The position numbers were made by a program, and so were the translations under genes. 61,087 nucleotides of DNA from Candidatus Woesearchaeota archaeon. GTDB taxonomy: Archaea > Nanobdellota > Nanobdellia > Woesearchaeales > WJIZ01. Within the stretch, counting starts at the first letter, position 1, and each line of letters begins with the position of its first letter. Of the stretch, positions 1 to 61,087 are shown one piece after another. The stretch lies in the NCBI GenBank assembly GCA_018221205.1, contig JAAOYF010000027.1, positions 1 through 61,087 of the forward strand. Direction: 5' to 3'. The notes under the pieces are model-generated. The model ran no database searches. It was given only the letters and a program-made list of their open reading frames with translations, and was not told where the DNA came from.

Positions 1-56
1 TAATCAGGTATTTTCTCATGAGCAAAGAATTGGGGAGAGTTTTATATTACTTATGT

Positions 57-2243
57 TTAAGACTTATTATCACCATTAACCTGTTCTGTGTGCCTACATT
101 TGGGATAGCTGGAGCAGCCCAGAAAAGAGCCATAGAGGCTTTTTCTCAATATGAGCTTGCCTTCTGAGCAGGTAGGACAAGGTTTTTCCAGTTTTCCTAA
201 ATCTACAGGATGCTTTGATTTGCAATCAGGATTGATGCAGAAACTCATGGGCTTTTTCGCTCTTCGGATGGACAATACCATCGGATGCTTGCAGACCTCG
301 CATTCTTTGTCAGAAGGCTTGATGAGGGCATTGTTCGGCATGGAGAAGGTCGTCTTGCAATCAGGATATTTGTTACAGGCGACGAACTGGCCGTACTTCC
401 CTCTTCTGATCTGCAATTTCCCTTCTTTGCAGTTCGGGCAGTTGCCGATAGTGGATAAGGCATCCCTTGTTTCAATATTTGCTGCTTTCAGCTCCTTGCC
501 GATATCTTTTTCTTTCTTTTTGAAGTCAGATAGGATCTTTGTCAATGCGTCTTGCGCTTCTTTCAACACATCTTCCATCTTTTTCTTTCCTTTCCTAATC
601 TCTTCCATCTCCACTTCGAAATGTCTTGACAGGGCTTCATCGATGATCTTTGGAGAATGATGCTCTAATGTTTCGATAGTCCGGATGCCTAACTCTGTCG
701 CCTGTATGGATTTTCCGTCAACATAGCCTCTGTTAAAGAGGGTGTCGACGATCGAAGCTCTCGTAGATTTGGTGCCGAGATTTCTCTTCTCGAGCTCTCT
801 GATTATCGATGCAGGAGTGTATCTTTTTGGAGGTTTTGTCTCTTCATCATGCTTTGTGATCTTCTTCACTTTCACTTTATCTCCTTTTTTCACTTTCGGA
901 AGATCTTCTTCCTCCAATTTTACATAAGGACCATAGAATTCATGCCATCCTTTCTCTAACGTCCGTGTGCCTTTCGCTATGAATGACTCGTCTTTCATAT
1001 CCATCACTATCTTGTTGGTCTCTCTCACTGCAGGATCAGAGAATGTCGCTAAAAAGCGTCTTACGATAATATCGTATATCTTATCATTCTGAGAATCCAG
1101 GCTGGGAGTGACGCCAGTCGGATAGATAGCAGGATGTGCAGGATCGGTCTTTTTACCATCATTCGGCTTGAGACCTTTTCTTGAGAGGATCTTATCAGCC
1201 AGTTTCTTGTAGGAAGGATTCTTTTTCAGTGCACTCAGGATTTTCTTATAGCCGATGCTTTCTGGATATTGCTGAGAAGAAGTCCTTGGATAGGAGATAT
1301 AGCCGGCAGTGTAAAGCTCCTGAGCGATCTCTAATGTCCTTTTCGGCGAAATCCTATGGCATCGGTACACTTCAGTCTGTAAGGTAGTCAGATCGAAAGG
1401 GGTCGGAGGAGATTGGTTGAACTTTGAGGAGTCTATCTTGTCCACAATCGCTTCTTTTCCTCCTTTTATCTTCTTCATCACTTTCTCGACTTCTTGTTTC
1501 TTCCAGAACTTATCTTCAATATGCCATGCTGTAAGGGGTGATTTGTTCGCTTCACCGTTCAACTCAATCTGCCAGAACGGAACTGGCTTGAAGGCCTTGA
1601 TCTCTTTTTCCCTTTCAACAATGGTCTTCAAGGCAGGCCCCTGGACTCTGCCTATTGACATCAGCTTGAATGTACCTGCAGTCTTTATCGCAGAAGTCAA
1701 TGCACGGCTATAGTTGATGCCGTTGTACCAATCGAGAAAATGCCGCGTCACTCCTGCATTCGCCTGCCCCCAATCCAATGTCTTGGACTTATTTTCATAT
1801 GCATTGACCAAATCATCTTTTGTCAATGTTGAGAACTTCATCCTTGATGCATCTTTTTTCTTGCAGGCATATTTTATGACATTAAGGCCAATGACCTCTC
1901 CTTCTATATCATAATCTGTTGCTACCGTGAACTCTTTCGCTTCTTTGGAGAGTTTCTTTATCGTCATCAAGTATTTTTTAGTATAGGCTGCATTCTTTCT
2001 TGTCTCATGAGAAGCCTGCCATTCAATATCAAACAATGGATAGGTCCACTTCTTTGTGCCTTCTTTTTGGTACAAGCCATATAAGTGGCCGACAGCACAG
2101 GCAACGATGATATCTTTTTTACCATGGCTTATCAGATAATAAGGCACTCCTTGGTTGTTCTCTTTGATAGGTTTACCGTCGGCAAGAGCATCAGCTATCT
2201 TCTTTGCTGCCTGCGGTTTTTCAGTGATGATCAATTCAGTCAT
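57..2243 (-). CDS. topA: DNA topoisomerase I (type IA) with C-terminal zinc ribbons
   Basis: 728-aa ORF with a Toprim-like N-terminus (MTELIITEKPQAAKKIA). Type IA active-site context GYISYPRTSSQ. Repeated CxxC...CxxC pairs at the C-terminus (CPNCKEG..CNKYPDC, CEVCKHP..CINPDC, CPTCSEG..CSSYPKC). Confidence 0.9.
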   Translation of the reverse strand: MTELIITEKPQAAKKIADALADGKPIKENNQGVPYYLISHGKKDIIVACAVGHLYGLYQKEGTKKWTYPLFDIEWQASHETRKNAAYTKKYLMTIKKLSKEAKEFTVATDYDIEGEVIGLNVIKYACKKKDASRMKFSTLTKDDLVNAYENKSKTLDWGQANAGVTRHFLDWYNGINYSRALTSAIKTAGTFKLMSIGRVQGPALKTIVEREKEIKAFKPVPFWQIELNGEANKSPLTAWHIEDKFWKKQEVEKVMKKIKGGKEAIVDKIDSSKFNQSPPTPFDLTTLQTEVYRCHRISPKRTLEIAQELYTAGYISYPRTSSQQYPESIGYKKILSALKKNPSYKKLADKILSRKGLKPNDGKKTDPAHPAIYPTGVTPSLDSQNDKIYDIIVRRFLATFSDPAVRETNKIVMDMKDESFIAKGTRTLEKGWHEFYGPYVKLEEEDLPKVKKGDKVKVKKITKHDEETKPPKRYTPASIIRELEKRNLGTKSTRASIVDTLFNRGYVDGKSIQATELGIRTIETLEHHSPKIIDEALSRHFEVEMEEIRKGKKKMEDVLKEAQDALTKILSDFKKKEKDIGKELKAANIETRDALSTIGNCPNCKEGKLQIRRGKYGQFVACNKYPDCKTTFSMPNNALIKPSDKECEVCKHPMVLSIRRAKKPMSFCINPDCKSKHPVDLGKLEKPCPTCSEGKLILRKSLYGSFLGCSSYPKCRHTEQVNGDNKS

Positions 2244-2283
2244 ACCAGCGAGAATTCAGTGTGTTGTATAAAAAGTTTTGGAA

Positions 2284-3798
2284 TTATGAGAATTTTGGAG
2301 AATTTTTCGTTATTTGGAGGTGTTTCTGCCAGATCGAATCGTGTCTTTCAGGATAATCCTTGATGAAGTGTGTGCCTCTGCTTTCTTTTCTTCTCAAAGA
2401 GGCGAGAATAATTATCTTCGCTACGAGCAGCATGTTCTTCAGTTCCAGGCTGTTCTTGTTGATCCCGTTCTCTGTTTTTGCTTCCCATCTTTTTATCTTT
2501 TTCAATGCATCCTGCAATCTTTTCTTTGTCTTGATAATACCAACCTGGTTCCACATCACTTTTCTCAGTTCATTTCTTATTTTCTTTATCTTACCGTTCT
2601 TCATTGTTGATAGTTTCAAAGGTGGAAGCTCAATACGTCTGATTTTTTGTTTTGTCATCTTCTGAACAGCCCTTTTTCCGAAGACAGCACCCTCAGCCAA
2701 TGAGTTTGAAGCCAATCTATCGGCACCATGCAATTGGGTGCAGGCACATTCTCCGACGGCAAAGAGATTCTTTATGTTTGTCTGTCCGCAATCGTCTGTC
2801 TTTATGCCGCCGCAGAGATAATGGGCAGCAGGACTCACCGGAATCATCTTCTTGGTGAGGTCGATCTTATGTGAGAGGCATCGTTGGTAGATATGAGGAA
2901 ACCGTCTCTTGAGGAAATTTGCATCGAGATGAGTCATGTCAAGAAAAACATTCTTTGCACCGGTCTTCTTCATCTCTTCCACTGAGAATTTTGAAACAAC
3001 GTCGCGAGGAGCAAGCTCGCCATCCCTATGGTAAGAGGACATATACGTCTTTCCGAACCTGTTTTTCAACAATCCGCCTTCTCCCCTCAATGTCTCTGAG
3101 ATGAGGAATGACGGAGAAGAATTATGGAGCATGGTGGGGTGGAACTGGACGAATTCCATATCTTCTAATACTGCGCCAGCCCTGAAGGCGAGGGCAATGC
3201 CATCTGCTGTGGCAACCTCTGGATTCGTTGTCCGTGCATAGAGCTGGCCTATCCCTCCAGTGGTGATGATGGTGTTGGAAGCGAAGATATCTTCTACTCC
3301 TTGCGGTGTGAGAAACCTGCATCCTAAACAAGCACCCTTGTCCATTATGAGATCAATCGCCATATGCTCTTCAAGGATTGTTGCCTTCTGCTTCACCCTT
3401 TTTACAAGGACAGTCTGTATAGCTTTTCCGGTGGTATCAGAGGAATGAACGATCCGTGCACGGGAATGCACAGCCTCTCTGCTCAATGAAAAGTGTTTTT
3501 GCTTTTGATCGAAATGAACCCCTATCTTTTTCAGTTCAAGAACGCGCTTAGGGCTTTCTTTCGCCAGAATAGCGGCGATCCTTTTATTTGTCAGTCCGTC
3601 ACCAGCCCTTACTGTGTCCTGGACATGGGCTTCTGCATTATCATCAGTGCTGAAGACAGCAGCCAGCCCGCCTTGGGCATATAGGGTATTGGAATCAAGA
3701 ACTTTCTCTTTTGTCGCTACCATGACATTGCCTTTCGCATACATCGCTGCTGTAAGGCCCGCTATTCCCGATCCGATGATTAAGGTTGAGGTTTCCAT
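2284..3798 (-). CDS. nadB: L-aspartate oxidase
   Basis: 504-aa ORF with FAD-binding GSGIAGLTAA, YAQGGLAAV, LRGEGG and AAHYLCGGI motifs typical of the NadB/succinate dehydrogenase flavoprotein family. It is adjacent to nadC. Confidence 0.85.
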   Translation of the reverse strand: METSTLIIGSGIAGLTAAMYAKGNVMVATKEKVLDSNTLYAQGGLAAVFSTDDNAEAHVQDTVRAGDGLTNKRIAAILAKESPKRVLELKKIGVHFDQKQKHFSLSREAVHSRARIVHSSDTTGKAIQTVLVKRVKQKATILEEHMAIDLIMDKGACLGCRFLTPQGVEDIFASNTIITTGGIGQLYARTTNPEVATADGIALAFRAGAVLEDMEFVQFHPTMLHNSSPSFLISETLRGEGGLLKNRFGKTYMSSYHRDGELAPRDVVSKFSVEEMKKTGAKNVFLDMTHLDANFLKRRFPHIYQRCLSHKIDLTKKMIPVSPAAHYLCGGIKTDDCGQTNIKNLFAVGECACTQLHGADRLASNSLAEGAVFGKRAVQKMTKQKIRRIELPPLKLSTMKNGKIKKIRNELRKVMWNQVGIIKTKKRLQDALKKIKRWEAKTENGINKNSLELKNMLLVAKIIILASLRRKESRGTHFIKDYPERHDSIWQKHLQITKNSPKFS

Positions 3799-4730
3799 CA
3801 GAGAATGAACTGTTTTATATCCAATGCTTTGCTCGAGTGTGTCAGATAGCCCATAGAGATGACATCAACACCTGTTCTCGCAAACTTTTTTTCATTAGCA
3901 GGAGTTATGCCGCCAGACGCTTCCAGAAGGACGTGACTATAGAGGTTGAGCTTCTTCAGTCTGGTTATTGTCGCCTTGATCCTCTTTGGAGGCATGTTAT
4001 CGAGCATGATCAAACAGGGAATGTCTGAGAATTTCTTGAAGATTGTTGCAGCTTTTATGGCTTGTTCTTTTTCAGTTACCTCAATCTCGATAAAGTTCGC
4101 TTTTTTCCTATGCTGCCAGGCCCTTTTCAAGGAGATCTCGATAGGATTCTTCATGCCTTCTCTTTTCAATGCTTTCAGATGATTGTCTTTTATCAATATA
4201 GATTCCCATAAGGCCAGACGGTGAGTCAAACCGCCGCCGACAAAGACGGATTTCTTGTCTAAATAACGCCATTGGGTCTTTCTTGTCGGTGCAATCTGCA
4301 CCTTATTCTTCACTGCTCTGATCGTCTTATTCGTCAGGGTAGCTATTCCAGACATCCTCTGCATCAAATCCAATGCAGAACGTTCAATCTTTAGCAAGTC
4401 TTTTTCTTCTCCTTCCAAATCAAGGATTCTGTCCCCTTTTCTAATCCGGTCACCATCTTTCTTTTTTTGGATGGCCTTTATCCTATATCTCTTATAGAGG
4501 AGGATCACTTCTTCCAAACCTGCGATGATTCCTGACTGTCTTGAAACGACAGCAGCTTTCAGCTTCTTATTCTTACGCATGACTGCTTTGCTTGTCAGAT
4601 CTCCAGAGCCGATGTCCCCCTTAGTCTCGCCGATGATAAATTTCTCTATCCAATCACGATACATGGTATTATCTAGAGTGAGAAGATGTCCTCTTTGGAA
4701 CGCTTTAAGAAGTGCCTTTTTCCTGTCCAT
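3798..4730 (-). CDS. nadC: Nicotinate-nucleotide pyrophosphorylase (quinolinate phosphoribosyltransferase)
   Basis: 310-aa ORF with LIKDNHL, IEIEV, SGGITPAN and ISMGYLTHS motifs of type II QPRTases. It overlaps the nadB start by 1 nt. Confidence 0.85.
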   Translation of the reverse strand: MDRKKALLKAFQRGHLLTLDNTMYRDWIEKFIIGETKGDIGSGDLTSKAVMRKNKKLKAAVVSRQSGIIAGLEEVILLYKRYRIKAIQKKKDGDRIRKGDRILDLEGEEKDLLKIERSALDLMQRMSGIATLTNKTIRAVKNKVQIAPTRKTQWRYLDKKSVFVGGGLTHRLALWESILIKDNHLKALKREGMKNPIEISLKRAWQHRKKANFIEIEVTEKEQAIKAATIFKKFSDIPCLIMLDNMPPKRIKATITRLKKLNLYSHVLLEASGGITPANEKKFARTGVDVISMGYLTHSSKALDIKQFIL

Positions 4731-4811
4731 TTCGGACTATCGGAGCCAAAATCGTCTTTTAAAGGTTTGGTTTTTCATAAACTATAAAAATCTCCTTAGA
4801 ACTATACTGTC

Positions 4812-5837
4812 ATGAAGAAGGAGCTGGTCGAGAAAACACTAAAGCCATTAGATGATTTCATCAATAGGGAAACGGCGATGCTCACGTTCAGTGATGAGAA
4901 AGGATTTCTTCCTGTGCCGATCAAAAAGGAGCATTTCCATGAACTTGACCTGTTCGGCGAGGCCAAAGAGATCCTCGCAATAGACGGCGGCAACCAGGAA
5001 CTTCTTGGAGCTGCGAATTTTTCCCTTCAATTCATCAGAGCAGCTGCTGTCTTCTATAAAGGGAAAAGGCTGCATGTTGTCAAGAAGGAGTTTTTTGCAT
5101 TGATCACAGCAGATGCCCGGGGTAAAGTGCAGTACAAAGCTGAGATTATTGGAGATCAGCTCTTTGACAAAGAAGTTTTCTTCCAGAAAGAGATCAAGAC
5201 CCTAAGTGGAGAATCCGAGAAACTCGAGATCAATGCTATCGGGAATATAATCAGAAGATATGCGGAACTGAAGCTGGCAGCTGAAGTCCTCAAAGAGGAC
5301 TGCCTTATTATCATGGATGGCAGTCTGCAAGTGAAATATCCTGCTGAGTTTGTCCTCATGAGAGAACTGGTCGATCATGCCAAAGAGAAAAAAGCTGATC
5401 TGGGATTCCTGAGCAAGACCTGCAGGCTTTTGACCAAGAATTCCTCAAGCCTGTCAAGTGCATTGCATGAACTTGGGCCGAAGGGAACATGGCACTATCA
5501 TCCTGTGTATGCGATAACCGATCCTCATTTTCTCGGAGAGATGCATTTTGTCAAATTACATCCTCGAACCGATTATGTCTTCAGGCTCGAGCTTGCCAGA
5601 CATACTCTAGCGAAGGATTTCATCCTCAGTCTCGTCCAAAACAGCTCTGATCCCATCTTCTATGGATATCCTTATTGCCTGATCGAAGCCGATAGGGTCG
5701 CACGGGTGAGCAATAAGGAAAAAAACTATTTACGCACTTTGTTTCTATCGAAAACAAGCCATAAGGATAAGCTGAAGTATCTACTGGCCAGCATGAATGC
5801 ACATGACATTCTTGATTCGCATGCACAATTTATTTAA
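4812..5837 (+). CDS. NurA-like nuclease domain protein
   Basis: 341-aa ORF with ILAIDGG near the N-terminus, the IIMDGSL motif and a C-terminal GYPYCLIEADRVARV segment resembling NurA 5'-3' nuclease motifs. No adjacent herA gene. Confidence 0.5.
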   Translation: MKKELVEKTLKPLDDFINRETAMLTFSDEKGFLPVPIKKEHFHELDLFGEAKEILAIDGGNQELLGAANFSLQFIRAAAVFYKGKRLHVVKKEFFALITADARGKVQYKAEIIGDQLFDKEVFFQKEIKTLSGESEKLEINAIGNIIRRYAELKLAAEVLKEDCLIIMDGSLQVKYPAEFVLMRELVDHAKEKKADLGFLSKTCRLLTKNSSSLSSALHELGPKGTWHYHPVYAITDPHFLGEMHFVKLHPRTDYVFRLELARHTLAKDFILSLVQNSSDPIFYGYPYCLIEADRVARVSNKEKNYLRTLFLSKTSHKDKLKYLLASMNAHDILDSHAQFI

Positions 5838-5859
5838 ACTCGACAACTGAGGATAGAGT

Positions 5860-6288
5860 ATGGACAAAAAAGAACTTGACGAAAAGATTGAGCAAGAGCT
5901 CAAGAAAGAAAAGGAACTCTCTAAGAAGATCGAAGAAACGAAGGATGTCGACGCTATCAATAAGGAAGTAAGAGTAGATGAGACTCTTAAACAAGACCTT
6001 AATGAAGAGATAAAGGAAGACACCCAGGAGCGACATGAGATAGAAGATGAAAAAGAGTACCTTGAGAAAGAAGAGGGCACTCTAGACAAGGAAATCGAAG
6101 CAGACCGGGAGCTTGAGCATGATGTCGATAAGGAAGAGATTGTTGATGAAGAGCTCAAAGTGGACCAACGGCTCCTCAAGGAAGATGAAACCGATAAAGA
6201 AGTGAAAAAAGACCTTGAGCATGCTGAAAGCGAGAAGAAGGGAGTAGACAAGCAAATCGATGAAGACGCTAAAAAACGCGAGGAGTAA
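5860..6288 (+). CDS. Highly charged E/K/D-rich low-complexity protein
   Basis: 142-aa ORF made almost entirely of E, K and D residues with coiled-coil character. The antisense Ser-rich ORF (5781..6251) is a shadow of it. Confidence 0.4.
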   Translation: MDKKELDEKIEQELKKEKELSKKIEETKDVDAINKEVRVDETLKQDLNEEIKEDTQERHEIEDEKEYLEKEEGTLDKEIEADRELEHDVDKEEIVDEELKVDQRLLKEDETDKEVKKDLEHAESEKKGVDKQIDEDAKKREE

Positions 6289-6318
6289 ATTCAATAGACT
6301 TCAGAGAGGAACAAAAAG

Positions 6319-7305
6319 ATGTATGATGTTATCTGTGTCGGAAGCTCTACAGTAGATGTCTTCGCCAGATCAAAATATTCTGAACTTATCAAGATCATGG
6401 ACCCTAAAGGCCAAGAAAGCCTTCTTGCATATCCGACAGGGGCAAAGATCCTTATCGAGGAGCTTGACACAACGACAGGCGGAGGGGGCACAAACGTCGC
6501 TGTCTCTTTGGCTAAGATCGGACTGAAATCCGCATATCTGGGCTGTATGGGCCAAGGAGGATATGCGCATACTATCATCACTGCATTGAAGAAATTCAAA
6601 GTAGGAACGAATTTAGTTGTCCAGAAGAAAGGCAGGACAGGGTTCTCCATCATCCTCGACAGCATCGAGCATGATCGGACCATACTTGCTTTCAAAGGAG
6701 TGAACAATGATCTTAACTATAAAGACATTGACAAGAAGAAATTACGGACGAAGTGGTTTTATTTTGCGTCAATGATGGGAAATGCATTCAAGACGCAGGA
6801 GCAACTTGCCCTGTTCGCGAAGAAGAACAAGATCAAGATCGCATTCAACCCAAGCAGCTATCTGGCTGAGAAAGGAAGCACTTTTCTCAAGAAGATCCTT
6901 GCCAATACTGAAATCTTAATCCTGAATAAAGAGGAGGCTGCCCTTATCGCGGGAAAAGATACCATACCTTACCTTTCACGCAAATTGCACAAGCTTGGGC
7001 CCAGATATGTCGTGATTACAGATGGCAAGACAGGGGCATATTGCTATCATGAAGATAAACTGTATTTTGCAAAGACCACAAATCTCAAGCCAGTCGAGAC
7101 TACCGGAGCAGGCGATGCGTTCGCCTCTACCTTTTTAGCAGGCATCATCCTCAAGAATGATATCTCATTCGCGATGAAATTAGCAACGATCAATGCAGAA
7201 TCGGTCATCTCTCACCATGGAGCGAAGAACAGATTATTGACGCTGCGGGAAGCACAACGCATCATGAAAGGATGCAGAATCAAGGTAACGGTTAAAAAGA
7301 TTTAA
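6319..7305 (+). CDS. PfkB-family carbohydrate kinase (ribokinase-like)
   Basis: 328-aa ORF with the TTGGGGTNVAV di-Gly motif and the PfkB signature TGAGDAFASTFLAG. Confidence 0.8.
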   Translation: MYDVICVGSSTVDVFARSKYSELIKIMDPKGQESLLAYPTGAKILIEELDTTTGGGGTNVAVSLAKIGLKSAYLGCMGQGGYAHTIITALKKFKVGTNLVVQKKGRTGFSIILDSIEHDRTILAFKGVNNDLNYKDIDKKKLRTKWFYFASMMGNAFKTQEQLALFAKKNKIKIAFNPSSYLAEKGSTFLKKILANTEILILNKEEAALIAGKDTIPYLSRKLHKLGPRYVVITDGKTGAYCYHEDKLYFAKTTNLKPVETTGAGDAFASTFLAGIILKNDISFAMKLATINAESVISHHGAKNRLLTLREAQRIMKGCRIKVTVKKI

Positions 7306-7342
7306 ATAGTGACTTTCTCTCTTACAACCCAAGGGGTGACAG

Positions 7343-9145
7343 ATGCTTATTAACCATTCTTTCCAAGATAAAAGTATCCAGAAGGATGTTCCAGATGCAG
7401 GATTTCTCTTGACGAACAAGAAAGGAGGCTTTGCCAATTTCGGTGTCAATACGAAGTATAGGGGAGTGTTCTTTCGACTCCGGGATGAAGTATACAAAAT
7501 CATCGATGACATACGGATCAAAGGGCAGATATCAGAGATCCATAACGGTTTTTGGCATGTCAGCAGGAAGAGAGGAGATAATACAGAAAAGTTTTTCATG
7601 CCTCATGGAATGGATTGCTTTGTCTATGAACTCGAGAATGAGTCGACGGTTGATGTTCTTTTCGATGTCAAGAAAGCATATGATTCACGGGTGTGGGGAA
7701 GAAATTATCGTGTCTGGCAGGAAGACGATGCACTCTTTGTCGAGTTCAAGAAGTTCACTGATAAGAGAGAAGATGATAGCGAAGGGGAGATGGAATTCCA
7801 ATTCACCATCGCTATCCTCGGAAAATTTTCTGATGTCGAGATCCTTGACAGATGGGAACATATGCTCTATACTGCTGATGCTCAGCGGCATAGTGGACCC
7901 TATGATCGGCACGTCTATAATGGTTTCAAAGCAAGAGCGAAGCAGCTGTTCTTCTCTTTCGGAGAGACAAAAGAGGATGCACTGAAAAATTGCCAGCATA
8001 TCAAAAAGAAGCTCTCACATTATCGATCGCTCCAGGAGAAGTATTCTGGCCTGATGTTCAAGAAGGCAAAAGATGATAAGACTCAATTAGCATTGAAGGC
8101 AGCTACTGAAGCATTGGACAGCCTGCTTGTCCATGATGATATCTATGCAGGACTGCCCTGGTTCTTTCAGTTCTGGGGACGAGACACCTTCATCAGCCTG
8201 AAAGCGCTTATGCTCGATAATGAATTCTCAATGGCTAAGAAAGTGTTGCTGAAATATCTTGAGCATATCGAGGAAGATGGCCTGGTGCCGAACAGGGTTC
8301 CACCGAGCGGGATACAATCAATAGATGCCTCAGGATGGTTCTTTACACGATGGCAGAACTTCTTCACCCTCTTAGGAGAGGAGAAGACGATCCAGCATTA
8401 TTTCAGCAAGGGAGAAGTAGAACTGGTCATCACCAGGCTCAAAAGCAGCATGAATCAGATCTTCAAGAATTATACAGTAGACAGCCTTGCCGTCAACAAT
8501 GCCCAAGAGACGTGGATGGATACAAACATCGGAGATGGACGAGCAGGAAAAAGGATAGAGATCCAAGCATTGCGATTCAGGTTGTACACTTTTCTCGCCC
8601 ACCATAGCGACAAAAATTTTTTCGATGATTTAGCAGCACGATTGAAAACAAAGATCAAGGAGGTGTTTTGGACAGGAACATACCTTAAGGATGGGGCAGA
8701 TGATCCTACCATCCGTCCGAACATCTTTATTGCTGCTTACCTTGCTCCTGAACTTCTTTCGAAAGAAGAATGGATAGCGTGTTTTGATCATATCCTGCCG
8801 AAGCTCTGGCTCGATTGGGGCGGCTTGTCGACGATAGATAAGGAGGATCCTCGTTTCAGAGAGAGGAGCACCGGGGAGAATCCTGAAAGCTATCACCATG
8901 GAGATTCTTGGTATTGGATCAACAATCTGGCAGCACTTGTTCTCACACGCCTGGATTATGTCCGCTATCAGCATACTATCGAGAAGATCGTCGAGGCGAG
9001 CTGTGAAGATATCTTATTCAAAGGATATGTAGGTTGTCATTCAGAGATAAGCTCTGCTGTTGAACAGAAAGCAGAAGGCTGCTTGAATCAGGCATGGAGC
9101 AACGCTTTCTTCATCGAACTCATCGAAGAATTAAATAAGCGGTGA
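7343..9145 (+). CDS. Glycogen debranching enzyme (amylo-alpha-1,6-glucosidase family)
   Basis: 600-aa ORF with GLPWFFQFWGRDTFISL, YHHGDSWYW and NQAWSNA motifs characteristic of the archaeal/bacterial GDE_C domain. Confidence 0.8.
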   Translation: MLINHSFQDKSIQKDVPDAGFLLTNKKGGFANFGVNTKYRGVFFRLRDEVYKIIDDIRIKGQISEIHNGFWHVSRKRGDNTEKFFMPHGMDCFVYELENESTVDVLFDVKKAYDSRVWGRNYRVWQEDDALFVEFKKFTDKREDDSEGEMEFQFTIAILGKFSDVEILDRWEHMLYTADAQRHSGPYDRHVYNGFKARAKQLFFSFGETKEDALKNCQHIKKKLSHYRSLQEKYSGLMFKKAKDDKTQLALKAATEALDSLLVHDDIYAGLPWFFQFWGRDTFISLKALMLDNEFSMAKKVLLKYLEHIEEDGLVPNRVPPSGIQSIDASGWFFTRWQNFFTLLGEEKTIQHYFSKGEVELVITRLKSSMNQIFKNYTVDSLAVNNAQETWMDTNIGDGRAGKRIEIQALRFRLYTFLAHHSDKNFFDDLAARLKTKIKEVFWTGTYLKDGADDPTIRPNIFIAAYLAPELLSKEEWIACFDHILPKLWLDWGGLSTIDKEDPRFRERSTGENPESYHHGDSWYWINNLAALVLTRLDYVRYQHTIEKIVEASCEDILFKGYVGCHSEISSAVEQKAEGCLNQAWSNAFFIELIEELNKR

Positions 9146-9937
9146 GACGAATATCTCTAAGAACGCAGCGATGATCAACAAGACAATGGCTCCAAAGGCC
9201 AGATCTGCAGAGTCAAGAAGGATATGCTTTGTTTTCTTCGGAGTGAAGTCATGGCGCATGACTGCAATAGAGATGATACCTCCTGCCAGGCCTGCCATGA
9301 AATAAGCCAGCATCTCGGGGATGCCATGCACAAGGAATTTTGTCAATGCCAGGGGAAAGGCTGCCAAGCCAACATGAGATTTGACAAAGTCACCTACCGC
9401 GACTCCGATAATGGAGGCGTTCCAGGTAAGGATGAAGATCGCGCCGAAGCCGTAGAAAAAGGCAAAGATGAGGGCAAAGAGCAATACTTTCAGGTTATTG
9501 AAGAAGATTTTCGAGAATGTCCCTGCAAGATTGATGGCATTTCCTGTTATCGGGCTATTGATCTCTTTGATGGTCTGTGACTGGACACTGAAGACTGCCG
9601 CAGTCGCGTCAGCGGGCAGGAAGACATACCATAAGGAAAAGGAAACGACATATCCGAGGAAGAGGAACATGAAGAATGATAATGCTTTTCCATGTTCTTT
9701 CAGCAATATCTTTTCCTTCGCAATAGAGAGATCCTTCTTTTCTTCAAGGCGGATAGTCCAGTATATTATAGGGATAGAAGCAAAGACCGTAAAGAAGATT
9801 ATCAATAGGCTGGCATATTCTCTGAACAGGAGCAAAGACATGATGATTGCAGCAGAGCTGTATAACAAACCGATGAAGAACATCTCCCAGGGCCTTTTCT
9901 CGGCCTTCATAGGGCTGATAATGCTTTCGAGTACCAT
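9131..9937 (-). CDS. SpoIIM-like (DUF95) integral membrane protein
   Basis: 268-aa ORF with multiple TM helices and an FFNNLKVLL...WNASIIG pattern typical of the stage II sporulation protein M family. Confidence 0.6.
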   Translation of the reverse strand: MVLESIISPMKAEKRPWEMFFIGLLYSSAAIIMSLLLFREYASLLIIFFTVFASIPIIYWTIRLEEKKDLSIAKEKILLKEHGKALSFFMFLFLGYVVSFSLWYVFLPADATAAVFSVQSQTIKEINSPITGNAINLAGTFSKIFFNNLKVLLFALIFAFFYGFGAIFILTWNASIIGVAVGDFVKSHVGLAAFPLALTKFLVHGIPEMLAYFMAGLAGGIISIAVMRHDFTPKKTKHILLDSADLAFGAIVLLIIAAFLEIFVSPLI

Positions 9938-9940
9938 TGA

Positions 9941-10261
9941 TCACCTTTCAAATTTTTGCATGTTCAGGACATTTCCTGTTTTTGCGTCCAATTTCACGAC
10001 AACATCACTCTGCTTCAGCTCTCCTGTCTGATTCGACTGGATATGCATGAAGACATTCCATACCCCTTTCACCTTTTCGGTGTTCAGTACAGCGATACTG
10101 GCTTTCTGTACTATCGGAGTGCCATTGTCTTCATTCACGTAGAATTTCACCTGGCCGTCCACAAATTTCTGGGTGATAGAGATAGCCTGCTCTCGTGAAA
10201 TCTCCTCTTTACATGCCACTATCAGCAGCATCAGCGGAATGATCCAAAGAATGTTCTTCAT
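9941..10261 (-). CDS. Small secreted/lipoprotein-like protein
   Basis: 106-aa ORF with an N-terminal signal peptide followed by Cys (LLIVACKEE). Its start overlaps the upstream micro-ORF stop (ATGA). Confidence 0.4.
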   Translation of the reverse strand: MKNILWIIPLMLLIVACKEEISREQAISITQKFVDGQVKFYVNEDNGTPIVQKASIAVLNTEKVKGVWNVFMHIQSNQTGELKQSDVVVKLDAKTGNVLNMQKFER

Positions 10262-10404
10262 TTTTCGATCAGTTCTTTGGTGAGCGAGTCCAATTCCTCT
10301 TTTGTGGTGATGCCTTCCTTTTCAAGAATGTTCATCAGAGCGTCTATCTTTTTCGAGAGCAGCTCTATGTTAGCCTTGTTCTCGCTTACTTGTGTTTCAG
10401 TCAT
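10258..10404 (-). CDS. 48-aa helical micro-ORF (not in the ORF track)
   Basis: Hand translation gives MTETQVSENKANIELLSKKIDALMNILEKEGITTKEELDSLTKELIEK. ATGA overlaps on both sides link it to the 369-aa and 106-aa ORFs. Confidence 0.35.
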   Translation of the reverse strand: MTETQVSENKANIELLSKKIDALMNILEKEGITTKEELDSLTKELIEK

Positions 10405-11510
10405 AGCGTTTTCTTTTGCTTCTGACTTTTTATATTTTCTCTTTTTTTCGCTTTTTCAAGAAGGATGTTGACCATTTTCTTCTTCTGCACGAAATTATGC
10501 ATCCCTTTATTGAGAAAGAACAGAAAAAGGATCATGATCAAGAGAAAGAAGGAGAAGAGAAGGTTGCTGTTTATCCTGCATTCGTGGCCTTCTGCTATCT
10601 TCAGCAGGCTGCATTCCGACGGAATACAAGTATGGTTGGTGAATGCTTCGGTATCAAGACAGTCCAGCGGATGGCATTCCATATTCAGCGGAAACTCAAA
10701 CATAGTGCAGTTCAATTTTCTGCAGGTGTGGTTGAAGAAATATTCATCTCTCGAGCAGTTCAATAGTACGCAGTCGTGGTCTATGATGTGCGCATTGAAT
10801 CCACAGTCAAGGGGGGCGCATTTGAAATCCACCAGGCCTTCATGAGGCAGGCAATTTGTTGCGGAACAAGTATGGTTGATGGTGAACTCTTCCTCCTCAC
10901 ATCTCAGATCCTTGCATTCATTATCCTCACAAAATTGATTTCCTGAGCAGTGCTCGTTCCTGCAGCATTCATACGGTTTGCAGGTATTGTCCGAGGGATA
11001 TTGGCAGTAAATACAGCTGATCGGCACACAGGAACGATCGATACACCTTTCTGTCCCAGGGCAGTCATCATTCTGGAGACATTGTGTAATGGGGAAACTG
11101 AAATTCAAGTCAGCATAGCAATGGCTCACATATTTTCCTGATTTTCCCCAATGGTCAATATCAGGTACCAAGGTCAGGCAGACATTCGCTACCAGGCTGT
11201 TGTTCCTTGTCGCATTCGGGACTTGTCTGTCTGTTGAAAAAGTATAGGCAAGCGCAGGAATAATGTAAATCGGCTTCGGGGCTTCGAACGTGATGAATTC
11301 TTCATTATCTGCAGCATCTATTATAGAATAGCTCAGTAGATAGAGGGAAGTCTTGCCCTTGCTGAAAATGGTGAGATTGAATTCAGTCTCATGCCCCCTG
11401 ATACAGATATCATTCTCGCACTCCAGCGAAAGATCCAAGAAGTCAGCGGCAGAGACACTCATCGATGCCAGAACTGCCACGATGAGAATCCATTTCAGAT
11501 GCATTTTCAA
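10401..11510 (-). CDS. Secreted Cys-rich repeat protein with C-terminal TM anchor
   Basis: 369-aa ORF with a signal peptide. It carries tandem ~22-aa modules of the form C..L.C...E.F.NHTC....C (for example CEEEEFTINHTCSATNC, CSRDEYFFNHTCRKLNC, CLDTEAFTNHTCIPSEC). C-terminal TM helix (LLFSFFLLIMILFLFFL) followed by a basic tail. Confidence 0.6.
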   Translation of the reverse strand: MKMHLKWILIVAVLASMSVSAADFLDLSLECENDICIRGHETEFNLTIFSKGKTSLYLLSYSIIDAADNEEFITFEAPKPIYIIPALAYTFSTDRQVPNATRNNSLVANVCLTLVPDIDHWGKSGKYVSHCYADLNFSFPITQCLQNDDCPGTERCIDRSCVPISCIYCQYPSDNTCKPYECCRNEHCSGNQFCEDNECKDLRCEEEEFTINHTCSATNCLPHEGLVDFKCAPLDCGFNAHIIDHDCVLLNCSRDEYFFNHTCRKLNCTMFEFPLNMECHPLDCLDTEAFTNHTCIPSECSLLKIAEGHECRINSNLLFSFFLLIMILFLFFLNKGMHNFVQKKKMVNILLEKAKKRENIKSQKQKKTL

Positions 11511-11935
11511 TTTCTCAATACAATAGTATCAACAAGCTTCTTTGTCTTGTTCAGCCACTGTTTTTTCTCTTCGTCCATATCTTCCATGGCAAAGAAATAT
11601 TTTGTGTTATGCTTGTCAAAGACGAAATATTCAGGGGTGCCTTGTGTCTTTGCGCTTATCCTGACAAGTTTTTTGTAAAGCGCTTTCGGCATGAGGGCCG
11701 TTATGGTGGTGAAGCGTTTTGTATGTATATCCATCCTTGCTTTGTGGAAGGGGATTGCTTCTATCACCTGTTCTTTGAAGTGTTCAAGACGTTCATGTGT
11801 TACGCTATGAGAAGTCATCTCCTGATGGAATGAATGGGGATTTTCCTTTTGCTTTCTGAGTTTTTGGATGAAGCGATAATGCCACCTTATTTCATGTTCG
11901 AGATCGAGATTGAAATAGGGACCAGCAGCAAACAC
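11507..11935 (-). CDS. Hypothetical protein
   Basis: 142-aa ORF and first gene of the overlapping minus-strand chain. No recognisable motif. Confidence 0.4.
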   Translation of the reverse strand: MFAAGPYFNLDLEHEIRWHYRFIQKLRKQKENPHSFHQEMTSHSVTHERLEHFKEQVIEAIPFHKARMDIHTKRFTTITALMPKALYKKLVRISAKTQGTPEYFVFDKHNTKYFFAMEDMDEEKKQWLNKTKKLVDTIVLRN

Positions 11936-12024
11936 CCTATACTGAGTTGTCCTAAACTCATCTATTGACTGAGGAATACTATCACCAAGAAAAAATGAGG
12001 AGAGAGAATATATAAACTTAATGC

Positions 12025-12582
12025 CTAATACCAGATGCCGACCACGACAGCATTCACTTCCCTTATCTTAATGGGGTCGATGTAATCAAGATTATCGCCT
12101 TTTGTCCGGAGATAAGGGCCTTTTTCATCTTTGCCTTTCTCAACTACCCTGTGGATGATGATACCATCAACAAAAGGAGAGTCATATGATATGATATCTC
12201 CCACTTCAACTTCATCAATATCATCGACTTTTCTCTCGATGGCATTCGCATCGCTTGTGATGATGGATTCCATAGATCTTGTATCAGTGAAGCGGGCGAT
12301 GATGAATTCTCCTCCAACATCCACCTCTAATGTGTTTCCTCTCACTTTGAAGTCGCTTTCTTTGATCCTGTCTTGAGGAGAAGGCTTTGATTCTGGAACT
12401 TGTCCCAGCTGCCTAAAAATAATCTCTGAGGGGTCTTCAATTATCCCTGGGGAAATGATCTCTGTATCTGCCGGAAGGTTGATGTTTTCATAGTCGGCTG
12501 AGATAGCTGAGCCTAGAAAGAATCCTCCTGTAAATAAAAGGCCTGCCACTAGGCAGGCCACCACAATACGTACCCCCAACAT
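12025..12582 (-). CDS. Signal peptidase I-like protein (archaeal S26B type), atypical
   Basis: 185-aa ORF with an N-terminal TM helix. C-terminal VGDIISY, IIHRVV and TKGDNLDYIDP boxes match archaeal Sec11-type peptidases. The Ser box is degenerate (TRSMESII) and follows an unusually long linker. Confidence 0.55.
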   Translation of the reverse strand: MLGVRIVVACLVAGLLFTGGFFLGSAISADYENINLPADTEIISPGIIEDPSEIIFRQLGQVPESKPSPQDRIKESDFKVRGNTLEVDVGGEFIIARFTDTRSMESIITSDANAIERKVDDIDEVEVGDIISYDSPFVDGIIIHRVVEKGKDEKGPYLRTKGDNLDYIDPIKIREVNAVVVGIWY

Positions 12583-12740
12583 AGATGAGAGAGGCGTTTT
12601 TCGCTTTAAAAGGTTTATGCTTTTTTGCTACTAAAAAATAGTAAAAACTGATTCTTATTGCCGTTACACAACCTTTAAATATATTCGAACTGGAGTTTGC
12701 ATTAAGCTAGATAGTGTAATATCATAAAAAAAGAGGATGT

Positions 12741-13850
12741 ATGTGGCCATTTAAGAAAAAACCCAAGGCACCTGTCCCTGGAGAAGAGCCAGGAGGTGCA
12801 GTTGACGAGGATAGCGAAGAAAAGGGATTCCAGATTCCAGAAGATGCTACGTTAGCCCAGAAGATCAATCTTATCGGTGTTGAATTGACCAAAGTCAATG
12901 CGACACTTGAAAGTTTTAAGGAAACGAGAAAGAGCACTACTGAACGATTTTCTTTGATGAATGAACAGGTCGGAGAGATCCGGGGCCAGCTGATGGATAC
13001 GAACAAGACCATCGGCCAAATAGAGGTAAAGGCCACTAAAGCGACTGATCTTGTTGAATCTGTACAGCCGGATAAGATGATGATATCTCTGCAGCGTACA
13101 GATGGCAAGATCGAGGGTGTCAGGGCACAGCTGGAAGCGAAAGATGCGATGATGAAGAATATCATGGAACAGCTGAAAGGCATGAGAAGCCAGATGTCCT
13201 TGTTCAAAGGTGTAGAGCAGATCATCAAGCTTAATGAAGATGTGAAAGATGAGATCATGAATGCCAAAAAGACCGTTGCTATGGTCGAGCGGCATGCTGA
13301 CAAAGTCGAGAATGTCTTTATTGAATCCCAGAAAAGCTTTGAGGAATTCAACAGATTTGCGAGTACACTTGAAAGTATCAGAGCAGACATCAAGGATCTG
13401 CAGACCAAAACAGAGAAGACTGAAGTGAAGACCGGCACGTTCTTGATCAAGAAGGAATTCGAGAAGAAGTTCGATAAGATGGAGCAGGATCATAAGCAGA
13501 CCATGGATCTTGTGAAGAAGCTGCAGAAGCTTGAGAAGAATCTTACGACTGAGTTTGAGGAGGCTAAAGGTGAGATCAAAGGGAAGTTTGATCATGCCAT
13601 CGAGAAAGCTGAGATGATGAGTAAAGCGTTTGAGACGATTCTTGTAGAAAATCCTATGTTCGCCAAAGGCCTTGACCTCGAGAAGTATCTTGAAAAGCAC
13701 CTTTCTGGAGAAGAAAAGCCTGCGCCTAAGAAAGAGGAGAAAGAAGAGAAAAAAGAGGGCGAAGAAGGAGAGGAGAAAGAAGAAGGCGAGGCTGAGGAAG
13801 GCGAAGAGAAAGAAGAAGATAAAGAAGATTCTGAAGAGAAGAAAGAGTGA
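12741..13850 (+). CDS. Coiled-coil protein with acidic E/K-rich C-terminal tail
   Basis: 369-aa ORF with long heptad-like helical segments and a terminal EEKEEKKEGEEGEEKEEGEAEEGEEKEEDKED tail. The antisense ORFs are shadows. Confidence 0.5.
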   Translation: MWPFKKKPKAPVPGEEPGGAVDEDSEEKGFQIPEDATLAQKINLIGVELTKVNATLESFKETRKSTTERFSLMNEQVGEIRGQLMDTNKTIGQIEVKATKATDLVESVQPDKMMISLQRTDGKIEGVRAQLEAKDAMMKNIMEQLKGMRSQMSLFKGVEQIIKLNEDVKDEIMNAKKTVAMVERHADKVENVFIESQKSFEEFNRFASTLESIRADIKDLQTKTEKTEVKTGTFLIKKEFEKKFDKMEQDHKQTMDLVKKLQKLEKNLTTEFEEAKGEIKGKFDHAIEKAEMMSKAFETILVENPMFAKGLDLEKYLEKHLSGEEKPAPKKEEKEEKKEGEEGEEKEEGEAEEGEEKEEDKEDSEEKKE

Positions 13851-13853
13851 TTT

Positions 13854-14093
13854 CTATTTTTTTGATAGTCCCTTATGCCTTGCAAGTGCAAGGAAGTGGC
13901 CTATGGCGACTGAGACTATTGCAATAGCAACTGTTACTGGGTATGTGTCGATTCTGAGCGTTCCGAATCGATAGAATGGTTTAGATCCGATAACCATAGC
14001 ACGAGATGTGAAATTAAGTGAGAGAAACCATAAGACTATGAATATAACAATGGAGTAAATGATGGCTTCTATCCATGCTCTTTTAGGGTTCAT
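13854..14093 (-). CDS. Small membrane protein
   Basis: 79-aa ORF with two predicted hydrophobic helices. Confidence 0.35.
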   Translation of the reverse strand: MNPKRAWIEAIIYSIVIFIVLWFLSLNFTSRAMVIGSKPFYRFGTLRIDTYPVTVAIAIVSVAIGHFLALARHKGLSKK

Positions 14094-14155
14094 AGTTGTT
14101 CATTAACCTTTTCCAATTTATATTTTTCGATTTATTATACAATACTTTTTTAAAG

Positions 14156-14183
14156 ATAGCTATAAATAGCTATAAATAGCTAT
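14156..14183. repeat. Tandem 10-nt repeat TATAAATAGC (two perfect units plus flanking partial units) abutting an ATG
   Basis: Read directly: ...aaagatagc tataaatagc tataaatagc tATGagc. The units are TATA-box-like and sit immediately upstream of the 53-aa ORF. Confidence 0.8.
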
Positions 14184-14343
14184 GAGCAGACGGACGGTCA
14201 AAGGGAAGATACATCTGAAGCCTATTGAGTTCTCGGAAATCATTGAAGTTGAAGTGAAACGAGCTAATGAGAGCAGCGGAAGAGTGTATCTTCCTGCGAA
14301 ATATATCGGAAAGAAAGTCTTTGTGCTTGTCAACAAAAAATGA
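14182..14343 (+). CDS. 53-aa AbrB/DUF2080-like micro-protein (not in the ORF track)
   Basis: Hand translation gives MSRRTVKGKIHLKPIEFSEIIEVEVKRANESSGRVYLPAKYIGKKVFVLVNKK. The GRVYLPAKYIGKKVFVLV segment resembles the archaeal DUF2080/SpoVT-AbrB-like family. Its stop overlaps the next ATG (ATGA). Confidence 0.45.
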   Translation: MSRRTVKGKIHLKPIEFSEIIEVEVKRANESSGRVYLPAKYIGKKVFVLVNKK

Positions 14344-16613
14344 AGAGAATAGCGGTTTTCGGTGTGATGGCCTTGTTTTTTATAGTCTTCAGCTCAGCCT
14401 ACCTGTTCTGTGATCCTGAGATCGAGGACTGTCAAAATATCATTGATAGGGTGTGGGATAATTATGCTATCTTCAAGAAAGACAAGAACATCTTTGTGAA
14501 TTTCACCATTCCTGATAATGCTACTGGGAGTGATGTTCAACTGAAAGCATTCATCCCACCCTGGACGAGCTTCAATCTTAGCTGTTATGGCGGCGGGACA
14601 TGGCAGACTGTTGTCAGCACTGAAGAGGGTCTGGAGAGACTCTCTTTAGCGCCTATCTGTTCTCCCAAGCCGAACATATATCGTATCTGGAGAATCAATA
14701 ACCCTAATAAGATCCCTGTAACTTATTCCTGGCAGCTTTATGGAAGCAGTCTCAATGGGAGTGCTGTCGCCTATCCGGGTGAGTCTTATATCAATACGAC
14801 GGCAATCTCAGGATTGAACACTTTGCGTATCTTTGTCCGGAGCAAACTGCATGATATGAGGAGCAGCGACAGTTCGACGTGTTTCCAGGATTATAAGTCA
14901 ACATTCTTCCTCAATGAGAATTATACGGTACCTGCATCCTGTATGGCAGATGAGGAATTGCAATTACACTTTCGAGCCTTTGGAAAGGGTATCTTCACAC
15001 CGGTCTGGATATATGAATTGACTGTCTGGTGGACCAGCGTCAGCTATTCTGAGTTCACTGGTAAGGGCGAGACGACTGATCTGAGCAATCTGACGAGCGG
15101 GGATCAAGAGATGCCTGATCTGGTGCTTGATGACGGAATCGACGGCAAGATAACATTCAATATTCCTGTCGGCATCAACGCTTCCATCAATTTTGATGAG
15201 GCTGTCGAGATAAGCTATGCTTCCATCTCTGTTGATACTGAGAGATACCCGAGCCTGAATGCTCCAGCTAACTTGACTATGGAAAATCTGGCCATGATGA
15301 GCCCCCTCATCTTAAGAGATGGGGTAAGGTGCCTTACCTGTCAGATCCTCTCATGGGATACTGGAACAGGGAGGCTGCATTTCTCTGTCCCGGGATTCTC
15401 GACTTATACTGCTGTCGACGGCGCGCAATTGGAGATATGGGATGATACAAATGATGTCCAAGGAGAAAATACTGATCATTATGAGTTTGAGCTTACAGGA
15501 TTCTATGCCAATTTCAGCGATACAGCAGGATTCTCTGTCAATGGAACTGGGATTTTTTGCAATTACACCCAGAACAGCACCGGCTCCTGGAGCTTTCCTC
15601 TGGAGATGGATTTTGATAATATCAGCCACCTCTATGAAGTCAATGAGACCTTTCCCTTTCCAGGAGAATTTTTCTTCAATGTCTCCTGTATAACTAATAC
15701 CTTGTTCAATGTATCTGCAACTGATAATTTTGCCATCACTTCTTCTTTGACCATCAATGAGCACTATTCTGATCCAAGCCAGCCTATTGAAGAGGAGATC
15801 ACCCATATCCTAGCAAATGTCACTGCTAACTTGCCTATACGTTGGGTCAATTTTACCCTTACTGCACCTAATGGTACCATCATCATTGACAATGAAAATG
15901 CTACGTCTGTACTTTGGGATCTCTATAATTCATCAGATTTTTCAGCTGCCGGCTCTGGGAGATGGGTCTGGAATATCAGCGCTTATGATAATTATAGTAT
16001 AGCAAACACCTCAGGGAGCTTTTCTATACAAGCATGGCACATCATCGTCGGTAATCTTTCAGGATCGCTCATCTTGGGCAATTCATTAGGAAAGGCAATC
16101 ACTGAATGGACAGTGAGCAATTCTTCTGGAAGCAACATCTATGTTGCTGATTCTGACAGTACCCTCAATTTTGACAGTCTCATCGCGCTCGGGAGGAATC
16201 TTTCAAACAGTTCACGATTCGGAGATTTTGTTGAGCTAGATGACTTAATGGCCACAACAAATCTGACAGATTCGGTCAATCGGACGTTCACATCCGGAGG
16301 AAGTGTCAAAAAGGAGCATAATTTTACTGTGTTCGGGAGTACAATCTATTATACTCCGATTGTCAACAGCACCAATGTCACTACCTTCTTTACTGGAATC
16401 TTATGGGATTCGAGCGATGATGATAATGGGGGAACGGTAGGGGAATATGATAGTGCAGATCAGGAAGATGTCGTCTTCATCACAGAAGCAACTGAACCGA
16501 GCGATGGGAGCTATGGCTATTATGCATTTGAGATCAGTATACCTGCGAGATTACGGGCATATGTATCAGGTGGAGATCCAAATTCTGTTTCCCTCTATGG
16601 TGAAATAAGGTAG
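14340..16613 (+). CDS. Large secreted surface protein rich in N-glycosylation sequons
   Basis: 757-aa ORF with a signal peptide (MKRIAVFGVMALFFIVFSSAY) and dozens of N-x-S/T sequons (NFT, NAT, NLS, NGS, NTT ...). No TM anchor was seen. Confidence 0.65.
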   Translation: MKRIAVFGVMALFFIVFSSAYLFCDPEIEDCQNIIDRVWDNYAIFKKDKNIFVNFTIPDNATGSDVQLKAFIPPWTSFNLSCYGGGTWQTVVSTEEGLERLSLAPICSPKPNIYRIWRINNPNKIPVTYSWQLYGSSLNGSAVAYPGESYINTTAISGLNTLRIFVRSKLHDMRSSDSSTCFQDYKSTFFLNENYTVPASCMADEELQLHFRAFGKGIFTPVWIYELTVWWTSVSYSEFTGKGETTDLSNLTSGDQEMPDLVLDDGIDGKITFNIPVGINASINFDEAVEISYASISVDTERYPSLNAPANLTMENLAMMSPLILRDGVRCLTCQILSWDTGTGRLHFSVPGFSTYTAVDGAQLEIWDDTNDVQGENTDHYEFELTGFYANFSDTAGFSVNGTGIFCNYTQNSTGSWSFPLEMDFDNISHLYEVNETFPFPGEFFFNVSCITNTLFNVSATDNFAITSSLTINEHYSDPSQPIEEEITHILANVTANLPIRWVNFTLTAPNGTIIIDNENATSVLWDLYNSSDFSAAGSGRWVWNISAYDNYSIANTSGSFSIQAWHIIVGNLSGSLILGNSLGKAITEWTVSNSSGSNIYVADSDSTLNFDSLIALGRNLSNSSRFGDFVELDDLMATTNLTDSVNRTFTSGGSVKKEHNFTVFGSTIYYTPIVNSTNVTTFFTGILWDSSDDDNGGTVGEYDSADQEDVVFITEATEPSDGSYGYYAFEISIPARLRAYVSGGDPNSVSLYGEIR

Positions 16614-16701
16614 ATATGACTTTTCTTAACTCTAGAATTGTTACAAAGTTATTTAAATTACTTTTCAGGATTCACTTAAAGTAGGGTGTGGTATAAGGCA
16701 T

Positions 16702-17373
16702 ATGCCGATTCTTAATCTAAAAAAGAAAGATGGGAAGGATTCTGTAGAGGAAGTTCCGGACGAGCTTCCCTCTTTGCCTGAAGAAAAGAAAGAAGAATCT
16801 CCTGCGGATGCTGAAGAATTGAAAAAAGAAGAAGCGCAGGCAGAAGAAGCTCCGGCTGAAACTGAAGAGAAAGCAGAAGAAGCACCTGCTGAGGAAACCC
16901 CATCAGAAGCTGAGCCAACAGAAGAATTGGCTCCTGATGAACTGCCACCTGTCCAGGAACCGGCAACGGAACAAGCAGAAGAACCCCAGCAGGAAGTGCA
17001 GCAACCAGAGGCGCAGCCTGCACAACCACAAGTCCTTGATGAGAGGCTTTATTTTTCTAAATTAATCGATAGGCTGAATAAAGGAGAAGCTATAGAGGAA
17101 ATCTCAAAAGAGATCCGTGATAAGGATATCATCTCTGCTCTGCGAGGAAATCTCAAGGAGAATCAGCGTCAGGACAAGAAAGGGGATTTTGAGAAGGATA
17201 TCAAGCAGATGATGGTGCAGCTTCAGGTGTTTGAGAGGGATTGGAGTACCCTTAAAGTCGAGCTTGAAGATAAAAAATCGAAATTTGAGGACACTGAAAA
17301 GAAAATCAGGGAGTTTACTGATCAGATCAAGGGTAGATTCTCAGATATTGACCACTTAAAACATCACCACTAA
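16702..17373 (+). CDS. Acidic E/P/A-rich plus coiled-coil protein
   Basis: 223-aa ORF. The N-terminal half is low-complexity (AEEAPAETEEKAEEAPAEETPSEAEPTEE) and the C-terminal half is helical. Confidence 0.5.
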   Translation: MPILNLKKKDGKDSVEEVPDELPSLPEEKKEESPADAEELKKEEAQAEEAPAETEEKAEEAPAEETPSEAEPTEELAPDELPPVQEPATEQAEEPQQEVQQPEAQPAQPQVLDERLYFSKLIDRLNKGEAIEEISKEIRDKDIISALRGNLKENQRQDKKGDFEKDIKQMMVQLQVFERDWSTLKVELEDKKSKFEDTEKKIREFTDQIKGRFSDIDHLKHHH

Positions 17374-17521
17374 TTCTTTTTTATAGGATTTATCGTCGAG
17401 AGATTTCTTACTACACTTTCAAAACGAAATGTTTATATATGAGTATATGAAAATGTATACTAAAATACATAAGTTACTGTCAGTATATCATTACTGTCAG
17501 TGTAGACTAGAGGTAGCGCGA

Positions 17522-17716
17522 ATGGATCAAAACCCCTTCATTGACTTTGTCGGCGAGGAAGTAAAGGCGCCGTATAAGGACGGCAATCAATTGAAGATTG
17601 CAAGGGGAACGCTAACGTCAGTTGATGGCGGTTTTGTCAAAGTTGTGGGCAAACTTGGGACAATAATCATCAACTCAAAGAACATTCAAAAAATGTCCAG
17701 AATCAAGAGACAATGA
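17522..17716 (+). CDS. Small beta-rich protein (possibly Sm-like fold)
   Basis: The track ORF 17429..17716 is trimmed to the internal Met (MDQNPFIDFVGEEV...GTLTSVDGGFVKVVGKLGTIIINSKNIQ), because the upstream part is AT-rich promoter-like sequence. The fold assignment is a guess. Confidence 0.3.
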   Translation: MDQNPFIDFVGEEVKAPYKDGNQLKIARGTLTSVDGGFVKVVGKLGTIIINSKNIQKMSRIKRQ

Positions 17717-17801
17717 AGAGAGAGGTAGAAAAAATGGAAAGCCAAACGTTCCTTAGTAAGTATGCTGTATTCTATTCACAATCATCTGAGGTGAGCCCAC
17801 A

Positions 17802-18662
17802 ATGAAACTAAAAGTCATAGTACTATTGTTGGTCCTTGCAACGGCTGCACTCTATGTTGCTGCCCTTCCAGAAGGACCTTCGACACTGTCTGTTGCATCT
17901 TCATCCAGAAGGATCGTAACTGATGCGTCCAACGTCTCAGCATTGGCGGGGAACGTGTCGCAGCTCAATATCGCAGCTCAATCCACATCACAGTCCTGGC
18001 AAGGCTACTATGGTAATATTACCGGTACACTTGTCTTGGATACCTCTAGCGGATTCAGATTGTATGAGTGGAGTGTCGCTAATCCATCTGGAGAGGTCTA
18101 TGCTACAACTTCAATTACTGTGCCTCAATGGGGCTTCCAGGGTCAGGTAGGAAATATCAGCTGCTGGAATTATACAAGAGGACTTTCAACATCAGATTAT
18201 CCTCATTATGCTGAAGTAGAAGGATGGAACTCCTATGACGGTGAATCACAACAGATCGGCAGCTTCGGCATAGCTCAAAATGCCATCGATGCCATCAACA
18301 ACACCTTCAGAAGAACATCCAATCTGACATTTCCAACATTCTATGTCGGAAACCAACCTATCAATGGCACAGGCAATATTGATGAATGCCCAACATTGTC
18401 TCTCTTCAATGCTACCAACGTATCAACGTATGGAGCAGGAGAGCCTCTACCAGCCGGCCCACAAGAAGGCGGCAGGTACCAGGAAGTGATCCTTATCGAC
18501 CAGGAACCGCCGATGAAACTGCTGTGGACAGCAATCATCGATCTGGATCCGCAACCAGGATTCAATCGAGTCCCTTGGGATTTCGAGATGATTGTCCCAG
18601 AGGATGGACATGGCATAGACACCGCAACGACAGAGTACAACTTTTATGTGGAGTTGGAGTGA
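17802..18662 (+). CDS. Secreted W-x-G-Y-Y-G-N-I-T-G family protein, paralog 1
   Basis: 286-aa ORF with a GAGGTGA ribosome-binding site and a Sec-type signal peptide. Core motif SWQGYYGNITGTLVLDTSSGFRLYEWSVANPSGEVYATT. C-terminal motifs WDFEMIVPE and YNFYVELE followed by the stop. Confidence 0.75.
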   Translation: MKLKVIVLLLVLATAALYVAALPEGPSTLSVASSSRRIVTDASNVSALAGNVSQLNIAAQSTSQSWQGYYGNITGTLVLDTSSGFRLYEWSVANPSGEVYATTSITVPQWGFQGQVGNISCWNYTRGLSTSDYPHYAEVEGWNSYDGESQQIGSFGIAQNAIDAINNTFRRTSNLTFPTFYVGNQPINGTGNIDECPTLSLFNATNVSTYGAGEPLPAGPQEGGRYQEVILIDQEPPMKLLWTAIIDLDPQPGFNRVPWDFEMIVPEDGHGIDTATTEYNFYVELE

Positions 18663-18672
18663 GGTGATGACA

Positions 18673-19545
18673 ATGAAAACCAAACTATTCAACCGGACAA
18701 CATCATTGCTGGTAGTCATCTTGCTTGCACTGACAGCTTTAGTGTATGCTCAGAACCCTGTCGAACCATCAGACCCATCGGACTTCACCTACATCAGCAA
18801 TTCGACGACAAGGTATGCCAATGGAACAGTGTTCAACTATACGAGAGGCTTCATCCACACCATCAACATCTACGAGAAAGCACCAACCCTGAAATGGATT
18901 GGCTATGTCGGAAACATCACAGGCGACTTTGCCTTGCAGGATTCTGACGGCTATTCACTCTATCGATGGAACATCATTTCGACAACAGGAGAAGTATATG
19001 CTACGAAGGAAGGGCCTGGATCAGATTCAGGAGCAGGAAATAATGATGAATCTGATGAAGGAGGTATCCCAGAGTGGGAAAACATCATATGTGCAAATCT
19101 GGAAAATCTGACCCAAGAGGAGATCCTCTGGAACCATACGACAGCTTATGGAGCTATCGCCAATGAGGATGCATATCTTCAGACCTTCAAAGCGAATGGA
19201 GGAGCAGATTTCACTTTGCAAGCTCCATTCTATGTGGGAGCTGATAAGGAGATTGACGGAACCGGGTGCTATGGAGTTAACCTCTATACCAATGACACCA
19301 GGATGGCCAACAACTGGGAAGAAGTCGTACTGATGGATATGTCTTGGGAAGAGGAGAGAGCAGGAGCAGGAACGTTCCTTGATATCCAATGGGACATCAT
19401 CTATGCATCCCTGATTGAAAACAACACCTGGGGATACAGGAACGACTCTCAGACGTATGACTTCCAGATCATGCTGCCTCAGTCAGGTCTTGAAGGAAGC
19501 ACAGTCCCCAACAAAGCATTTTATTTTTATGTCGAGCTTATCTAA
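18673..19545 (+). CDS. Secreted W-x-G-Y-x-G-N-I-T-G family protein, paralog 2
   Basis: Start moved to the Met preceded by GAGGTGA (MKTKLFNRTTSLLVVILLALTALVYA). Core motif KWIGYVGNITGDFALQDSDGYSLYRWNIISTTGEVYATK. C-terminal motifs YDFQIMLPQ and FYFYVELI followed by the stop. Confidence 0.75.
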   Translation: MKTKLFNRTTSLLVVILLALTALVYAQNPVEPSDPSDFTYISNSTTRYANGTVFNYTRGFIHTINIYEKAPTLKWIGYVGNITGDFALQDSDGYSLYRWNIISTTGEVYATKEGPGSDSGAGNNDESDEGGIPEWENIICANLENLTQEEILWNHTTAYGAIANEDAYLQTFKANGGADFTLQAPFYVGADKEIDGTGCYGVNLYTNDTRMANNWEEVVLMDMSWEEERAGAGTFLDIQWDIIYASLIENNTWGYRNDSQTYDFQIMLPQSGLEGSTVPNKAFYFYVELI

Positions 19546-19620
19546 GCTCTTTCTTTCTTCTTTTTTTCTTTGACTAGTTCTCTCTCTATTCTCTTGAGCA
19601 GATAAATTTATATATACCTT

Positions 19621-19678
19621 TACTTACATTATGAGTATGATATTATCTTTTTTGTAATCATACTTACATAATGAGTAT
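19621..19678. repeat. 40-nt-period direct repeat duplicating the start-codon region of the tandem-HTH gene
   Basis: tacttacatTatgagtat (19621..19638) and tacttacatAatgagtat (19661..19678) match at 17 of 18 positions. The second copy contains the real ATG (19671). The first ATG (19630) opens only MSMILSFL followed by a stop. Confidence 0.7.
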
Positions 19679-20174
19679 AGAAGGGAGGAGAAAAGGGGGA
19701 GAACGTAAGAAAAAGGTAATCAGAGGATTCTTGGATACGCTGGAAAAGCAGCATATTTCCCGTAATGAACTTATACGATTTCTCCATGATGACAGAAAGA
19801 GCATCACTCAAGTCCCGGTCTCTTTATTCTCTTGTTCTTTGAGCCCTTTACAGGCTTTGGTGAAATACCTAAAGGAGCGTAGCTTGAGCTATCTTGAGAT
19901 CTCAAGGCTGTTAGGAAGGGATGAGCGGACAATATGGAACAGCTTCAGGCAAGCACAGTCGAAGCACCCTTCTGCTTTACATCCTGAGAAATCGAAATAC
20001 TCTATCTCTATTGTGCTATTCAGGGATAGATCATTGAGCATTCTTGAGCATCTTTGCGAGCATCTATATGAGTATCATGGACTGAGCTATCATGGCATTG
20101 CCCTTCTTCTGGGGAAGGATGACCGTACGATCTGGACAGTGTGCAAGAGAGCTGAGAGGAAAAGAAATGAATAG
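19671..20174 (+). CDS. Tandem helix-turn-helix DNA-binding protein (two sigma-70 region-4/LuxR-like repeats)
   Basis: 167-aa ORF with an internal duplication: LQALVKYLKERSLSYLEISRLLGRDERTIWNSFRQAQSK and SILEHLCEHLYEYHGLSYHGIALLLGKDDRTIWTVCKRAERK. It is a paralog of 55817..56278. Confidence 0.65.
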   Translation: MSIEGRRKGGERKKKVIRGFLDTLEKQHISRNELIRFLHDDRKSITQVPVSLFSCSLSPLQALVKYLKERSLSYLEISRLLGRDERTIWNSFRQAQSKHPSALHPEKSKYSISIVLFRDRSLSILEHLCEHLYEYHGLSYHGIALLLGKDDRTIWTVCKRAERKRNE

Positions 20175-20868
20175 AGCTAGAGTTATTTGGGTGGTGATTT
20201 TCTTAGTTACCCTGCTCAGCTTCAGCTATGCTATATCTCCAAATCCTCCAGACATCCTCTTCAATATCACCTCGAGCGGGCCTTCACAGACCATGGGGAG
20301 CATGCTCAACACCACTGGAGGAACGATCAGCACAGTGAATTTCTTCACGAAAACCCAGAATCCACGGTGGAAAGGCTTTGTCGGAAACATCACCGGCAAA
20401 TTTGCGCTGCAGGATGCGAACAATTTCAGCCTGTATGACTGGACCATCACTATAGTGCAGGGTGAAATCTATGCAACCAGAAATTCTGGTACGGTCGACT
20501 GGCCTAATATCGACTGCGCAACCTACCAGAACATCAGCTTTGAGCAGACTGATCTAGGATTCCTGAAAGGAGATGCCGATAGCATCAATAATACTTTCAA
20601 TGAGACTGCCCATGACCAGTTCTATGCCGGTGATACGCTCATCTCGGTCAACAGCTGCCCATCAACGAATCTTACTGTGAACACCACAGAGGTAGGACTG
20701 TTCCAGGAGCTCCTTCTTTTCGAGCAGAACATCATCTATACTGGATTGTTGGAAGATGCAGAGATAGGATTTAGCGGAGAACCCTATGATTATCAGCTCA
20801 TTGTCCCAGAGAATACAAACCAGAGCAAGGCAAGTGAACTTTATTATTTCTATATCGAGCTCATATAA
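20167..20868 (+). CDS. Secreted W-x-G-F-x-G-N-I-T-G family protein, paralog 3
   Basis: Start set at MNRARVIWVVIFLVTLLSFSYA, overlapping the HTH gene end by 8 nt. Core motif RWKGFVGNITGKFALQDANNFSLYDWTITIVQGEIYATR. C-terminal motifs YDYQLIVPE and YYFYIELI followed by the stop. Confidence 0.75.
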   Translation: MNRARVIWVVIFLVTLLSFSYAISPNPPDILFNITSSGPSQTMGSMLNTTGGTISTVNFFTKTQNPRWKGFVGNITGKFALQDANNFSLYDWTITIVQGEIYATRNSGTVDWPNIDCATYQNISFEQTDLGFLKGDADSINNTFNETAHDQFYAGDTLISVNSCPSTNLTVNTTEVGLFQELLLFEQNIIYTGLLEDAEIGFSGEPYDYQLIVPENTNQSKASELYYFYIELI

Positions 20869-20905
20869 AGAAACATTTAAATAAAGCATATCTCAATTTT
20901 AGGAC

Positions 20906-21199
20906 ATGGCAATGGAGTTTGTTGAGGGATTACTGAAGATCACCAATGTGGTGCTGTCTCTCGGAGCAGGCTATATCGCGCTCAAGCTCTTTGTGTTCAG
21001 TAAGGAGAAGAGACTGATGGCCTGGCAGCCGCTTATCTTTGCTTTAGTCTTCTTTGTGGTGCAAGAAATCCTCGGAGCGTTACGTGCATTCAACATCTAC
21101 AGCTCTCCTTTTCTGACGCATGTCGTCCCAAGCGTCATCTTAGCATTCCTCATCTATGCATTAGCATTGCAGATCCATATCCAATCAGTCGAAAAATGA
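20906..21199 (+). CDS. Small 3-TM membrane protein (paralog a)
   Basis: 97-aa ORF with three hydrophobic helices. It shares its helix pattern with the next ORF and overlaps it (ATGA). Confidence 0.5.
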   Translation: MAMEFVEGLLKITNVVLSLGAGYIALKLFVFSKEKRLMAWQPLIFALVFFVVQEILGALRAFNIYSSPFLTHVVPSVILAFLIYALALQIHIQSVEK

Positions 21200-21501
21200 T
21201 ACCAGTAGACCAAGCATTAGGATTAGTGGCGCCTTACTATAATCTTACTCTCGTCGTCATAGTCATTGCCCTATTCGTCGCCCTGTTCCGCTATAAAGAG
21301 ACGAAGACGTTTATGCTGCCCTGGAGATTATTGTTCAACGCAGTCCTTATCTATGTATTTGAACAAGTGCTGGCAGTCCTTGACATCATGGGAATCATCC
21401 CTGTTCCGAGAATCTTTTTCGGCATCTTTGAGTTTGCGATCATCACAATTTTCATCTATCTGCTCCTAGTACAACAACAATATATCGCGAAAAATGCATA
21501 A
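21196..21501 (+). CDS. Small 3-TM membrane protein (paralog b)
   Basis: 101-aa ORF with the same architecture as 20906..21199 (K..K..M..W..L.F...V...V.E.L). It overlaps the pilin-like ORF. Confidence 0.5.
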   Translation: MIPVDQALGLVAPYYNLTLVVIVIALFVALFRYKETKTFMLPWRLLFNAVLIYVFEQVLAVLDIMGIIPVPRIFFGIFEFAIITIFIYLLLVQQQYIAKNA

Positions 21502-21742
21502 GAAAGCACTATCACCACTGGTTGCGACCGTTCTTTTAGTAGTGTTCGCTCTCATCGTGGGCACAGCGACGATGAGCTGGGCGAACAACAAGGCGACTAT
21601 CGGCGAGGATGATAATCCTGTCTCGATCGTCATCGATTTCAAGAAAGTCGATACCCCACTGAAGAGACTGCAGATCGACTATATCACTGATGAGATCACC
21701 TTAGAAGAATATCTTGAGAAAGAACAAGAACTTTTAGGATGA
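21494..21742 (+). CDS. Archaeal type IV pilin-like protein (class III signal peptide)
   Basis: 82-aa ORF starting MHKKALSPLVATVLLVVFALIVG. This matches the K-[GA]-[LI]-S-P-[VI/LV]-[IA]-T-V-L-L prepilin-peptidase substrate motif of archaeal pilins and flagellin-like proteins. Confidence 0.7.
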   Translation: MHKKALSPLVATVLLVVFALIVGTATMSWANNKATIGEDDNPVSIVIDFKKVDTPLKRLQIDYITDEITLEEYLEKEQELLG

Positions 21743-21994
21743 TACTTTTTCTAACAACGAGACGATATTCCAGATCTGAGTCCGGATGTAGGGCTGCAGA
21801 TTGTTATCATCGCCGACTTCATCAAGCTCATGCAGGGCCTGATTGACCATGACAGAAATTTCAGTTGATTTCTTTAATGAGTTACACACGTCCTGGAACT
21901 TTGCCTTGACATTTCTAGGTATAGAACCCTCTTCGCAGAGTTCAGTAAGCACATCGATTATCTCCTTTAATTGCTCTTTTTGCTGCATGTTCAC
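21734..21994 (-). CDS. UPF0147 family protein
   Basis: 86-aa ORF. IPRNVKAKFQDV...LHELDEVGDDNNLQPYIRTQIWNIVSLLE matches the conserved archaeal UPF0147 pattern. Confidence 0.7.
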   Translation of the reverse strand: MNMQQKEQLKEIIDVLTELCEEGSIPRNVKAKFQDVCNSLKKSTEISVMVNQALHELDEVGDDNNLQPYIRTQIWNIVSLLEKVSS

Positions 21995-22326
21995 TCATCT
22001 TTGATCTTGTCCATTACTTCTGATCTCAATGACTCGGCTTTCTTCTTGATGCTCTCTTCCTGCTTCTCGAGACTCTTCAGTCTCATATCCAATGCAGACT
22101 TCTTCTCGTCGAGATCCTTTATCACATCATCTTTCTTTGCCTTGACCATGACATTTCCCACGATCTTATAGGATTCAGAAGACTTCTCGAGTTCTTTCAA
22201 CGCAGATTCAATCTCGATCAATTGTCCTTGAAATTGCTGCTTTTGCATAAGAAGGTTCTGCAGGCTTTGCTCATAGAGCTGTAATTGGCTAATCTTTTCC
22301 TCTGCTTCTTTCGAATCTTTTTCCAT
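21991..22326 (-). CDS. pfdB: Prefoldin beta subunit
   Basis: 111-aa coiled-coil/beta-hairpin/coiled-coil protein (QLQLYEQSLQNLLMQKQQ...YKIVGNVMVKAKKDDV...LEKQEESIKKK). It lies in the conserved Pcc1-RpoP-L37Ae neighbourhood. Confidence 0.85.
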   Translation of the reverse strand: MEKDSKEAEEKISQLQLYEQSLQNLLMQKQQFQGQLIEIESALKELEKSSESYKIVGNVMVKAKKDDVIKDLDEKKSALDMRLKSLEKQEESIKKKAESLRSEVMDKIKDE

Positions 22327-22327
22327 T

Positions 22328-22555
22328 TTACAGCTTTTTTGCCTTTTCGATGATCTGTAGGATCTTTATGACGGTATTTGCAGAAGCCCTCAATGCAGTG
22401 GCATCTGCTGCGTCGATAATGAATATGATCTTGTCTTTCTTCTTTTCTATCTTGAGCTCTGAACGGTCTTTCTTGTCTGCTTCGACCTTGATAACCTTAA
22501 AGAGCTTATCTGCGTCTTTGGTATGGAAATCAAGTGCTAAGTGATATGTTTTCAT
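22328..22555 (-). CDS. pcc1: KEOPS complex subunit Pcc1-like
   Basis: 75-aa ORF with ADATALRASANTVIKILQIIEKA, typical of Pcc1/CTAG. Supported by the conserved archaeal gene order. Confidence 0.65.
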   Translation of the reverse strand: MKTYHLALDFHTKDADKLFKVIKVEADKKDRSELKIEKKKDKIIFIIDAADATALRASANTVIKILQIIEKAKKL

Positions 22556-22689
22556 CGTGCCTTGACTATCGTCCCAGTAGAGCGAGGCTTGAATAAGATC
22601 TTGCTTCCGCAGTATGGGCAGCGCACTTTTTTTCTCAAGTAGTCATCAGCAACCTTTTTATTGCACTCAAAGCATTTGTATTCGGTCAT
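22552..22689 (-). CDS. rpoP: DNA-directed RNA polymerase subunit P (Rpo12)
   Basis: Not in the track. Hand translation gives MTEYKCFECNKKVADDYLRKKVRCPYCGSKILFKPRSTGTIVKAR, with a CxxC...CxxC zinc ribbon. ATGA overlaps occur at both ends. Confidence 0.8.
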   Translation of the reverse strand: MTEYKCFECNKKVADDYLRKKVRCPYCGSKILFKPRSTGTIVKAR

Positions 22690-22940
22690 TCTTTAACCTC
22701 GGTCTTTTCAGAAGACCCTACAATCTTCACACCTGGAGTGTAGGCCTTTCCTGTAAATTTTACATCGCATTTCCGGCATTTCCATATGCCGACAGCAATT
22801 CTTTTCACTGCTTCCTTATTGCAGTAAGGACATTTATGGAGCTTGCGCTGTTCTTTCTCTATCTTGGCGAAATTATGCCTAGCGGTACGGCCGTATCGTG
22901 AGCCGAATCGTTTCATTGATCCTAATTTTTCGTCTGCCAT
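22686..22940 (-). CDS. rpl37ae: 50S ribosomal protein L37Ae (eL43)
   Basis: Start set at MADEKLGSMKRFGSRYGRTARH. Zinc ribbon CPYCNK...CRKCDVKF. The track's longer ORF (to 22994) extends into repeat/insert sequence. Confidence 0.85.
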   Translation of the reverse strand: MADEKLGSMKRFGSRYGRTARHNFAKIEKEQRKLHKCPYCNKEAVKRIAVGIWKCRKCDVKFTGKAYTPGVKIVGSSEKTEVKE

Positions 22941-22941
22941 T

Positions 22942-23050
22942 TTAAATATAACATATGGGCCTACCCATAACAACTGGTTACGCCCGGTTGACATGCAATG
23001 AGGGTTTCGCTTCGCTCAAGCCCTCTTAAATATAACATATGGGCCTACCC
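22942..23050. repeat. Element A: 25-nt perfect direct repeat pair flanking a 59-nt hairpin insert
   Basis: ttaaatataacatatgggcctaccc occurs at 22942..22966 and at 23026..23050. The insert (22967..23025) ends in the hairpin GAGGG-TTTCGCTTCGCTCAAG-CCCTC. The repeat contains the tRNA 3' end plus an AT-rich box. Confidence 0.9.
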
Positions 23051-23143
23051 GGAAATTCACGATAGTCTTCACGACCAATCGTTTTGAACCGGGGTCGTCT
23101 GGTCCCAAACCAGAAAGGATGTTCCAAGCTACCCCATAGGCCC
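23040..23143 (-). tRNA. tRNA-Pro(UGG)-like gene with a ~29-nt insertion (putative non-canonical intron) in the T-loop
   Basis: Hand fold of the minus strand. Acceptor stem GGGCCTA/TAGGCCC plus discriminator A. D-arm GGGT-AGCTTGGAAC-ATCC. Anticodon arm TCTGG-TTTGGGA-CCAGA. T-stem CCCGG/CCGGG enclosing TTCAAA[ACGATTGGTCGTGAAGACTATCGTGAATT]T. There is one extra nt between the D and anticodon arms in this fold. Confidence 0.55.
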
Positions 23144-23185
23144 GTATGAGATGATATTGAAACTTCAGGGGCTTTATAAAGCTTA

Positions 23186-24160
23186 CTATGACCTTTTACT
23201 CGATAAAACTCCTGCCATGACCAAAGGGAATGCTATGGTCGCATCGCAACTCACTTTCACTTGCACAGCATCTGGTTTGATCTTTCCCCATGTCACTGCT
23301 TCATCTGTCGAAGCGCCCGAATCAGAGCCGTCAAACTCAGCTCCAGTATTGATGTAGACAGCGTAATCAGTGCCGTCCCTGAAAATCTGCGCGTTCAACG
23401 CATAATGCTTTGCTGTTCCGCCTCCTAAGATGATGACTCCTGTCTTTTTTGCATGGAGGCATATGTTGACAATCTTGTTCATGTCTTCGACAATATCAAC
23501 CTGGAATTTCTTATTCCTCTGCTTCTCGAAGAAGAGAAGATCTCCAAAAGCCCCATCTGTCAATGCTGGACAGAAGACAGGGATATTGTTTTTTGTTGCC
23601 CAGTGCAAAACTGAATCTTTTTCTTTGACTTCTTTTCCAAGAAGATTCAGTATTTCGGATGCGCAGAGGGCTTTATTCGAGATCTTTTTCAGGAATGGAT
23701 TCATGAATTTCTCGAAATAAGTGTAGCGATCATTGGTGACGAAGATATTTCCAGTACGATTCACGCCTTTCTCAAAAAGATACTTACCATCTGCATCGAA
23801 CGAACCTAAGACAAACGGCTTTAATGATTTTATAACGTCTTCTTCGATACCGCCAGCTGTTGTAATGATAGCATGGACTAGTTTATGCTCGACGAGATAT
23901 CTGATAATTTCTCTGTTGCCGGAAGTGACCATATTTGAGGTGAAGGCAAGGAAGATGGTTGCTTTTTCCCTTATCATCGCTTTTATTGTCTCTATCGCTT
24001 TTCCAAGATTCGTTGCCTGGAAGCCTGTTGTGGAAAAAGATTTCATGAATCTCTCAAAAGAGAACTTTTTGTTGAAATCATAGCCTTTGATATGCGGCAG
24101 ATGATCTAGGTTGATGTTCTCTACCGGAATATAGCCGTTCTTTGTTTGTTGCATCTGCAT
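23186..24160 (-). CDS. dys: Deoxyhypusine synthase
   Basis: 324-aa ORF with ILGGGTAKHY and TGAEFDGSDSGASTDEAVTWGKIK motifs of DHS. aIF5A is encoded 2 kb away. Confidence 0.9.
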   Translation of the reverse strand: MQMQQTKNGYIPVENINLDHLPHIKGYDFNKKFSFERFMKSFSTTGFQATNLGKAIETIKAMIREKATIFLAFTSNMVTSGNREIIRYLVEHKLVHAIITTAGGIEEDVIKSLKPFVLGSFDADGKYLFEKGVNRTGNIFVTNDRYTYFEKFMNPFLKKISNKALCASEILNLLGKEVKEKDSVLHWATKNNIPVFCPALTDGAFGDLLFFEKQRNKKFQVDIVEDMNKIVNICLHAKKTGVIILGGGTAKHYALNAQIFRDGTDYAVYINTGAEFDGSDSGASTDEAVTWGKIKPDAVQVKVSCDATIAFPLVMAGVLSSKRS

Positions 24161-24309
24161 ACTATCACCTATTGATTATTCATTTAATTAATAGAATGAG
24201 CTTAAGACCCGCGTTTCCTGACGGTTGACATAATAAAGAGGATGCTTATATGATATATAAAGTTATGGCTGGCAAACTTTTAAATAGCTAGTCTAAAACT
24301 CAAAGAGCT

Positions 24310-25410
24310 ATGTCATTGACAGAAAAACAAAGGCACGACTTGAAGAAGTTCATCAAAGAATTAGATCAATATAGGGGCAGGCATACAGAATTCGTCTCGG
24401 TCCTTATTCCTCAAGGCTATGATATGAACAAAGTCATCAATCATCTGCAGCAAGAACAGGGCACGGCCACTAACATCAAGTCCACTGCTACCCGGAAGAA
24501 TGTCATAGATTCTCTGGAAAGGATGGTGCAGCATCTACGATTGTTCAAGAATACTCCTGAAAACGGCCTTGCTGTCTACTCTGGCAACATCGCTTCGAAA
24601 GAAGGCCAGCAAAACTTGAAAGTGTGGAGCATCGAACCACCTGTCCCTCTCAAAATGAGGATCTATCGATGCGATAAGGATTTTAAGATAGAAGTTCTTC
24701 GACAGATGCTCGATGTGAAAGAAGTTTTTGGGTTGATCGTCCTTGATAGGAGAGATGCAAACATCGCATTGCTCAAAGGAAAATCTATCATCCCTTTGGT
24801 CAAGACCCACAGCGAAGTTCCGGGAAAGTTCAGGGCAGGCGGCCAGTCAGCTCCCCGATTTGCGCGATTACGAGAGGGTGCTGCAAAGGACCATTATAAG
24901 AAAGTGGCGGACTATGCGAAAGAGCAGTTCTTGAATTTTGAAGGATTAAAAGGTATCATTGTCGGCGGTCCTGGACCGACGAAGCACGATTTTCTCGACG
25001 GTGGCTATCTGACGAATGAGATCCGGAAAAAAGTGATTGCTGTCAGAGATCTGAGCTATACAGGTGATTTCGGCATGGAGGAACTGCTGCAGAAATCAGA
25101 GGATGTCTTGGCTGCAGAAGAGGTCTCTGAGGAGAAGAAGATTGTAGGCAGGTTCTTTGACGGGCTTGCTAAGAAGCCAGGAGAAGTCAGCTATGGGGAA
25201 AAGGATGTGATGGAAAAGCTGAAGATGGGCGCAGTCGATATCTTGATGCTTTCTGAGAGCCTTGATGACGCGAAGATCGAAGAATTTGAAGACGAAGCCA
25301 AGAAGTTAGGTACAGATGTAAGAATAATCTCTACTGAAACAAGAGAAGGAGTGCAGCTCAAAGAGATGGGCAAAGTCGCTGCCCTGCTTCGATATGATGT
25401 CGGGCATTAA
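24310..25410 (+). CDS. prf1: Peptide chain release factor aRF1
   Basis: 366-aa ORF with the NIKS motif (TATNIKS) and the GGQ motif (AGGQSAPRFARL). Confidence 0.9.
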   Translation: MSLTEKQRHDLKKFIKELDQYRGRHTEFVSVLIPQGYDMNKVINHLQQEQGTATNIKSTATRKNVIDSLERMVQHLRLFKNTPENGLAVYSGNIASKEGQQNLKVWSIEPPVPLKMRIYRCDKDFKIEVLRQMLDVKEVFGLIVLDRRDANIALLKGKSIIPLVKTHSEVPGKFRAGGQSAPRFARLREGAAKDHYKKVADYAKEQFLNFEGLKGIIVGGPGPTKHDFLDGGYLTNEIRKKVIAVRDLSYTGDFGMEELLQKSEDVLAAEEVSEEKKIVGRFFDGLAKKPGEVSYGEKDVMEKLKMGAVDILMLSESLDDAKIEEFEDEAKKLGTDVRIISTETREGVQLKEMGKVAALLRYDVGH

Positions 25411-25440
25411 TTTATTAAGTTCTGAATCTTTTCAATACTT

Positions 25441-26094
25441 ATGATTGTCGAGAAAGCATATCTGGAGCTGTATCCTAAAGGGAAATTAGGGGATTATTCT
25501 TTTTCTATCGCCTATTCAGGAAAATTCAGCGACTATAACGCCAATGTCTCCCGCAAAGGAAAAGTTATCCGATTCAATCTCAGCAGGAAATGGGAAGAGA
25601 TCAATGATGATGTCAAGATGGGCCTTATCCAATTCCTGATGAACAAGCTGTTTGGTACGAAGAAGCATACCCAGCATATGGAACTGTATGATATCTTCCT
25701 GAAAAAGGTGCATATCGCGGTTCCCAAGACTAAAACTGATCCTATCCTGGCAGAATCCTTCGATCGCGTGAATGATGCCTATCTATATGGATTGATAGAA
25801 AAGCCTAATCTGGAATGGGGCACAGATAGTTTCCATAAATTGGGCAGTTATGAATATGGAAGCGACACTATCACTATCAGTACAATCCTAGTTGGGGATA
25901 AGGAATCATTAGATTATGTGATGTACCATGAAATGCTGCATAAGAAGCATAAGTTCAAGACCAAAAATGGCCGGAGCTACCATCATACTAAGGAATTTCT
26001 CGCTGAGGAGAGGAAATTCAAGGATTTTGATGATGTGGATAAGAAGATTAACCGCTTAGTCAGGCGAAAAAAAGGTTTTAAAGCGTTCTTTTAG
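25441..26094 (+). CDS. SprT/DUF45-like zinc metallopeptidase
   Basis: 217-aa ORF with a single HExxH motif (YVMYHEMLHKKHKF) near the C-terminus, as in YgjP/DUF45/SprT-like proteins. Confidence 0.5.
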   Translation: MIVEKAYLELYPKGKLGDYSFSIAYSGKFSDYNANVSRKGKVIRFNLSRKWEEINDDVKMGLIQFLMNKLFGTKKHTQHMELYDIFLKKVHIAVPKTKTDPILAESFDRVNDAYLYGLIEKPNLEWGTDSFHKLGSYEYGSDTITISTILVGDKESLDYVMYHEMLHKKHKFKTKNGRSYHHTKEFLAEERKFKDFDDVDKKINRLVRRKKGFKAFF

Positions 26095-26132
26095 CCGAAA
26101 TATTTAAAAAACAGCCCTGATTCAAGAAATAG

Positions 26133-26342
26133 ATGGCAGAACGTCTTATTCCATTGGCAGCGATGGAAAAAATCATGAAAGAAGCTGGTGCTTTACGTGT
26201 AGCAGATGATGCTAAGATAGCCCTGAAGCAGCTCATTGAAGAGAAAGCTGAAGAACTATCCAAGAGGGCAATCAAGTTTGCCTCGCACGCCGGCAGGAAG
26301 ACTGTCAAGGCAGGAGACATCAAATTAGCGATAAAAGAATAA
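26133..26342 (+). CDS. Archaeal histone (HMf family)
   Basis: 69-aa histone-fold protein: PLAAMEKIMKEAGALRVADDAKIALKQLIEEKAEELSKRAIKFASHAGRKTVKAGDIKLA. Confidence 0.9.
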   Translation: MAERLIPLAAMEKIMKEAGALRVADDAKIALKQLIEEKAEELSKRAIKFASHAGRKTVKAGDIKLAIKE

Positions 26343-26377
26343 CCTTTTAAATCAAGACAAAGTTCAAGGTAATCATT

Positions 26378-26776
26378 ATGGGCGAAACAAAACCAGTAAG
26401 TATCGGAGGCCTGAAGAAAGGAAACTATATCGTCATTGAAGAAGTGGCGTGCAAAGTGAGCGATATACAGGTGAGCAGGCCAGGAAAGCATGGCCACGCG
26501 AAGATACGTCTTACGGGTGTGGGTCTGATGGATGGCAAGAAAAGGATAATTGTCGCTCCTGGCCATGATAATGTCGATACACCCATTGTTGAGAAGAGGA
26601 CTGCCCAGGTACTTTCTCTTTCCGGCGACAAAGCCAATGTGATGGATAATGAATCATATGAGACATTTGATCTGGATATCCCTGCTGAATTAAAAGAACA
26701 ATGCAAAGACGGTGTACAAATCCTCTATTGGATCATTCTTGATGATAAAGTCATGAAACAGGTGCAAAATGGTTAA
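26378..26776 (+). CDS. eif5a: Translation initiation factor 5A
   Basis: 132-aa ORF with the hypusine loop SRPGKHGHAKIR. Confidence 0.9.
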   Translation: MGETKPVSIGGLKKGNYIVIEEVACKVSDIQVSRPGKHGHAKIRLTGVGLMDGKKRIIVAPGHDNVDTPIVEKRTAQVLSLSGDKANVMDNESYETFDLDIPAELKEQCKDGVQILYWIILDDKVMKQVQNG

Positions 26777-26930
26777 ATTCGCAGAAGCAGAAACCCGAAG
26801 GTTCAAGAATATCTTTGTCTGTAGAGTCTGCAAGTCGAAGGTTCGTGCCCCTAACCTGAAAGTCATCCAAGGCAAGATCAGCTGCAGGAAATGCGGCAGC
26901 AAGCAGTTAAGGACTCTTAAGAAGAAATAA
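26769..26930 (+). CDS. rpl40e: 50S ribosomal protein L40e
   Basis: Not in the track. Hand translation gives MVKFAEAETRRFKNIFVCRVCKSKVRAPNLKVIQGKISCRKCGSKQLRTLKKK (CxxC...CxxC). It overlaps the aIF5A stop. Confidence 0.8.
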   Translation: MVKFAEAETRRFKNIFVCRVCKSKVRAPNLKVIQGKISCRKCGSKQLRTLKKK

Positions 26931-26968
26931 AGCGAATATTTAAAAAGAGCCTTCTGTATTTTCTCATA

Positions 26969-28249
26969 ATGGAAAAAAAGAGCCCATTCATCTTCTTTGC
27001 TTTAGTTCTCCTATTCTTTATTCCGGCCCTGAACTTCATCAATTTCGATACAGCAAGTGCTGTTGTGTTTTTGCTTGTCATTCTCTATCTTATTGTCAGG
27101 AACAGAAAGATTCTGGTGTTCCAACAGATGCTGCATATAGGAAAGATTCCATTAATCTATGCTGTGTTGTGGAAAACGAAATTTGGCATCAAGTTCATGG
27201 AGAAATTCGCAAAGAAATATCGGGAATTAGTCAAATTATTCGGATATAGTTTTGTCGGATTTGGTTTTTTCGGAATGATCTTTATCTCTGTCAATATCCT
27301 GATCATGCTTGTCAGATTGTTCATTGCTCCGAAAGCTGCAAGCGAAGGTGTTGCTTTAGTATTGCCCCTTACGAATATCCCTGGATTAGGATTCTTATCG
27401 TTCTGGCATTTCCTGATTACCATCTTTATCACTGTGTTAATCCATGAGTTTGCCCATGGCATTGTCGCTCGAGCACATAATGTTCCTGTCAAGTCATCTG
27501 GATTAGGTATTTTCGGTATCGTGCTGCCTATCTTCCCTCTTGCTTTTGTCGAGCCTGAAGAGAAGAAATTAGTGAAGGAACAGGATATTGTCCAGTATTC
27601 TATCTTTGCTGCTGGGCCGATGGTCAACATCATATTTGCAGCCTTGATACTATTGCTCACGCTTTATGTCATTGTACCGATCGAGAATAACATCACTCAT
27701 CCTATCGGCTTTTCCTATAATGGTGTGGCAGAAGATTTTCCTGCGCAGACAGCAGGAATGGAACCAGGGATGATCATCAATACAGTCAATGGAGTCGAGG
27801 TCCTGACCTATCAAGATTTCTCTTCAGAGATCGGAGAATTGAGGCCTGGAGAGGAAGTGACTCTCGGAACGTTGAACGGAACATTCACGATCATTACAAA
27901 AGCCGCTACAGATGATCCTGAACGGGGAATGATCGGCATACTAGATATCCGTAATGAAGTAAGATTGAAAGAGCGATTCGAAACATACGGTCCTGTGTAT
28001 TTCTGGATTCGAGGATTGCTCAAATGGCTCTATTTCATCAATCTCATCATCGGCCTGATGAACTTATTGCCTTTGCTTGTCACCGATGGCGGAAGGATGC
28101 TGAAGCTTGCTCTGGACAAGATCATCGTCAATAAAAAGAAATCAGCAAAAGTGTGGATGTTTATCGGCGCCTTGTTTATCTTTACGTTAATCGGAGCGTT
28201 ATTGGTAAAATATGGACTGAGTTTCTTTGCGTTTATAGGAATGGGTTAA
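26969..28249 (+). CDS. Site-2 protease family (M50) membrane metalloprotease with PDZ-like insert
   Basis: 426-aa polytopic ORF with HEFAHG (HExxH), a central soluble PDZ-like region and a NLLPLLVTDGGRM motif. Confidence 0.8.
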   Translation: MEKKSPFIFFALVLLFFIPALNFINFDTASAVVFLLVILYLIVRNRKILVFQQMLHIGKIPLIYAVLWKTKFGIKFMEKFAKKYRELVKLFGYSFVGFGFFGMIFISVNILIMLVRLFIAPKAASEGVALVLPLTNIPGLGFLSFWHFLITIFITVLIHEFAHGIVARAHNVPVKSSGLGIFGIVLPIFPLAFVEPEEKKLVKEQDIVQYSIFAAGPMVNIIFAALILLLTLYVIVPIENNITHPIGFSYNGVAEDFPAQTAGMEPGMIINTVNGVEVLTYQDFSSEIGELRPGEEVTLGTLNGTFTIITKAATDDPERGMIGILDIRNEVRLKERFETYGPVYFWIRGLLKWLYFINLIIGLMNLLPLLVTDGGRMLKLALDKIIVNKKKSAKVWMFIGALFIFTLIGALLVKYGLSFFAFIGMG

Positions 28250-28560
28250 GTCTTCTTATCGAAATAGGCCTTGACTTCAGCTTTTATTGCAGGATTCGCT
28301 TTTGAGCCTAATGCATAATATGTTTTTGTGACGACATTACCCCAGGAATAGTCTCCTTGCTCTTTCTTCACTTCGGCTATCTTGAATTCTTCTAAATCCG
28401 CCCCTTTTTTGAGGTGGTAATAGATTGACCTCATGGTCACGGCAGGAAAGATGTCTCGATATGTCTTATAGATGCCGTATCCATAGCCTTTTCCCATGAA
28501 GTGGAGAATCTCTATGATGTTCTGTCTTATCCCTGATTTTACTGGTCGTCCGCGAGGCAT
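28246..28560 (-). CDS. PadR-like winged-helix transcriptional regulator
   Basis: 104-aa ORF. IIEILHFMGKGYGYGIYKTYRDIF...SIYYHLKKG resembles the PadR/wHTH family. Confidence 0.5.
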   Translation of the reverse strand: MPRGRPVKSGIRQNIIEILHFMGKGYGYGIYKTYRDIFPAVTMRSIYYHLKKGADLEEFKIAEVKKEQGDYSWGNVVTKTYYALGSKANPAIKAEVKAYFDKKT

Positions 28561-28599
28561 AATACTATAGTGGTTTTTGCAGTATATATAGTTTTTGTT

Positions 28600-28674
28600 A
28601 GTATTGAAAGAAAGTCACGGACTTTCTTTCAGACTTAGAAAATCTTCGATTTTCATAAGTATTGAAAAGAAGTC
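28600..28674. repeat. Imperfect 17-nt direct repeat flanking two perfect hairpins in a divergent promoter region
   Basis: AGTATTGAAAGAAAGTC (28600..28616) and AGTATTGAAAAGAAGTC (28658..28674). A 12-bp hairpin TGAAAGAAAGTC-ACG-GACTTTCTTTCA (28605..28631) and a 7-bp hairpin GAAAATC-TTC-GATTTTC (28638..28654). Confidence 0.8.
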
Positions 28675-28716
28675 CACATCGATATGTTTAAATAATCAGT
28701 ATCTTTCTATGTCTGT

Positions 28717-29301
28717 ATGGATATCAGAAAGATCCTTATCATCTTTGTTGTCGGTCTACTTTTTTCAGTGCTCGTCTTCTCTGTTATCGAAGCAGTGTAT
28801 CCACAGCCTGACTGGGATGATTTCTGCGAGGAGAAATTTCCTACTCCTGTCAGATTAGCTGACAGAGAGAAGATCGAATGTCCCGATTTAGAAGTGCCGA
28901 AATCAGACCAAGATTCTTGTAAAGAGAAAGAGGGAGATATCACGTTCAATTATGATGAGAATGGGTGCGCAACCAGTTTTGAATGCAGCACCTGCAGGCA
29001 TGAATATGATCAATCCCGAGAGAGATACAATCAAGTGGTGTTCTATGTCTCTGCTATCCTTGCTTTATTGGCTATTTTTATCGGACTGTTCCTTCCTGCC
29101 AAAGCAAATACCATGAATGAATGGATTGGCACTGGTTTCATGCTCGGCGGAGTCTTTGCTTTGTTCTTCGGCACAATCAGGAGTTTTGGCGACTTAGGAA
29201 GATTTGTCAGGCCTATCGTCATCTTCATCGAACTTGTCTTGGTCATCTATATTTCATATAGAAAAGTAGGCAACTTACGAAAAGACAAAAAGCGTAAATA
29301 G
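28717..29301 (+). CDS. Membrane protein with Cys-containing extracellular loop
   Basis: 194-aa ORF with an N-terminal TM helix, a soluble segment carrying 6 Cys, then three TM helices and a basic tail. Confidence 0.45.
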   Translation: MDIRKILIIFVVGLLFSVLVFSVIEAVYPQPDWDDFCEEKFPTPVRLADREKIECPDLEVPKSDQDSCKEKEGDITFNYDENGCATSFECSTCRHEYDQSRERYNQVVFYVSAILALLAIFIGLFLPAKANTMNEWIGTGFMLGGVFALFFGTIRSFGDLGRFVRPIVIFIELVLVIYISYRKVGNLRKDKKRK

Positions 29302-29332
29302 GTTTTTATATTCTGAAACAATTTTATTTCTT

Positions 29333-30256
29333 ATGAAACTCTTCCTGCTCTCAAAAGAAAATATAGGCATGGCAAAGGCAGAGGTAGAGAGCATTGCCGG
29401 AAAAGGAACATCAGACGGAAACTTTTTCCTCACTCGTTCATCTGCAACTCAGTTAGGCTATACACGGAAAGTCTTTGATGTCCTCTTTGGCTGTACCAAG
29501 AAGGAACTTCTGAAGAAGATGGAAACATATCCTTGGGATAAAGTCTATAAAAAGAATTTTTCTTTACGGATCCATGGCAAGCTAGCCTATACTGAGAAGG
29601 CATTGGCAGGGTATGTCTGGCGGAAAGTCAAGAGGCCTAAAGTCAATCTAGAGAATGCGGCTACCCAGATAGAATTATTGGTCGGGAAGAAAATCTATGC
29701 CTGTTTGCTTGAGCAAAGCATCGAAGAGGATTTCCATGCGAGAAAAGCGCATAACCGTCCTGCATTGCATCCAAGCTCAATGGATCCTAAATTAGCACGG
29801 GTGATGATCAATCTTACCGGCATCAAAAAAGGGTTGATTACAGACCCGTTCTGCGGTTCAGGCGGACTGCTTATCGAAGCTGGTTTGATGGGGCTGTTTC
29901 CTGTCGGATTTGATATCGACAGAAAAATGCTGGATAGGGCAAAGACCAATCTTAATCATTATGGCATCAAGAAGTATAGCCTTCATCTGAAAGACGCTCT
30001 TGAACTTGCTAAAGTAGATTATGTCGTCACCGATCTTCCTTACGGCAGGAATACGAAATTGAATAAAGATTTGTATAAAAAATTCATCCAGAGACTTTCG
30101 AAAAATCTGAGAAAGAAAGCTGTTATCGGCCTTCCAGTCTTAGGGAAAGAGAGATATCTGCCCTTATTCAAGAAATATGGGTTAAAAATTATTCATTCTT
30201 TTGATATTTATATCCATAAGTCGCTTTCAAAGAAAATATTTGTCCTCAGTACTTGA
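29333..30256 (+). CDS. THUMP-domain tRNA (guanine-N2)-methyltransferase (Trm11/Trm-G10-like)
   Basis: 307-aa ORF with SAM motif I DPFCGSGGLLIEAG and motif IV VTDLPYG. Confidence 0.75.
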   Translation: MKLFLLSKENIGMAKAEVESIAGKGTSDGNFFLTRSSATQLGYTRKVFDVLFGCTKKELLKKMETYPWDKVYKKNFSLRIHGKLAYTEKALAGYVWRKVKRPKVNLENAATQIELLVGKKIYACLLEQSIEEDFHARKAHNRPALHPSSMDPKLARVMINLTGIKKGLITDPFCGSGGLLIEAGLMGLFPVGFDIDRKMLDRAKTNLNHYGIKKYSLHLKDALELAKVDYVVTDLPYGRNTKLNKDLYKKFIQRLSKNLRKKAVIGLPVLGKERYLPLFKKYGLKIIHSFDIYIHKSLSKKIFVLST

Positions 30257-30500
30257 TCTTCACTGTTCCAGAATTGATCTTGCACTGGCAAGCCAGCCTT
30301 GTATTGCCTTCAACACCCATATCTTTCTCTTCCTGCGTTGGTTGGGAGAGATTTTCCATACCTTCTTCGATCTCAATCATACAAGTTCCACATAATCCAT
30401 CTTCACAGCCAAAGACCACTCCTAAATCTTTGCATGCATCTTTTATTTCTGCACCATCTTCAAGAGTGACTTCTTTGTTATCGTCTTTAATGATTGCCAT
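30246..30500 (-). CDS. 2Fe-2S ferredoxin
   Basis: Start set at MAIIKDDNKEV. Cys ligand pattern CEDGLCGTCMIEI...ACQC. Confidence 0.7.
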   Translation of the reverse strand: MAIIKDDNKEVTLEDGAEIKDACKDLGVVFGCEDGLCGTCMIEIEEGMENLSQPTQEEKDMGVEGNTRLACQCKINSGTVKIKY

Positions 30501-30594
30501 GTTTCGCAGAGGAGCTGAGAGATTTATAAGCTTTGCTAAACACAAGATTTATATACGCTCCGTGGCGAATTTAATTAAAAAAGAGGGGATATGA

Positions 30595-31656
30595 TTGAAC
30601 ATTGACGTGCCCTACACTAGTTTTCTTGATATAGATGGAAATCTCAAAGAAGGAGCTCCTCAGTTGAGCCATGATGACCTGAAGACGATCTATTGGCACA
30701 TGAATTTAGGAAGAATCTGCAATGCTAAGATCTTGAGCATGCAGAAGCAAGGAAGAATCGGGACCTATGCCTCTACACTTGGCCAGGAAGGCTGCCAAGC
30801 AGCTTTGGCCCATGCAATCAAAGATAATGATAACATATGGTTAGTGCCTTCTTTTAGAGAATCGGTCGCGACTATCGCTCGCGGCTATCCCATGGAGCAA
30901 CTGATGAGGTATTGGGGAGGCTTTGAGATCGGCAGCAATCAAACTCGAGAGTTTAAAGTCATGCCAGTTAACATTCCTATCGCTTCTCAATTGAATCATG
31001 CAGCAGGCATCGCTATCTCTATGAAATTCAAAGGAGAAAAGGGAGCTGCTATCGGATTTGTAGGAGATGGTGGTACGAGCGAAGGAGAATTCGCAGAAGC
31101 GATGAACTTTGTCGGAGAGTTCAAAGCGCCGGCAGTGTTTGTGTGCCAGAATAATCAATATGCTATCTCGGTTCCTCGAAAAAAACAGACTGCTGCTTCC
31201 ACCATCGCGCAGAAAGCAACTGCATTCGGTTTTGAAGGAGTGCAAGTTGATGGTAATGATGTCTTTGCTTGCTATAAGATCATCAAAGATGCAATCGAGA
31301 AAGCGATGAATGGAGGAGGGCCTACTTTTGTCGAAGCTATCACCTATCGTCTTGATAATCATACTACTGCAGATGATTGGCATAAGTATCGTACAGAAGA
31401 AGAAGTGAATGAATGGAAGAAGAAAGACCCTATTGAGAGATTGAAGAAGCATATGATGCAGATTGGTTGCTGGGACGACCAACATGAACAGCATATGTTA
31501 GAAGATGCGAAGAAAAAAGTAGAAGAAGCTGCAAAAGCATATGAAGGAACTCCCAAACCGAAAGTTGAAGAAATCTTTGATCATCTTTATGCAAAACTGC
31601 CTTATCATATCCAAGAGCAAAAGGATCACTTTGTGAAATTCTGGGGTGGACAATGA
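30595..31656 (+). CDS. 2-oxoacid dehydrogenase E1 component, alpha subunit (TTG start)
   Basis: 353-aa ORF with the TPP-binding motif GDGGTSEGEFAEAMNF...NNQYAIS. A GAGGGG ribosome-binding site precedes the TTG start. Confidence 0.85.
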   Translation: MNIDVPYTSFLDIDGNLKEGAPQLSHDDLKTIYWHMNLGRICNAKILSMQKQGRIGTYASTLGQEGCQAALAHAIKDNDNIWLVPSFRESVATIARGYPMEQLMRYWGGFEIGSNQTREFKVMPVNIPIASQLNHAAGIAISMKFKGEKGAAIGFVGDGGTSEGEFAEAMNFVGEFKAPAVFVCQNNQYAISVPRKKQTAASTIAQKATAFGFEGVQVDGNDVFACYKIIKDAIEKAMNGGGPTFVEAITYRLDNHTTADDWHKYRTEEEVNEWKKKDPIERLKKHMMQIGCWDDQHEQHMLEDAKKKVEEAAKAYEGTPKPKVEEIFDHLYAKLPYHIQEQKDHFVKFWGGQ

Positions 31657-32621
31657 CTGAACGCAACATGGTACAGGCATTGAACAATGCTTTTTTTATT
31701 GCTATGGAAAGAGATCCTACTGTCATCACCTATGGAGAAGATGTAGGGGTTGATGGCGGAGTCTTTCGCGTCACTGATGGTCTGCAGGCCAAATTTGGCG
31801 ATCAAAGAAGTTTTGACAGTCCATTAGCAGAGGCAGGCATCGTCGGATCTGCTATAGGTATGGCAGTCAATGGATTGAAGCCGGTTGTGGAGATGCAATT
31901 TAGTGGATTCATCTATCCAGCGTTCCAGCAGATTGTGAGCCATGCTGCCCGACTGAGAAATCGTACCCGAGGAGATATCACTATTCCTTTAGTCATCAGA
32001 AGCCCGTATGGAGGAGGAATCAATGCACTGGAACATCATTCAGAAAGCCTTGAAGCACTCTATGTCCATATTCCTGGATTGAAAGTGGTCATCCCTTCCA
32101 GTCCTTATGATGCTAAGGGATTATTGATTGCAGCTATAGAAGATCCTGATCCGGTGTTATTTCTGGAACCTAAGAGATTATATCGAGCAGTGAAGCAGGA
32201 AGTGCCTGATGATTACTATACTATTCCACTCGGCCAGGCCAAGGTCATGAAAGAGGGGAAAGATATCACTATCATCGCCTGGGGAGGGATGGTCCCTGTT
32301 GCAGAAGATGCTATTTCACAAGTGAAGGCAGAATGTGAGCTCATCGATCTGCGGACGATCGATCCGTGGGACAAGAAAACGATCATCGACAGCGTCAAGA
32401 AGACTGGAAAGTGTATCATCATCCATGAAGCGACCAAGACAGGTGGATTCGGCGCTGAGATCGCTGCGACGCTGCAGGAAGAATGCATCTTCAACCTCGA
32501 TGCTCCTGTCGCTCGAGTAACTGCTCCTGATGTCATCGTCCCTTATTTCAAGGCTGAACATTATTACCGGCCAAATGCAGACATGCTGGTCAAAAAAATC
32601 AATGAACTGCTTAACTTTTAG
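31653..32621 (+). CDS. 2-oxoacid dehydrogenase E1 component, beta subunit
   Basis: 322-aa ORF with transketolase-like pyrimidine-binding and C-terminal domains (GEDVG..GGVFRVT, FDSPLAEAGIVG). It overlaps E1 alpha. Confidence 0.85.
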   Translation: MTERNMVQALNNAFFIAMERDPTVITYGEDVGVDGGVFRVTDGLQAKFGDQRSFDSPLAEAGIVGSAIGMAVNGLKPVVEMQFSGFIYPAFQQIVSHAARLRNRTRGDITIPLVIRSPYGGGINALEHHSESLEALYVHIPGLKVVIPSSPYDAKGLLIAAIEDPDPVLFLEPKRLYRAVKQEVPDDYYTIPLGQAKVMKEGKDITIIAWGGMVPVAEDAISQVKAECELIDLRTIDPWDKKTIIDSVKKTGKCIIIHEATKTGGFGAEIAATLQEECIFNLDAPVARVTAPDVIVPYFKAEHYYRPNADMLVKKINELLNF

Positions 32622-34097
32622 ATGGCATTTGAATTCAAATTTCCGGACGTAGCAGAAGGTCTTGTTGAAGGTAAACTTGTTTCTTGGAAAGTCAAAGAAG
32701 GTGATAAGGTAAAGGCAGATGATACCATCTGCGAGATGGAGACAGACAAAAGCGTCTTAGACATCCCTATCCCTCAAGCCGGTACGGTCACGACACTGCA
32801 CCATAAAGCAGGAGATACAGTCAAAGTCGGAGATGTTTTGATCACCTTGGATGGTGATGGTGCTGGAAAAAAAGAGGAACCTGCAAAACCCGTCGAGAAA
32901 GCTGAAGTAAAGCAGGAAGTTCCACCAACGCAGCAAGTTCAACAAGAAATCCCACCTACCCAACCCCCTCCGCCGCCTGCGCAACCTGCTCAGGCACCTA
33001 AGGGAGAAATCAAAATCCTTCCTAAAGAAAAGAAATTGGCCAAAGAGATGGGTGTTGATTATTCTCATATTGCTGGAACAGGGCCGCAAGGAAGGATAAC
33101 CTCTGATGATATCAAGGCTGCTGCTGGAAAAGCTCCTGCGCCTGCTCGGCAAACACCTACTCAAATACCAGCACCGCAAAAGGAGATTAAAGAAGGTTTT
33201 CACCCTCATATCGATCAGGAGCATCCTTGTCATGCCTCTCCGGCGATGCGGAAGCATGCACGAGAACAAGGCATTCCTGTGGAACAGTTGACTGCTTCAG
33301 CTGCTCCATCCCACCCAAGTGCATCTCCACAGACCGTCCCACCCCCTCCTCCACCAGCAGTACATAAAGAAGCAATATCTATTAAGGATCGTGAAGGAGA
33401 CTCACGCGTCAAGATTGAAGGCATTAGACAGGCAATTTATAGGAAAATGTCTACATCATGGCAGCATATCCCTCATAGTTCCATCATGATCGAGGTTCCT
33501 ATCGATAAATTAGTTGAGGAACGAAATAAAGTCAAGGAAGAGATGAAGCAGAAGGGGATTAAACTCACTTATCTTGCCTATATCGCTAAAGTCACTGCTG
33601 TCGCACTTGAAAAATTCCCGAAAGTCAATTCTACTATTGATGAATCTACGAATGAACAAGTCTTACGTAGCCAAATCAATGTCGGCATAGCTGTCGATAC
33701 TGAAAATGGATTGATCGTTCCTAATATCAAGGAGACGAATAGGAAATCAATAACAGATATCGCTCAAGAGATCCAGGAATTGGCTGATAAAGCGCGTGCG
33801 AGGAAATTAAGCCCTAAAGAAATCACAGGTGGAACGTTTACGATTACAAATTTAGGAAGTTTCAATGCTCTCACTGGCCTTACTCTTATCAATCATCCAG
33901 AGGTTGCGATACTTGGAGTCGGAAGAATGTTTTCTAAAGTTGAGCTGCAGGATGGCAAGCCAGTTGAGAAGAAGATCCTTCCTCTGACAATCACCATAGA
34001 CCATAGAATTCTAGACGGTGCAGACAGCGGTAGATTTTTAAAGTACCTTGCAGACCATTTGAGCAATCCTTCATTGATGATATTGGATGTGATATAA
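32622..34097 (+). CDS. Dihydrolipoamide acyltransferase (E2)
   Basis: 491-aa ORF with a lipoyl domain (CEMETDKSV), P/Q/A-rich linkers, a subunit-binding domain (GTGPQGRITSDDI) and the catalytic motif TIDHRILDGA. Confidence 0.85.
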   Translation: MAFEFKFPDVAEGLVEGKLVSWKVKEGDKVKADDTICEMETDKSVLDIPIPQAGTVTTLHHKAGDTVKVGDVLITLDGDGAGKKEEPAKPVEKAEVKQEVPPTQQVQQEIPPTQPPPPPAQPAQAPKGEIKILPKEKKLAKEMGVDYSHIAGTGPQGRITSDDIKAAAGKAPAPARQTPTQIPAPQKEIKEGFHPHIDQEHPCHASPAMRKHAREQGIPVEQLTASAAPSHPSASPQTVPPPPPPAVHKEAISIKDREGDSRVKIEGIRQAIYRKMSTSWQHIPHSSIMIEVPIDKLVEERNKVKEEMKQKGIKLTYLAYIAKVTAVALEKFPKVNSTIDESTNEQVLRSQINVGIAVDTENGLIVPNIKETNRKSITDIAQEIQELADKARARKLSPKEITGGTFTITNLGSFNALTGLTLINHPEVAILGVGRMFSKVELQDGKPVEKKILPLTITIDHRILDGADSGRFLKYLADHLSNPSLMILDVI

Positions 34098-35515
34098 TGG
34101 TTATCGGAGAAGCAATAGGTTCGACTGATGTAGCTATCATAGGTGGTGGACCAGGCGGCTATACTGCTGCTATCAAATGTGCCCAAGAAGGAAAGAAAGT
34201 TACTGTTGTTGATAGGGAGAGTGTCGGTGGCATATGCTTGCATCATGGCTGTATCCCTACGAAAGCGTTGATCCATGCTGCTGATATGGTGCAGGAAAGC
34301 AAGAAGGCAGCTGAGTATGGTGTTTCTTTTTCTGGAATTTCAGTTGATTTCAAGAAGACACAAGAATGGAAACGAAATATCATCAAGAAATTAGATAATG
34401 GTGTCCGAGGATTGTTCAAGCATTATGGCATCACGCTGCTGAAAGCAGAGGCTTTTTTTGAGGAATCAAATAAATTATCATTACATCCTCTTGATGAGAA
34501 TGAACATTTGGAGATCAATGCTCTTGAATTCAAGAAATGCATCATCGCTACTGGTTCTAGAGAGAGAATGATCCCTGGCATTGAAGTAGATGGAGAGTCT
34601 ATCCTTACTTCAACACATGCAATTGAATTAGAAACACTTCCTGAATCTGTTCTCGTCATCGGTGGAGGCTATATCGGCATTGAATTGAGCCAGATGATGG
34701 CTAAATTAGGAGTGAAAGTCACGATCGTCGAGGCTTTGCCTCGTATCTTAAATCTCTTGGATGAGGAATTCAGCTCTATAGTGCAAAAGAATGTCGAAGC
34801 ATTCGGCGGAACAGTGTTTGCTAGTGCGAAAGTAGAAAAGGTTGAGAAAAAAGATGGAAAAGTAAGCACGACTTTCAATAAAGACGGCAAATCACAGACT
34901 GTTGTCACTGATAAAGTCATTGTTGCTATAGGCAGAGTACCTAATGCTGAGCAATTACATCTTGATACTACTAAAGTTCAGCTTGATGAACATGGTTTCA
35001 TCAAGATAGATAAGAAGATGCAGACAACTGATCCCCGCATCTTTGCTATCGGTGATGTAGCTGGTGGAGCGATGCTGGCACATAAGGCAGCGTTTGAAGC
35101 AAAGATAGCTGCAGAAGTCATTGCTGGCAAGAGCAGTGCGTTTGATAATCTTGTTCCTTTTGCTATCTTCTCAGATCCTGAGATTGCAGGAGTAGGGTTG
35201 AATGAAACTCAGGCCAAAGAGCAGGGGTTAAGCTATAAGGTGAAAAAATTCAACTCATCTACTTCGGGAAAAAGCCAGATCATGGGGGATAAAGGATCGT
35301 TCTTCAAAGTGATTTATGAGGAGAATGGGACTATTCATGGTCTGCATATCTGTGGAGCGAGAGCTTCGGATATGATTGGAGAGGCTGTTTTAGCTATGGA
35401 GATGGGAGCTACTATAGAGGATCTTTCTTTGATCATCCATCCGCATCCTACACTTGTTGAAGGATATGGAGAATTAGCTGATCTGGCACTTGGAAAGCCG
35501 ACGAATTCTCTGTGA
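34097..35515 (+). CDS. lpdA: Dihydrolipoamide dehydrogenase (E3)
   Basis: 472-aa ORF with GGGPGGYTAAI, the redox disulfide GGICLHHGCIPTK and the C-terminal HPHPTL motif. Confidence 0.9.
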   Translation: MVIGEAIGSTDVAIIGGGPGGYTAAIKCAQEGKKVTVVDRESVGGICLHHGCIPTKALIHAADMVQESKKAAEYGVSFSGISVDFKKTQEWKRNIIKKLDNGVRGLFKHYGITLLKAEAFFEESNKLSLHPLDENEHLEINALEFKKCIIATGSRERMIPGIEVDGESILTSTHAIELETLPESVLVIGGGYIGIELSQMMAKLGVKVTIVEALPRILNLLDEEFSSIVQKNVEAFGGTVFASAKVEKVEKKDGKVSTTFNKDGKSQTVVTDKVIVAIGRVPNAEQLHLDTTKVQLDEHGFIKIDKKMQTTDPRIFAIGDVAGGAMLAHKAAFEAKIAAEVIAGKSSAFDNLVPFAIFSDPEIAGVGLNETQAKEQGLSYKVKKFNSSTSGKSQIMGDKGSFFKVIYEENGTIHGLHICGARASDMIGEAVLAMEMGATIEDLSLIIHPHPTLVEGYGELADLALGKPTNSL

Positions 35516-35652
35516 TTTTAGACTTATTCAAAAAACCCGTGGATTAGCATTTCCGCTCTCTCTAAGCTTCTTGAATAATCTGCCCATTGTATAGAAGTAA
35601 TTTATACGCTTTTCAAACAGGTGCATTTTTTGGGATAAAAAAGAGGTGAAAG

Positions 35653-35766
35653 TTATCCCGGACTAATGTCCAATTTCTTCTCTAATTCAGCAATAGCCAG
35701 TGTTGTCTTGATAATGGTGTCGGGGTTGAGGGACATGGTCTGGATGCCGCATTGGACAACGACAAG
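35653..35766 (-). pseudogene. Diverged duplicate of the last ~36 codons of ppsA (orphan 3' fragment)
   Basis: Hand translation gives LVVVQCGIQTMSLNPDTIIKTTLAIAELEKKLDISPG then a stop. The ppsA C-terminus reads EFVVQCGIGSMSLNPDTVIKTTLSVAKLEQKLGISPE then a stop. An in-frame TAG lies immediately upstream. Many synonymous differences occur at the nucleotide level. Confidence 0.8.
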
Positions 35767-36716
35767 CTAGAAACGAGATCATTCAGTTTTGCCTGCCGAT
35801 CCTTGTGAGCTCCAAAACCAATGAGATTGGCATATGTTCTGAGGTTTTCCTTGCCGCCGATATAGAGGCTTTCCATACGATATCTTGTGGTTCTTTTATG
35901 ATGCGTGTATGATATATTCAAGAAATTTAGCAGTTTCTTTACGAAATTGATTTCATCAGGATTCTTCATCTCCAGACGGACATATCTTGTTTTATTGTTG
36001 TATACTGTACCTTCTCCAGCCATAAGACCACGGAGATACGCGGCTGCACGTTGCGGATCATTCAAAGCAGCAGTTTTTACATAGTCTCTGAGAGCAAGGA
36101 AAAGATCGATGACAACAGCATTGTCGACACAAACTCTATATTTGGGGATTTTATTGTATTGTTGATATGAGATTCTTGTGTCATGAAACCGTTCATAGCT
36201 TCCCATGTAACCGATTGGCAAAATAACGTTTATGTAATAAGGAAGATCCGGAATGAATTTCCTGAGCCATCTAATATAAAACCTTATTACATCGATATTT
36301 GAATTAGTGAATCGGAGCTTTCTGGCTTTTTTAGTACCAGAATCTCCTGTGTCACCTTCAGCAATATAAAGACCATAACCTTCGACGAATAATTCTGTTA
36401 GTTTGATTTGTTTCGGTAAAGAAATCGGTTTGTTATGGCTTCCCCATGAATAGTAGCCGGTGATTTCGTCATAAACCTTATGTTTGTCTACACCAAGAAC
36501 CGAAGCAATTTTCAATAGCCTGATGAGATTATGGCCATAGTTCTTCTTGAAAGGCCAATTAAAGGTTTGGCTGTCGATTTTGATATATTGTTGATTGAAT
36601 TCTTCAATAGAGCCGGATTTAGAATTGATTTTAAATTTTAGTTTTTCAATAAAGCTACTGTTGACTGATACGAAAACCTTCTCGAGATTTGAAAGCAGGG
36701 CAGCTGTCTTATACAT
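35682..36716 (-). CDS. LAGLIDADG homing endonuclease (double-motif, free-standing)
   Basis: 344-aa ORF with two LAGLIDADG-type motifs (LFVEGYGLYIAEGDTG and AAYLRGLMAGEGTVY). Its last ~28 codons read through the ppsA 3' fragment in a different frame. Confidence 0.75.
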   Translation of the reverse strand: MYKTAALLSNLEKVFVSVNSSFIEKLKFKINSKSGSIEEFNQQYIKIDSQTFNWPFKKNYGHNLIRLLKIASVLGVDKHKVYDEITGYYSWGSHNKPISLPKQIKLTELFVEGYGLYIAEGDTGDSGTKKARKLRFTNSNIDVIRFYIRWLRKFIPDLPYYINVILPIGYMGSYERFHDTRISYQQYNKIPKYRVCVDNAVVIDLFLALRDYVKTAALNDPQRAAAYLRGLMAGEGTVYNNKTRYVRLEMKNPDEINFVKKLLNFLNISYTHHKRTTRYRMESLYIGGKENLRTYANLIGFGAHKDRQAKLNDLVSSLSLSNAASRPCPSTPTPLSRQHWLLLN

Positions 36717-36853
36717 ATGAAATCACCAAGCCCCCTAAGTAAAGCTCGCTTAAATGATTTCAGCAACTTGCGAAATCATAATTTACGAGCTGAACACTAG
36801 TTTGGGAGATTTCATATAAGATAAACTTTGCCCTCTAAAATCCGGAAGGTTTC

Positions 36854-39271
36854 CTATTCCGGAGAGATGCCGAGTTTTTGTTCGAGTTTTGCGACGGAGA
36901 GCGTCGTCTTGATCACAGTATCTGGATTGAGGCTCATGGAGCCGATACCACATTGTACCACGAATTCTGCAAATTCGACGTAATCTGAGACAGATTGGCC
37001 GCAAATTCCGATGTATTTTCCTTTTTTGTTGCAGACTTCGATGACTTGTTTGACCAATTTCTTCACTGCGTCGTTCCTTTCGTCATAGACATGGGCAACC
37101 AATTCTGAATCTCTATCTACTCCTAATGTCAATTGAGTGAGATCGTTTGTTCCGATTGAAAAGCCGTCTACTACTTCCAAGAATTCTTCTGCTAAGATGA
37201 CATTTGAAGGAATCTCGCACATGCCGATGACCTTTAATCCGTTCTCTCCTCGTCTCAAGCCGAATTCTGCCATGGTCTCAATGACTTTCTTCGTCTCTTC
37301 GACAGTCCGGGGGAAAGGAATCATCACTTCTACATTCGTCAGACCCATCTCATTGCGTACTTTTAGGAAAGCCCTGCATTCCAAGCTGAATGCTTCCTTA
37401 TACTTATCAGAATAATAACGGGAAGCTCCACGCCAACCTATCATGGGGTTGTCTTCTTTAGGCTCAAATTGCTTGCCGCCTATCAGATTAGCATATTCGT
37501 TGGACTTAAAATCAGATAATCTGACAATGACCTTCTTCGGATAGAAAGCTGCGGCGATCATGCCTATTCCTTCAGCCAATTTATCGACGAAGTACTGGCC
37601 TTTGTCCTGCCAATTGAAGGTTGCGTCAGCAATTATCTTTTTCACTTCTTCATCCTGGACTTCATTGAATCTTAAAAGAGCGAGTGGGTGGATCCTGATG
37701 TAGGAATTGATGACAAATTCCTCTCTAGCCAAACCTACTCCTTCATTAGGGATGAAACTTTGCTCAAACGCTTGATCGGGAGCGGCAAGATTCATCATGA
37801 TCTTTGTCTTAGTCTTTGGGATAGAGCCTAGATCTGTCTCTTTCTTCTGGAATTTCAATAATCCTTTGTATACATAGCCGACTGCGCCTTGAGAGCAATC
37901 AATAGTCACATCTTCTCCTGAATGGACAGCTTCTGTTGCGTTCTGTGTTCCCACGACGCATGGAATACCTAACTCACGAGAGATGATGGCAGCATGGCAA
38001 GTCCTTCCGCCCCTGTTTGTCACGATCGCACCAGCTATCTTCATGATAGGTTCCCAATCTGGGTCAGTCATATCAGTTATGAGCACTTCTCCTTTCTTGA
38101 ACTGATTGATCTGATGCGTATCTTTGATGACATGGGCTTTTCCCTGGCCGATCTTCTCACCGACGGATTTTCCTTCAATAATGATTTCTCCCTTCTCTTC
38201 AAGGAGGTATTCTACCAGCTTGCTCATATCTTTTTGCGAATGGACAGTCTCAGGACGGGCCTGAACAATGAACAATTCATTTGTCACGCCGTCTTTTGCC
38301 CATTCCATATCCATAGGAGTGAATTTCCCTCTTTTTTCTGAGTAATGATCTTCAATGGTACAGGCCATCTTAGCCAATGCTAAAATCTCATCATCATTTA
38401 TGACGAATTTTTTCCTTTCTTCATCAGGAACATCGATATTTTTCGTAGGATGCTTATGGTCCATGGTATAGACCATCTTAATCTTCTTCTCACCAACACT
38501 TTTCTTGATTATTGGCCTGAAATTCTGTTTTAATGTGGGCTTGAAAATATAATATTCATCTGGATTTACAGCGCCTTGCACAACATTCTCTCCTAGTCCA
38601 TATGCCCCTGTGAGAAATACTGCATCTTTGAAGCCGGATTCAGTATCAATGGAGAACATGACTCCTGAAGATGCTATGTCAGAACGGACCATCTTCTGCA
38701 CGCCGATCGAAAGTGCGATAGAGAAATGATCGAAGTTCTTATCTTCTCTATAGGAGATGGCTCGGTTGGTGAATAAGGAAGCAAAGCACCTTTTACATGC
38801 GTCAATGATCATATCAGGGCCTTTGATATTCAAATAAGTCTCTTGTTGGCCTGCGAAGCTTGCGTCTGGCAAGTCTTCTGCAGTGGCAGAACTTCTTACA
38901 GCGCAATCGGTATTGTTCCCATACTCCTTGCACATATTTCCATATGCTTCGACGATCACATCCTTCAATTCAGGAGGGAATTCAAGATTCCTGATCAACT
39001 CCCTTACTTTTTGTCCGTGAGCTGCAAGATTATCCATATTACTGGTATCAAGATCTTTCAGGATGTCTTTTATCTTGTCTCTTGTCCCTGTTTTTTCTAA
39101 TAAATATCTATATGCATAGGCTGTCACGGCAAAACCATTCGGTATCTTGACTCCTTTCGGACTTAGATTACGGTACATCTCTCCTAGGGATGCGTTCTTG
39201 CCGCCCACCAACGGAACATCTTCAATGCCTAATTGATCAAACCATAAAATAAATTGATCTGCTTTGTTCAT
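36854..39271 (-). CDS. ppsA: Phosphoenolpyruvate synthase (pyruvate, water dikinase)
   Basis: 805-aa ORF with an ATP-grasp N-domain, a phospho-His swivel domain (GGRTCHAAIISRELGIPCVVG) and a PEP-utilising C-terminal TIM domain. Confidence 0.9.
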   Translation of the reverse strand: MNKADQFILWFDQLGIEDVPLVGGKNASLGEMYRNLSPKGVKIPNGFAVTAYAYRYLLEKTGTRDKIKDILKDLDTSNMDNLAAHGQKVRELIRNLEFPPELKDVIVEAYGNMCKEYGNNTDCAVRSSATAEDLPDASFAGQQETYLNIKGPDMIIDACKRCFASLFTNRAISYREDKNFDHFSIALSIGVQKMVRSDIASSGVMFSIDTESGFKDAVFLTGAYGLGENVVQGAVNPDEYYIFKPTLKQNFRPIIKKSVGEKKIKMVYTMDHKHPTKNIDVPDEERKKFVINDDEILALAKMACTIEDHYSEKRGKFTPMDMEWAKDGVTNELFIVQARPETVHSQKDMSKLVEYLLEEKGEIIIEGKSVGEKIGQGKAHVIKDTHQINQFKKGEVLITDMTDPDWEPIMKIAGAIVTNRGGRTCHAAIISRELGIPCVVGTQNATEAVHSGEDVTIDCSQGAVGYVYKGLLKFQKKETDLGSIPKTKTKIMMNLAAPDQAFEQSFIPNEGVGLAREEFVINSYIRIHPLALLRFNEVQDEEVKKIIADATFNWQDKGQYFVDKLAEGIGMIAAAFYPKKVIVRLSDFKSNEYANLIGGKQFEPKEDNPMIGWRGASRYYSDKYKEAFSLECRAFLKVRNEMGLTNVEVMIPFPRTVEETKKVIETMAEFGLRRGENGLKVIGMCEIPSNVILAEEFLEVVDGFSIGTNDLTQLTLGVDRDSELVAHVYDERNDAVKKLVKQVIEVCNKKGKYIGICGQSVSDYVEFAEFVVQCGIGSMSLNPDTVIKTTLSVAKLEQKLGISPE

Positions 39272-41064
39272 TTACCAAACACCTTCTGCACTGCTAAATT
39301 ATGTGCCTCTATGTAATTTTTTATCAAGATGCTCCAGTCTGCGCACGATGCCAATGATTTTGCTACTGTCTTGTTCTGGACCCTCTCTTTTCTATTCAAC
39401 ATCGAGTATTTGTAGAGGATATCAGCGAAATCCTGCACAACCTGATCATCTTTCTTCTTCATCCTTTTCAGGATGAAAATACCTTCTTTCTTCTTTGCAT
39501 GTTTTGAGATGAATCTGCCAAATCCAGCTAAGTCAGTCGTCACTGAAGGAATGGCCAAAGCAGCAGCTTCTAGCGGAGTGTAGCCCCAGGGTTCATAATA
39601 ACTGGGGAAGACACCCAAATGGGCGCCAGCGATCGTATCGTAATAGCTGAGATTGATCATCTCATCTGCACCGTCAAGGTAGACAGGATAGATTATCGCT
39701 TTCACCTTATCTTCTTCCCTATTCTGGAGGCCGTTGTTCTTGAGTTCAGTGATCATCGTATCTTTATCGTCCATATAGTGGGTGGAGAGAGGAGGATTTC
39801 CCTGGCGCTTAAAGTGCAAGACATCTTTTCTCAGGTGCTCAAAGAATTCTTCTGAGAAAATCATGTTCAAGGAAAGCTTTTTCCTGCTTACGATAGCAGA
39901 AACAGTCTTGTTGATGATATTATCTGAATTATAATCGACAAAATTCTTGATGTGGCGGAAATAGTTCTTGTTTTCCAATACTTGAGTATTCAAGCCGCCA
40001 TGGCCTGCAGGAATCCAGAAAAAGACAGAGATAGTCCTCTTCGTTTTTTCTTTTTTCAGGCGATCATTTAGCTTTCCTAATGCTTTGATGAAGATATCAA
40101 GGCCTTTATTGCGGAATTCATATCTTCCTAGGATGAAGAATATCAGATTGTGCTCTAATTCTATCGGATAGTAGGGGAAGAAGTAATAGGTGAGGAATTC
40201 CCTGATCCTTTCTCTTACTGTCAGGTGTTTGATAGATGTCTCTTCGATTGTCGGGAACTTTCCGATATCTAATCCATTCAAGACCAAGACATCTGCTTTT
40301 CTTCCTAAGAGCTTTTCTGCCTCAATCGCAGTTATTTCTGAAACTGTTGTGAAAACATCAGTTGTCTGGGCGCAGGACTTCTCTGTCAAATACTTTGTCT
40401 CGATCTTTAATCTATAGGCCTCTTCCTGTGGATTGACCTGCGCTAATTTCTCATAAAGAGGAAAGTTATTGCCAGCTAAAGCTCTTCCAAGCATGGTCGC
40501 ATGAGTAGTAAAGACTGTTCCAATCTTAACCTTGTTCTTTTTGAGGAACAATAGAGCATAGCCAGCAAGCCATTCATGGCAGTGCATGGTTGATTTCAAA
40601 GAAGGATATTTTTCAACTATCTTCTGGATAACTCTGGATGCAGCATAACTCCAGATAAGGGGCTCTTCGACATCCCATTGGGCATTCATCGAATCAATCT
40701 TATAATCTTCCCATAATTTTGCTTTCAGCTCATCCTTCTTCTCTTTGAGCTTTGAGCAATCGATCAAAATGGCATAGGGCTCACCCTTCACTTTCCATTT
40801 GCCGAAATGACAGAAAATCTGTTCATCAGCCACTTCTTTAAAAGCTTCTGCAATCTCAGGAGGAGGAGTCTCTTGGGTGAACTCAAACTTTGTCTTGCCC
40901 TCAAAGTAAGGGCCTATGAGATAATAGTGCTTGAAATGCTGCTTCATCAAAGCAGCCTTGGACATGACGACTGTATAGATGCCGCCTACTTTATTGCATA
41001 CTTCCCAGGATAGCTCAAATAGAAGGTCACTCTTGGCTTTCACTCTTTTACCTCTTTTTTTCAT
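39268..41064 (-). CDS. Glycogen synthase, eukaryote-type (GT3 family)
   Basis: 598-aa ORF. The N-terminal LFELSWEVCNKVGGIYTVVMSKA closely matches the GT3 glycogen synthase signature (FE..WEV.NKVGGIYTV). Confidence 0.75.
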   Translation of the reverse strand: MKKRGKRVKAKSDLLFELSWEVCNKVGGIYTVVMSKAALMKQHFKHYYLIGPYFEGKTKFEFTQETPPPEIAEAFKEVADEQIFCHFGKWKVKGEPYAILIDCSKLKEKKDELKAKLWEDYKIDSMNAQWDVEEPLIWSYAASRVIQKIVEKYPSLKSTMHCHEWLAGYALLFLKKNKVKIGTVFTTHATMLGRALAGNNFPLYEKLAQVNPQEEAYRLKIETKYLTEKSCAQTTDVFTTVSEITAIEAEKLLGRKADVLVLNGLDIGKFPTIEETSIKHLTVRERIREFLTYYFFPYYPIELEHNLIFFILGRYEFRNKGLDIFIKALGKLNDRLKKEKTKRTISVFFWIPAGHGGLNTQVLENKNYFRHIKNFVDYNSDNIINKTVSAIVSRKKLSLNMIFSEEFFEHLRKDVLHFKRQGNPPLSTHYMDDKDTMITELKNNGLQNREEDKVKAIIYPVYLDGADEMINLSYYDTIAGAHLGVFPSYYEPWGYTPLEAAALAIPSVTTDLAGFGRFISKHAKKKEGIFILKRMKKKDDQVVQDFADILYKYSMLNRKERVQNKTVAKSLASCADWSILIKNYIEAHNLAVQKVFGK

Positions 41065-41096
41065 CTTTAAGGAAAGGGCATTATTTATATCTTTCC

Positions 41097-41702
41097 TTAA
41101 TCATAGACATATATATGTGAATCAGGCCAATCAGTCTTGATTTTTCCAGCCCTCATATTCCTTTTGGGAAGGTAGTTCCTGGCAATCCTCAAGGTGTCTG
41201 AAATCGGTATGGTTATGGTCTCTTTTACACAACCATGGCCAAAATGGGCATGTAATTCGTTTATCAATTCAGCATTATAGATCTCAATCAAGTCCTCTCT
41301 CTTATGGCTTTCAATAACCATTATCAAAGCGATATTTCCCATGTACTCACCAATCTGGGTAGAAACTAAATGCTTTGGAAAGAATCTGGCAGCTTTCTCA
41401 GATTGCTCAAACCGCTCCAGGACAGCTTTTCTGGTTATACCTTCTTTCAGCATAATGATGAACATGCTTCGGCCAGTGAAGGTACCTGTACCCTTTGGCG
41501 TGTTGTTCAGATAGCAGAAATAGTTGATGAGGTTGTTTTCTTCAAGCAGTTTCCTTTTTCGATTTGTGGTCTTAAGTGGCACATTTGTTCTTATCGCAAT
41601 CTGGTTGTCAGAGATTCTTGGGTCTCTGATGAGTTCCCGGACGATTAGTTTTTCTTGTTCATCAAGTTGGTACATAATATCTATTCCCCCTATTCTTGAC
41701 AT
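41097..41702 (-). CDS. Lrp/AsnC-like HTH transcriptional regulator
   Basis: 201-aa ORF. The N-terminal LIVRELIRDPRISDNQIAIRTNVPLKTTNRKRKLLEE resembles the Lrp/AsnC wHTH domain. The C-terminal domain is uncharacterised. Confidence 0.45.
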   Translation of the reverse strand: MSRIGGIDIMYQLDEQEKLIVRELIRDPRISDNQIAIRTNVPLKTTNRKRKLLEENNLINYFCYLNNTPKGTGTFTGRSMFIIMLKEGITRKAVLERFEQSEKAARFFPKHLVSTQIGEYMGNIALIMVIESHKREDLIEIYNAELINELHAHFGHGCVKETITIPISDTLRIARNYLPKRNMRAGKIKTDWPDSHIYVYD

Positions 41703-41869
41703 GAGTATGTCAATATACTAGTTATACAACTATATATATGTTTCTTTTTTCATGATAGGGTTGTTGTCATTAGAAAGTAACGAGAAACCTTTTTTAATAG
41801 ATTTACCATAGGAGTACTTTAAGATAGATGGTATGCTATCATTGACATGATTGTGTAAAAAGGGAGAGC

Positions 41870-43075
41870 ATGAGAGTATTGATGTTTGGGTGGGAATTTC
41901 CGCCAATGAGTTCTGGAGGTTTGGGTACGGCTTGCTATGGACTCACCAAAGGATTGAGCCAGCACGGTATTGGAGTTACCTTTGTCATGCCTTATGTCTC
42001 TGAAGGTGTAGATGCTGAATTTGTCAAGCTGTTGCCTGCCAATACAGCCCAGAAGATTAAGATGGTTGGTGTGGATAGCCCTCTTCATGCTTATATCACC
42101 TCAAGCGAATATCAGGAATTTCTGCTGACCTATAAGAAAACGGGTAAGCAGAACAAGCTCTATGGGCATAATCTGTTTGAGGAAGTGTATAGATTTTCTA
42201 TGAAAGCTGCGCTCATAGCTCAGCATGAGCAGTTTGATGTCATTCACTGCCATGATTGGATGACCTATGAGGCAGGCATCAGAGCACGGGAAGCCTCTGG
42301 AAAGCCTATGGTGATCCATGTCCATGCCACTGATTTTGACCGTACTGGTGGAAATGTCAATCAATTGGTGTATGACATCGAAAAAAGAGGGATGCATGCT
42401 GCTGATATGATCATCGCAGTTTCGCAATTCACCAAGAACAAGATTGTTGAGCATTATGGCATCAATCCTGATAAAGTCACGGTTGTACACAATGCGGTGA
42501 CGCAGGAGGAGAAACCTCGTTTCCATATCAATAAACATGATAAGATTGTGCTGTTTTTGGGAAGGATAACCCTGCAGAAAGGTCCGGACTACTTCATCGA
42601 AGCAGCGCGAAAGTGCCTTGAATTCGACCCAAACATCAGATTCGTCATTGCTGGAACAGGGGATATGGAAGGCCAGATTATACAAAGGGCAGCAGAATAC
42701 GGCATCGGCGACAAAGTCCTTTTTGCCGGATTTGTCAAGGATGAAGATCTTGATAGGATGTACCAGCTGGCAGATGTGTATGTGATGCCTTCTGTCTCAG
42801 AACCTTTTGGCATCACTCCTCTGGAAGCGATGAAAAATGGCACACCCTGCATCATCTCGAAACAGAGTGGAGTCTCGGAAGTCATCACCCATTGCCTTAA
42901 AGTTGATTTTTGGGACATCAATCAGCTTGTCGATAAGATTCTCAGTGTATTGAAACATGAGGAATTACATCATGCTCTCAAGGAACACGGTGCTCTAGAG
43001 ATCAAGAATTTCACCTGGCGGGAGCCAGCAGGGAAATGCGTTGACGTTTATAAAAAAGCGATAGCAGGGGGCTAA
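41870..43075 (+). CDS. GT4/GT5 glycosyltransferase, archaeal glycogen-synthase-like
   Basis: 401-aa ORF. The N-terminal MRVLMFGWEFPPMSSGGLGTACYGL and the E-x7-E motif EPFGITPLEAM fit GT-B retaining transferases. The glycogen gene context supports the assignment. Confidence 0.65.
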   Translation: MRVLMFGWEFPPMSSGGLGTACYGLTKGLSQHGIGVTFVMPYVSEGVDAEFVKLLPANTAQKIKMVGVDSPLHAYITSSEYQEFLLTYKKTGKQNKLYGHNLFEEVYRFSMKAALIAQHEQFDVIHCHDWMTYEAGIRAREASGKPMVIHVHATDFDRTGGNVNQLVYDIEKRGMHAADMIIAVSQFTKNKIVEHYGINPDKVTVVHNAVTQEEKPRFHINKHDKIVLFLGRITLQKGPDYFIEAARKCLEFDPNIRFVIAGTGDMEGQIIQRAAEYGIGDKVLFAGFVKDEDLDRMYQLADVYVMPSVSEPFGITPLEAMKNGTPCIISKQSGVSEVITHCLKVDFWDINQLVDKILSVLKHEELHHALKEHGALEIKNFTWREPAGKCVDVYKKAIAGG

Positions 43076-43078
43076 GAA

Positions 43079-43328
43079 ATGGTAAGTGTATGCTTGAGGT
43101 CTTTCAAAGACCTCGGAGAAGAGCACAAGGAGGAACTCCTCAAAAATCGGAGTTCCCCAAGGCAAAGAGGGACAACAACATGGTAAGTGTATGCTTTGAG
43201 ATTTTTGCAAAAAATCTCGTAAAAAGCGTGGGTTTCGCTTTTGTAGGCAAAGCCTACAAACCTTTGAGCATAGCTCAAAGTTCGCTCAAGCCCACGATTA
43301 GGGGGATAACATGGTAAGTGTATGCTTT
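43079..43328. repeat. Elements B1/B2: triplicated start-codon segment ATGGTAAGTGTATGCTT separated by 84-nt and 114-nt hairpin inserts
   Basis: Copies lie at 43079..43095, 43180..43196 and 43311..43327; the third is the GH57 start. B1 contains the hairpin GAGGTCTTT-C-AAAGACCTC. B2 contains GAGATTTTT-GCA-AAAAATCTC, GTAGGC-AAA-GCCTAC and CTTTGAGC-ATA-GCTCAAAG, all nested inside CGTGGG...CCCACG. Confidence 0.9.
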
Positions 43329-44501
43329 TATTTTCAAGTGCATCAGCCGTACAGAATCAGAAATTATTCAGTCTTTGATATCGGCAATAACAATCAGTAT
43401 TGGTTTAATGATAAAAATAAACAGATCATGGAGAAGGTCGCGAAGAAATGCTATATTCCTACCAATAAAGTCTTCCTGAATCATCTGCGGAATAATCCAG
43501 AGTTCAAGATCAGCTATTCTTTTTCAGGGGTTGTCCTTGACCAATTTGAGGAGTATGCTCCTGATGTCCTTCGGAGCTTCCAAGATCTTGTCGATACTGG
43601 CCAGGTCGAGGTGCTTGATGAAACTTATTACCACAGCCTGGCTTATCTCTATTCAAAAGATGAGTTCAAAGCACAGGTAAAACTTCATAATAAGAAGGTG
43701 AAGGACCTCTTCGGCTACAGCCCGTCTGTCTTCAGAAACACAGAACTGGTCTATAACAATGAACTTGCTAAATTTGTTGAAGATATGGGCTATAAAGGAA
43801 TCCTGGCAGAAGGTGCAGACCACATCCTCGGATGGAGAAGCCCTAATTTCCTCTATCGACCTGTGACGTGCAATAATATCAAGCTGCTGCTGAAGAATTA
43901 TAAGCTCTCAGATGACATCGCATTCAGATTCTCGAACAAAGGATGGAATGAGCATCCATTGACTGCACCAAAATTTGCAAAATGGGTGAACCAGACAAAC
44001 GGGAACGGGAACGTCGTCAACCTGTTCATGGATTACGAGACTTTCGGCGAGCACCAATGGGAAGACACCGGCATATTCAAGTTTCTAGAAGCGATGCCCC
44101 ATGAACTGCTCAAGCACCCAGACAATAAGTTCATCACGCCGAGCGAAGCTGTCAAGAGCTTCGAGCCTGTAAGTGACCTAGACATCCATAACATCATCTC
44201 ATGGGCAGACATCGAACGAGATCTGAGCGCATGGCTCGGCAACAGCATGCAGCAATCAGCAGCAACAAAGATCTACCAAATCGAGAAAAGAGTAAAGGAA
44301 CTGAACGATCCGAAGCTATTGGAAGACTGGCGAAAATTGCAGACGAGCGACCATTTCTATTATATGTGCACGAAGTGGTTTGCAGACGGTGATGTGCATC
44401 GGTATTTCAATCCCTATGAAAGCCCTTATGACGGCTTCATCGCATTCATGAACATCCTGAATGATATGCACAAAAGAATAGCACCACCAATTCCAGCATA
44501 A
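43311..44501 (+). CDS. Glycoside hydrolase family 57 protein
   Basis: 396-aa ORF. The N-terminal FYFQVHQPYRIR and MDYETFGEHQWE segments are typical of GH57 alpha-glucan-active enzymes. Confidence 0.75.
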   Translation: MVSVCFYFQVHQPYRIRNYSVFDIGNNNQYWFNDKNKQIMEKVAKKCYIPTNKVFLNHLRNNPEFKISYSFSGVVLDQFEEYAPDVLRSFQDLVDTGQVEVLDETYYHSLAYLYSKDEFKAQVKLHNKKVKDLFGYSPSVFRNTELVYNNELAKFVEDMGYKGILAEGADHILGWRSPNFLYRPVTCNNIKLLLKNYKLSDDIAFRFSNKGWNEHPLTAPKFAKWVNQTNGNGNVVNLFMDYETFGEHQWEDTGIFKFLEAMPHELLKHPDNKFITPSEAVKSFEPVSDLDIHNIISWADIERDLSAWLGNSMQQSAATKIYQIEKRVKELNDPKLLEDWRKLQTSDHFYYMCTKWFADGDVHRYFNPYESPYDGFIAFMNILNDMHKRIAPPIPA

Positions 44502-44812
44502 TGGCACCACGACTGACTCCGGAATATGCAGAGCACCTTTTAGCGACAGCACCATCTGACAAGAATTTCCATATCTTCAACGGACCTATGGTACACTGCA
44601 TCGAGGAACTGCATCAAGCATTGCGGCAGATATCTGAAGAGCAGTTCAAGCACCATAAGAACAACAGCAAGAATGATTTCTATAACTGGATATTATTGGT
44701 TGTGGGAGATATTAAATTAGCGAATGACATTGCCCGTGCCAAGACGAAACAGACCATGCTCAAAAGAATAGATGAGAGGATATCCTATCTGAAAAGCAAG
44801 GTGAATAGATGA
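44501..44812 (+). CDS. Small conserved protein, N-D-F-x-N-W motif family (paralog a)
   Basis: 103-aa ORF: FHIFNGPMVHCIEELHQALRQISEEQFKHHKNNSKNDFYNWI. It parallels the next ORF. Confidence 0.5.
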   Translation: MAPRLTPEYAEHLLATAPSDKNFHIFNGPMVHCIEELHQALRQISEEQFKHHKNNSKNDFYNWILLVVGDIKLANDIARAKTKQTMLKRIDERISYLKSKVNR

Positions 44813-45282
44813 AACATTATACCTTCAACCGGGATGCAGGAGAGAACAGTTTTTGGTTAGCCAGTGGAGAGGAGCTTTCTACCATCAAGGACCTGTATCA
44901 TGAACTCGCACATATGAGTGATGATACTTTCAATACTCATGTCAACGCAGGCAAGAATGACTTTGCTAACTGGGTAGACCATGTCTTTGAAGAGCATACT
45001 CTATCATCTAAACTCGTGCAGGCATCGACTAGAGATGAGATGAAGACCGCATTAGGAAGCTGGATGCATGATATCATCCATGAATCGAGCAATATCCGCC
45101 ATGCCTATAAGAAGACCATGCATCATGCGAAAACCATGGGAGAGAAAGTTAAGGAGCACTCACAGAAGCATGTCTCCTGGATCTTTTCGAAGGATCATCC
45201 ATTGAGAAAAGGCATGCTTGATTTTTTACTGGGATTTTTCATAGGGGCTTTATCAGTCTTCTTTATCTTCAATGCTCTCTAA
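44809..45282 (+). CDS. N-D-F-x-N-W motif family protein (paralog b) with C-terminal TM helix
   Basis: 157-aa ORF: FWLASGEELSTIKDLYHELAHMSDDTFNTHVNAGKNDFANWV. C-terminal hydrophobic helix LLGFFIGALSVFFIF. Confidence 0.5.
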   Translation: MKHYTFNRDAGENSFWLASGEELSTIKDLYHELAHMSDDTFNTHVNAGKNDFANWVDHVFEEHTLSSKLVQASTRDEMKTALGSWMHDIIHESSNIRHAYKKTMHHAKTMGEKVKEHSQKHVSWIFSKDHPLRKGMLDFLLGFFIGALSVFFIFNAL

Positions 45283-46013
45283 TCATCCGGAGAAAACTTT
45301 AATTTAATTACTTGAATGAGCTTGTTCATAAAGTCCTTGATACTCTTGAATGTCTTCTTTATCTTGCCTATCACTTTCCTCATGATTTTTCCAGGGAATT
45401 TCAGTATGACTACTATCTTTTTCAGCACTTTCATGCTGATATCAAGACTTTTGCTCCATATCTTGGACAGCACGACCTTTGCTTTTTCCCAGAAAATGAT
45501 GAGTTTTTTCTTCAATGCGCGATTAGGAGCATTCAGCCTATGAAGAACAGGCCAGATATGCTGCTGGTAGTAGAGTCTTGAAGGATGGAGCTTGCCAGCT
45601 ACCTTGAACGTGAATCTTTGGTAGGATCTTTTTGATTTTTTAGCGAGCTCAAAACCCGTACCCCTTTTGAACTGTTCGCTCTTTTTCCCGGTGAACGATT
45701 TTGTCCTTTTGAATATGAACTTCAGCCTGTTCAGGGTAGATACAAAGGGCCTGAGGAACTTTTTCATCCCTCTCTTGCCTCTTTCCTTCTGCTTCTCTTT
45801 CCTGACCTTTTTAGCGAGCATACTCTCATATCTTTTTCTTAATGCAAGGGAATCCTCCAGGAATCTCTTCTCATGTCTCTTCATCAGCAGCCTTCTCTCA
45901 TGAGCAGACAGCTTCTGGTCTTCGGTAAGAAGAGAGTCCATCTTCTTCAGATAATGCTTCACCATCTCTTCTTTGTTCTCTTCAAACCACAGGTTTATCT
46001 CTGACTCTTCCAT
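45279..46013 (-). CDS. Highly basic K/R-rich hypothetical protein
   Basis: 244-aa ORF and last gene of the RHH-RHH-ATPase operon. Confidence 0.45.
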   Translation of the reverse strand: MEESEINLWFEENKEEMVKHYLKKMDSLLTEDQKLSAHERRLLMKRHEKRFLEDSLALRKRYESMLAKKVRKEKQKERGKRGMKKFLRPFVSTLNRLKFIFKRTKSFTGKKSEQFKRGTGFELAKKSKRSYQRFTFKVAGKLHPSRLYYQQHIWPVLHRLNAPNRALKKKLIIFWEKAKVVLSKIWSKSLDISMKVLKKIVVILKFPGKIMRKVIGKIKKTFKSIKDFMNKLIQVIKLKFSPDD

Positions 46014-46014
46014 C

Positions 46015-46440
46015 TTATTCTAGGCGTTCCCTCAATCCTTTACAGGCAGAAAAAACCGTCTGCTTCAATTCCTTGGGAAGAAGCCTATAGCGCTGCATGA
46101 TCTCATGATAGTTGTCCTTAGCAGGCTTCTTCTCATTGTTCCTCAGATGCTCAAAACATTCTTTGATCAGGACATTTATACGGTCAAAATCAGATCCTTT
46201 AGAGAGGTCATCTATCTCATTCTTGATATCCTTCAGGAGATGTTTTGCACGCTTGATGTCATGCTCTTCCTGGGTGAGTGATGCAGTCTTTATCTTTGAA
46301 GGTATATCCAATACCATCAGCTCTGCTATGGCAGTATCTTTCCCTTCTTTTCTCAGCACGGACACAGACTGCTGCAATTCCTGAAATTTATCCTTAAGTT
46401 CGTCGATCTTCTCTTCTATCTCCTCTTTTTTTATCCTCAT
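46015..46440 (-). CDS. Helical/coiled-coil hypothetical protein
   Basis: 141-aa ORF. Its start overlaps the stop of the 1287-aa ORF. Confidence 0.45.
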   Translation of the reverse strand: MRIKKEEIEEKIDELKDKFQELQQSVSVLRKEGKDTAIAELMVLDIPSKIKTASLTQEEHDIKRAKHLLKDIKNEIDDLSKGSDFDRINVLIKECFEHLRNNEKKPAKDNYHEIMQRYRLLPKELKQTVFSACKGLRERLE

Positions 46441-49400
46441 TTCTTAACCTCCTTCTTCTCCCCTTTCGGAGGGTTTTTCGTAAGCTCAATAGCCCCTTCT
46501 AATTTTTTCACTACCTTATCCTTCTTCTCAACCTGGTCTTTTGGCAATGCAATATTCTTGACCTCCATCATCAGATCATTGATGGTTAGCCAGTCTTTAT
46601 AGGGGAGCAAGTTCTCAATCTGCTTGCCCAACTGAGTTATGCTCTCGAGATTCGCCTCGATCTGTTCCTTACTTAGCTTCGTTTCCTCTTTCTTCTCTTC
46701 TTTTCTTGATTCGACCTCTTTCTTCTTCACTTCTTTTTCCTTATCAGCTGCCTTTTCGTGCTCTTTTCGTGCTGCTTCCAATTCTTTTTCCATAGCCTCG
46801 ACATCGACGAGCTTTCTCTGCAGTTTCTGAGGCTTCTTACCTATCTTGTTCCAGAGTTTCTCAACCCTCGGCGTCAATCCATCCAGGTAGATCTGGACCA
46901 TGTTGAAATTGCCTGATTTGATCTTGTCCTGGGCAAGCTTCAGCTCTAATTTCAGGTCGAACACATCCTGGCTTTCCTTCTCGAGCTGCTCGAACTGGAA
47001 TGCGAGATCGTCGACAATATCATTGAATTTATTGTATTTCTCAAGCTCCTCATCACTCAATCTGACGACAGAATGGAGGATAGGACGGAATGTCACGTAG
47101 TAAGGCCTTCCACGATTCCATGCAGAGCTCTGCACCATGCCGCTGCCAACAGGCGCTTTGATCAATGCCTGGATGAACTCTTCACCATAGTTGGTCTTGA
47201 TCCTGTTCAAATCGCCCTCATCTCGAGTCTTCATCTGGACGTTGGTGTTGATGTTGGCTTTGATCTGGCCGACGAAATCCTGCAATACCTGTGAGATCAG
47301 CAAAATACCGATACCCCACTTCCTGAACTCTCGGCACCCACGTTCAATCTGGATAAAGCCCTGTCCAGAGCCGCCAAATTTCGGCAAGATCCTATGGATC
47401 TCATCGTAGACGAGCATATATCTCAATCCCCGATACTCCTGCAGATTAGAGTGGAAGATCTCTCTGATGGTATTCGCGACAAAAATATCATAGTCCTTTG
47501 GATCTAATGTGGAGGTGGTGAAGACCTGTATCTCTCCAGGACGCCAATTCTTGTAGATGGCGACAATCTCTCTACTATCCTTGATTGCACGAATATTACC
47601 TGGGAAGGCTCTCGCGTCTTTAGGTTTCATACCCATCGCAGGATAGAAGCTGAGCATCTTCTTATCAGTGCATTTTCTCAGCATGCCTGACCATTGGGCA
47701 GTCGGATCGAATACGACGATAGCTGCACCCTTTATCAATACCTCTTCTATTATCACCTGTGCTGCAATAGATTTTCCTCCTCCTGTCGATCCTGCGACGA
47801 TGGAATGGACGGTTAAGATGTCCATATCAAAATATGCGTTCTTGGTCGTCTCTGCTATCTTGCCAACAAACAAGCTGCGGGGCCCTTCTTTCGGCAACTC
47901 TTTATAATCGACTTTCGCATGGAACCTCTTCCGTTTCTCCATCTCCCTCTTTATGATGAGGTAGGTGATGAATCCCAGCAGGAGAAGGGCCACGATGAGT
48001 GCAAGGACCCATACAGGCAGCCATCCAAAGATCCGATATTGATGATAAGGATAGACGACACTAAACAAGGTATCTGTCGAAGAGGAGATGCCTAGATATT
48101 CTGCTTCAACTCCGAGGAGATAATCTCCAGTCTCGAAGTCTTTCGGTATCTTATACGAGCGTATGAGGGAAGCGAAGGTCTCGATGTTCAGACCATGCTC
48201 TCCTATCGGGGTCTTATTGGTCTTGTTGAGATCAGAGATGAAGAAACTTAGGTTGACATTGTATTTCCTTCCGATCAGCAGGTTGATCAGATCCAATTCA
48301 TATTTGAAATCATAGCCGATGAATGCATTTTTCTTCAACGGCCGGAGATCCATCAATAATGTCCTTACCGGAATGTCGATGTCTTCTGTTATGATGAGAT
48401 AGACAGGTATGTTGTAATCATAATCTCCCCTTATGCGGATATTGCCTAAGTATTTTCCTTCGTCTTGGTTCCCTAGCAGGCGCACGTTCACTTCTTTAGA
48501 AGAATTTGCAGGAATGAGCAGCTCTGTGTCGCTCAATTGAATGGAAGGAGCGACATTTCCTTCTACACCGAGCCTTAATCTTATCGGTACTTTCCTGAAA
48601 TTGAAGATGGTGAACTGCTCGTCCACGTAGTTTCCTCTCTGTATCTTCTTGATGATCTCGTTGATGGAGATGAATACTTCTAGAGGAGAGGGTTTTTGCA
48701 CATCTATGGGGAAGGCGGATTCGTCTGTCCTTGTCCTTGTCCTTGTCTGAGTCTCTTCCTCTGGCTTGGGCTGAACTTGCACCTGCTCAGGTATCTCTCC
48801 AAGCGGAATAGTGATGTTCACTGTACCGCCCTCTACTAATTCAGTTATCCCAGTCAGGTTCCCAATGTAAGGGAAATATCCATCCTTAATGCCGATAATC
48901 AAATAGTAGGCTGAAGCAGGAAGGTTCAGCGTAAAGCCACCATTAGTGTCTGAGTAGGTAAGGTAGCCTCCGATAGCCACTGTAGCGTTTGATATCCTTG
49001 TCAGAGTATCCTCATCGAAGACATATCCATTCACTGTCCCATTCAGATCTGCTTCGATGGGAATCGGGATTAATGATAGGTTCAGCTCTTTTTCTTCATA
49101 GATATCGATGCTGATATCTTTTGAGTAGGGGAAATATCCTGTCTTCACTGCGACAGCGGTCCTGTTGCCGCTCTGCATAGGGAAACTGAATCTTCCACTT
49201 GCATTCGTGATACCGACGCCGCCACCAGCTGAGACTGTCGCATTCGGGATGGCGCAGGCTGCGATGGAGAAGTTTGCGATGCAGGCGCTTGTGTTCTGGA
49301 AGACATATCCTCTTAATATTGCATTGAAATCAAACTTCCCGAGGAAATCAGGGACCATGGAGATATTGTATTGGATTATCTCTCCGACTTCGGCCTCTAC

Positions 49401-50300
49401 CAGACCGTAGAAGTCCAAGAATCCAGGATGACTTGCTTTCAAGATATGTCGGTCTACATCTACAAGTATCAAGTAGTAGCCAGATGCATTTGTGTTGGTC
49501 GTAAGACCAGAAATATTGATTATTGTATTGTTCAATGGAGAGCCATCTCTTATATCAGTCACATACCCGTCGATGAAACTCTTCTCCTGGATGGAGCAGT
49601 TGCTCAAAGGATCAGATATAGGATCAGGGAAGAAATAATAGGTGATATTGTCAGAAGATTCTGGAATGGGCAGCATCATTTCATAATTATAGTAGGAATT
49701 GTCAAAGCCTTGCTTAAATTCTTCTGCTTGGACTGCAAAGAAGATGTTTCCGGCAGAATCCTGCAATGCACCCATCAACCAGCTCACTGCTTCTGGGAAG
49801 AGATCAATCGCAGGAGCAGTGATATTCAATCCTCCTAGGATTACATTGATGGTCTCTGTGAAACTCATATTCGCGGAATACACTGCTTGTGAACTGACTT
49901 CCATGAATGCGTCTATCGCAGAGAGATTTGCAGCAGATGCACCTGAGGAAAAATCCAATTGCGATTGATTCAGGGTGCTGGCATATATATCTAATCCGGT
50001 TGTACCATGACAATTGAAGAAGAGATCGTACCTATTTAGGTCGCCGGCCGCCGAAGTATAGGGCCAATAATCATTATTATTCGACGGACTGAGGATAGCG
50101 ATACCATAATAGCCAGTCCACCAGTTCATCTCTACTGGCCCGACTATCTGCACTTCATAGATATAGCCGGCTGTTCCGTTGACTGCCCAGCCGAAGTAGC
50201 CGACATAATCTTTGACATAAGTGAGAGTGATGAGAGCAAGGACTAGAGAGATGATTATTATGAACAGATACAAATACTTGTATTGTCTCTTATGTATCAC
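46437..50300 (-). CDS. Giant single-pass membrane protein: extracellular W-x-G-Y-Y-G-like and CarboxypepD_reg-like repeats, TM helix, cytoplasmic HerA/FtsK-like (DUF87) P-loop ATPase, coiled-coil tail
   Basis: 1287-aa ORF with a GTG start overlapping the RHH-1 stop (GTGA) and an N-terminal signal anchor. MNWWTGYYG...GLDIYAST resembles the secreted family. Three G-Y-V-x-D...N-A-S-G-x-F-like repeats follow. TM helix IFGWLPVWVLALIVALLLLGFITYLII. Walker A HSIVAGSTGGGKS, VVFDPT, Walker B MLVYDEIH, and LLISQV. The tail is K/E-rich. Confidence 0.75.
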   Translation of the reverse strand: MIHKRQYKYLYLFIIIISLVLALITLTYVKDYVGYFGWAVNGTAGYIYEVQIVGPVEMNWWTGYYGIAILSPSNNNDYWPYTSAAGDLNRYDLFFNCHGTTGLDIYASTLNQSQLDFSSGASAANLSAIDAFMEVSSQAVYSANMSFTETINVILGGLNITAPAIDLFPEAVSWLMGALQDSAGNIFFAVQAEEFKQGFDNSYYNYEMMLPIPESSDNITYYFFPDPISDPLSNCSIQEKSFIDGYVTDIRDGSPLNNTIINISGLTTNTNASGYYLILVDVDRHILKASHPGFLDFYGLVEAEVGEIIQYNISMVPDFLGKFDFNAILRGYVFQNTSACIANFSIAACAIPNATVSAGGGVGITNASGRFSFPMQSGNRTAVAVKTGYFPYSKDISIDIYEEKELNLSLIPIPIEADLNGTVNGYVFDEDTLTRISNATVAIGGYLTYSDTNGGFTLNLPASAYYLIIGIKDGYFPYIGNLTGITELVEGGTVNITIPLGEIPEQVQVQPKPEEETQTRTRTRTDESAFPIDVQKPSPLEVFISINEIIKKIQRGNYVDEQFTIFNFRKVPIRLRLGVEGNVAPSIQLSDTELLIPANSSKEVNVRLLGNQDEGKYLGNIRIRGDYDYNIPVYLIITEDIDIPVRTLLMDLRPLKKNAFIGYDFKYELDLINLLIGRKYNVNLSFFISDLNKTNKTPIGEHGLNIETFASLIRSYKIPKDFETGDYLLGVEAEYLGISSSTDTLFSVVYPYHQYRIFGWLPVWVLALIVALLLLGFITYLIIKREMEKRKRFHAKVDYKELPKEGPRSLFVGKIAETTKNAYFDMDILTVHSIVAGSTGGGKSIAAQVIIEEVLIKGAAIVVFDPTAQWSGMLRKCTDKKMLSFYPAMGMKPKDARAFPGNIRAIKDSREIVAIYKNWRPGEIQVFTTSTLDPKDYDIFVANTIREIFHSNLQEYRGLRYMLVYDEIHRILPKFGGSGQGFIQIERGCREFRKWGIGILLISQVLQDFVGQIKANINTNVQMKTRDEGDLNRIKTNYGEEFIQALIKAPVGSGMVQSSAWNRGRPYYVTFRPILHSVVRLSDEELEKYNKFNDIVDDLAFQFEQLEKESQDVFDLKLELKLAQDKIKSGNFNMVQIYLDGLTPRVEKLWNKIGKKPQKLQRKLVDVEAMEKELEAARKEHEKAADKEKEVKKKEVESRKEEKKEETKLSKEQIEANLESITQLGKQIENLLPYKDWLTINDLMMEVKNIALPKDQVEKKDKVVKKLEGAIELTKNPPKGEKKEVKK

Positions 50301-50431
50301 TCTGCGTCCATCCTCCTTTTGATTAGGTACTCAAAACCGTGAGATCTGTTTGCGAATGTTTTATCATCAATCTTCTTATCTATCCAATCAACTAAATCTT
50401 TGTCTATTGTTATGGTGATGCGCTCTTTCAT
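50297..50431 (-). CDS. Ribbon-helix-helix (CopG/Arc-like) micro-protein RHH-1
   Basis: Not in the track. Hand translation gives MKERITITIDKDLVDWIDKKIDDKTFANRSHGFEYLIKRRMDAE. The beta-strand ITITID plus the RSH..EYL helix pattern fits an RHH fold. Confidence 0.6.
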   Translation of the reverse strand: MKERITITIDKDLVDWIDKKIDDKTFANRSHGFEYLIKRRMDAE

Positions 50432-50562
50432 TCTTGGTCTATCTTCCTTTTCACTAAATATTCAAAAGCATGAGATCTGTTCGCGAATGTCTTGTCAGTT
50501 ACTTTCTTATCTAGCCATCTGAGAAGTTCTTTGTCTATTGTTATGGTGATGCGCTCTTTCAA
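50428..50562 (-). CDS. Ribbon-helix-helix micro-protein RHH-2 (TTG start)
   Basis: Not in the track. Hand translation gives (M)KERITITIDKELLRWLDKKVTDKTFANRSHAFEYLVKRKIDQE, a tandem paralog of RHH-1. There is no in-frame ATG upstream. It has an ATGA overlap with RHH-1. Confidence 0.5.
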   Translation of the reverse strand: MKERITITIDKELLRWLDKKVTDKTFANRSHAFEYLVKRKIDQE

Positions 50563-50672
50563 TAGAGAACTATCATACTGAGTAATATATAAAGGTTTCT
50601 GTTAAGTAGATTAGTATAGAAAAAAGTATATTTATTAACGAAAAATATTATGTTCGCATACTGAGTAATACT

Positions 50673-53600
50673 TTACTTTTGGAGCATCTCAAAGACTTCG
50701 CTACACACCCTGCTCACTTTCACTTTCCACGATTTCGGCAGTTGAGCATATAATTCCTGGATGTCGTTGTAGATCGATTTCGCCTGTTTCTTGTCACTCT
50801 TAATGACATTCAACACATCCTTGACCTTTTTCTTTATCCTATGGACAAGCAGTTCGTTATAGATAGAAGAGATCTTTTCGATGACTTTCTTCCTGAGATC
50901 AGATCCTAATCTGTCATTGTAGATCTTGATCATATCATGATAGGTGTCTTCAGCATTGTCCAGTCTCTCTTCAGCTATCTCACCTGAAGCCCGCTTGAGC
51001 AGCATATGGAGCTCGTGAAGATCCTTATTGATCATCTTCTTCACTTGATGGATCGGATTGATCTTATTGATGAAATCGTATTTCCTTATCTTGAGGAGTA
51101 TCTCAAATTCATAAAATACATAGACGACCAGCAGCAGCAGGATGAGGGCGATCTGGATAGCCAGCAAAGGATTCTCAAAACCAGTAAAGGTGGAGAATAC
51201 TGCAAACCCACTGATACCCAGGCCTTTTTTCGGCTCAGCAAATGGGTCTATGAGGACAGGCACGATCTTTTTCGTGTCTTCACTCTCTACTCTTTTCTTA
51301 AGATAATAGATGATGTTCTTGATCTTGCCTGGCTCAAACAATACCAAAGGATCTGACTCGAGAATCTGATGGGGTGTCAAGAATTCAATCTCTGAGGTAT
51401 CTTTTGCCAGGTCTTTAGGAATCGACTCTATGATATGCATATTCTCGTTGGAGTTCTTGATATCGAAATCTGTCTTTATCAGGGTGATCTCTTCTGTCTC
51501 TCCAGAGAGCATCGTCAGCTCGATATTCTTCACTGTCTTTATGATGAGCATATCTTTCTGGATATCTTCGTTGGCGCCTATCACTTCCTTGTCTTCTTTC
51601 TTCATCACTTCAGCATATCTTTTCAAGGTCTCTTCAATCTCTTTCTCTTCGGGATAGGCAGAATATTCTTCAGTGGCAAGGACCTTTAGGCCAATGATGG
51701 TGTTCTGTTCGATCTCATCTACACTCGCTATGATATCAAGCCTTCTCTGATCTTTTTCATCCTCTTCCTTGAAATACTGCAGGCCGTCAAGGTCGCGAGG
51801 GATCCTCAACAGGTTTGTCTTCTTTTCCTGGAGCTGCCCTTCTATTCCAAGATCAATCGCTGCATCAAGCTCAGATTTGCCAAGATTGCTCATGGTATAG
51901 ATCGCGTCTGATAGCGCATCAACCAATAGGGTGACTCTTTCAAGAAGACTCCCTGATTCAAGCACTTCAGCAACAGGGACAGGCACCTCTTCTTCGACAG
52001 TCTCCAAGGGGTCTGCTGCTATTATCTTAAGGGTAGTTGAGTTCAGATAGTATGTCTTTGCCAGATCCTTTGTCACTTCTAATTTTTCGGATTCAGACTC
52101 GTAGTTTTCCATCATGACCAACACTTGGTGGTTTCCGTCCAGCACGACATAAGAGACCGTGCCTTCTGCATTCGTGATTTTCTTGTCTCCTTCGACAAAG
52201 ACTTTTGCGCCTGCCAGCAATTTATTCGAGATGTCCTTGACGATGATATCGAGATTGTACTGCTCCTTCACCTTTATCCTTATGGTGCTAGATGCTACAT
52301 TGCCTACAGAGTCCTTTACCTGCACAGCCACATCGTAGTTCCTCACTCCATTGAAGGTGTGCTTCGGATTCTGCTCGGTGGAGGTCGTCTCGTCATCGAA
52401 ATCCCATTTATAGGTTATTCCACCTATGCCGCCAGAGGGATGGGACTCAAACGTCACCGCGATGCCTGAACTTATTTCGGTATCATCAGCGACAATAGAG
52501 ACCGTAAAGGTATTTCCTACTTCGAACGTCTTCTCGATCACTTGGGAGCCATGCTCAAAGATCATCACTGCTTCGATCTTATAGGAACCAGGCCTTTTCA
52601 GGAAGTCTATCACATCAGTCACCGGGAAATTCTGATTGCTGTAGGACCTGAACAGGGTCTCTCCGTTAGGCTGTGTTATGAGGACAGTGACTTCTGCTCC
52701 GAAGGGAGCGGTGATGATGTAATAGCCCTGTTGGTTGATGCTGAACGTGTCAGCATTGAGCTCCAGGCCGAAATCCTGCTCGAGGTCGATGATGAATCTC
52801 CTTTCTTCAGACTCTCTCATATTTCCGGCAAGATCAGTACAGGCCACTTTCCATGTATGATTGCCGCTCTCAAGGTCTGTCAGTGTGATCTCTTCACTCT
52901 CTCCAGAGCTGACTACGAGGTCCTGCTTCTTCTGGCCGTCTATGAAAAGAGAGCAGTCGAATTGAGGAGCAAGATTATCTACAGGGAGGAAATCTAAGGT
53001 GAGGGTGCTCATGAACGTGAAAAAATTGTCTTCAAGACCTAAGGTGATGGAAGGAGCAGTGTAGTCCATGATGATCGGAAGAGGAGATGACTGCAGCTGG
53101 TCAGCTTCATCATCTGCGCAGTCAAGCACGAATGATCGTGAGCCTTCAGCCAAGTCAAGAGTAGTTGAGAGCGTCTCAGTCTCGACAGAGCCAAAGACCT
53201 GGAGGATGATACTGTTGTCCAGCAAGAGCGAACAGTCTACTGATGTCCCTGTTGTGTGGAAGACAAAATAATCCAGATCAAGACTCTGTTGGCTATCATA
53301 GTAGGTACCGGCATCTGGAGTGAGACTGAAAATGTCCATGCTGCCTGTGCCATGGAAAATCCTCAACGTGATAGGGGTCCCTTCCGGATCTATCTGCTCC
53401 TGGAAATTTGCCTGCAGGGAAGCAGTGCCGCTGTAGCTAATTTCGGCTTTCGGATTATCTAAATCAAAGGAAATGTCAGCGTAGATGACCTGGGCAGAAA
53501 CTTCATTGTTCTTTGTCGCACCCAGCTTTCCTTCATTCAGGCTGAAGTCGTCATCCCAGTTGTCTGCAGCAGGCTCTTTTTCTACTAATGCGCAACATTG

Positions 53601-53831
53601 TGCGCTGCCATAGCAGGTCTTCTGCATTGAGGAAGACTCATAAGAGTAGACTGCCCATTGGGTGCAGAGCTTTGATTCATCAACCTGCCAATCGAATGAA
53701 CTGGCGCTGACACTGAATGTCTTCAATGCGTTGTTGCCTGTAGGGATCTCGGTGAGGGAGATGTCGATACTAAGGGCAAGGACAAGGGTGCTCAGCAGGA
53801 TCACTGTTGCGAGATAATGGAGCTTTTTCAT
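50673..53831 (-). CDS. Giant secreted surface protein with PKD domain, C-terminal TM helix and cytoplasmic helical tail
   Basis: Start trimmed to MKKLHYLATVILLSTLVLALS (ATGA overlap with the 90-aa RHH gene). PKD-like ITYKWDFDDETTSTEQNPKHTFNGVRNYDVAVQVKDSVGN. TM helix LLAIQIALILLLLVVYVFYEF. About 140 aa are cytoplasmic. Confidence 0.7.
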   Translation of the reverse strand: MKKLHYLATVILLSTLVLALSIDISLTEIPTGNNALKTFSVSASSFDWQVDESKLCTQWAVYSYESSSMQKTCYGSAQCCALVEKEPAADNWDDDFSLNEGKLGATKNNEVSAQVIYADISFDLDNPKAEISYSGTASLQANFQEQIDPEGTPITLRIFHGTGSMDIFSLTPDAGTYYDSQQSLDLDYFVFHTTGTSVDCSLLLDNSIILQVFGSVETETLSTTLDLAEGSRSFVLDCADDEADQLQSSPLPIIMDYTAPSITLGLEDNFFTFMSTLTLDFLPVDNLAPQFDCSLFIDGQKKQDLVVSSGESEEITLTDLESGNHTWKVACTDLAGNMRESEERRFIIDLEQDFGLELNADTFSINQQGYYIITAPFGAEVTVLITQPNGETLFRSYSNQNFPVTDVIDFLKRPGSYKIEAVMIFEHGSQVIEKTFEVGNTFTVSIVADDTEISSGIAVTFESHPSGGIGGITYKWDFDDETTSTEQNPKHTFNGVRNYDVAVQVKDSVGNVASSTIRIKVKEQYNLDIIVKDISNKLLAGAKVFVEGDKKITNAEGTVSYVVLDGNHQVLVMMENYESESEKLEVTKDLAKTYYLNSTTLKIIAADPLETVEEEVPVPVAEVLESGSLLERVTLLVDALSDAIYTMSNLGKSELDAAIDLGIEGQLQEKKTNLLRIPRDLDGLQYFKEEDEKDQRRLDIIASVDEIEQNTIIGLKVLATEEYSAYPEEKEIEETLKRYAEVMKKEDKEVIGANEDIQKDMLIIKTVKNIELTMLSGETEEITLIKTDFDIKNSNENMHIIESIPKDLAKDTSEIEFLTPHQILESDPLVLFEPGKIKNIIYYLKKRVESEDTKKIVPVLIDPFAEPKKGLGISGFAVFSTFTGFENPLLAIQIALILLLLVVYVFYEFEILLKIRKYDFINKINPIHQVKKMINKDLHELHMLLKRASGEIAEERLDNAEDTYHDMIKIYNDRLGSDLRKKVIEKISSIYNELLVHRIKKKVKDVLNVIKSDKKQAKSIYNDIQELYAQLPKSWKVKVSRVCSEVFEMLQK

Positions 53832-54100
53832 TTCTCCACCTCTATCATCTCTTTTATCCTTTTGAGCTCTTGCAGCAGAAGTTCCTCTTTTGAGAGCTTG
53901 GATTTTTCCTTTACAACTTCTTTGATATCTTCTCTCAGTTTTTTCACTTGGTAGGTTGTAGGGTCTTTCCATTCCAGCCAACGCTTTCTTACAATGCTTC
54001 TCACTGTTTCTGATACATCAAGAAAATGATCTTTCTGGACAATCTCTTTGAGGTTTTTAGCTAATGAAGAAGGAACCCTTATAGAGACTATTGCATTCAT
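53828..54100 (-). CDS. Ribbon-helix-helix protein with coiled-coil extension
   Basis: 90-aa ORF. MNAIVSIRVPSSLAKNLKEIV...VSETVRSIVRKRW fits an RHH N-domain. Confidence 0.55.
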   Translation of the reverse strand: MNAIVSIRVPSSLAKNLKEIVQKDHFLDVSETVRSIVRKRWLEWKDPTTYQVKKLREDIKEVVKEKSKLSKEELLLQELKRIKEMIEVEK

Positions 54101-54240
54101 TTCGACCCCATGTAGTCACGGATGAAATCTCGAATAGCTTCTGATCTTGACCCATAGATCTCCCTCTTCACCAAAGAATCAAGCCATTTTATGATATCAT
54201 CAGGCAGGCGCACGTTTAGGATGTTTATTTTTTGCGGCAT
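54097..54240 (-). CDS. Ribbon-helix-helix CopG-family micro-protein
   Basis: Not in the track. Hand translation gives MPQKINILNVRLPDDIIKWLDSLVKREIYGSRSEAIRDFIRDYMGSK, a classic CopG pattern (SRSEAIR). It has an ATGA overlap with the next gene. Confidence 0.65.
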   Translation of the reverse strand: MPQKINILNVRLPDDIIKWLDSLVKREIYGSRSEAIRDFIRDYMGSK

Positions 54241-54573
54241 TTGTTTTCAGTATACAGATGTATGATATTTGTATTTTAATATAATAATATGTGTAGTATT
54301 TAAAAGTTTCTATCCTTTTGTGTATTTTCTTTGTATGTTGTATGTATTTTATTTATTAGTTATATGTATTTTCTATTTTTCTGGTTAAATTAAGGATGGG
54401 CGAAATAGTCTGTTTGTATTATATACGTGTGATGTATGTATTATGGAATAGTGGTTTTTTGTTGGAGAAAGACCATCTAGACTAGGCACTCAAACATTTA
54501 ATCTTGTTACTAATATACAAAAGCAGAATATTTATATAGTAGTTTCTATACTATTGTAGCAAGGGGGTAGTAA
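54241..54573. promoter_or_regulatory. AT-rich 333-nt divergent intergenic region packed with TGTAT / TGTATTTT repeats
   Basis: TGTATTTT occurs at 54270, 54321, 54343 (within TGTATGTATTTT at 54339) and 54365. Further TGTAT copies lie at 54259, 54332, 54414 and 54433-54437. The region sits between the RHH operon (minus) and the 128-aa ORF (plus). Confidence 0.6.
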
Positions 54574-54960
54574 ATGGTAGTACTATTTGACATATTTAAT
54601 TTACCAGATGATATCTTTGAAGTAGTGTTTGCTACGAAACAGCAGAAGATCATCGCAAAAGTCCTTATTGTGGCGATGAAAAATAACCATAATTCTTTTA
54701 CCAAGACTGAGATGAGTTTCTTGGCTACCCAGCTTCATGAAGGCAAGTATGTTACAGAGATTGATGAGCCAGAGTATAAAGGCAAGAAAGTCAAATTAAG
54801 CTATAATAAAAGGCAGTTCTATGATAGAATCCTGACTCCGATGAAGAGTATGGGATTGATCTATTATGATCTGTACAAGAAAACATATTCACTTTCTGAT
54901 CGCTTTAACAAGGAGCTGCAGAAGATCGGCATGATGTGGCTTCATGAATTGAAAAAATAG
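54574..54960 (+). CDS. Hypothetical protein, possible winged-helix DNA binding
   Basis: 128-aa ORF preceded by GGGGGT. No firm motif; the wHTH assignment is a guess from helical pattern. Confidence 0.35.
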   Translation: MVVLFDIFNLPDDIFEVVFATKQQKIIAKVLIVAMKNNHNSFTKTEMSFLATQLHEGKYVTEIDEPEYKGKKVKLSYNKRQFYDRILTPMKSMGLIYYDLYKKTYSLSDRFNKELQKIGMMWLHELKK

Positions 54961-54962
54961 AT

Positions 54963-55083
54963 TTATTCTAATTGCACGTAGAAGTAATACTCGAGCATTT
55001 TCAAATCCTCGGCAAAGAGTACCACATCTTCATTACATTCGGAGTGGCACAGACAAATCACTTATTCTAACTGCACGTAGAAG
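54963..55083. repeat. Element D: 22-nt direct repeat (21/22) duplicating a gene 3' end, flanking a 77-nt insert
   Basis: ttattctaaTtgcacgtagaag (54963..54984) and ttattctaaCtgcacgtagaag (55062..55083). The second copy is the reverse complement of ...FYVQLE-stop. The insert shares the 16-nt CAAATCCTCGGCAAAG with element C. Confidence 0.85.
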
Positions 55084-55820
55084 AAGTAGTCAGTAGGAGT
55101 GTCATCTCCTAAACGTCCATTCTCTGCAACGATCATCTGGAAATTCCAGATATTACCATCAAAACCGACTATGCCATCAGGCTGGATGATCGAAGTATAG
55201 ATAGGGATGTTGGCAGTGAGGTCATATAATATCAGCTCCTGATATGTGTCTTTAGAGCTTTGGTTTGAGCTATTATATAGATAGGCTGTCGGGCAGGTCT
55301 GATTGATACGGGTGGTACCGATATAGAAATCATCATAATCGGCTGTGAGATTGAACGTCTCGTTGATACCGTCTGATGCTGTTGCTGGGATATCTAATGA
55401 TGATTCATATGCTGATATATCAAGATAGAGCCCGCCTGTCCTGGTGAAATTATAGCATTCTATATTACCGTCTGAGAAGTCTACCTCAGATGTTGAAGCA
55501 TAGATCTGGCCTGAAGGATTAGAGGTCTGCCAGTCATAGAGGGTGTATCCACTAGAGTCTCCTAACTGGATCTTTCCGGTGACGTTTCCATAATAACCCT
55601 GCCATGTCTTTGTTGTGGTCCAGGCATAGATATTCAACTGGCTCACATTACCTGCAATCGCTGACAAAGTGTCAGAAGCAGTGGACGGCCTTCTTGTGGA
55701 GTCCACTATGGTCAGGTTCTTTGCACCCTCTGGAAGATTCACTGATAGCGCTGATAGGCTCTGGATTATCAAGAGGATTAGGAGAATGATTCCAAGCCTG
55801 TTTATCATCTTCTTTTTCAT
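55062..55820 (-). CDS. Secreted W-x-G-Y-Y-G-N-V-T-G family protein, paralog 4
   Basis: 252-aa ORF with a signal peptide. Core motif TWQGYYGNVTGKIQLGDSSGYTLYDWQTSNPSGQIYAST. C-terminal motifs WNFQMIVAE and YFFYVQLE followed by the stop. It is closest to paralog 1. Confidence 0.75.
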   Translation of the reverse strand: MKKKMINRLGIILLILLIIQSLSALSVNLPEGAKNLTIVDSTRRPSTASDTLSAIAGNVSQLNIYAWTTTKTWQGYYGNVTGKIQLGDSSGYTLYDWQTSNPSGQIYASTSEVDFSDGNIECYNFTRTGGLYLDISAYESSLDIPATASDGINETFNLTADYDDFYIGTTRINQTCPTAYLYNSSNQSSKDTYQELILYDLTANIPIYTSIIQPDGIVGFDGNIWNFQMIVAENGRLGDDTPTDYFFYVQLE

Positions 55821-56278
55821 TTCTTCTTGATCCTCTGCATGACTGTCCAGATGGTCTGATAATCCCGTTTGAGGATTCCTGATATCTCTGTCAGCGTAAA
55901 GCCTTTTTTATGCAAGTGAGAGATGAGGTTTTCGAGAACTGAGAGTTTCTTATTCTGGAATATTGAGATAGGAATTGTCTTTTTCGAGCTTTTATCGAGC
56001 TCCCAAGGATATTTTCTGTTCGCACGGCCGAGGGTGGTCCTCAGCGGCTTCACTTCTCTGTTCAGCAAGTAGGAAATCTCTTTCAGGCTGAATCCATTTT
56101 CGTCAAGATATTTTACAATACCCTCTAGAGAGCCCAGACGCATGTTGAAAATCGAGAAAGGTATTTTGGTGGTCTCCTTTCCTATGATGTTGAGAATCTC
56201 TTTTGCGTTCAGATCGTATTTCTTCTCTAATCTCTTCAAATCCTGTTTGATCTCTTTAAATAGGGGATTTTCTGACAT
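55817..56278 (-). CDS. Tandem helix-turn-helix DNA-binding protein (paralog of 19671..20174)
   Basis: 153-aa ORF with two repeats: SLEGIVKYLDENGFSLKEISYLLNREVKPLRTTLGRANRK and SVLENLISHLHKKGFTLTEISGILKRDYQTIWTVMQRIKKK. It has an ATGA overlap with paralog 4. Confidence 0.65.
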   Translation of the reverse strand: MSENPLFKEIKQDLKRLEKKYDLNAKEILNIIGKETTKIPFSIFNMRLGSLEGIVKYLDENGFSLKEISYLLNREVKPLRTTLGRANRKYPWELDKSSKKTIPISIFQNKKLSVLENLISHLHKKGFTLTEISGILKRDYQTIWTVMQRIKKK

Positions 56279-56348
56279 AGTGTGTTATTTGAATACTAAT
56301 TAAGAGAATTGGTATATAAAATTAACTGTTAGAGAATACTAGGTAAGA

Positions 56349-56433
56349 GAGATTTTTGCCCGCTCACTCTGTTCGCTTAAAAACCTCGCAAAAAGCACTC
56401 AAGTGGGATATTGACTTCGTCAAGTCCCACGAA
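56349..56433. repeat. Element E: hairpin-module sequence related to element B2, no clear flanking direct repeat
   Basis: It shares GAGATTTTTGC (11/11) and CTCG[CT]AAAAAGC with B2. Terminal hairpin GTGGGA-TATTGACTTCGTCAAG-TCCCAC (56403..56430). Confidence 0.6.
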
Positions 56434-56445
56434 CTAGAATAAGAT

Positions 56446-58173
56446 TTATTTCAACTTATGGCCGCACTTCTTGCAGGTCTTCCTGAACTTATTATTCTTA
56501 TGGCCGCAGCTGTCACATTTCTTTTTCGTGATGGAAAGGAGTACAAGGATGATGAGTATGATTAAGAGGACTGTCGGCAGGTAGGTGATCAATGTCGGAC
56601 CCCTCAGCACGAGTTCGAATTCTCCTTCTATTATCTTCACTAAGGCGCTTTCACGCGCTCCGTAGAATGACCTCACTCTTATCGTCGGGTTGGCCTCGAT
56701 GTCCCGTTCATCAAGCACAGCAAGAAGCCGTGCTTTTTTTGATTTACCCGGTTTTATATCTAATATGCCTTCTGAATGGAGCGTCAAGGTCTCTCCCTGG
56801 AGGATAATGTCAATAATCTCAGTATCGACAAAGACCTCTTTCTTTCCTATATTGCCTATGACCACCTCAAAGCGTTCTTTTGATGTGTCATAATAGGCAT
56901 TTCTCAGCTCGATATCAGTATCGTCTTTGATATCCACTGTGGAAACAGCCCATCTTCCGTCCAGAATAAACTCGAGAGAATTCTTCGACTCGCCAAAAAT
57001 CGTGAAGACATCCAAGAAAGCAGAGTCTCCTACCAATGGCTCGACATCATATACTACAGTCTTGAAGCTCTGCGGACCGATGAAGATAGCGTCTAAATCA
57101 CCGAAACTCTGCTCGTTGTCACCGTCAACTAAGGTGTAGGAGCCTTTGAAATACGTCACCACCTCAGCATCATTCCTGTAAGTAACCTCGAGCTGCCTGG
57201 TGAATTTATTGTACCTTACTCCTGAGATATTCAGATCGAGGAAGACTCTCGGCACTGCAAAGATATCAAGATCCTCTACCTGGGCGATGGGTCCATCTGG
57301 GTCTCTGGCAGAGCGGGCAAATTTGACGAAGACAGAGATACCCAATTCTCTTCTTATAACAGTAGCAGTGCCGACAAGATCATTGCCTATCAATACCCCT
57401 GTATTGATGGTGGAACTTTTTACATATTCTTTTATCTTGTCAGGCACATTATTACGGCCTATGAATAATATCGGATACTGATCAGACATGAATGATTCTT
57501 CAATAAATTCACCATTCGTCAACAGAACCTGGCCAGTCTCTTTTATCTCCATATATTTTTTTACAATCTCGACATTATTTGCGAACCGATCACCATCTTC
57601 ATTGATAGTTTCAGGATTGAATCTTTCCAAAGCGTTGAATACTTCCCTGTCGATGTGGCCGTAGATAAGGATACTCTCAGGCTGGCGCTCATCCAGGAAA
57701 TCCTCTATCTCAACAATATTGGTCTTATCTGCAAATAACACATAAGATCGGGAGAGCATCGCGTATGGAGCGACTGCAATGGCATTGTAGCCGTAGGAAT
57801 CATCCAGGATGATGAAGTTCTTAATGTCATCCAGCTCACGTGCGAGTTCCAAACTGAGGGAATCAAAAACTTCTTCTTCAACACTATCAAAACCCCTGCT
57901 CTTAATCGTCGATCCATAGCCAGAAATCCAGGGAAATCTCCGTGAACTGAATACGGTCAGGTCGTCATCTGTCCGGTATCCATTGAGGATCAAGGTAGCA
58001 TGAGGAGTTGAAGTAAGAAAATCAGGTGATTTACCTATAAAATTGCCGTATATCGTACCAGAATAGACATCTTTCCAATCTTTGGAGTTTATGATCAACC
58101 TATCGGTCGCCAGGACAGGAGTGACTAATAAGATGACTACGAGTAAAAACAACCCCTTTTTCCCACAAATCAT
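56446..58173 (-). CDS. Secreted surface protein with three cell-wall-binding-2-like repeats, C-terminal TM helix and cytoplasmic zinc-ribbon tail
   Basis: 575-aa ORF with a signal peptide. Three roughly 90-aa repeats are each anchored by a hydrophobic strand (LIINSKDW..., FIILDDSYGYNAIAVAPYA..., VLLTNGEFIEESF...PILFI). TM helix LITYLPTVLLIILIILVLLSI. Tail KKKCDSCGHKNNKFRKTCKKCGHKLK. Confidence 0.55.
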   Translation of the reverse strand: MICGKKGLFLLVVILLVTPVLATDRLIINSKDWKDVYSGTIYGNFIGKSPDFLTSTPHATLILNGYRTDDDLTVFSSRRFPWISGYGSTIKSRGFDSVEEEVFDSLSLELARELDDIKNFIILDDSYGYNAIAVAPYAMLSRSYVLFADKTNIVEIEDFLDERQPESILIYGHIDREVFNALERFNPETINEDGDRFANNVEIVKKYMEIKETGQVLLTNGEFIEESFMSDQYPILFIGRNNVPDKIKEYVKSSTINTGVLIGNDLVGTATVIRRELGISVFVKFARSARDPDGPIAQVEDLDIFAVPRVFLDLNISGVRYNKFTRQLEVTYRNDAEVVTYFKGSYTLVDGDNEQSFGDLDAIFIGPQSFKTVVYDVEPLVGDSAFLDVFTIFGESKNSLEFILDGRWAVSTVDIKDDTDIELRNAYYDTSKERFEVVIGNIGKKEVFVDTEIIDIILQGETLTLHSEGILDIKPGKSKKARLLAVLDERDIEANPTIRVRSFYGARESALVKIIEGEFELVLRGPTLITYLPTVLLIILIILVLLSITKKKCDSCGHKNNKFRKTCKKCGHKLK

Positions 58174-58251
58174 ACTATTACCCGAGAGAGGGTTATTTTT
58201 AAAGTTTTCTAAAGCGCAACATTAAAAAAGATATCCTATTCTATACGGGTC

Positions 58252-59556
58252 ATGAGCAAGGCTACCCGGCAATTAATGACCTATATCAATGACCGCATAA
58301 AAAAAGGACATTCCCTGCACGGTATCGAAAAAGAGCTGATCAAACAGGGATACCCTAAACATGTGGCAGAGGGAATCATCCTCCATGTCAAATACCGGAA
58401 GAACACCTTTCAGCTCTTCGGGCTGTTGATCCTGGCAATACTTTTTGTCGCCGGAATATCCATCACTGGCTCGGGTGTCATCGGTATGGCAACAGTCAAT
58501 TATGCCCGAACCTATTCTGATACTGTCAACATTGTTGTTGAGAATCCTGATACGCTCACTTGGAACCCTTCGCAGGAAGGAGCAATCGTCTCTTTGCTGC
58601 TGACAGGACACTTTCGTGGCAACGGAAGCGCGATGGTGAGTCTCCAGAAAGAAGGAGAGGAATTAACCATCATCGATTCCTATAATGAATTCCTGTTGAA
58701 GACCTTTGAGGACACAAGATACTTTGAACTGGCATGTGAAGAGACGTGCAGCCTGGAAAATATGGGAGAGGGTCCGTATTCATTGGTATTTGATTTTAAC
58801 GGAGCAGTTGTTGAGCTGACCACTATAAACTATGACTTGATCGTCACAGAGGATGTTTCTGTTGTCCCTGAGTTCATTACCATACCTTCACAGATCACGA
58901 CAGAAGACTCCACACTCAGTTTTGACCTGAGCACCTTCTTCACTTCTTCAGCAGAGGTCGTCTACAACGCCTTGGCTGAGGAGCAGTTCTTGGATGTTTC
59001 TGTCGAGGGAGATATTGCCACGGTGAATACTAAAAGGATCGGAAAAAGCTATGTCTATTTCATAGGAGAGATAGAGGACAGGCAATATATCTCTAATCTG
59101 GTGGAGATCGATGTCCAGGAAGGCCCGGTCAGCCAGAGATTGATCACCGGAGAGATCAAGAGCGGGACTTTTGAAGTGAAGCAGACATTTTGGGAGATAT
59201 TCCTGTTCATGCTGCTGATACTCTTCCTTGTTATTTTCATACCTATCTTTATACGGTCTGTCAGAAGGAGGCATCTGCCCAAGAAACATACGATCAAGAA
59301 GGCAGTCAAAGTTGTCAAGGAAACGGTCGATGAGCTGAAAAAGCCTATGCCTAAGAAAGAAGCACGATCATCATTGTTGGATCTATTCTATGAGCAGTGC
59401 GACAAATTTGAGGAAGCAGAGAGCAGGAAGGAGAAAGAGCGGATATATAGCAGGCTGAGAAAGATCTATACTACCATCATGAAATCTTCTCTGCGGATGA
59501 AAGATAAGAAAGTCTTATATACTAAATTAGAAGAGTATTATAAGGATCTTCAGTGA
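58252..59556 (+). CDS. Bitopic/two-TM surface protein, hypothetical
   Basis: 434-aa ORF. A cytoplasmic N-terminal helical domain is followed by TM1 (LFGLLILAILFVAGISI), a ~260-aa external region, TM2 (IFLFMLLILFLVIFIPIFI) and a basic cytoplasmic tail. Confidence 0.5.
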   Translation: MSKATRQLMTYINDRIKKGHSLHGIEKELIKQGYPKHVAEGIILHVKYRKNTFQLFGLLILAILFVAGISITGSGVIGMATVNYARTYSDTVNIVVENPDTLTWNPSQEGAIVSLLLTGHFRGNGSAMVSLQKEGEELTIIDSYNEFLLKTFEDTRYFELACEETCSLENMGEGPYSLVFDFNGAVVELTTINYDLIVTEDVSVVPEFITIPSQITTEDSTLSFDLSTFFTSSAEVVYNALAEEQFLDVSVEGDIATVNTKRIGKSYVYFIGEIEDRQYISNLVEIDVQEGPVSQRLITGEIKSGTFEVKQTFWEIFLFMLLILFLVIFIPIFIRSVRRRHLPKKHTIKKAVKVVKETVDELKKPMPKKEARSSLLDLFYEQCDKFEEAESRKEKERIYSRLRKIYTTIMKSSLRMKDKKVLYTKLEEYYKDLQ

Positions 59557-59561
59557 GTTCT

Positions 59562-59754
59562 ATGGTAAGAAACAAAGCGTTAGAAAAAACGAAAAGACAG
59601 GAGGATTTTCCAAATCCTCGGCAAAGTTACCGAAATCAAATGATTTCGGAACCTCAAGAATCTTTGATTCTTGTAGGAGCACAAGAGGGAACATTCGCTT
59701 CGCGAAGTTCCCTAAGGCAATGGTAAGAAACAAAGCGTTAGAAAAAACGAAAAG
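59562..59754. repeat. Element C: 35-nt perfect direct repeat duplicating the DRG-GTPase start, flanking a 123-nt multi-hairpin insert
   Basis: atggtaagaaacaaagcgttagaaaaaacgaaaag occurs at 59562..59596 and at 59720..59754. Insert hairpins: GAGGATTT-TCC-AAATCCTC, CCGAAATCA-AA-TGATTTCGG, CAAGAATC-TTT-GATTCTTG and GGGAAC...GTTCCC. Confidence 0.9.
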
Positions 59755-60844
59755 CAGCCTTCCGGATAGAGTGAAGGAGATTGAAGATGAGATCTCCCGC
59801 ACTAAATATAATAAGCGTACTCAAGGCCATGTCGGCCTGCTGAAAGCTAAACTCGCCCAGCTGAAGGAAAAACAGATCACTCGACGTAAAGGAAAAGGAA
59901 AGACTGAAGGATATTCTGTCAAGAAATCCGGAGACGGAACTGTCATCATAGTCGGTTTTCCTTCTGTCGGCAAAAGTACGTTGTTGAACAAAATATCAAA
60001 TGCGAAATCTCAAGTAGGAGCGTATGCTTTCACCACTCTTACTTGCATTCCAGGTATGCTTAATTATAAGGGTGCGAAGATTCAAGTCTTAGATGTTCCT
60101 GGAGTGGTTAGAGGAGCTGCTTCTGGAAAAGGCAGGGGGAAAGAAGTCTTATCTGTTGCGATGAATTCTGATCTGGTGCTTTTTGTCATTGACGTCCATA
60201 GTCCGGAGCATTATCCTATCTTATTGAAAGAGATAAGAGATAGTTATCTTCGGATCAATGAAGTAAAACCTGATGTCCGTATCAAGAAAAAATCCCGTGG
60301 AGGCATAGGTATAGGGACGACTGTCAAACTTACTCACCTGGACAAACCCACTATCAAGAAAATGCTGAATGAATTCAGGATAACCAATGCTGATGTGTTG
60401 ATCAGGAGCAATATCAATCCTGACCAATTGATCGATATCATCGAAGGGAATAAAAAGTATATCTCTGGCATTGTGGTGTTCAATAAAGTCGATATCGCTA
60501 CTCCGGCACAGATTGCTCAGGCAAAAAAGATCATCAAGCCTGATCTATTGATTTCTGCAGAGAAAGGAGAAGGAATCGATGAACTGAAGGAACTGATCTT
60601 CCAACGATTGGGTTTTATGAGGGTCTTCTGCAAAAGGCAAGGCCAGAGAGCAGATATGGGAGAGCCACTTATTATGCGCCGGGGGGATGGCCTTAAAGAG
60701 ATGTGCGAGAAATTGCATCGGGATTTTGTCACCCGCTTCAGATTTGCCCGGATCTGGGGCAGTTCTAAGTTTCCAGGGCAGGCTATCCGTAAAATGAGCT
60801 ATCCTCTGAAAGATCAGGATGTTGTTGAGCTGATCCTTGATTGA
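59720..60844 (+). CDS. Developmentally regulated GTP-binding protein (DRG/Obg-like GTPase with TGS domain)
   Basis: 374-aa ORF with G1 GFPSVGKST, G3 DVPG, G4 NKVD and a C-terminal TGS-like domain. Confidence 0.85.
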   Translation: MVRNKALEKTKSSLPDRVKEIEDEISRTKYNKRTQGHVGLLKAKLAQLKEKQITRRKGKGKTEGYSVKKSGDGTVIIVGFPSVGKSTLLNKISNAKSQVGAYAFTTLTCIPGMLNYKGAKIQVLDVPGVVRGAASGKGRGKEVLSVAMNSDLVLFVIDVHSPEHYPILLKEIRDSYLRINEVKPDVRIKKKSRGGIGIGTTVKLTHLDKPTIKKMLNEFRITNADVLIRSNINPDQLIDIIEGNKKYISGIVVFNKVDIATPAQIAQAKKIIKPDLLISAEKGEGIDELKELIFQRLGFMRVFCKRQGQRADMGEPLIMRRGDGLKEMCEKLHRDFVTRFRFARIWGSSKFPGQAIRKMSYPLKDQDVVELILD

Positions 60845-61020
60845 ATGAAAAAGGTGTCTTCGGGAGTTTCATGAAAGGCCTTTTTGGCTACAATGGGAAT
60901 CCTAGCCTTTTGGAAGTTCTTTTGTATCTTTCTTACCTTGGTCTTATCGGTCTGATGTACTGGCGTATATAGGCTAAGCCAACCATAAACTATTAAAAGA
61001 GCATATTCTAGGATAAATAT

Positions 61021-61087
61021 ATGAAGAGATTATTTCTTATTTTGGTATTGCTTTTGGTACTCTCTACTGTTTCTGCTAATCCCATGA
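61021..61087 (+). CDS. 5' end of a secreted protein gene (truncated by the window edge)
   Basis: ATG followed by MKRLFLILVLLLVLSTVSANP, a signal-peptide-like segment. Only 22 codons are visible. Confidence 0.3.
   Translation, partial: MKRLFLILVLLLVLSTVSANPM

Follow-up and report, generated by a model that had tools for sequence, protein, structure and literature searches.

The window, by which we mean the whole stretch of DNA analysed, spans 61,087 nucleotides of a Candidatus Woesearchaeota contig. It contains an operon centred on a 1287-aa protein in which a surface ectodomain is fused to a HerA-clade ATPase. The gene order is RHH47, RHH90, partner, RHH-A, RHH-B, fusion, 141-aa protein and 244-aa protein. 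A sequence-only reading had reported five open reading frames, all of which lie on the minus strand where it placed them. Its operon of overlap-chained genes with two small downstream genes also holds, but was drawn too short, as the transcription unit reaches upstream to 54240. The genes and associated features are:

54097..54240, minus strand: RHH47, a 47-aa ribbon-helix-helix (RHH) protein, first gene of the operon (Pfam RHH_1 33.1 bits, cut-off 20.5; NikR N-terminal RHH E 1e-7)
53828..54100, minus strand: RHH90, 90 aa, with an RHH-like N-terminus and helical C-terminus (weak RHH_1 and CdrS matches; 4-nt overlap with RHH47)
50673..53831, minus strand: partner surface protein, about 1052 aa from the ATG giving MKKLHY (Pfam PKD_4 3.7e-11, Big_13 1.6e-7)
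50563..50672, minus strand: internal promoter/operator region, its function inferred, with a TATA-like TTTATATA at 50587..50594 and two 14-mer repeats
50428..50562, minus strand: RHH-A, 44 aa, TTG start
50297..50431, minus strand: RHH-B, 44 aa, ATG start
46437..50300, minus strand: the fusion, 1287 aa, GTG start, comprising an N-terminal signal anchor, ectodomain, transmembrane (TM) helix, ATPase and helical tail
46015..46440, minus strand: 141-aa cytoplasmic helical protein with a C-terminal TAIL module (…AKDNYHEIMQRYRLLPKELKQTVFSACKGLRERLE)
45279..46013, minus strand: 244-aa K/R-rich protein, last gene of the operon
44501..45282, plus strand: two convergent genes of 103 aa and 157 aa with a DUF5752-like ‘NDFxxW’ domain (the Pfam DUF5752 match is weak here)
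12741..13850, plus strand: 369-aa coiled-coil protein, homologous to a conserved ‘+2’ operon gene elsewhere and here 33 kb away

Comparisons were made across 82 loci, namely the window and 81 fetched loci, with 89 fusion genes in all. The fusion protein itself is divided as follows:

50202..50285, minus strand: aa 6-33, signal anchor or TM helix (hydropathy; AlphaFold helix aa 4-37)
49584..50201, minus strand: aa 34-239, N-terminal ‘W-x-G-Y-Y-G’ ectodomain, present in 71 of the 89 fusion genes (AlphaFold model poor, fold unknown)
48795..49583, minus strand: aa 240-502, three CarboxypepD_reg-type beta-sandwich repeats (Pfam E 2e-16; three sandwiches in the AlphaFold model)
48051..48680, minus strand: aa 541-750, two membrane-proximal Ig/CARDB-like beta-sandwiches (MPD; AlphaFold pLDDT about 85-90)
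47943..48038, minus strand: aa 755-786, TM helix, then a positively charged juxtamembrane stretch (hydropathy, AlphaFold)
47052..47942, minus strand: aa 787-1083, HerA-clade RecA-like ATPase (Pfam, PDB profile search, AlphaFold, Foldseek)
46440..47051, minus strand: aa 1084-1287, conserved helical domain and K/E-rich long-helix tail (AlphaFold helices with pLDDT above 90; alignment)

These parts make up a membrane glycoprotein of hairpin topology, with a short cytoplasmic N-terminus, a TM helix, the ectodomain, a second TM helix and the cytoplasmic ATPase. Both the N-terminal signal anchor and the single TM helix ahead of the ATPase (about residues 760-785) had been anticipated from sequence, and each coincides with a hydrophobic segment, the second of which is directly followed by KREMEKRKRFHAK. 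Most homologs have an N-terminal TM helix, and one lies just N-terminal to the ATPase in 118 of 137 representatives. All 25 N-X-S/T sequons are N-terminal to aa 760, with none in the last 500 aa; composition alone predicts 7.0 +/- 2.4 in the ectodomain, and 25 or more occurred in 0 of 2000 shuffles. Across the family, sequon density per 100 aa is 4.1 in the ectodomain versus 0.29 in the cytoplasmic part.

The ectodomain varies in its distal part and is conserved in its two membrane-proximal Ig-like domains. The latter (MPD) occur in 87 of the 89 fusions and retrieve only generic Ig-like matches in Foldseek; the S-layer protein SbsB and matrix scaffolds are among the matches of the ectodomain. 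The three carboxypeptidase-regulatory-like repeats claimed earlier are real, and their number differs between homologs. The N-terminal domain is collinear with a secreted 252-aa protein encoded at 55062..55820, with weak pairwise similarity (22% identity, E 0.02); this secreted protein matches fusion genes at 10 other loci (BLASTP E < 1e-6). Many secreted W-x-G-Y-Y-G paralogs are encoded in the window. Only binding or structural folds (NEW3, LamG, CARDB, Kelch, PEGA) were recognized in the ectodomains of homologs, among which no enzyme domains were found. The description of this region as adhesin-like is thus sound as regards a glycosylated, tandem beta-sandwich surface domain, but the adhesin label itself goes too far.

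The cytoplasmic domain is a highly conserved HerA-clade ATPase, catalytically intact by its motifs. It contains a Walker A (GSTGGGKS), a Walker B (VYDEIH), the family loop HRILPKFGGSG and REFRKWG...SQ, and the motifs quoted in the sequence-only reading (HSIVAGSTGGGKS, VVFDPTAQW, MLVYDEIHR, LLISQVLQDF) are all present. Its assignment as a HerA-type P-loop NTPase is upheld by a DUF87/HerA central domain at aa 812-913 (Pfam E 1.3e-10, above the curated cut-off) and by a profile search of PDB sequences, where HerA family members gave by far the strongest values (E 1e-12 to 1e-8) and FtsK and TrwB only 3e-3 to 5e-2. The AlphaFold model is confident (pLDDT 93.7) and its top Foldseek matches are the HerA hexamers 4d2i (Sulfolobus HerA, the best), 9x1m, 8wiv and 8xau. 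All 94 sequences compared have the catalytic motifs unchanged, and Walker B reads DE in 196 of 210; these motifs are under strong purifying selection. The K/E-rich coiled-coil C-terminus proposed previously is modelled as a helical domain and long-helix tail; the fusion in the window lacks the terminal TAIL module found in homologs.

The fusion is a genuine single open reading frame. At least 548 stretches of species-representative genomes, almost all of them DPANN, encode the same fusion, and its architecture is kept across hundreds of genomes related to the tiny, Woesearchaeota-like source archaeon. A chimeric assembly of two genes was ruled out by independent assemblies, in which full-length homologs have their parts arranged in this order. 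The ATPase is at the C-terminal end in all 82 loci, as it is in the listed 150 best library representatives, whose lengths run from about 450 to 6253 aa; a Micrarchaeota protein of ‘366 aa’ is really the end of a 2019-aa open reading frame. Ectodomain length varies 20-fold, from about 280 to over 5300 aa, while the ATPases are 45-88% identical. Several loci carry multiple fusion paralogs with differing ectodomains. In tandem paralogs, the ATPases are 62-100% identical versus about 27% for the ectodomains, reaching 97.7% over 1200 nt at one locus and 100% over 1548 nt at another (L013 and L010, respectively); such near-identity alongside divergent ectodomains is consistent with ATPase domains having to assemble together in a single ring. 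The loci are chromosomal with housekeeping neighbours, core and syntenic conservation extends to at least 70 species, and the fusion is absent from 2.9 million viral contigs. Source databases name the family only ‘DUF87’, ‘DUF853’ or ‘helicase HerA domain-containing’. As a full-text literature search returned no description of the family, the surface protein-TM-HerA architecture appears to be undescribed, in keeping with the earlier failure to match it to any known system.

The fusion forms the centre of a chromosomal cluster of envelope genes that is DPANN-wide. Synteny of RHH47, RHH90, partner, fusion, adaptor and coiled-coil protein is kept in 46-70 of the 82 loci: RHH47 homologs occupy position -3 at 54 loci, RHH90 homologs position -2 at 55, and partner homologs lie directly upstream of the fusion at 70. 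The product of the partner gene, which is joined to RHH90 by an ATGA overlap, has a signal or anchor segment and a PKD/Big_13/CarboxypepD_reg ectodomain; a single C-proximal TM helix then leads to a cytoplasmic tail containing two TAIL hairpin modules (HMM matches; the partner tail was in the HMM seed). TAIL, a C-terminal helical-hairpin module, is common to the partner, the 141-aa protein and homologous fusions, and genes for small helical proteins bearing it (94-420 aa) immediately follow that of the ATPase in most loci. Orthologs of the 141-aa protein (147-153 aa) are found downstream of the fusion gene(s) at five loci (L001, L002, L013, L017, L021). The 244-aa protein had no match in family searches, although its N-terminus resembles that of a 245-aa gene in the same position in L001 (E 2e-7). 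Both genes are conserved positional partners of the fusion and not incidental. The ‘NDFxxW’ domain is found elsewhere in the cytoplasmic tail of 67 of 89 fusion homologs and in a downstream gene at 38 loci; judged by this similarity, the convergent genes at 44501..45282 probably belong with the fusion system. The ‘+2’ coiled-coil gene (cluster 2), of SMC-like composition, occurs in 56 loci, mostly at position +2, and its 369-aa homolog in the window is possibly associated with the system.

RHH-A and RHH-B are the tandem paralogs recognized earlier, being 75% identical (E 1e-25), with first 30 nt that are identical apart from the start codon. They are chained to each other and the fusion by 4-nt ATGA/GTGA overlaps, and both give weak matches to RHH_1 and to the N-terminal RHH domain of NikR (E 2e-7 to 1e-2). 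Conservation of this prefix, which the sequence-only reading proposed to survey, was not borne out: it is a rare local duplication present in 4 of 82 loci and no family feature, as an RHH of this type is otherwise directly upstream of the fusion only in L002 (two copies), L020 (two) and L054 (one). Two exact copies of TATTACTCAGTATG lie 83 nt apart at 50574..50587 and 50657..50670, with no other match in the window (expected 0.36; two or more in 4 of 100 shuffles). L002 shares the TATA box and operator-like motif, having CTTTATATATTACTGAGTATG at the corresponding position and a second repeat 85 nt upstream. We infer that RHH-A and RHH-B probably bind the repeated TACTnAGTATG motif overlapping the TATA-proximal region and so repress their own leaderless sub-operon.

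As the likeliest interpretation, we tentatively propose that the fusion is a membrane-anchored HerA-type motor for a polymer, probably DNA, that is coupled to surface contact; this function is inferred, not demonstrated, and remains no more than a reasonable possibility. The ATPase domains would assemble into a ring directly beneath the membrane, as in every solved HerA/FtsK relative, gathering six ectodomain stalks and 6-12 TM helices round one axis. TAIL and DUF5752-like adaptors may dock the partner and regulators on the cytoplasmic face of the ring, which would use ATP to thread the polymer where the ectodomains hold another cell or surface. DNA is the likely polymer because it is the substrate of the characterized HerA-clade motors (HerA-NurA, CedB/CedD); this rests on relatives alone, with no substrate evidence of any kind. 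If correct, the system would be a contact-coupled device for DNA uptake or transfer. Organisms of this kind are generally reported to depend on hosts for nucleotides. Against a motor, the ATPase model lacks the HAS-barrel that true HerA has. A conserved polytopic channel protein of the CedA/VirB6 type was not detected within +/-10 kb across the 82 loci, so a conduit would need building from single-pass helices; SpoIIM is near the fusion at only 6 loci. Domain-profile searches found no nuclease, relaxase, pilin or DNA-binding domain in the operon. That the genes are conserved almost universally and in synteny is as compatible with a housekeeping function in the envelope or in division as with one in host interaction, and envelope scaffolding, protein export and chromosome segregation remain possible alternatives.

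It is somewhat unlikely, though credible, that the fusion and partner are instead major S-layer-like surface glycoproteins, the HerA-type ring being an anchoring, assembly or remodelling hub that links hexameric units at the surface with coiled-coil and adaptor proteins in the cytoplasm and translocates no polymer across the membrane. The sequon-enriched tandem beta-sandwiches, the SbsB and matrix scaffold matches, the core syntenic conservation, the co-encoded coiled-coil and TAIL proteins and the absence of channel or DNA-processing genes all support this. So does the single C-proximal TM anchor, a feature of many archaeal S-layer proteins. However, strong purifying selection on catalytic motifs is unexpected in a passive anchor, the spread of ectodomain lengths is hard to square with one lattice, and to our knowledge no S-layer requires a cytoplasmic ring ATPase.

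We consider it unlikely that the system exports or handles surface proteins in a manner analogous to type VII secretion, with the small TAIL proteins as substrates or adaptors. Helical proteins with a conserved C-terminal hairpin do follow the ATPase in most loci, the partner membrane protein bears a large ectodomain, and the window is rich in secreted W-x-G-Y-Y-G paralogs. Nevertheless, the ATPase is of the HerA clade with one ATPase domain, not an EssC/EccC (FtsK) enzyme with three, and the small proteins have no WXG100 match. TAIL is also the terminal module of integral membrane proteins, namely the partner and homologous fusions, which better fits a docking motif than an export signal.

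An FtsK-like motor for clearing or partitioning the chromosome during cell division, the RHH proteins being cell-cycle regulators like CdrS and aCcr1, is quite improbable. A membrane-anchored, DNA-pump-type ATPase conserved as a core gene would suit this role, as would the two RHH genes heading the operon (with weak CdrS and aCcr1 similarity) and the SMC-like coiled-coil protein. Yet the CdrS and aCcr1 matches score far short of their cut-offs and rank behind the generic NikR RHH matches, ftsZ, sepF and min genes were not found in the neighbourhoods, and large, fast-diverging glycosylated ectodomains that differ between paralogs at a locus are unexpected in a division pump. A HerA-based anti-virus defence system at the membrane can be largely set aside: although the best PADLOC matches are mad8 (1.9e-14) and a defence-type HerA (1.7e-13), and anti-phage HerA complexes are several of the top structural matches, these cover the generic ATPase core only, the other seven proteins scanned gave at most weak PADLOC matches that we read as compositional, the operon holds no effector (Sir2, DUF4297, nuclease), and the fusion is a core gene of fixed synteny next to housekeeping genes rather than a variable island, with no sign of patchy strain-level presence, defence-island association or a linked effector.

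Several known systems resemble parts of the fusion. Giant surface proteins of DPANN symbionts, such as the nanohaloarchaeal SPEARE proteins, are very large and variable and have been proposed to mediate host contact; they are not known to carry a C-terminal TM-HerA ATPase module. Sir2-HerA, DUF4297-HerA and MADS mad8 are similar in the ATPase core, but are soluble, always effector-linked and distributed in defence islands. Type VII secretion (EssC/EccC, EsaA, WXG100 substrates) likewise combines a membrane FtsK-superfamily ATPase, membrane proteins with large ectodomains and small helical proteins with C-terminal recognition motifs; the resemblance is conceptual only, as that system is bacterial, of the FtsK clade, with three ATPase domains on a separate polypeptide and small proteins unrelated in sequence. 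FtsK/SpoIIIE likewise place a membrane part at the N-terminus and a hexameric DNA pump from this superfamily at the C-terminus, but belong to another clade (fusion profile E 3e-3 versus 1e-12 for HerA), have four TM helices without a large ectodomain, and carry a gamma wHTH domain that the fusion lacks.

Closest by profile and structure is HerA of the HerA-NurA DNA end-resection complex (Sulfolobus solfataricus 4d2i, Thermococcus kodakarensis 9x1m). The fusion shares with it the RecA-like core and the order of the motifs (Walker A, Walker B ‘DE.H..P’, ‘RE.RK.G’, ‘SQ’), and a hexameric ring is expected. Unlike HerA, the fusion is membrane-anchored with a large ectodomain, has a beta-hairpin alone before the P-loop in place of the N-terminal HAS-barrel, possesses a family-specific ‘FDPTAQW’ motif and ‘HRLLPKFGGSG’ loop, lacks NurA, Mre11 and Rad50 neighbours, and scores about 30 bits against HerA NCBIfam models with 800-970 bit cut-offs. 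For the contact-coupled polymer motor that we tentatively propose, the precedent is crenarchaeal Ced. Its ATPases differ in having an N-terminal TM helix and cytoplasmic VirB4-like NTD without an ectodomain, its CedA/CedE (VirB6-like channel) and CedA1 pilin are absent from the fusion loci, and the fusion scores 29 bits against the CedD model (600-bit cut-off). CedB and CedD nonetheless share with the fusion an archaeal HerA-clade C-terminal ATPase, tethering by TM helices and paired paralogs, and as TM-anchored ATPases they are needed for DNA import after cell-cell contact (PMC11868833).

The 1287-aa fusion ORF of the window carries a signal anchor, ectodomain, transmembrane (TM) helix, HerA-type ATPase and helical tail, and it lies in a longer operon than the sequence-only reading had proposed.

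Genes of the operon in the window
50428..50562, minus strand, RHH-A, TTG start, 44 aa
50297..50431, minus strand, RHH-B, 44 aa
46437..50300, minus strand, giant fusion ORF, GTG start, 1287 aa
46015..46440, minus strand, 141-aa ORF, ends in the TAIL module
45279..46013, minus strand, 244-aa ORF
54097..54240, RHH47, position -3 of the conserved cluster
53828..54100, RHH90, position -2 of the conserved cluster
50673..53831, surface partner, position -1 of the conserved cluster

All five ORFs from RHH-A to the 244-aa ORF, which that reading had taken as a complete operon at 45279-50562, are present on the minus strand. The chaining through ATGA/GTGA-type junctions also holds: 4-nt start/stop overlaps join RHH-A, RHH-B, the fusion and the 141-aa ORF, and a 1-nt gap precedes the downstream 244-aa ORF. 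The gene set was nevertheless incomplete. ATGA overlaps also chain RHH47, RHH90 and the partner, a surface protein encoded directly upstream of the fusion, so the operon starts approximately 3.7 kb further upstream. Prompted by homologs with the same final TAIL motif, we considered whether the 141-aa ORF is a C-terminus split from the fusion; this is ruled out by separate 147-153-aa ortholog genes downstream of fusions that still keep their own TAIL.

Gene clustering over 82 loci (the window and 81 fetched loci) resolved a conserved cluster around the fusion.

Conserved gene cluster by position relative to the fusion
Position -3, RHH47, 54/82 loci
Position -2, RHH90, 55/82 loci
Position -1, surface partner, ~1000-1170 aa, 70/82 loci
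Position 0, ATPase fusion, 82/82 loci
Position +1, cytoplasmic protein, ~250 aa, 46/82 loci
Position +2, coiled-coil protein, ~368 aa, 56/82 loci

In the partner, a single TM helix joins a PKD/Big_13 ectodomain to a cytoplasmic tail that twice carries TAIL, a helical-hairpin module of ~50 aa (pattern …A+..Y..I...Y..LP...K..V...C..L). TAIL also ends the 141-aa protein and homologous fusions, and is absent from the end of the window's own fusion. Since it is found on both soluble and membrane proteins, it is read as a putative docking module. Neither TAIL nor the 141-aa family matched anything significantly in Pfam or NCBIfam. A DnaJ J-domain was rejected, as the best PDB-sequence matches reach E ~0.01 and the HPD motif is missing; these matches were treated as chance helical-hairpin similarity. 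Another shared module, a DUF5752-like ‘NDFxxW’ domain, occurs in the fusion tail of 67/89 homologs and in the +1 gene of 38 loci. Genes related to the cluster are also found outside the operon in the window.

Cluster-related genes outside the operon
44501-44812, plus strand, DUF5752-like domain, convergent with and directly adjoining the operon
44809-45282, plus strand, DUF5752-like domain, convergent with and directly adjoining the operon
12741..13850, plus strand, coiled-coil ‘+2’ gene, ~368 aa, operon member in other genomes
7343-9145, plus strand, GDE_C debranching enzyme, flanks the cluster in other genomes
9131-9937, minus strand, SpoIIM, flanks the cluster in other genomes

Both DUF5752-like genes end a plus-strand operon with a GT4 glycosyltransferase (41870-43075) and a GH57 hydrolase (43311-44501). 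The ‘+2’, GDE_C and SpoIIM genes lie 33-40 kb away, which indicates that synteny is broken and the locus rearranged in this genome. Glycogen-metabolism genes (debranching enzyme, glycogen synthase) recur beside the cluster in other genomes; their connection with the DUF5752-like domain is unexplained.

The ATPase motifs noticed in the sequence are supported by profile and structural searches. The Pfam DUF87/HerA central domain scores 42.2 bits in the fusion against a cut-off of 23.2, and the Walker A (GSTGGGKS), Walker B (LVYDEIH) and REFRKWG...SQ motifs are found. An alignment of 94 sequences shows little or no variation in Walker A, Walker B (DE), the REFRKWG segment or the SQ sensor; across the family, Walker B is DE in 196/210 members and DG in 12/210. 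The AlphaFold model of aa 786-1287, derived from the same alignment, has a pLDDT of 93.7 and a pTM of 0.82. Foldseek matched it with a probability of 1.00 to HerA, FtsK, VirB4 and TcpA. Ranks 1-16 are all HerA, with HerA hexamers as the top matches (Sulfolobus solfataricus HerA 4d2i, E 3.6e-12; Thermococcus HerA-NurA 9x1m; anti-phage HerA complexes), and the TcpA coupling protein, FtsK and VirB4 stand lower in the list. Likewise, the family profile matched HerA chains among PDB sequences at 1.3e-12 to 2.3e-8, FtsK at 3.5e-3 and TrwB at 5e-2; VirB4 did not appear within 0.1.

On the strength of these profiles and models, the fusion ATPase is classified as a member of the FtsK-HerA superfamily of P-loop ATPases, defined by Walker A GxxGxGK[ST], Walker B hhhDE, an arginine-finger/sensor region and a RecA-like ASCE fold, and of its HerA clade, not of FtsK, VirB4 or VirD4, although this placement rests on profile and structural similarity without an explicit phylogeny. 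The fusion has a single ATPase domain (Pfam, HMMER listing and model), and the modelled C-terminal part is an all-helical coiled coil. No HAS-barrel is present in the model: just a beta-hairpin, two short strands (fragment residues 24-40), precedes the P-loop, with the TM helix ~25 residues upstream. Curated HerA, CedD, TraC and TraD models score one to two orders of magnitude under their cut-offs. Given the missing HAS-barrel and these far-sub-threshold scores, the predicted ATPase is a distinct HerA-clade family outside all named families. The DG-type Walker B, in which the catalytic glutamate is lost, occurs for example in family members P0004, P0007 and P0008; at locus L002, a DG-type protein is encoded two genes downstream of a DE paralog, an arrangement reminiscent of mixed catalytic/non-catalytic rings.

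Topology follows the order first proposed. Hydrophobic helices span aa 6-33, consistent with the signal anchor, and aa 755-786, the single TM helix between ectodomain and ATPase, which is followed by a K/R-rich stretch. There are 25 N-X-S/T sequons in aa 34-754, compared with 7.0 +/- 2.4 expected from composition (0/2000 shuffles reached 25), and none in the last 500. From sequence alone, these features are as expected for a protein whose middle part is N-glycosylated outside the cell and whose C-terminal part lies in the cytoplasm. The AlphaFold model of aa 1-800 is of moderate quality (pLDDT 70.9). It places in order a helix (aa 4-37), an N-domain (aa 28-105 poorly modelled), three beta-sandwiches (aa 240-502) corresponding to the three expected carboxypeptidase-regulatory-like repeats (Pfam CarboxypepD_reg), a disordered linker, two well-modelled Ig/CARDB-like sandwiches (aa 541-750) and the TM helix. 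Structure searches with the ectodomain returned only generic tandem Ig/beta-sandwich matches (TM-scores around 0.1-0.4), such as the biofilm scaffold RbmA, the S-layer protein SbsB and macroglobulins, which are uninformative on ligand. The term ‘adhesin-like’ can thus mean no more than a glycosylated beta-sandwich surface domain. The proposed likeness of the N-domain to a secreted W-x-G-Y-Y-G family was recovered: it is collinear with one of four paralogs of 250-300 aa in the window (E 0.02 pairwise), and BLASTP with this paralog, a 252-aa ORF at 55062..55820, finds fusion genes at 10 other loci with E < 1e-6. The family has no Pfam or NCBIfam match.

W-x-G-Y-Y-G paralogs and adjoining genes
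17802-18662, plus strand, secreted W-x-G-Y-Y-G paralog
18646-19545, plus strand, secreted W-x-G-Y-Y-G paralog
20092-20868, plus strand, secreted W-x-G-Y-Y-G paralog
55062-55820, minus strand, secreted W-x-G-Y-Y-G paralog
19671-20174, plus strand, small HTH gene (one family, clusters 10 and 13), adjoins a paralog
55817-56278, minus strand, small HTH gene of the same family, adjoins a paralog

The fusion is a single genuine ORF and not a chimeric or frameshifted one, as independent full-length homologs share its part order, with 36-45% identity over the whole alignment and 39-46% in BLASTP local alignments. Using the ATPase domain as query retrieved 297 proteins (43-90% identity) from Woese-, Pace-, Nano-, Micr-, Aenigm- and Altiarchaeota bins. 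An exhaustive HMMER scan gave 363 cluster representatives below 1e-30; in the best 150 of these, the ATPase lies at the C-terminal end of proteins of ~450 to 6253 aa, except in fragments beginning inside the ATPase domain. A TM helix directly precedes the ATPase in 118/137 representatives, and across these 137 sequon density is 4.1 per 100 aa outside versus 0.29 inside. With one genome scanned per GTDB species, the fusion was confirmed in at least 548 stretches, and nearly all of the best 79 loci come from MAGs of Woesearchaeota/Nanoarchaeota type, whether so labelled or clearly recognisable as such. Ectodomains of relatives contain NEW3, LamG, CARDB, Kelch and PEGA domains, and no enzyme domains were found in them. 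A mobile element or virus was rejected: the window has no tRNA or Rfam matches, its neighbouring genes are housekeeping (PEP synthase, glycogen synthase, GH57, glycogen debranching enzyme, DRG GTPase), and no relatives occur in 2.9 million viral contigs.

Several records of the family merit comment. P0080, recorded from Micrarchaeota as a ‘366-aa DUF853 protein’, is a truncated gene call: it covers the C-terminal end of a 2019-aa ORF that runs without interruption (L083, 3042-9101). At L082 (1-9200), a soluble paralog of 399 aa has a 3395-aa fusion two small genes upstream of it. The L002 cluster is flanked (1-2159, 14533-20962) by genes for surface proteins of 5949 and 7246 aa (peptidase S8, FG-GAP, LamG, CARDB) and therefore sits in a giant-surface-protein island. 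DPANN-type operons are also found in many TPA MAG records titled ‘uncultured Methanosarcinales archaeon’ (L006, L008, L010, L013-L017, L034 and others) and in one titled ‘Candidatus Saccharibacteria’; these titles are probably taxonomic mislabels or mis-binned contigs. A LAGLIDADG_3 homing-endonuclease domain is encoded in the window by a free-standing ORF of 344 aa (35682-36716, minus strand) that lies amid housekeeping genes.

A second ATPase fusion of ~780 aa directly follows the giant one in L001, L010, L013 and L021; the window has no such paralog in any frame. In tandem fusions, the ATPase modules are far more alike than the ectodomains.

Identity between tandem paralogs (3' modules, nucleotide; ATPase and ectodomain, protein)
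L010, 5330-12267: 3' modules 100% over 1548 nt, ATPase 100%, ectodomain 27%
L013, 4103-10520: 3' modules 97.7% over 1200 nt, ATPase 99%, ectodomain 26%
L001, 4523-10716: 3' modules 85% over 1131 nt, ATPase 89%, ectodomain 29%

The gradient in 3'-module identity argues for gene conversion of the motor cassette, although L010 could instead be an assembly artefact. The pattern agrees with motors that have to assemble together in one ring, and also with a constant 3' cassette permitting ectodomain exchange.

The small proteins encoded ahead of these genes differ in how well they can be assigned. RHH47 scores 33.1 bits against Pfam RHH_1 (cut-off 20.5), a match that meets the standard for a predicted ribbon-helix-helix (RHH; CopG/Arc/MetJ) protein. 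RHH-A and RHH-B are tandem paralogs as supposed (75% identical), and their RHH identity is only weakly supported: they reach 16-17 bits, under the same cut-off, and match the NikR N-terminal RHH domain at E 2e-7 to 3e-6. Their ‘RITITID...RSH..E’ pattern fits RHH, with no structure predicted. A CdrS/aCcr1 identity for the RHH proteins was rejected, because the scores fall far short of the cut-offs and generic NikR RHH matches are stronger. The RHH-RHH prefix does not generalise, as genes of this type directly precede the fusion at four loci only: the window, L002 and L020 with two copies each, and L054 with one.

In the 110-nt gap ahead of RHH-A, TTTATATA stands ~30 nt upstream of the TTG codon, a spacing suggestive of a transcript with a short leader or none. 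The gap also holds TATTACTCAGTATG in two exact copies 83 nt apart on the minus strand (50574-50587 and 50657-50670), and no others occur in the window; the proximal one abuts the TTTATATA box. L002, a distant relative (38% identity in full-length alignment, 40% in BLASTP local alignment), has, at about 7620-7725, a near-identical CTTTATATATTACTGAGTATG in the corresponding place together with a second repeat 85 nt upstream. The repeats are a candidate RHH operator on a putative leaderless promoter, and the natural reading, though inferred, is that the RHH pair autorepresses this internal promoter.

Most DPANN archaea, an abundant group, are uncultured; they depend, so far as is known, on other cells, and little is known of the molecular apparatus at their surface. 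The present system physically links the cell exterior to a DNA-pump-type ATPase in hundreds of species-level genomes. Conserved and multi-component, it is almost certainly active; its function is inferred. It is a candidate for how DPANN cells acquire DNA or nucleotides, or organise their envelope, and has an unusual evolutionary design in which a constant motor module, identical between tandem paralogs, is joined to exchangeable ectodomains. FDPTAQW, HRLLPKFGGSG and REFRKWG provide a defined signature for metagenome surveys.

In the mechanism we favour, a hexameric ring under the membrane, an assembly common to all the motors compared here, would gather six stalks and 6-12 TM helices, adaptors would dock through TAIL and DUF5752-like modules, and ATP would drive the threading of a polymer. 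These inferred steps go beyond the architecture, topology, intact HerA-clade ATPase, conserved partners, shared modules and chromosomal DPANN-wide distribution that the analysis demonstrates, and the whole, with DNA as substrate, is offered tentatively and remains in doubt. DNA is favoured on three grounds: the HerA-clade motors characterised so far work on it, nucleotide synthesis is generally reported to be missing from DPANN cells, and CedB and CedD import it. These two proteins are the only known membrane-tethered archaeal HerA-clade motors; they act once cells are in contact and likewise occur as paired paralogs (PMC11868833). Against DNA threading, none of the genes conserved near the fusion in the 82-locus clustering encodes a channel protein, pilin, nuclease or DNA-binding domain, and a housekeeping role in the envelope would suit such a core, syntenic cluster just as well. 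A bolder version, which we regard as possible but unlikely, is a new class of envelope machine: a hexameric HerA motor wired covalently to six surface stalks as an ‘outside-in’ single polypeptide, with a constant, gene-converted motor cassette and exchangeable ectodomains of 0.3-5 kaa. This modular, DPANN-specific system would take up DNA or another polymer from hosts at contacts, without a T4SS/Ced-type channel or pilus.

An S-layer-like envelope scaffold with a cytoplasmic hub is unlikely too, yet credible. Type-VII-like protein export is distinctly unlikely; EssC/EccC ATPases have two or three tandem FtsK-like domains after their TM helices, whereas the fusion has one. FtsK-like chromosome segregation is improbable. 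FtsK/SpoIIIE proteins combine the Pfam FtsK_SpoIIIE domain with a gamma (wHTH) domain, whereas the fusion ends in its helical coiled coil, and Pfam does not list FtsK_SpoIIIE for the window protein (a homolog scores 21.2 against a cut-off of 24). A defence system can be set aside as very improbable, since PADLOC matches are confined to the generic ATPase core and the operon lacks both the linked effector (Sir2, DUF4297, nuclease) and the defence-island context of HerA anti-phage systems, its neighbours being housekeeping genes.

Source databases label the family only as DUF87, DUF853, ‘helicase HerA domain-containing’ or ‘FtsK/SpoIIIE-like’. As the sequence-only reading suspected, neither a HerA ATPase-extracellular domain fusion nor this operon is described in the full-text literature searched; most subscription journals lie outside this coverage, and a prior description is not excluded. 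The fusion is not HerA proper, as it has neither HAS-barrel nor NurA partner. Bona fide HerA, a double-strand break repair helicase, has an N-terminal HAS-barrel and is partnered by NurA, often with Mre11 and Rad50, whereas none of these three occurs in the operon proteins or among the conserved gene clusters of the 82 loci; matches to the NCBIfam HerA equivalogs reach about 24-30 bits, where the cut-offs are 800-970. Ced systems include a CedA/VirB6-like polytopic channel and a CedA1/VirB2-like pilin, which the fusion loci lack. The pore candidate looked for did not emerge: across the 82 loci, no polytopic membrane protein is conserved within +/-10 kb (genome-wide occurrence was not covered). 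CedB and CedD place a VirB4-like cytoplasmic NTD between TM and ATPase, whereas the modelled fusion has none there, and the CedD model scores 29.1 bits (cut-off 600), aligning only at the P-loop segment. The fusion is therefore not Ced, FtsK/SpoIIIE, VirB4 or EssC, each having at least one tested defining feature unmet; by inference, it works like a membrane-anchored motor of the FtsK/HerA superfamily.

Follow-up and report, generated by a model that had tools for sequence, protein, structure and literature searches.

The 61,087-nt stretch of DNA analysed here (the window), from a DPANN archaeon of the Woesearchaeota/Nanoarchaeota type, contains a gene for a DRG-type GTPase whose start is present twice. 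The gene encodes a protein of 374 aa with the domains MMR_HSR1, MMR_HSR1_Xtn, and TGS (Pfam). Its nearest homologues are 73-77% identical, and those that are named belong to 'Candidatus Woesearchaeota' or 'Nanoarchaeota' MAGs; no other record was found for the exact protein. The first 35 nt of the gene, ATGGTAAGAAACAAAGCGTTAGAAAAAACGAAAAG, occur at positions 59562-59596 and again, with 100% identity, at positions 59720-59754. By our own arithmetic, about 1e-12 chance repeats of a 35-mer are expected per 61 kb. The two copies enclose a 123-nt insert, termed element C, and only the second copy runs on into the GTPase ORF (59720-60844). The gene upstream ends at position 59556, five bases ahead of the first ATG. 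A preliminary description of this DNA had reported this perfect duplication around a four-hairpin insert and the continuation of the second copy only, and all of it was borne out.

The predicted fold of element C had a minimum free energy of -49.3 kcal/mol compared to -26.3 ± 3.3 kcal/mol for dinucleotide shuffles (z = -6.9). None of 200 shuffles equalled this value, in agreement with the four hairpins (H1 to H4) listed in Table 1. The complementary strand folded nearly as well (z = -5.3). The insert ends with the 3' tail TAAGGCA. It had also been claimed that element C has modules in common with three other inserts of the window (elements D, B1, and A), and all of these modules were found: CAAATCCTCGGCAAAG is identical in C and D (16/16 nt), AGTTCCCYAAGGCAA is present in C and B1, which also agree in a 3' region of the form GAGCACAAG-hairpin-YAAGGCA, and the loop TTCGCTTCGC, found in C and A, is the loop of the hallmark hairpin of the family described below.

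Table 1. Positions of the GTPase locus with element C and of the related inserts in the window
Feature	Position	Strand	Remarks
Element A, 53 nt	22936-23050	+	exact hallmark hairpin; 31-nt repeat (2 mismatches) of the tRNA-Pro(UGG) 3' end plus 20 nt
tRNA-Pro(UGG) with ~29-nt T-loop intron	23040-23143	-	ARAGORN match only after removal of 26-31 nt
Elements B1 and B2 between three copies of the GH57 gene start ATGGTAAGTGTATGCTT	43079-43327	+	two different inserts
Element B1	43096-43179	+	3' region in common with C
Element B2	43197-43310	+	model R1: 41.9 bits, E = 1e-8
Element D, 69 nt	54963-55091	+	30-nt repeat (4 mismatches) of the last 9 codons and stop of minus-strand gene 55062-55820
Sixth, degenerate family copy	~56341-56433	+	between two minus-strand genes; resembles the L096 and L105 elements
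Possible archaeal TATA box TATTATAAGG	59534-59543	+	~20-28 nt before the first ATG; proposed by eye
Upstream ORF	59562-59726	+	54 sense codons plus TAA (59724-59726); crosses the whole element; ends 4-6 nt into the true ORF (ATGGTAA)
Direct repeat, copy 1	59562-59596	+	orphan copy of the first 35 nt of the GTPase gene; begins the upstream ORF
Element C, 123-nt insert	59597-59719	+	four hairpins, H1-H4
Element C, H1	59601-59619	+	5' hairpin of the family, then GGCAAAG
Element C, H2	59630-59649	+	
Element C, H3	59652-59677	+	
Element C, H4	59686-59713	+	diverged form of the hallmark hairpin; loop TTCGCTTCGC kept, stem differs
Direct repeat, copy 2	59720-59754	+	functional start of the DRG-type GTPase gene
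DRG-type GTPase gene	59720-60844	+	insertion target, left intact; Pfam

We compared the locus with those of relatives, as had been proposed in search of an uninterrupted site. At four orthologous DRG loci (L001, L003, L155, and L157), the same upstream neighbour is followed by a plain spacer of 9-65 nt before the GTPase start, and no insert is present. Therefore, element C is an insertion and not the ancestral state. The earlier suggestion that the event was recent agrees with the perfect repeat and with the empty site in relatives, and C is probably a primary insertion. The start of the GTPase gene is also duplicated in L158/L159, where the 14-nt repeat AATATGGTAAGAAA flanks a separate family insert, 117 nt of hairpins; the junction in L158 lies at +11, compared to +35 in the window. 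We considered orthology of C and the L158 insert and dropped this idea, since no significant similarity was found beyond the loop of the last (3') hairpin. Because both the junctions and the inserts differ, these are independent events and the GTPase start is a repeated target.

A wider family of mosaic hairpin elements

The hallmark of the family is the hairpin GGGTTTCGCTTCGCTCAAGCCC, whose two closing pairs covary. Among the 29 copies of an alignment, these pairs were GC in 18 and AU in 11 copies at one position, and UA in 12, AU in 9, GC in 6, and CG in 1 at another, with at most one unpaired cell; the 5' hairpin of the family showed compensatory changes in the same alignment, too. The basic unit of ~56-63 nt consists of a 5' module of ~31 nt, the 22-nt hairpin, and 2-5 further nt. 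A variable hairpin and a linker such as GACCAAAAG make up the 5' module, and the 3' hairpin is conserved (GGGTTTCGCTTCGCTCAAGCCC or variants). The 5' part is more variable than the 3' stem-loop and at times shortened, and some elements contain additional hairpins nested between the modules or inside loops.

A metagenome scan with a single pattern, GGGTTTCGCTTN{0,30}CGCTCAAGCCC, which biases the sample to copies with a perfect hallmark hairpin, returned 71 contigs, almost all carrying the exact 22-mer. The same architecture was found in independent assemblies from JGI, NCBI, ENA, and Logan, and the hallmark hairpin gave no match in viral contigs. Regular-expression searches with short motifs (TTCGCTTCGC, CTCGGCAAAG, one mismatch) were too noisy to be used. 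The literature was searched by taxon, by features, and by the hairpin sequence, and no description of the family was found. The family is widespread and, as far as these searches show, undescribed.

We built a covariance model (R1) from aligned metagenome copies of the basic unit. This model recognized element A with 43.1 bits (E = 6e-9) and also element B2 (Table 1). Element C scored 8.4 bits (E = 8) and was thus not detected, so that its family membership rests on module homology. As we read the sequences, C is tied to the family by its 5' hairpin with the following GGCAAAG, by the alignment of H2-H3 with L097, and by the loop of H4. The H2-H3 region aligned with the composite element of L097/L134 with a score of 48 (shuffles, 15.1 ± 2.2; none of 2000 as high). 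Element C also has the flanks typical of the family, namely a gene-end duplication, here of 35 nt, and the intact GTPase gene on its 3' side.

At least six related mosaic hairpin inserts are present in the window, and element C is thus not unique to one site. Elements A and B2 have GGGTTTCGCTT...CGCTCAAGCCC in common. The degenerate sixth copy carries a nested insertion in the loop of its 5' hairpin, and its flanking repeat has decayed. Neighbouring genes at B, C, and D are 2-5 nt apart. There is thus no free intergenic DNA at these sites, and the duplication creates it. No transposase, integrase, reverse transcriptase, or Cas gene was found among the 55 ORFs of the window (Pfam). Rfam gave no match at the gathering threshold in the window, CRISPR families included, and at permissive E-values around A and C only chance-level matches (E ≥ 0.8). 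ARAGORN gave no match at all in the intact window, and both ARAGORN and Rfam missed the tRNA-Pro(UGG) gene. Its T-loop intron indicates that the host processes non-canonical tRNA introns.

Three loci, those of the window, L001, and L008, have copies of the GH57 gene start on either side of family inserts; about 75 other GH57 loci showed no such duplication. Across 1.23 Mb of GH57-bearing loci, R1 matched L037 and L008 only, so that the element is sparse in most relatives.

The family occurs in two settings: as a sense-strand tRNA intron, or beside genes and flanked by a duplication. For the first setting, ARAGORN identified tRNA-Gly(CCC) genes with introns of 42-59 nt at the canonical position that hold the hallmark hairpin, and other tRNAs carry a family element in the D-loop region. 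The intron copies were in sense orientation throughout. A single tandem case was seen, an array with a 68-nt period and one hallmark hairpin per unit next to a tRNA-Gln gene (L115:8511-8605).

Flanking duplications, polarity, and mode of insertion

Gene-adjacent copies are flanked by a direct duplication of 15-84 nt. The targets are tRNAs and conserved housekeeping genes. Duplicated tRNA parts are either 5' ends up to the D-loop or 3' ends from the T-loop or T-stem outwards, and tRNA-Pro ends are duplicated around family elements in L037 and L063. Among protein-coding genes, the start of the Spt5 gene and the 3' ends of the L35Ae and SpoU-type methylase genes are affected. The preliminary description had argued that the duplication is either part of the insertion mechanism or selected to preserve the gene. 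The first of these views gains support from the long gene- and tRNA-end duplications found next to family members, both within the window and across many independent assemblies. Where such a duplication is long enough to span the gene boundary, it leaves one complete copy of the gene.

In all of the ~27 cases that could be resolved, the intact gene or tRNA lies 3' of the sense-oriented element and the orphan fragment lies 5' of it. These cases comprise ~12 tRNA loci, 7 gene starts (target in sense), and 8 gene 3' ends (target in antisense). The 5' junction of the element falls 11-84 nt within the gene and the 3' junction just beyond it. In about two thirds of the cases the duplication starts with A. 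Terminal inverted repeats were not found in A, B1, B2, C, or D, where the best ungapped match was 8-12 of 25, and the 3' tails (1-62 nt) vary in sequence and are not A-rich. Because the polarity is strict and no terminal inverted repeats are present, we infer a polar, 3'-end-first insertion of the target-primed type and not a symmetrical cut-and-paste reaction.

The 3' end of the element would be joined first, at a site in the A/T-rich flank of a gene, and the second strand would be opened at a variable distance downstream, which corresponds to the geometry of target-primed insertion. An RNA intermediate is an attractive possibility in such a process, since intron copies would release the element with defined ends. 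Models based on RNA ligation and template switching were considered and dropped, since the element runs antisense to its target at gene 3' ends, an arrangement that a sense-sense RNA chimera cannot give.

Some copies suggest an additional route of spread. The two 84-nt repeat copies of L146 encode the same 27 C-terminal residues and differ at 13 positions in 12 codons, all synonymous. Such a pattern indicates that the copies derive from two functional alleles, since a neutrally drifting orphan would not retain it. In older copies, moreover, the gene-internal part of the repeat near the 5' end of the element is identical and the part near the 3' end has diverged. In L091, mismatches amount to 0/15 on the 5'-end side compared to 5/16 on the 3'-end side, and L008, L001, and B are similar. 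The simplest reading would be that a related lineage acquired the whole repeat-element-repeat-gene arrangement through homologous recombination, in which the orphan copy of the duplicated gene end served as the left homology arm. Spread by recombination would explain why family members are concentrated at tRNAs and at the termini of highly conserved genes.

In five contigs (L112, L132, L139, L146, and L153), a family element lies at the 3' end of a gene that seems to be the same in all of them. The C-terminus of its product was confirmed to be that of a SpoU-type methylase in L146, and the other four contigs were matched to it by eye. In L139 and L146, at least, this gene is convergent with a gene for a membrane protein, CorA-like as judged by eye. 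The site may be a hot spot, or it may reflect recombinational spread.

Upstream ORF and expression of the GTPase gene

The orphan start of the GTPase gene opens an ORF that crosses element C. As described before, it is free of stops and ends at the TAA inside the second ATGGTAA; its length is 54 sense codons and not 52 as initially counted. Seven start-site insertions of the family (B1, B2, C, L001, L008, L150, and L158) were compared. The distance between the two start codons was 2 mod 3 in all seven. Likewise, frame 0 of the orphan start was open across the element in 7/7 cases, and frame 1 contained stops in 7/7. Each upstream ORF stopped between -5 and +6 of the true start, either with a TAA or TAG four bases into the true ORF (ATGGTAA, GTGGTAG), with the TGA of ATGA, or five bases upstream. 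B1 and B2 each have an open upstream ORF that closes with TGG TAA. Frames without stops are common in such short elements (60% of the frames in 58-nt element cores), so that an open frame alone is weak evidence and the frame spacing carries most weight. The probability of this spacing is (1/3)^7, or ~(1/3)^6 if B2 and L001, which are perhaps not independent, are counted as orthologous. This conserved design supports the second earlier view, that the duplication is selected to preserve the gene. The common beginning ATGGTAAG of loci B and C that had been pointed out can be explained as well: ATGGTAA supplies a stop in the frame of the upstream ORF and also encodes Met-Val-Ser/Arg, the N-terminus conserved in both proteins.

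In archaeal operons, start/stop arrangements of this kind serve translational coupling by termination-reinitiation, and the design of the upstream ORF suggests that the same happens here. Furthermore, the TATA-like TATTATAAGG before the orphan ATG suggests a leaderless or nearly leaderless mRNA that begins at repeat copy 1. With such an mRNA, the true internal ATG would depend on reinitiation. Ribosomes would then begin at the orphan ATG, which probably lies close to the 5' end of the mRNA or directly at it. They would read through the four hairpins as part of the 54-codon upstream ORF, terminate at the TAA within ATGGTAA, and reinitiate at the true ATG.

Origin of element C, alternatives, and related systems

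Taken together, element C was probably created by insertion of a small, non-coding, non-autonomous mobile element, a member of a family of mosaic hairpin elements in Woesearchaeota-like DPANN archaea; this explanation includes polar insertion, translation by reinitiation, and recombinational spread. A derivative of a classical DNA transposon, which would be MITE-like and mobilized by a DDE transposase acting in trans with widely staggered cuts, is unlikely. Like MITEs, the family is short, non-coding, non-autonomous, and multi-copy. Its target duplications vary in length, and insertion sequences of the IS1634/IS1549 type, which give long, variable direct repeats, provide a precedent for them. 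But the elements have neither terminal inverted repeats (12 of 25 matches at best) nor a fixed short duplication (15-84 nt in the family, 35 nt at C), and no transposase was found in the window. Moreover, family members also occur as sense-strand tRNA introns, and the orientation is polar (~27 to 0) where symmetrical cut-and-paste would give both orientations. We also find it improbable that no dedicated machinery is involved, that is, that the host takes up circular or linear DNA comprising the element and part of a gene end into its genome through homologous recombination or homology-facilitated illegitimate recombination, the duplication being the host copy plus the donor copy. The exclusively synonymous differences of the 84-nt copies in L146, the stronger divergence of older repeats beside the 3' end of the element than beside its 5' end, and the repeated targeting of the same conserved genes in different lineages all speak for such a process. 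However, it cannot make the first copy at a new locus, and at C the 35-nt repeat is perfect and four relatives have no insert at this site. The DRG insertions of the window and L158, with their different junctions and elements, are independent.

The insert could further be a bulge-helix-bulge (BHB) intron of the mRNA, removed together with one repeat copy by endonuclease and ligase, which would restore the normal message. Excision by the splicing endonuclease had been raised in the preliminary description, and both the tRNA introns among the relatives of the element and the T-loop intron of the host tRNA-Pro, which implies an endonuclease of broad specificity, would fit. Nevertheless, this is very unlikely: no message-restoring BHB motif was found, as a BHB scan of 59520-59800 gave two weak motifs that would remove 115 or 109 nt, not 158. 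An exact cut needs a self-complementary 4-mer in the repeat, where there is only a wobble GCGU without flanking helices, and the conserved upstream-ORF design would be pointless if the insert were spliced out. The strong structure and the conserved upstream-ORF/stop arrangement might instead point to a regulatory leader (an attenuator, thermometer, or upstream-ORF switch) that the host evolved by local tandem duplication and that is not mobile. This reading is largely refuted by the comparative data and highly improbable, since the insert is absent from four orthologous loci, its modules recur in inserts at unrelated loci and on unrelated contigs, and the same architecture is found at tRNAs and gene 3' ends, where translation control does not apply. 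Finally, a perfect repeat near k-mer length could be produced by misassembly, and the array-like GH57 locus with its three repeats and two inserts could recall off-target Cas1-type integration ('neo-CRISPR' repeat-spacer-repeat). We give hardly any credence to either, because the architecture is the same across the independent JGI, NCBI, ENA, and Logan assemblies. Furthermore, the inserts of 53-123 nt are homologous to each other and unlike spacers, a ruler mechanism would not account for repeats of 15-84 nt, the repeated sequence is that of the gene start itself, and cas genes are absent from the window.

Insertion of a mobile hairpin element, the reading we prefer, invites comparison with several known systems. 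SINE-type retroposons of eukaryotes are inserted by target-primed reverse transcription. Like them, the family has no inverted terminal repeats, variable target duplications, a conserved 3' stem-loop, a variable 5' part, and strict polarity. Unlike SINEs, it has no A-rich tail, its duplications reach 84 nt, no reverse transcriptase is encoded among the 55 window ORFs, and its RNA intermediate is hypothetical. Palindromic, modular elements that are tolerated within translated regions are also reminiscent of the Rickettsia palindromic elements (RPE) and of REP/BIME mosaics. RPE, said to have been described by Ogata and co-workers in 2000, reportedly lie in frame inside proteins, and the gene end is not duplicated; REPs are extragenic and have no target duplication. 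The MITE-like sRNA elements of Pyrobaculum (PMC6009581) were considered and are different from the hairpin family.

The 'transposing' tRNA introns of Thermoproteales, as summarized in the citing papers PMC10714607 and PMC3293823, form one family of small structured sequences that recur at several positions of different tRNA genes and are considered mobile (Fujishima et al. 2010, Mol Biol Evol 27:2233). The present family resembles them in that its members are tRNA introns, both at the canonical position and in the D-loop. It differs by its occurrence in a DPANN lineage, by additional copies at the ends of protein-coding genes and tRNAs with target duplications of 15-84 nt, and by the lack of a BHB motif in C. 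Integration of tRNA-targeting archaeal elements of the SSV/pNOB8 type leaves a tRNA fragment and an intron, according to a model presented by Sugahara et al. 2012 (PMC3293823). Here, too, an orphan tRNA fragment flanks the element and the tRNA is whole, and the gene-contiguous copy may derive from the donor. In contrast to those elements, which measure kilobases, encode a recombinase, and use one att site, the family is 53-123 nt long and non-coding and has many targets.

The origin and movement of tRNA introns and of split tRNA genes in archaea have been an unsolved problem for a long time. 'Transposition' of archaeal introns has so far been inferred from sequence similarity alone, with no insertion footprint. 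The hairpin family provides footprints: target duplications that are perfect or have decayed, a strict polarity, orthologous sites with and without an insert, and conserved genes that were hit more than once. These make the insertion mechanism testable in sequence data and in vitro. They also indicate how compact genomes with abutting genes can tolerate selfish DNA: the long gene-end duplication supplies the intergenic space, and at gene starts, expression appears to be maintained by an upstream ORF whose stop coincides with the real start codon. On a broader level, we tentatively raise the possibility, which we hold with less than even confidence, of an undescribed class of DPANN mobile elements. 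Its ~57-nt two-hairpin unit would exist both as tRNA intron and as DNA insertion and would spread by a polar, target-primed, and possibly RNA-mediated process. Long, variable gene-end duplications would make insertion harmless, serve as homology arms, and seed introns or split genes. If this holds true, the family would represent the first DNA-level footprint of archaeal intron gain. Duplications inside an RNA gene would be raw material for new introns or split genes, and those between abutting genes would render the insertion harmless and act as portable homology arms between lineages. On the practical side, such inserts make gene callers mis-call starts and tRNA finders miss tRNAs in DPANN genomes.

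Some further features were observed in the window and in related contigs. A free-standing protein of 344 aa with a LAGLIDADG_3 homing-endonuclease domain is encoded at 35682-36716 (minus strand), adjoining a gene for a PEP-utilising enzyme, with no obvious intron or intein. Between 10401 and 21501, ~14 ORFs have no Pfam match save for one helix-turn-helix protein; this may be a lineage-specific or foreign block. In L001:13312-13600 (also in L002), an AT-rich intergenic region contains many dispersed copies of TACTTACATATTAG. Two tandem 131-nt units at 50297-50558 (minus strand) code for paralogous proteins of 43-44 aa (MKERITITIDKDLVDWIDKK...), which look like ribbon-helix-helix proteins by eye and have no Pfam match; a similar pair is found at L003:17316-17560. 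Just upstream of the tandem units, the 14-nt repeat CATACTGAGTAATA occurs at positions 50574 and 50657.
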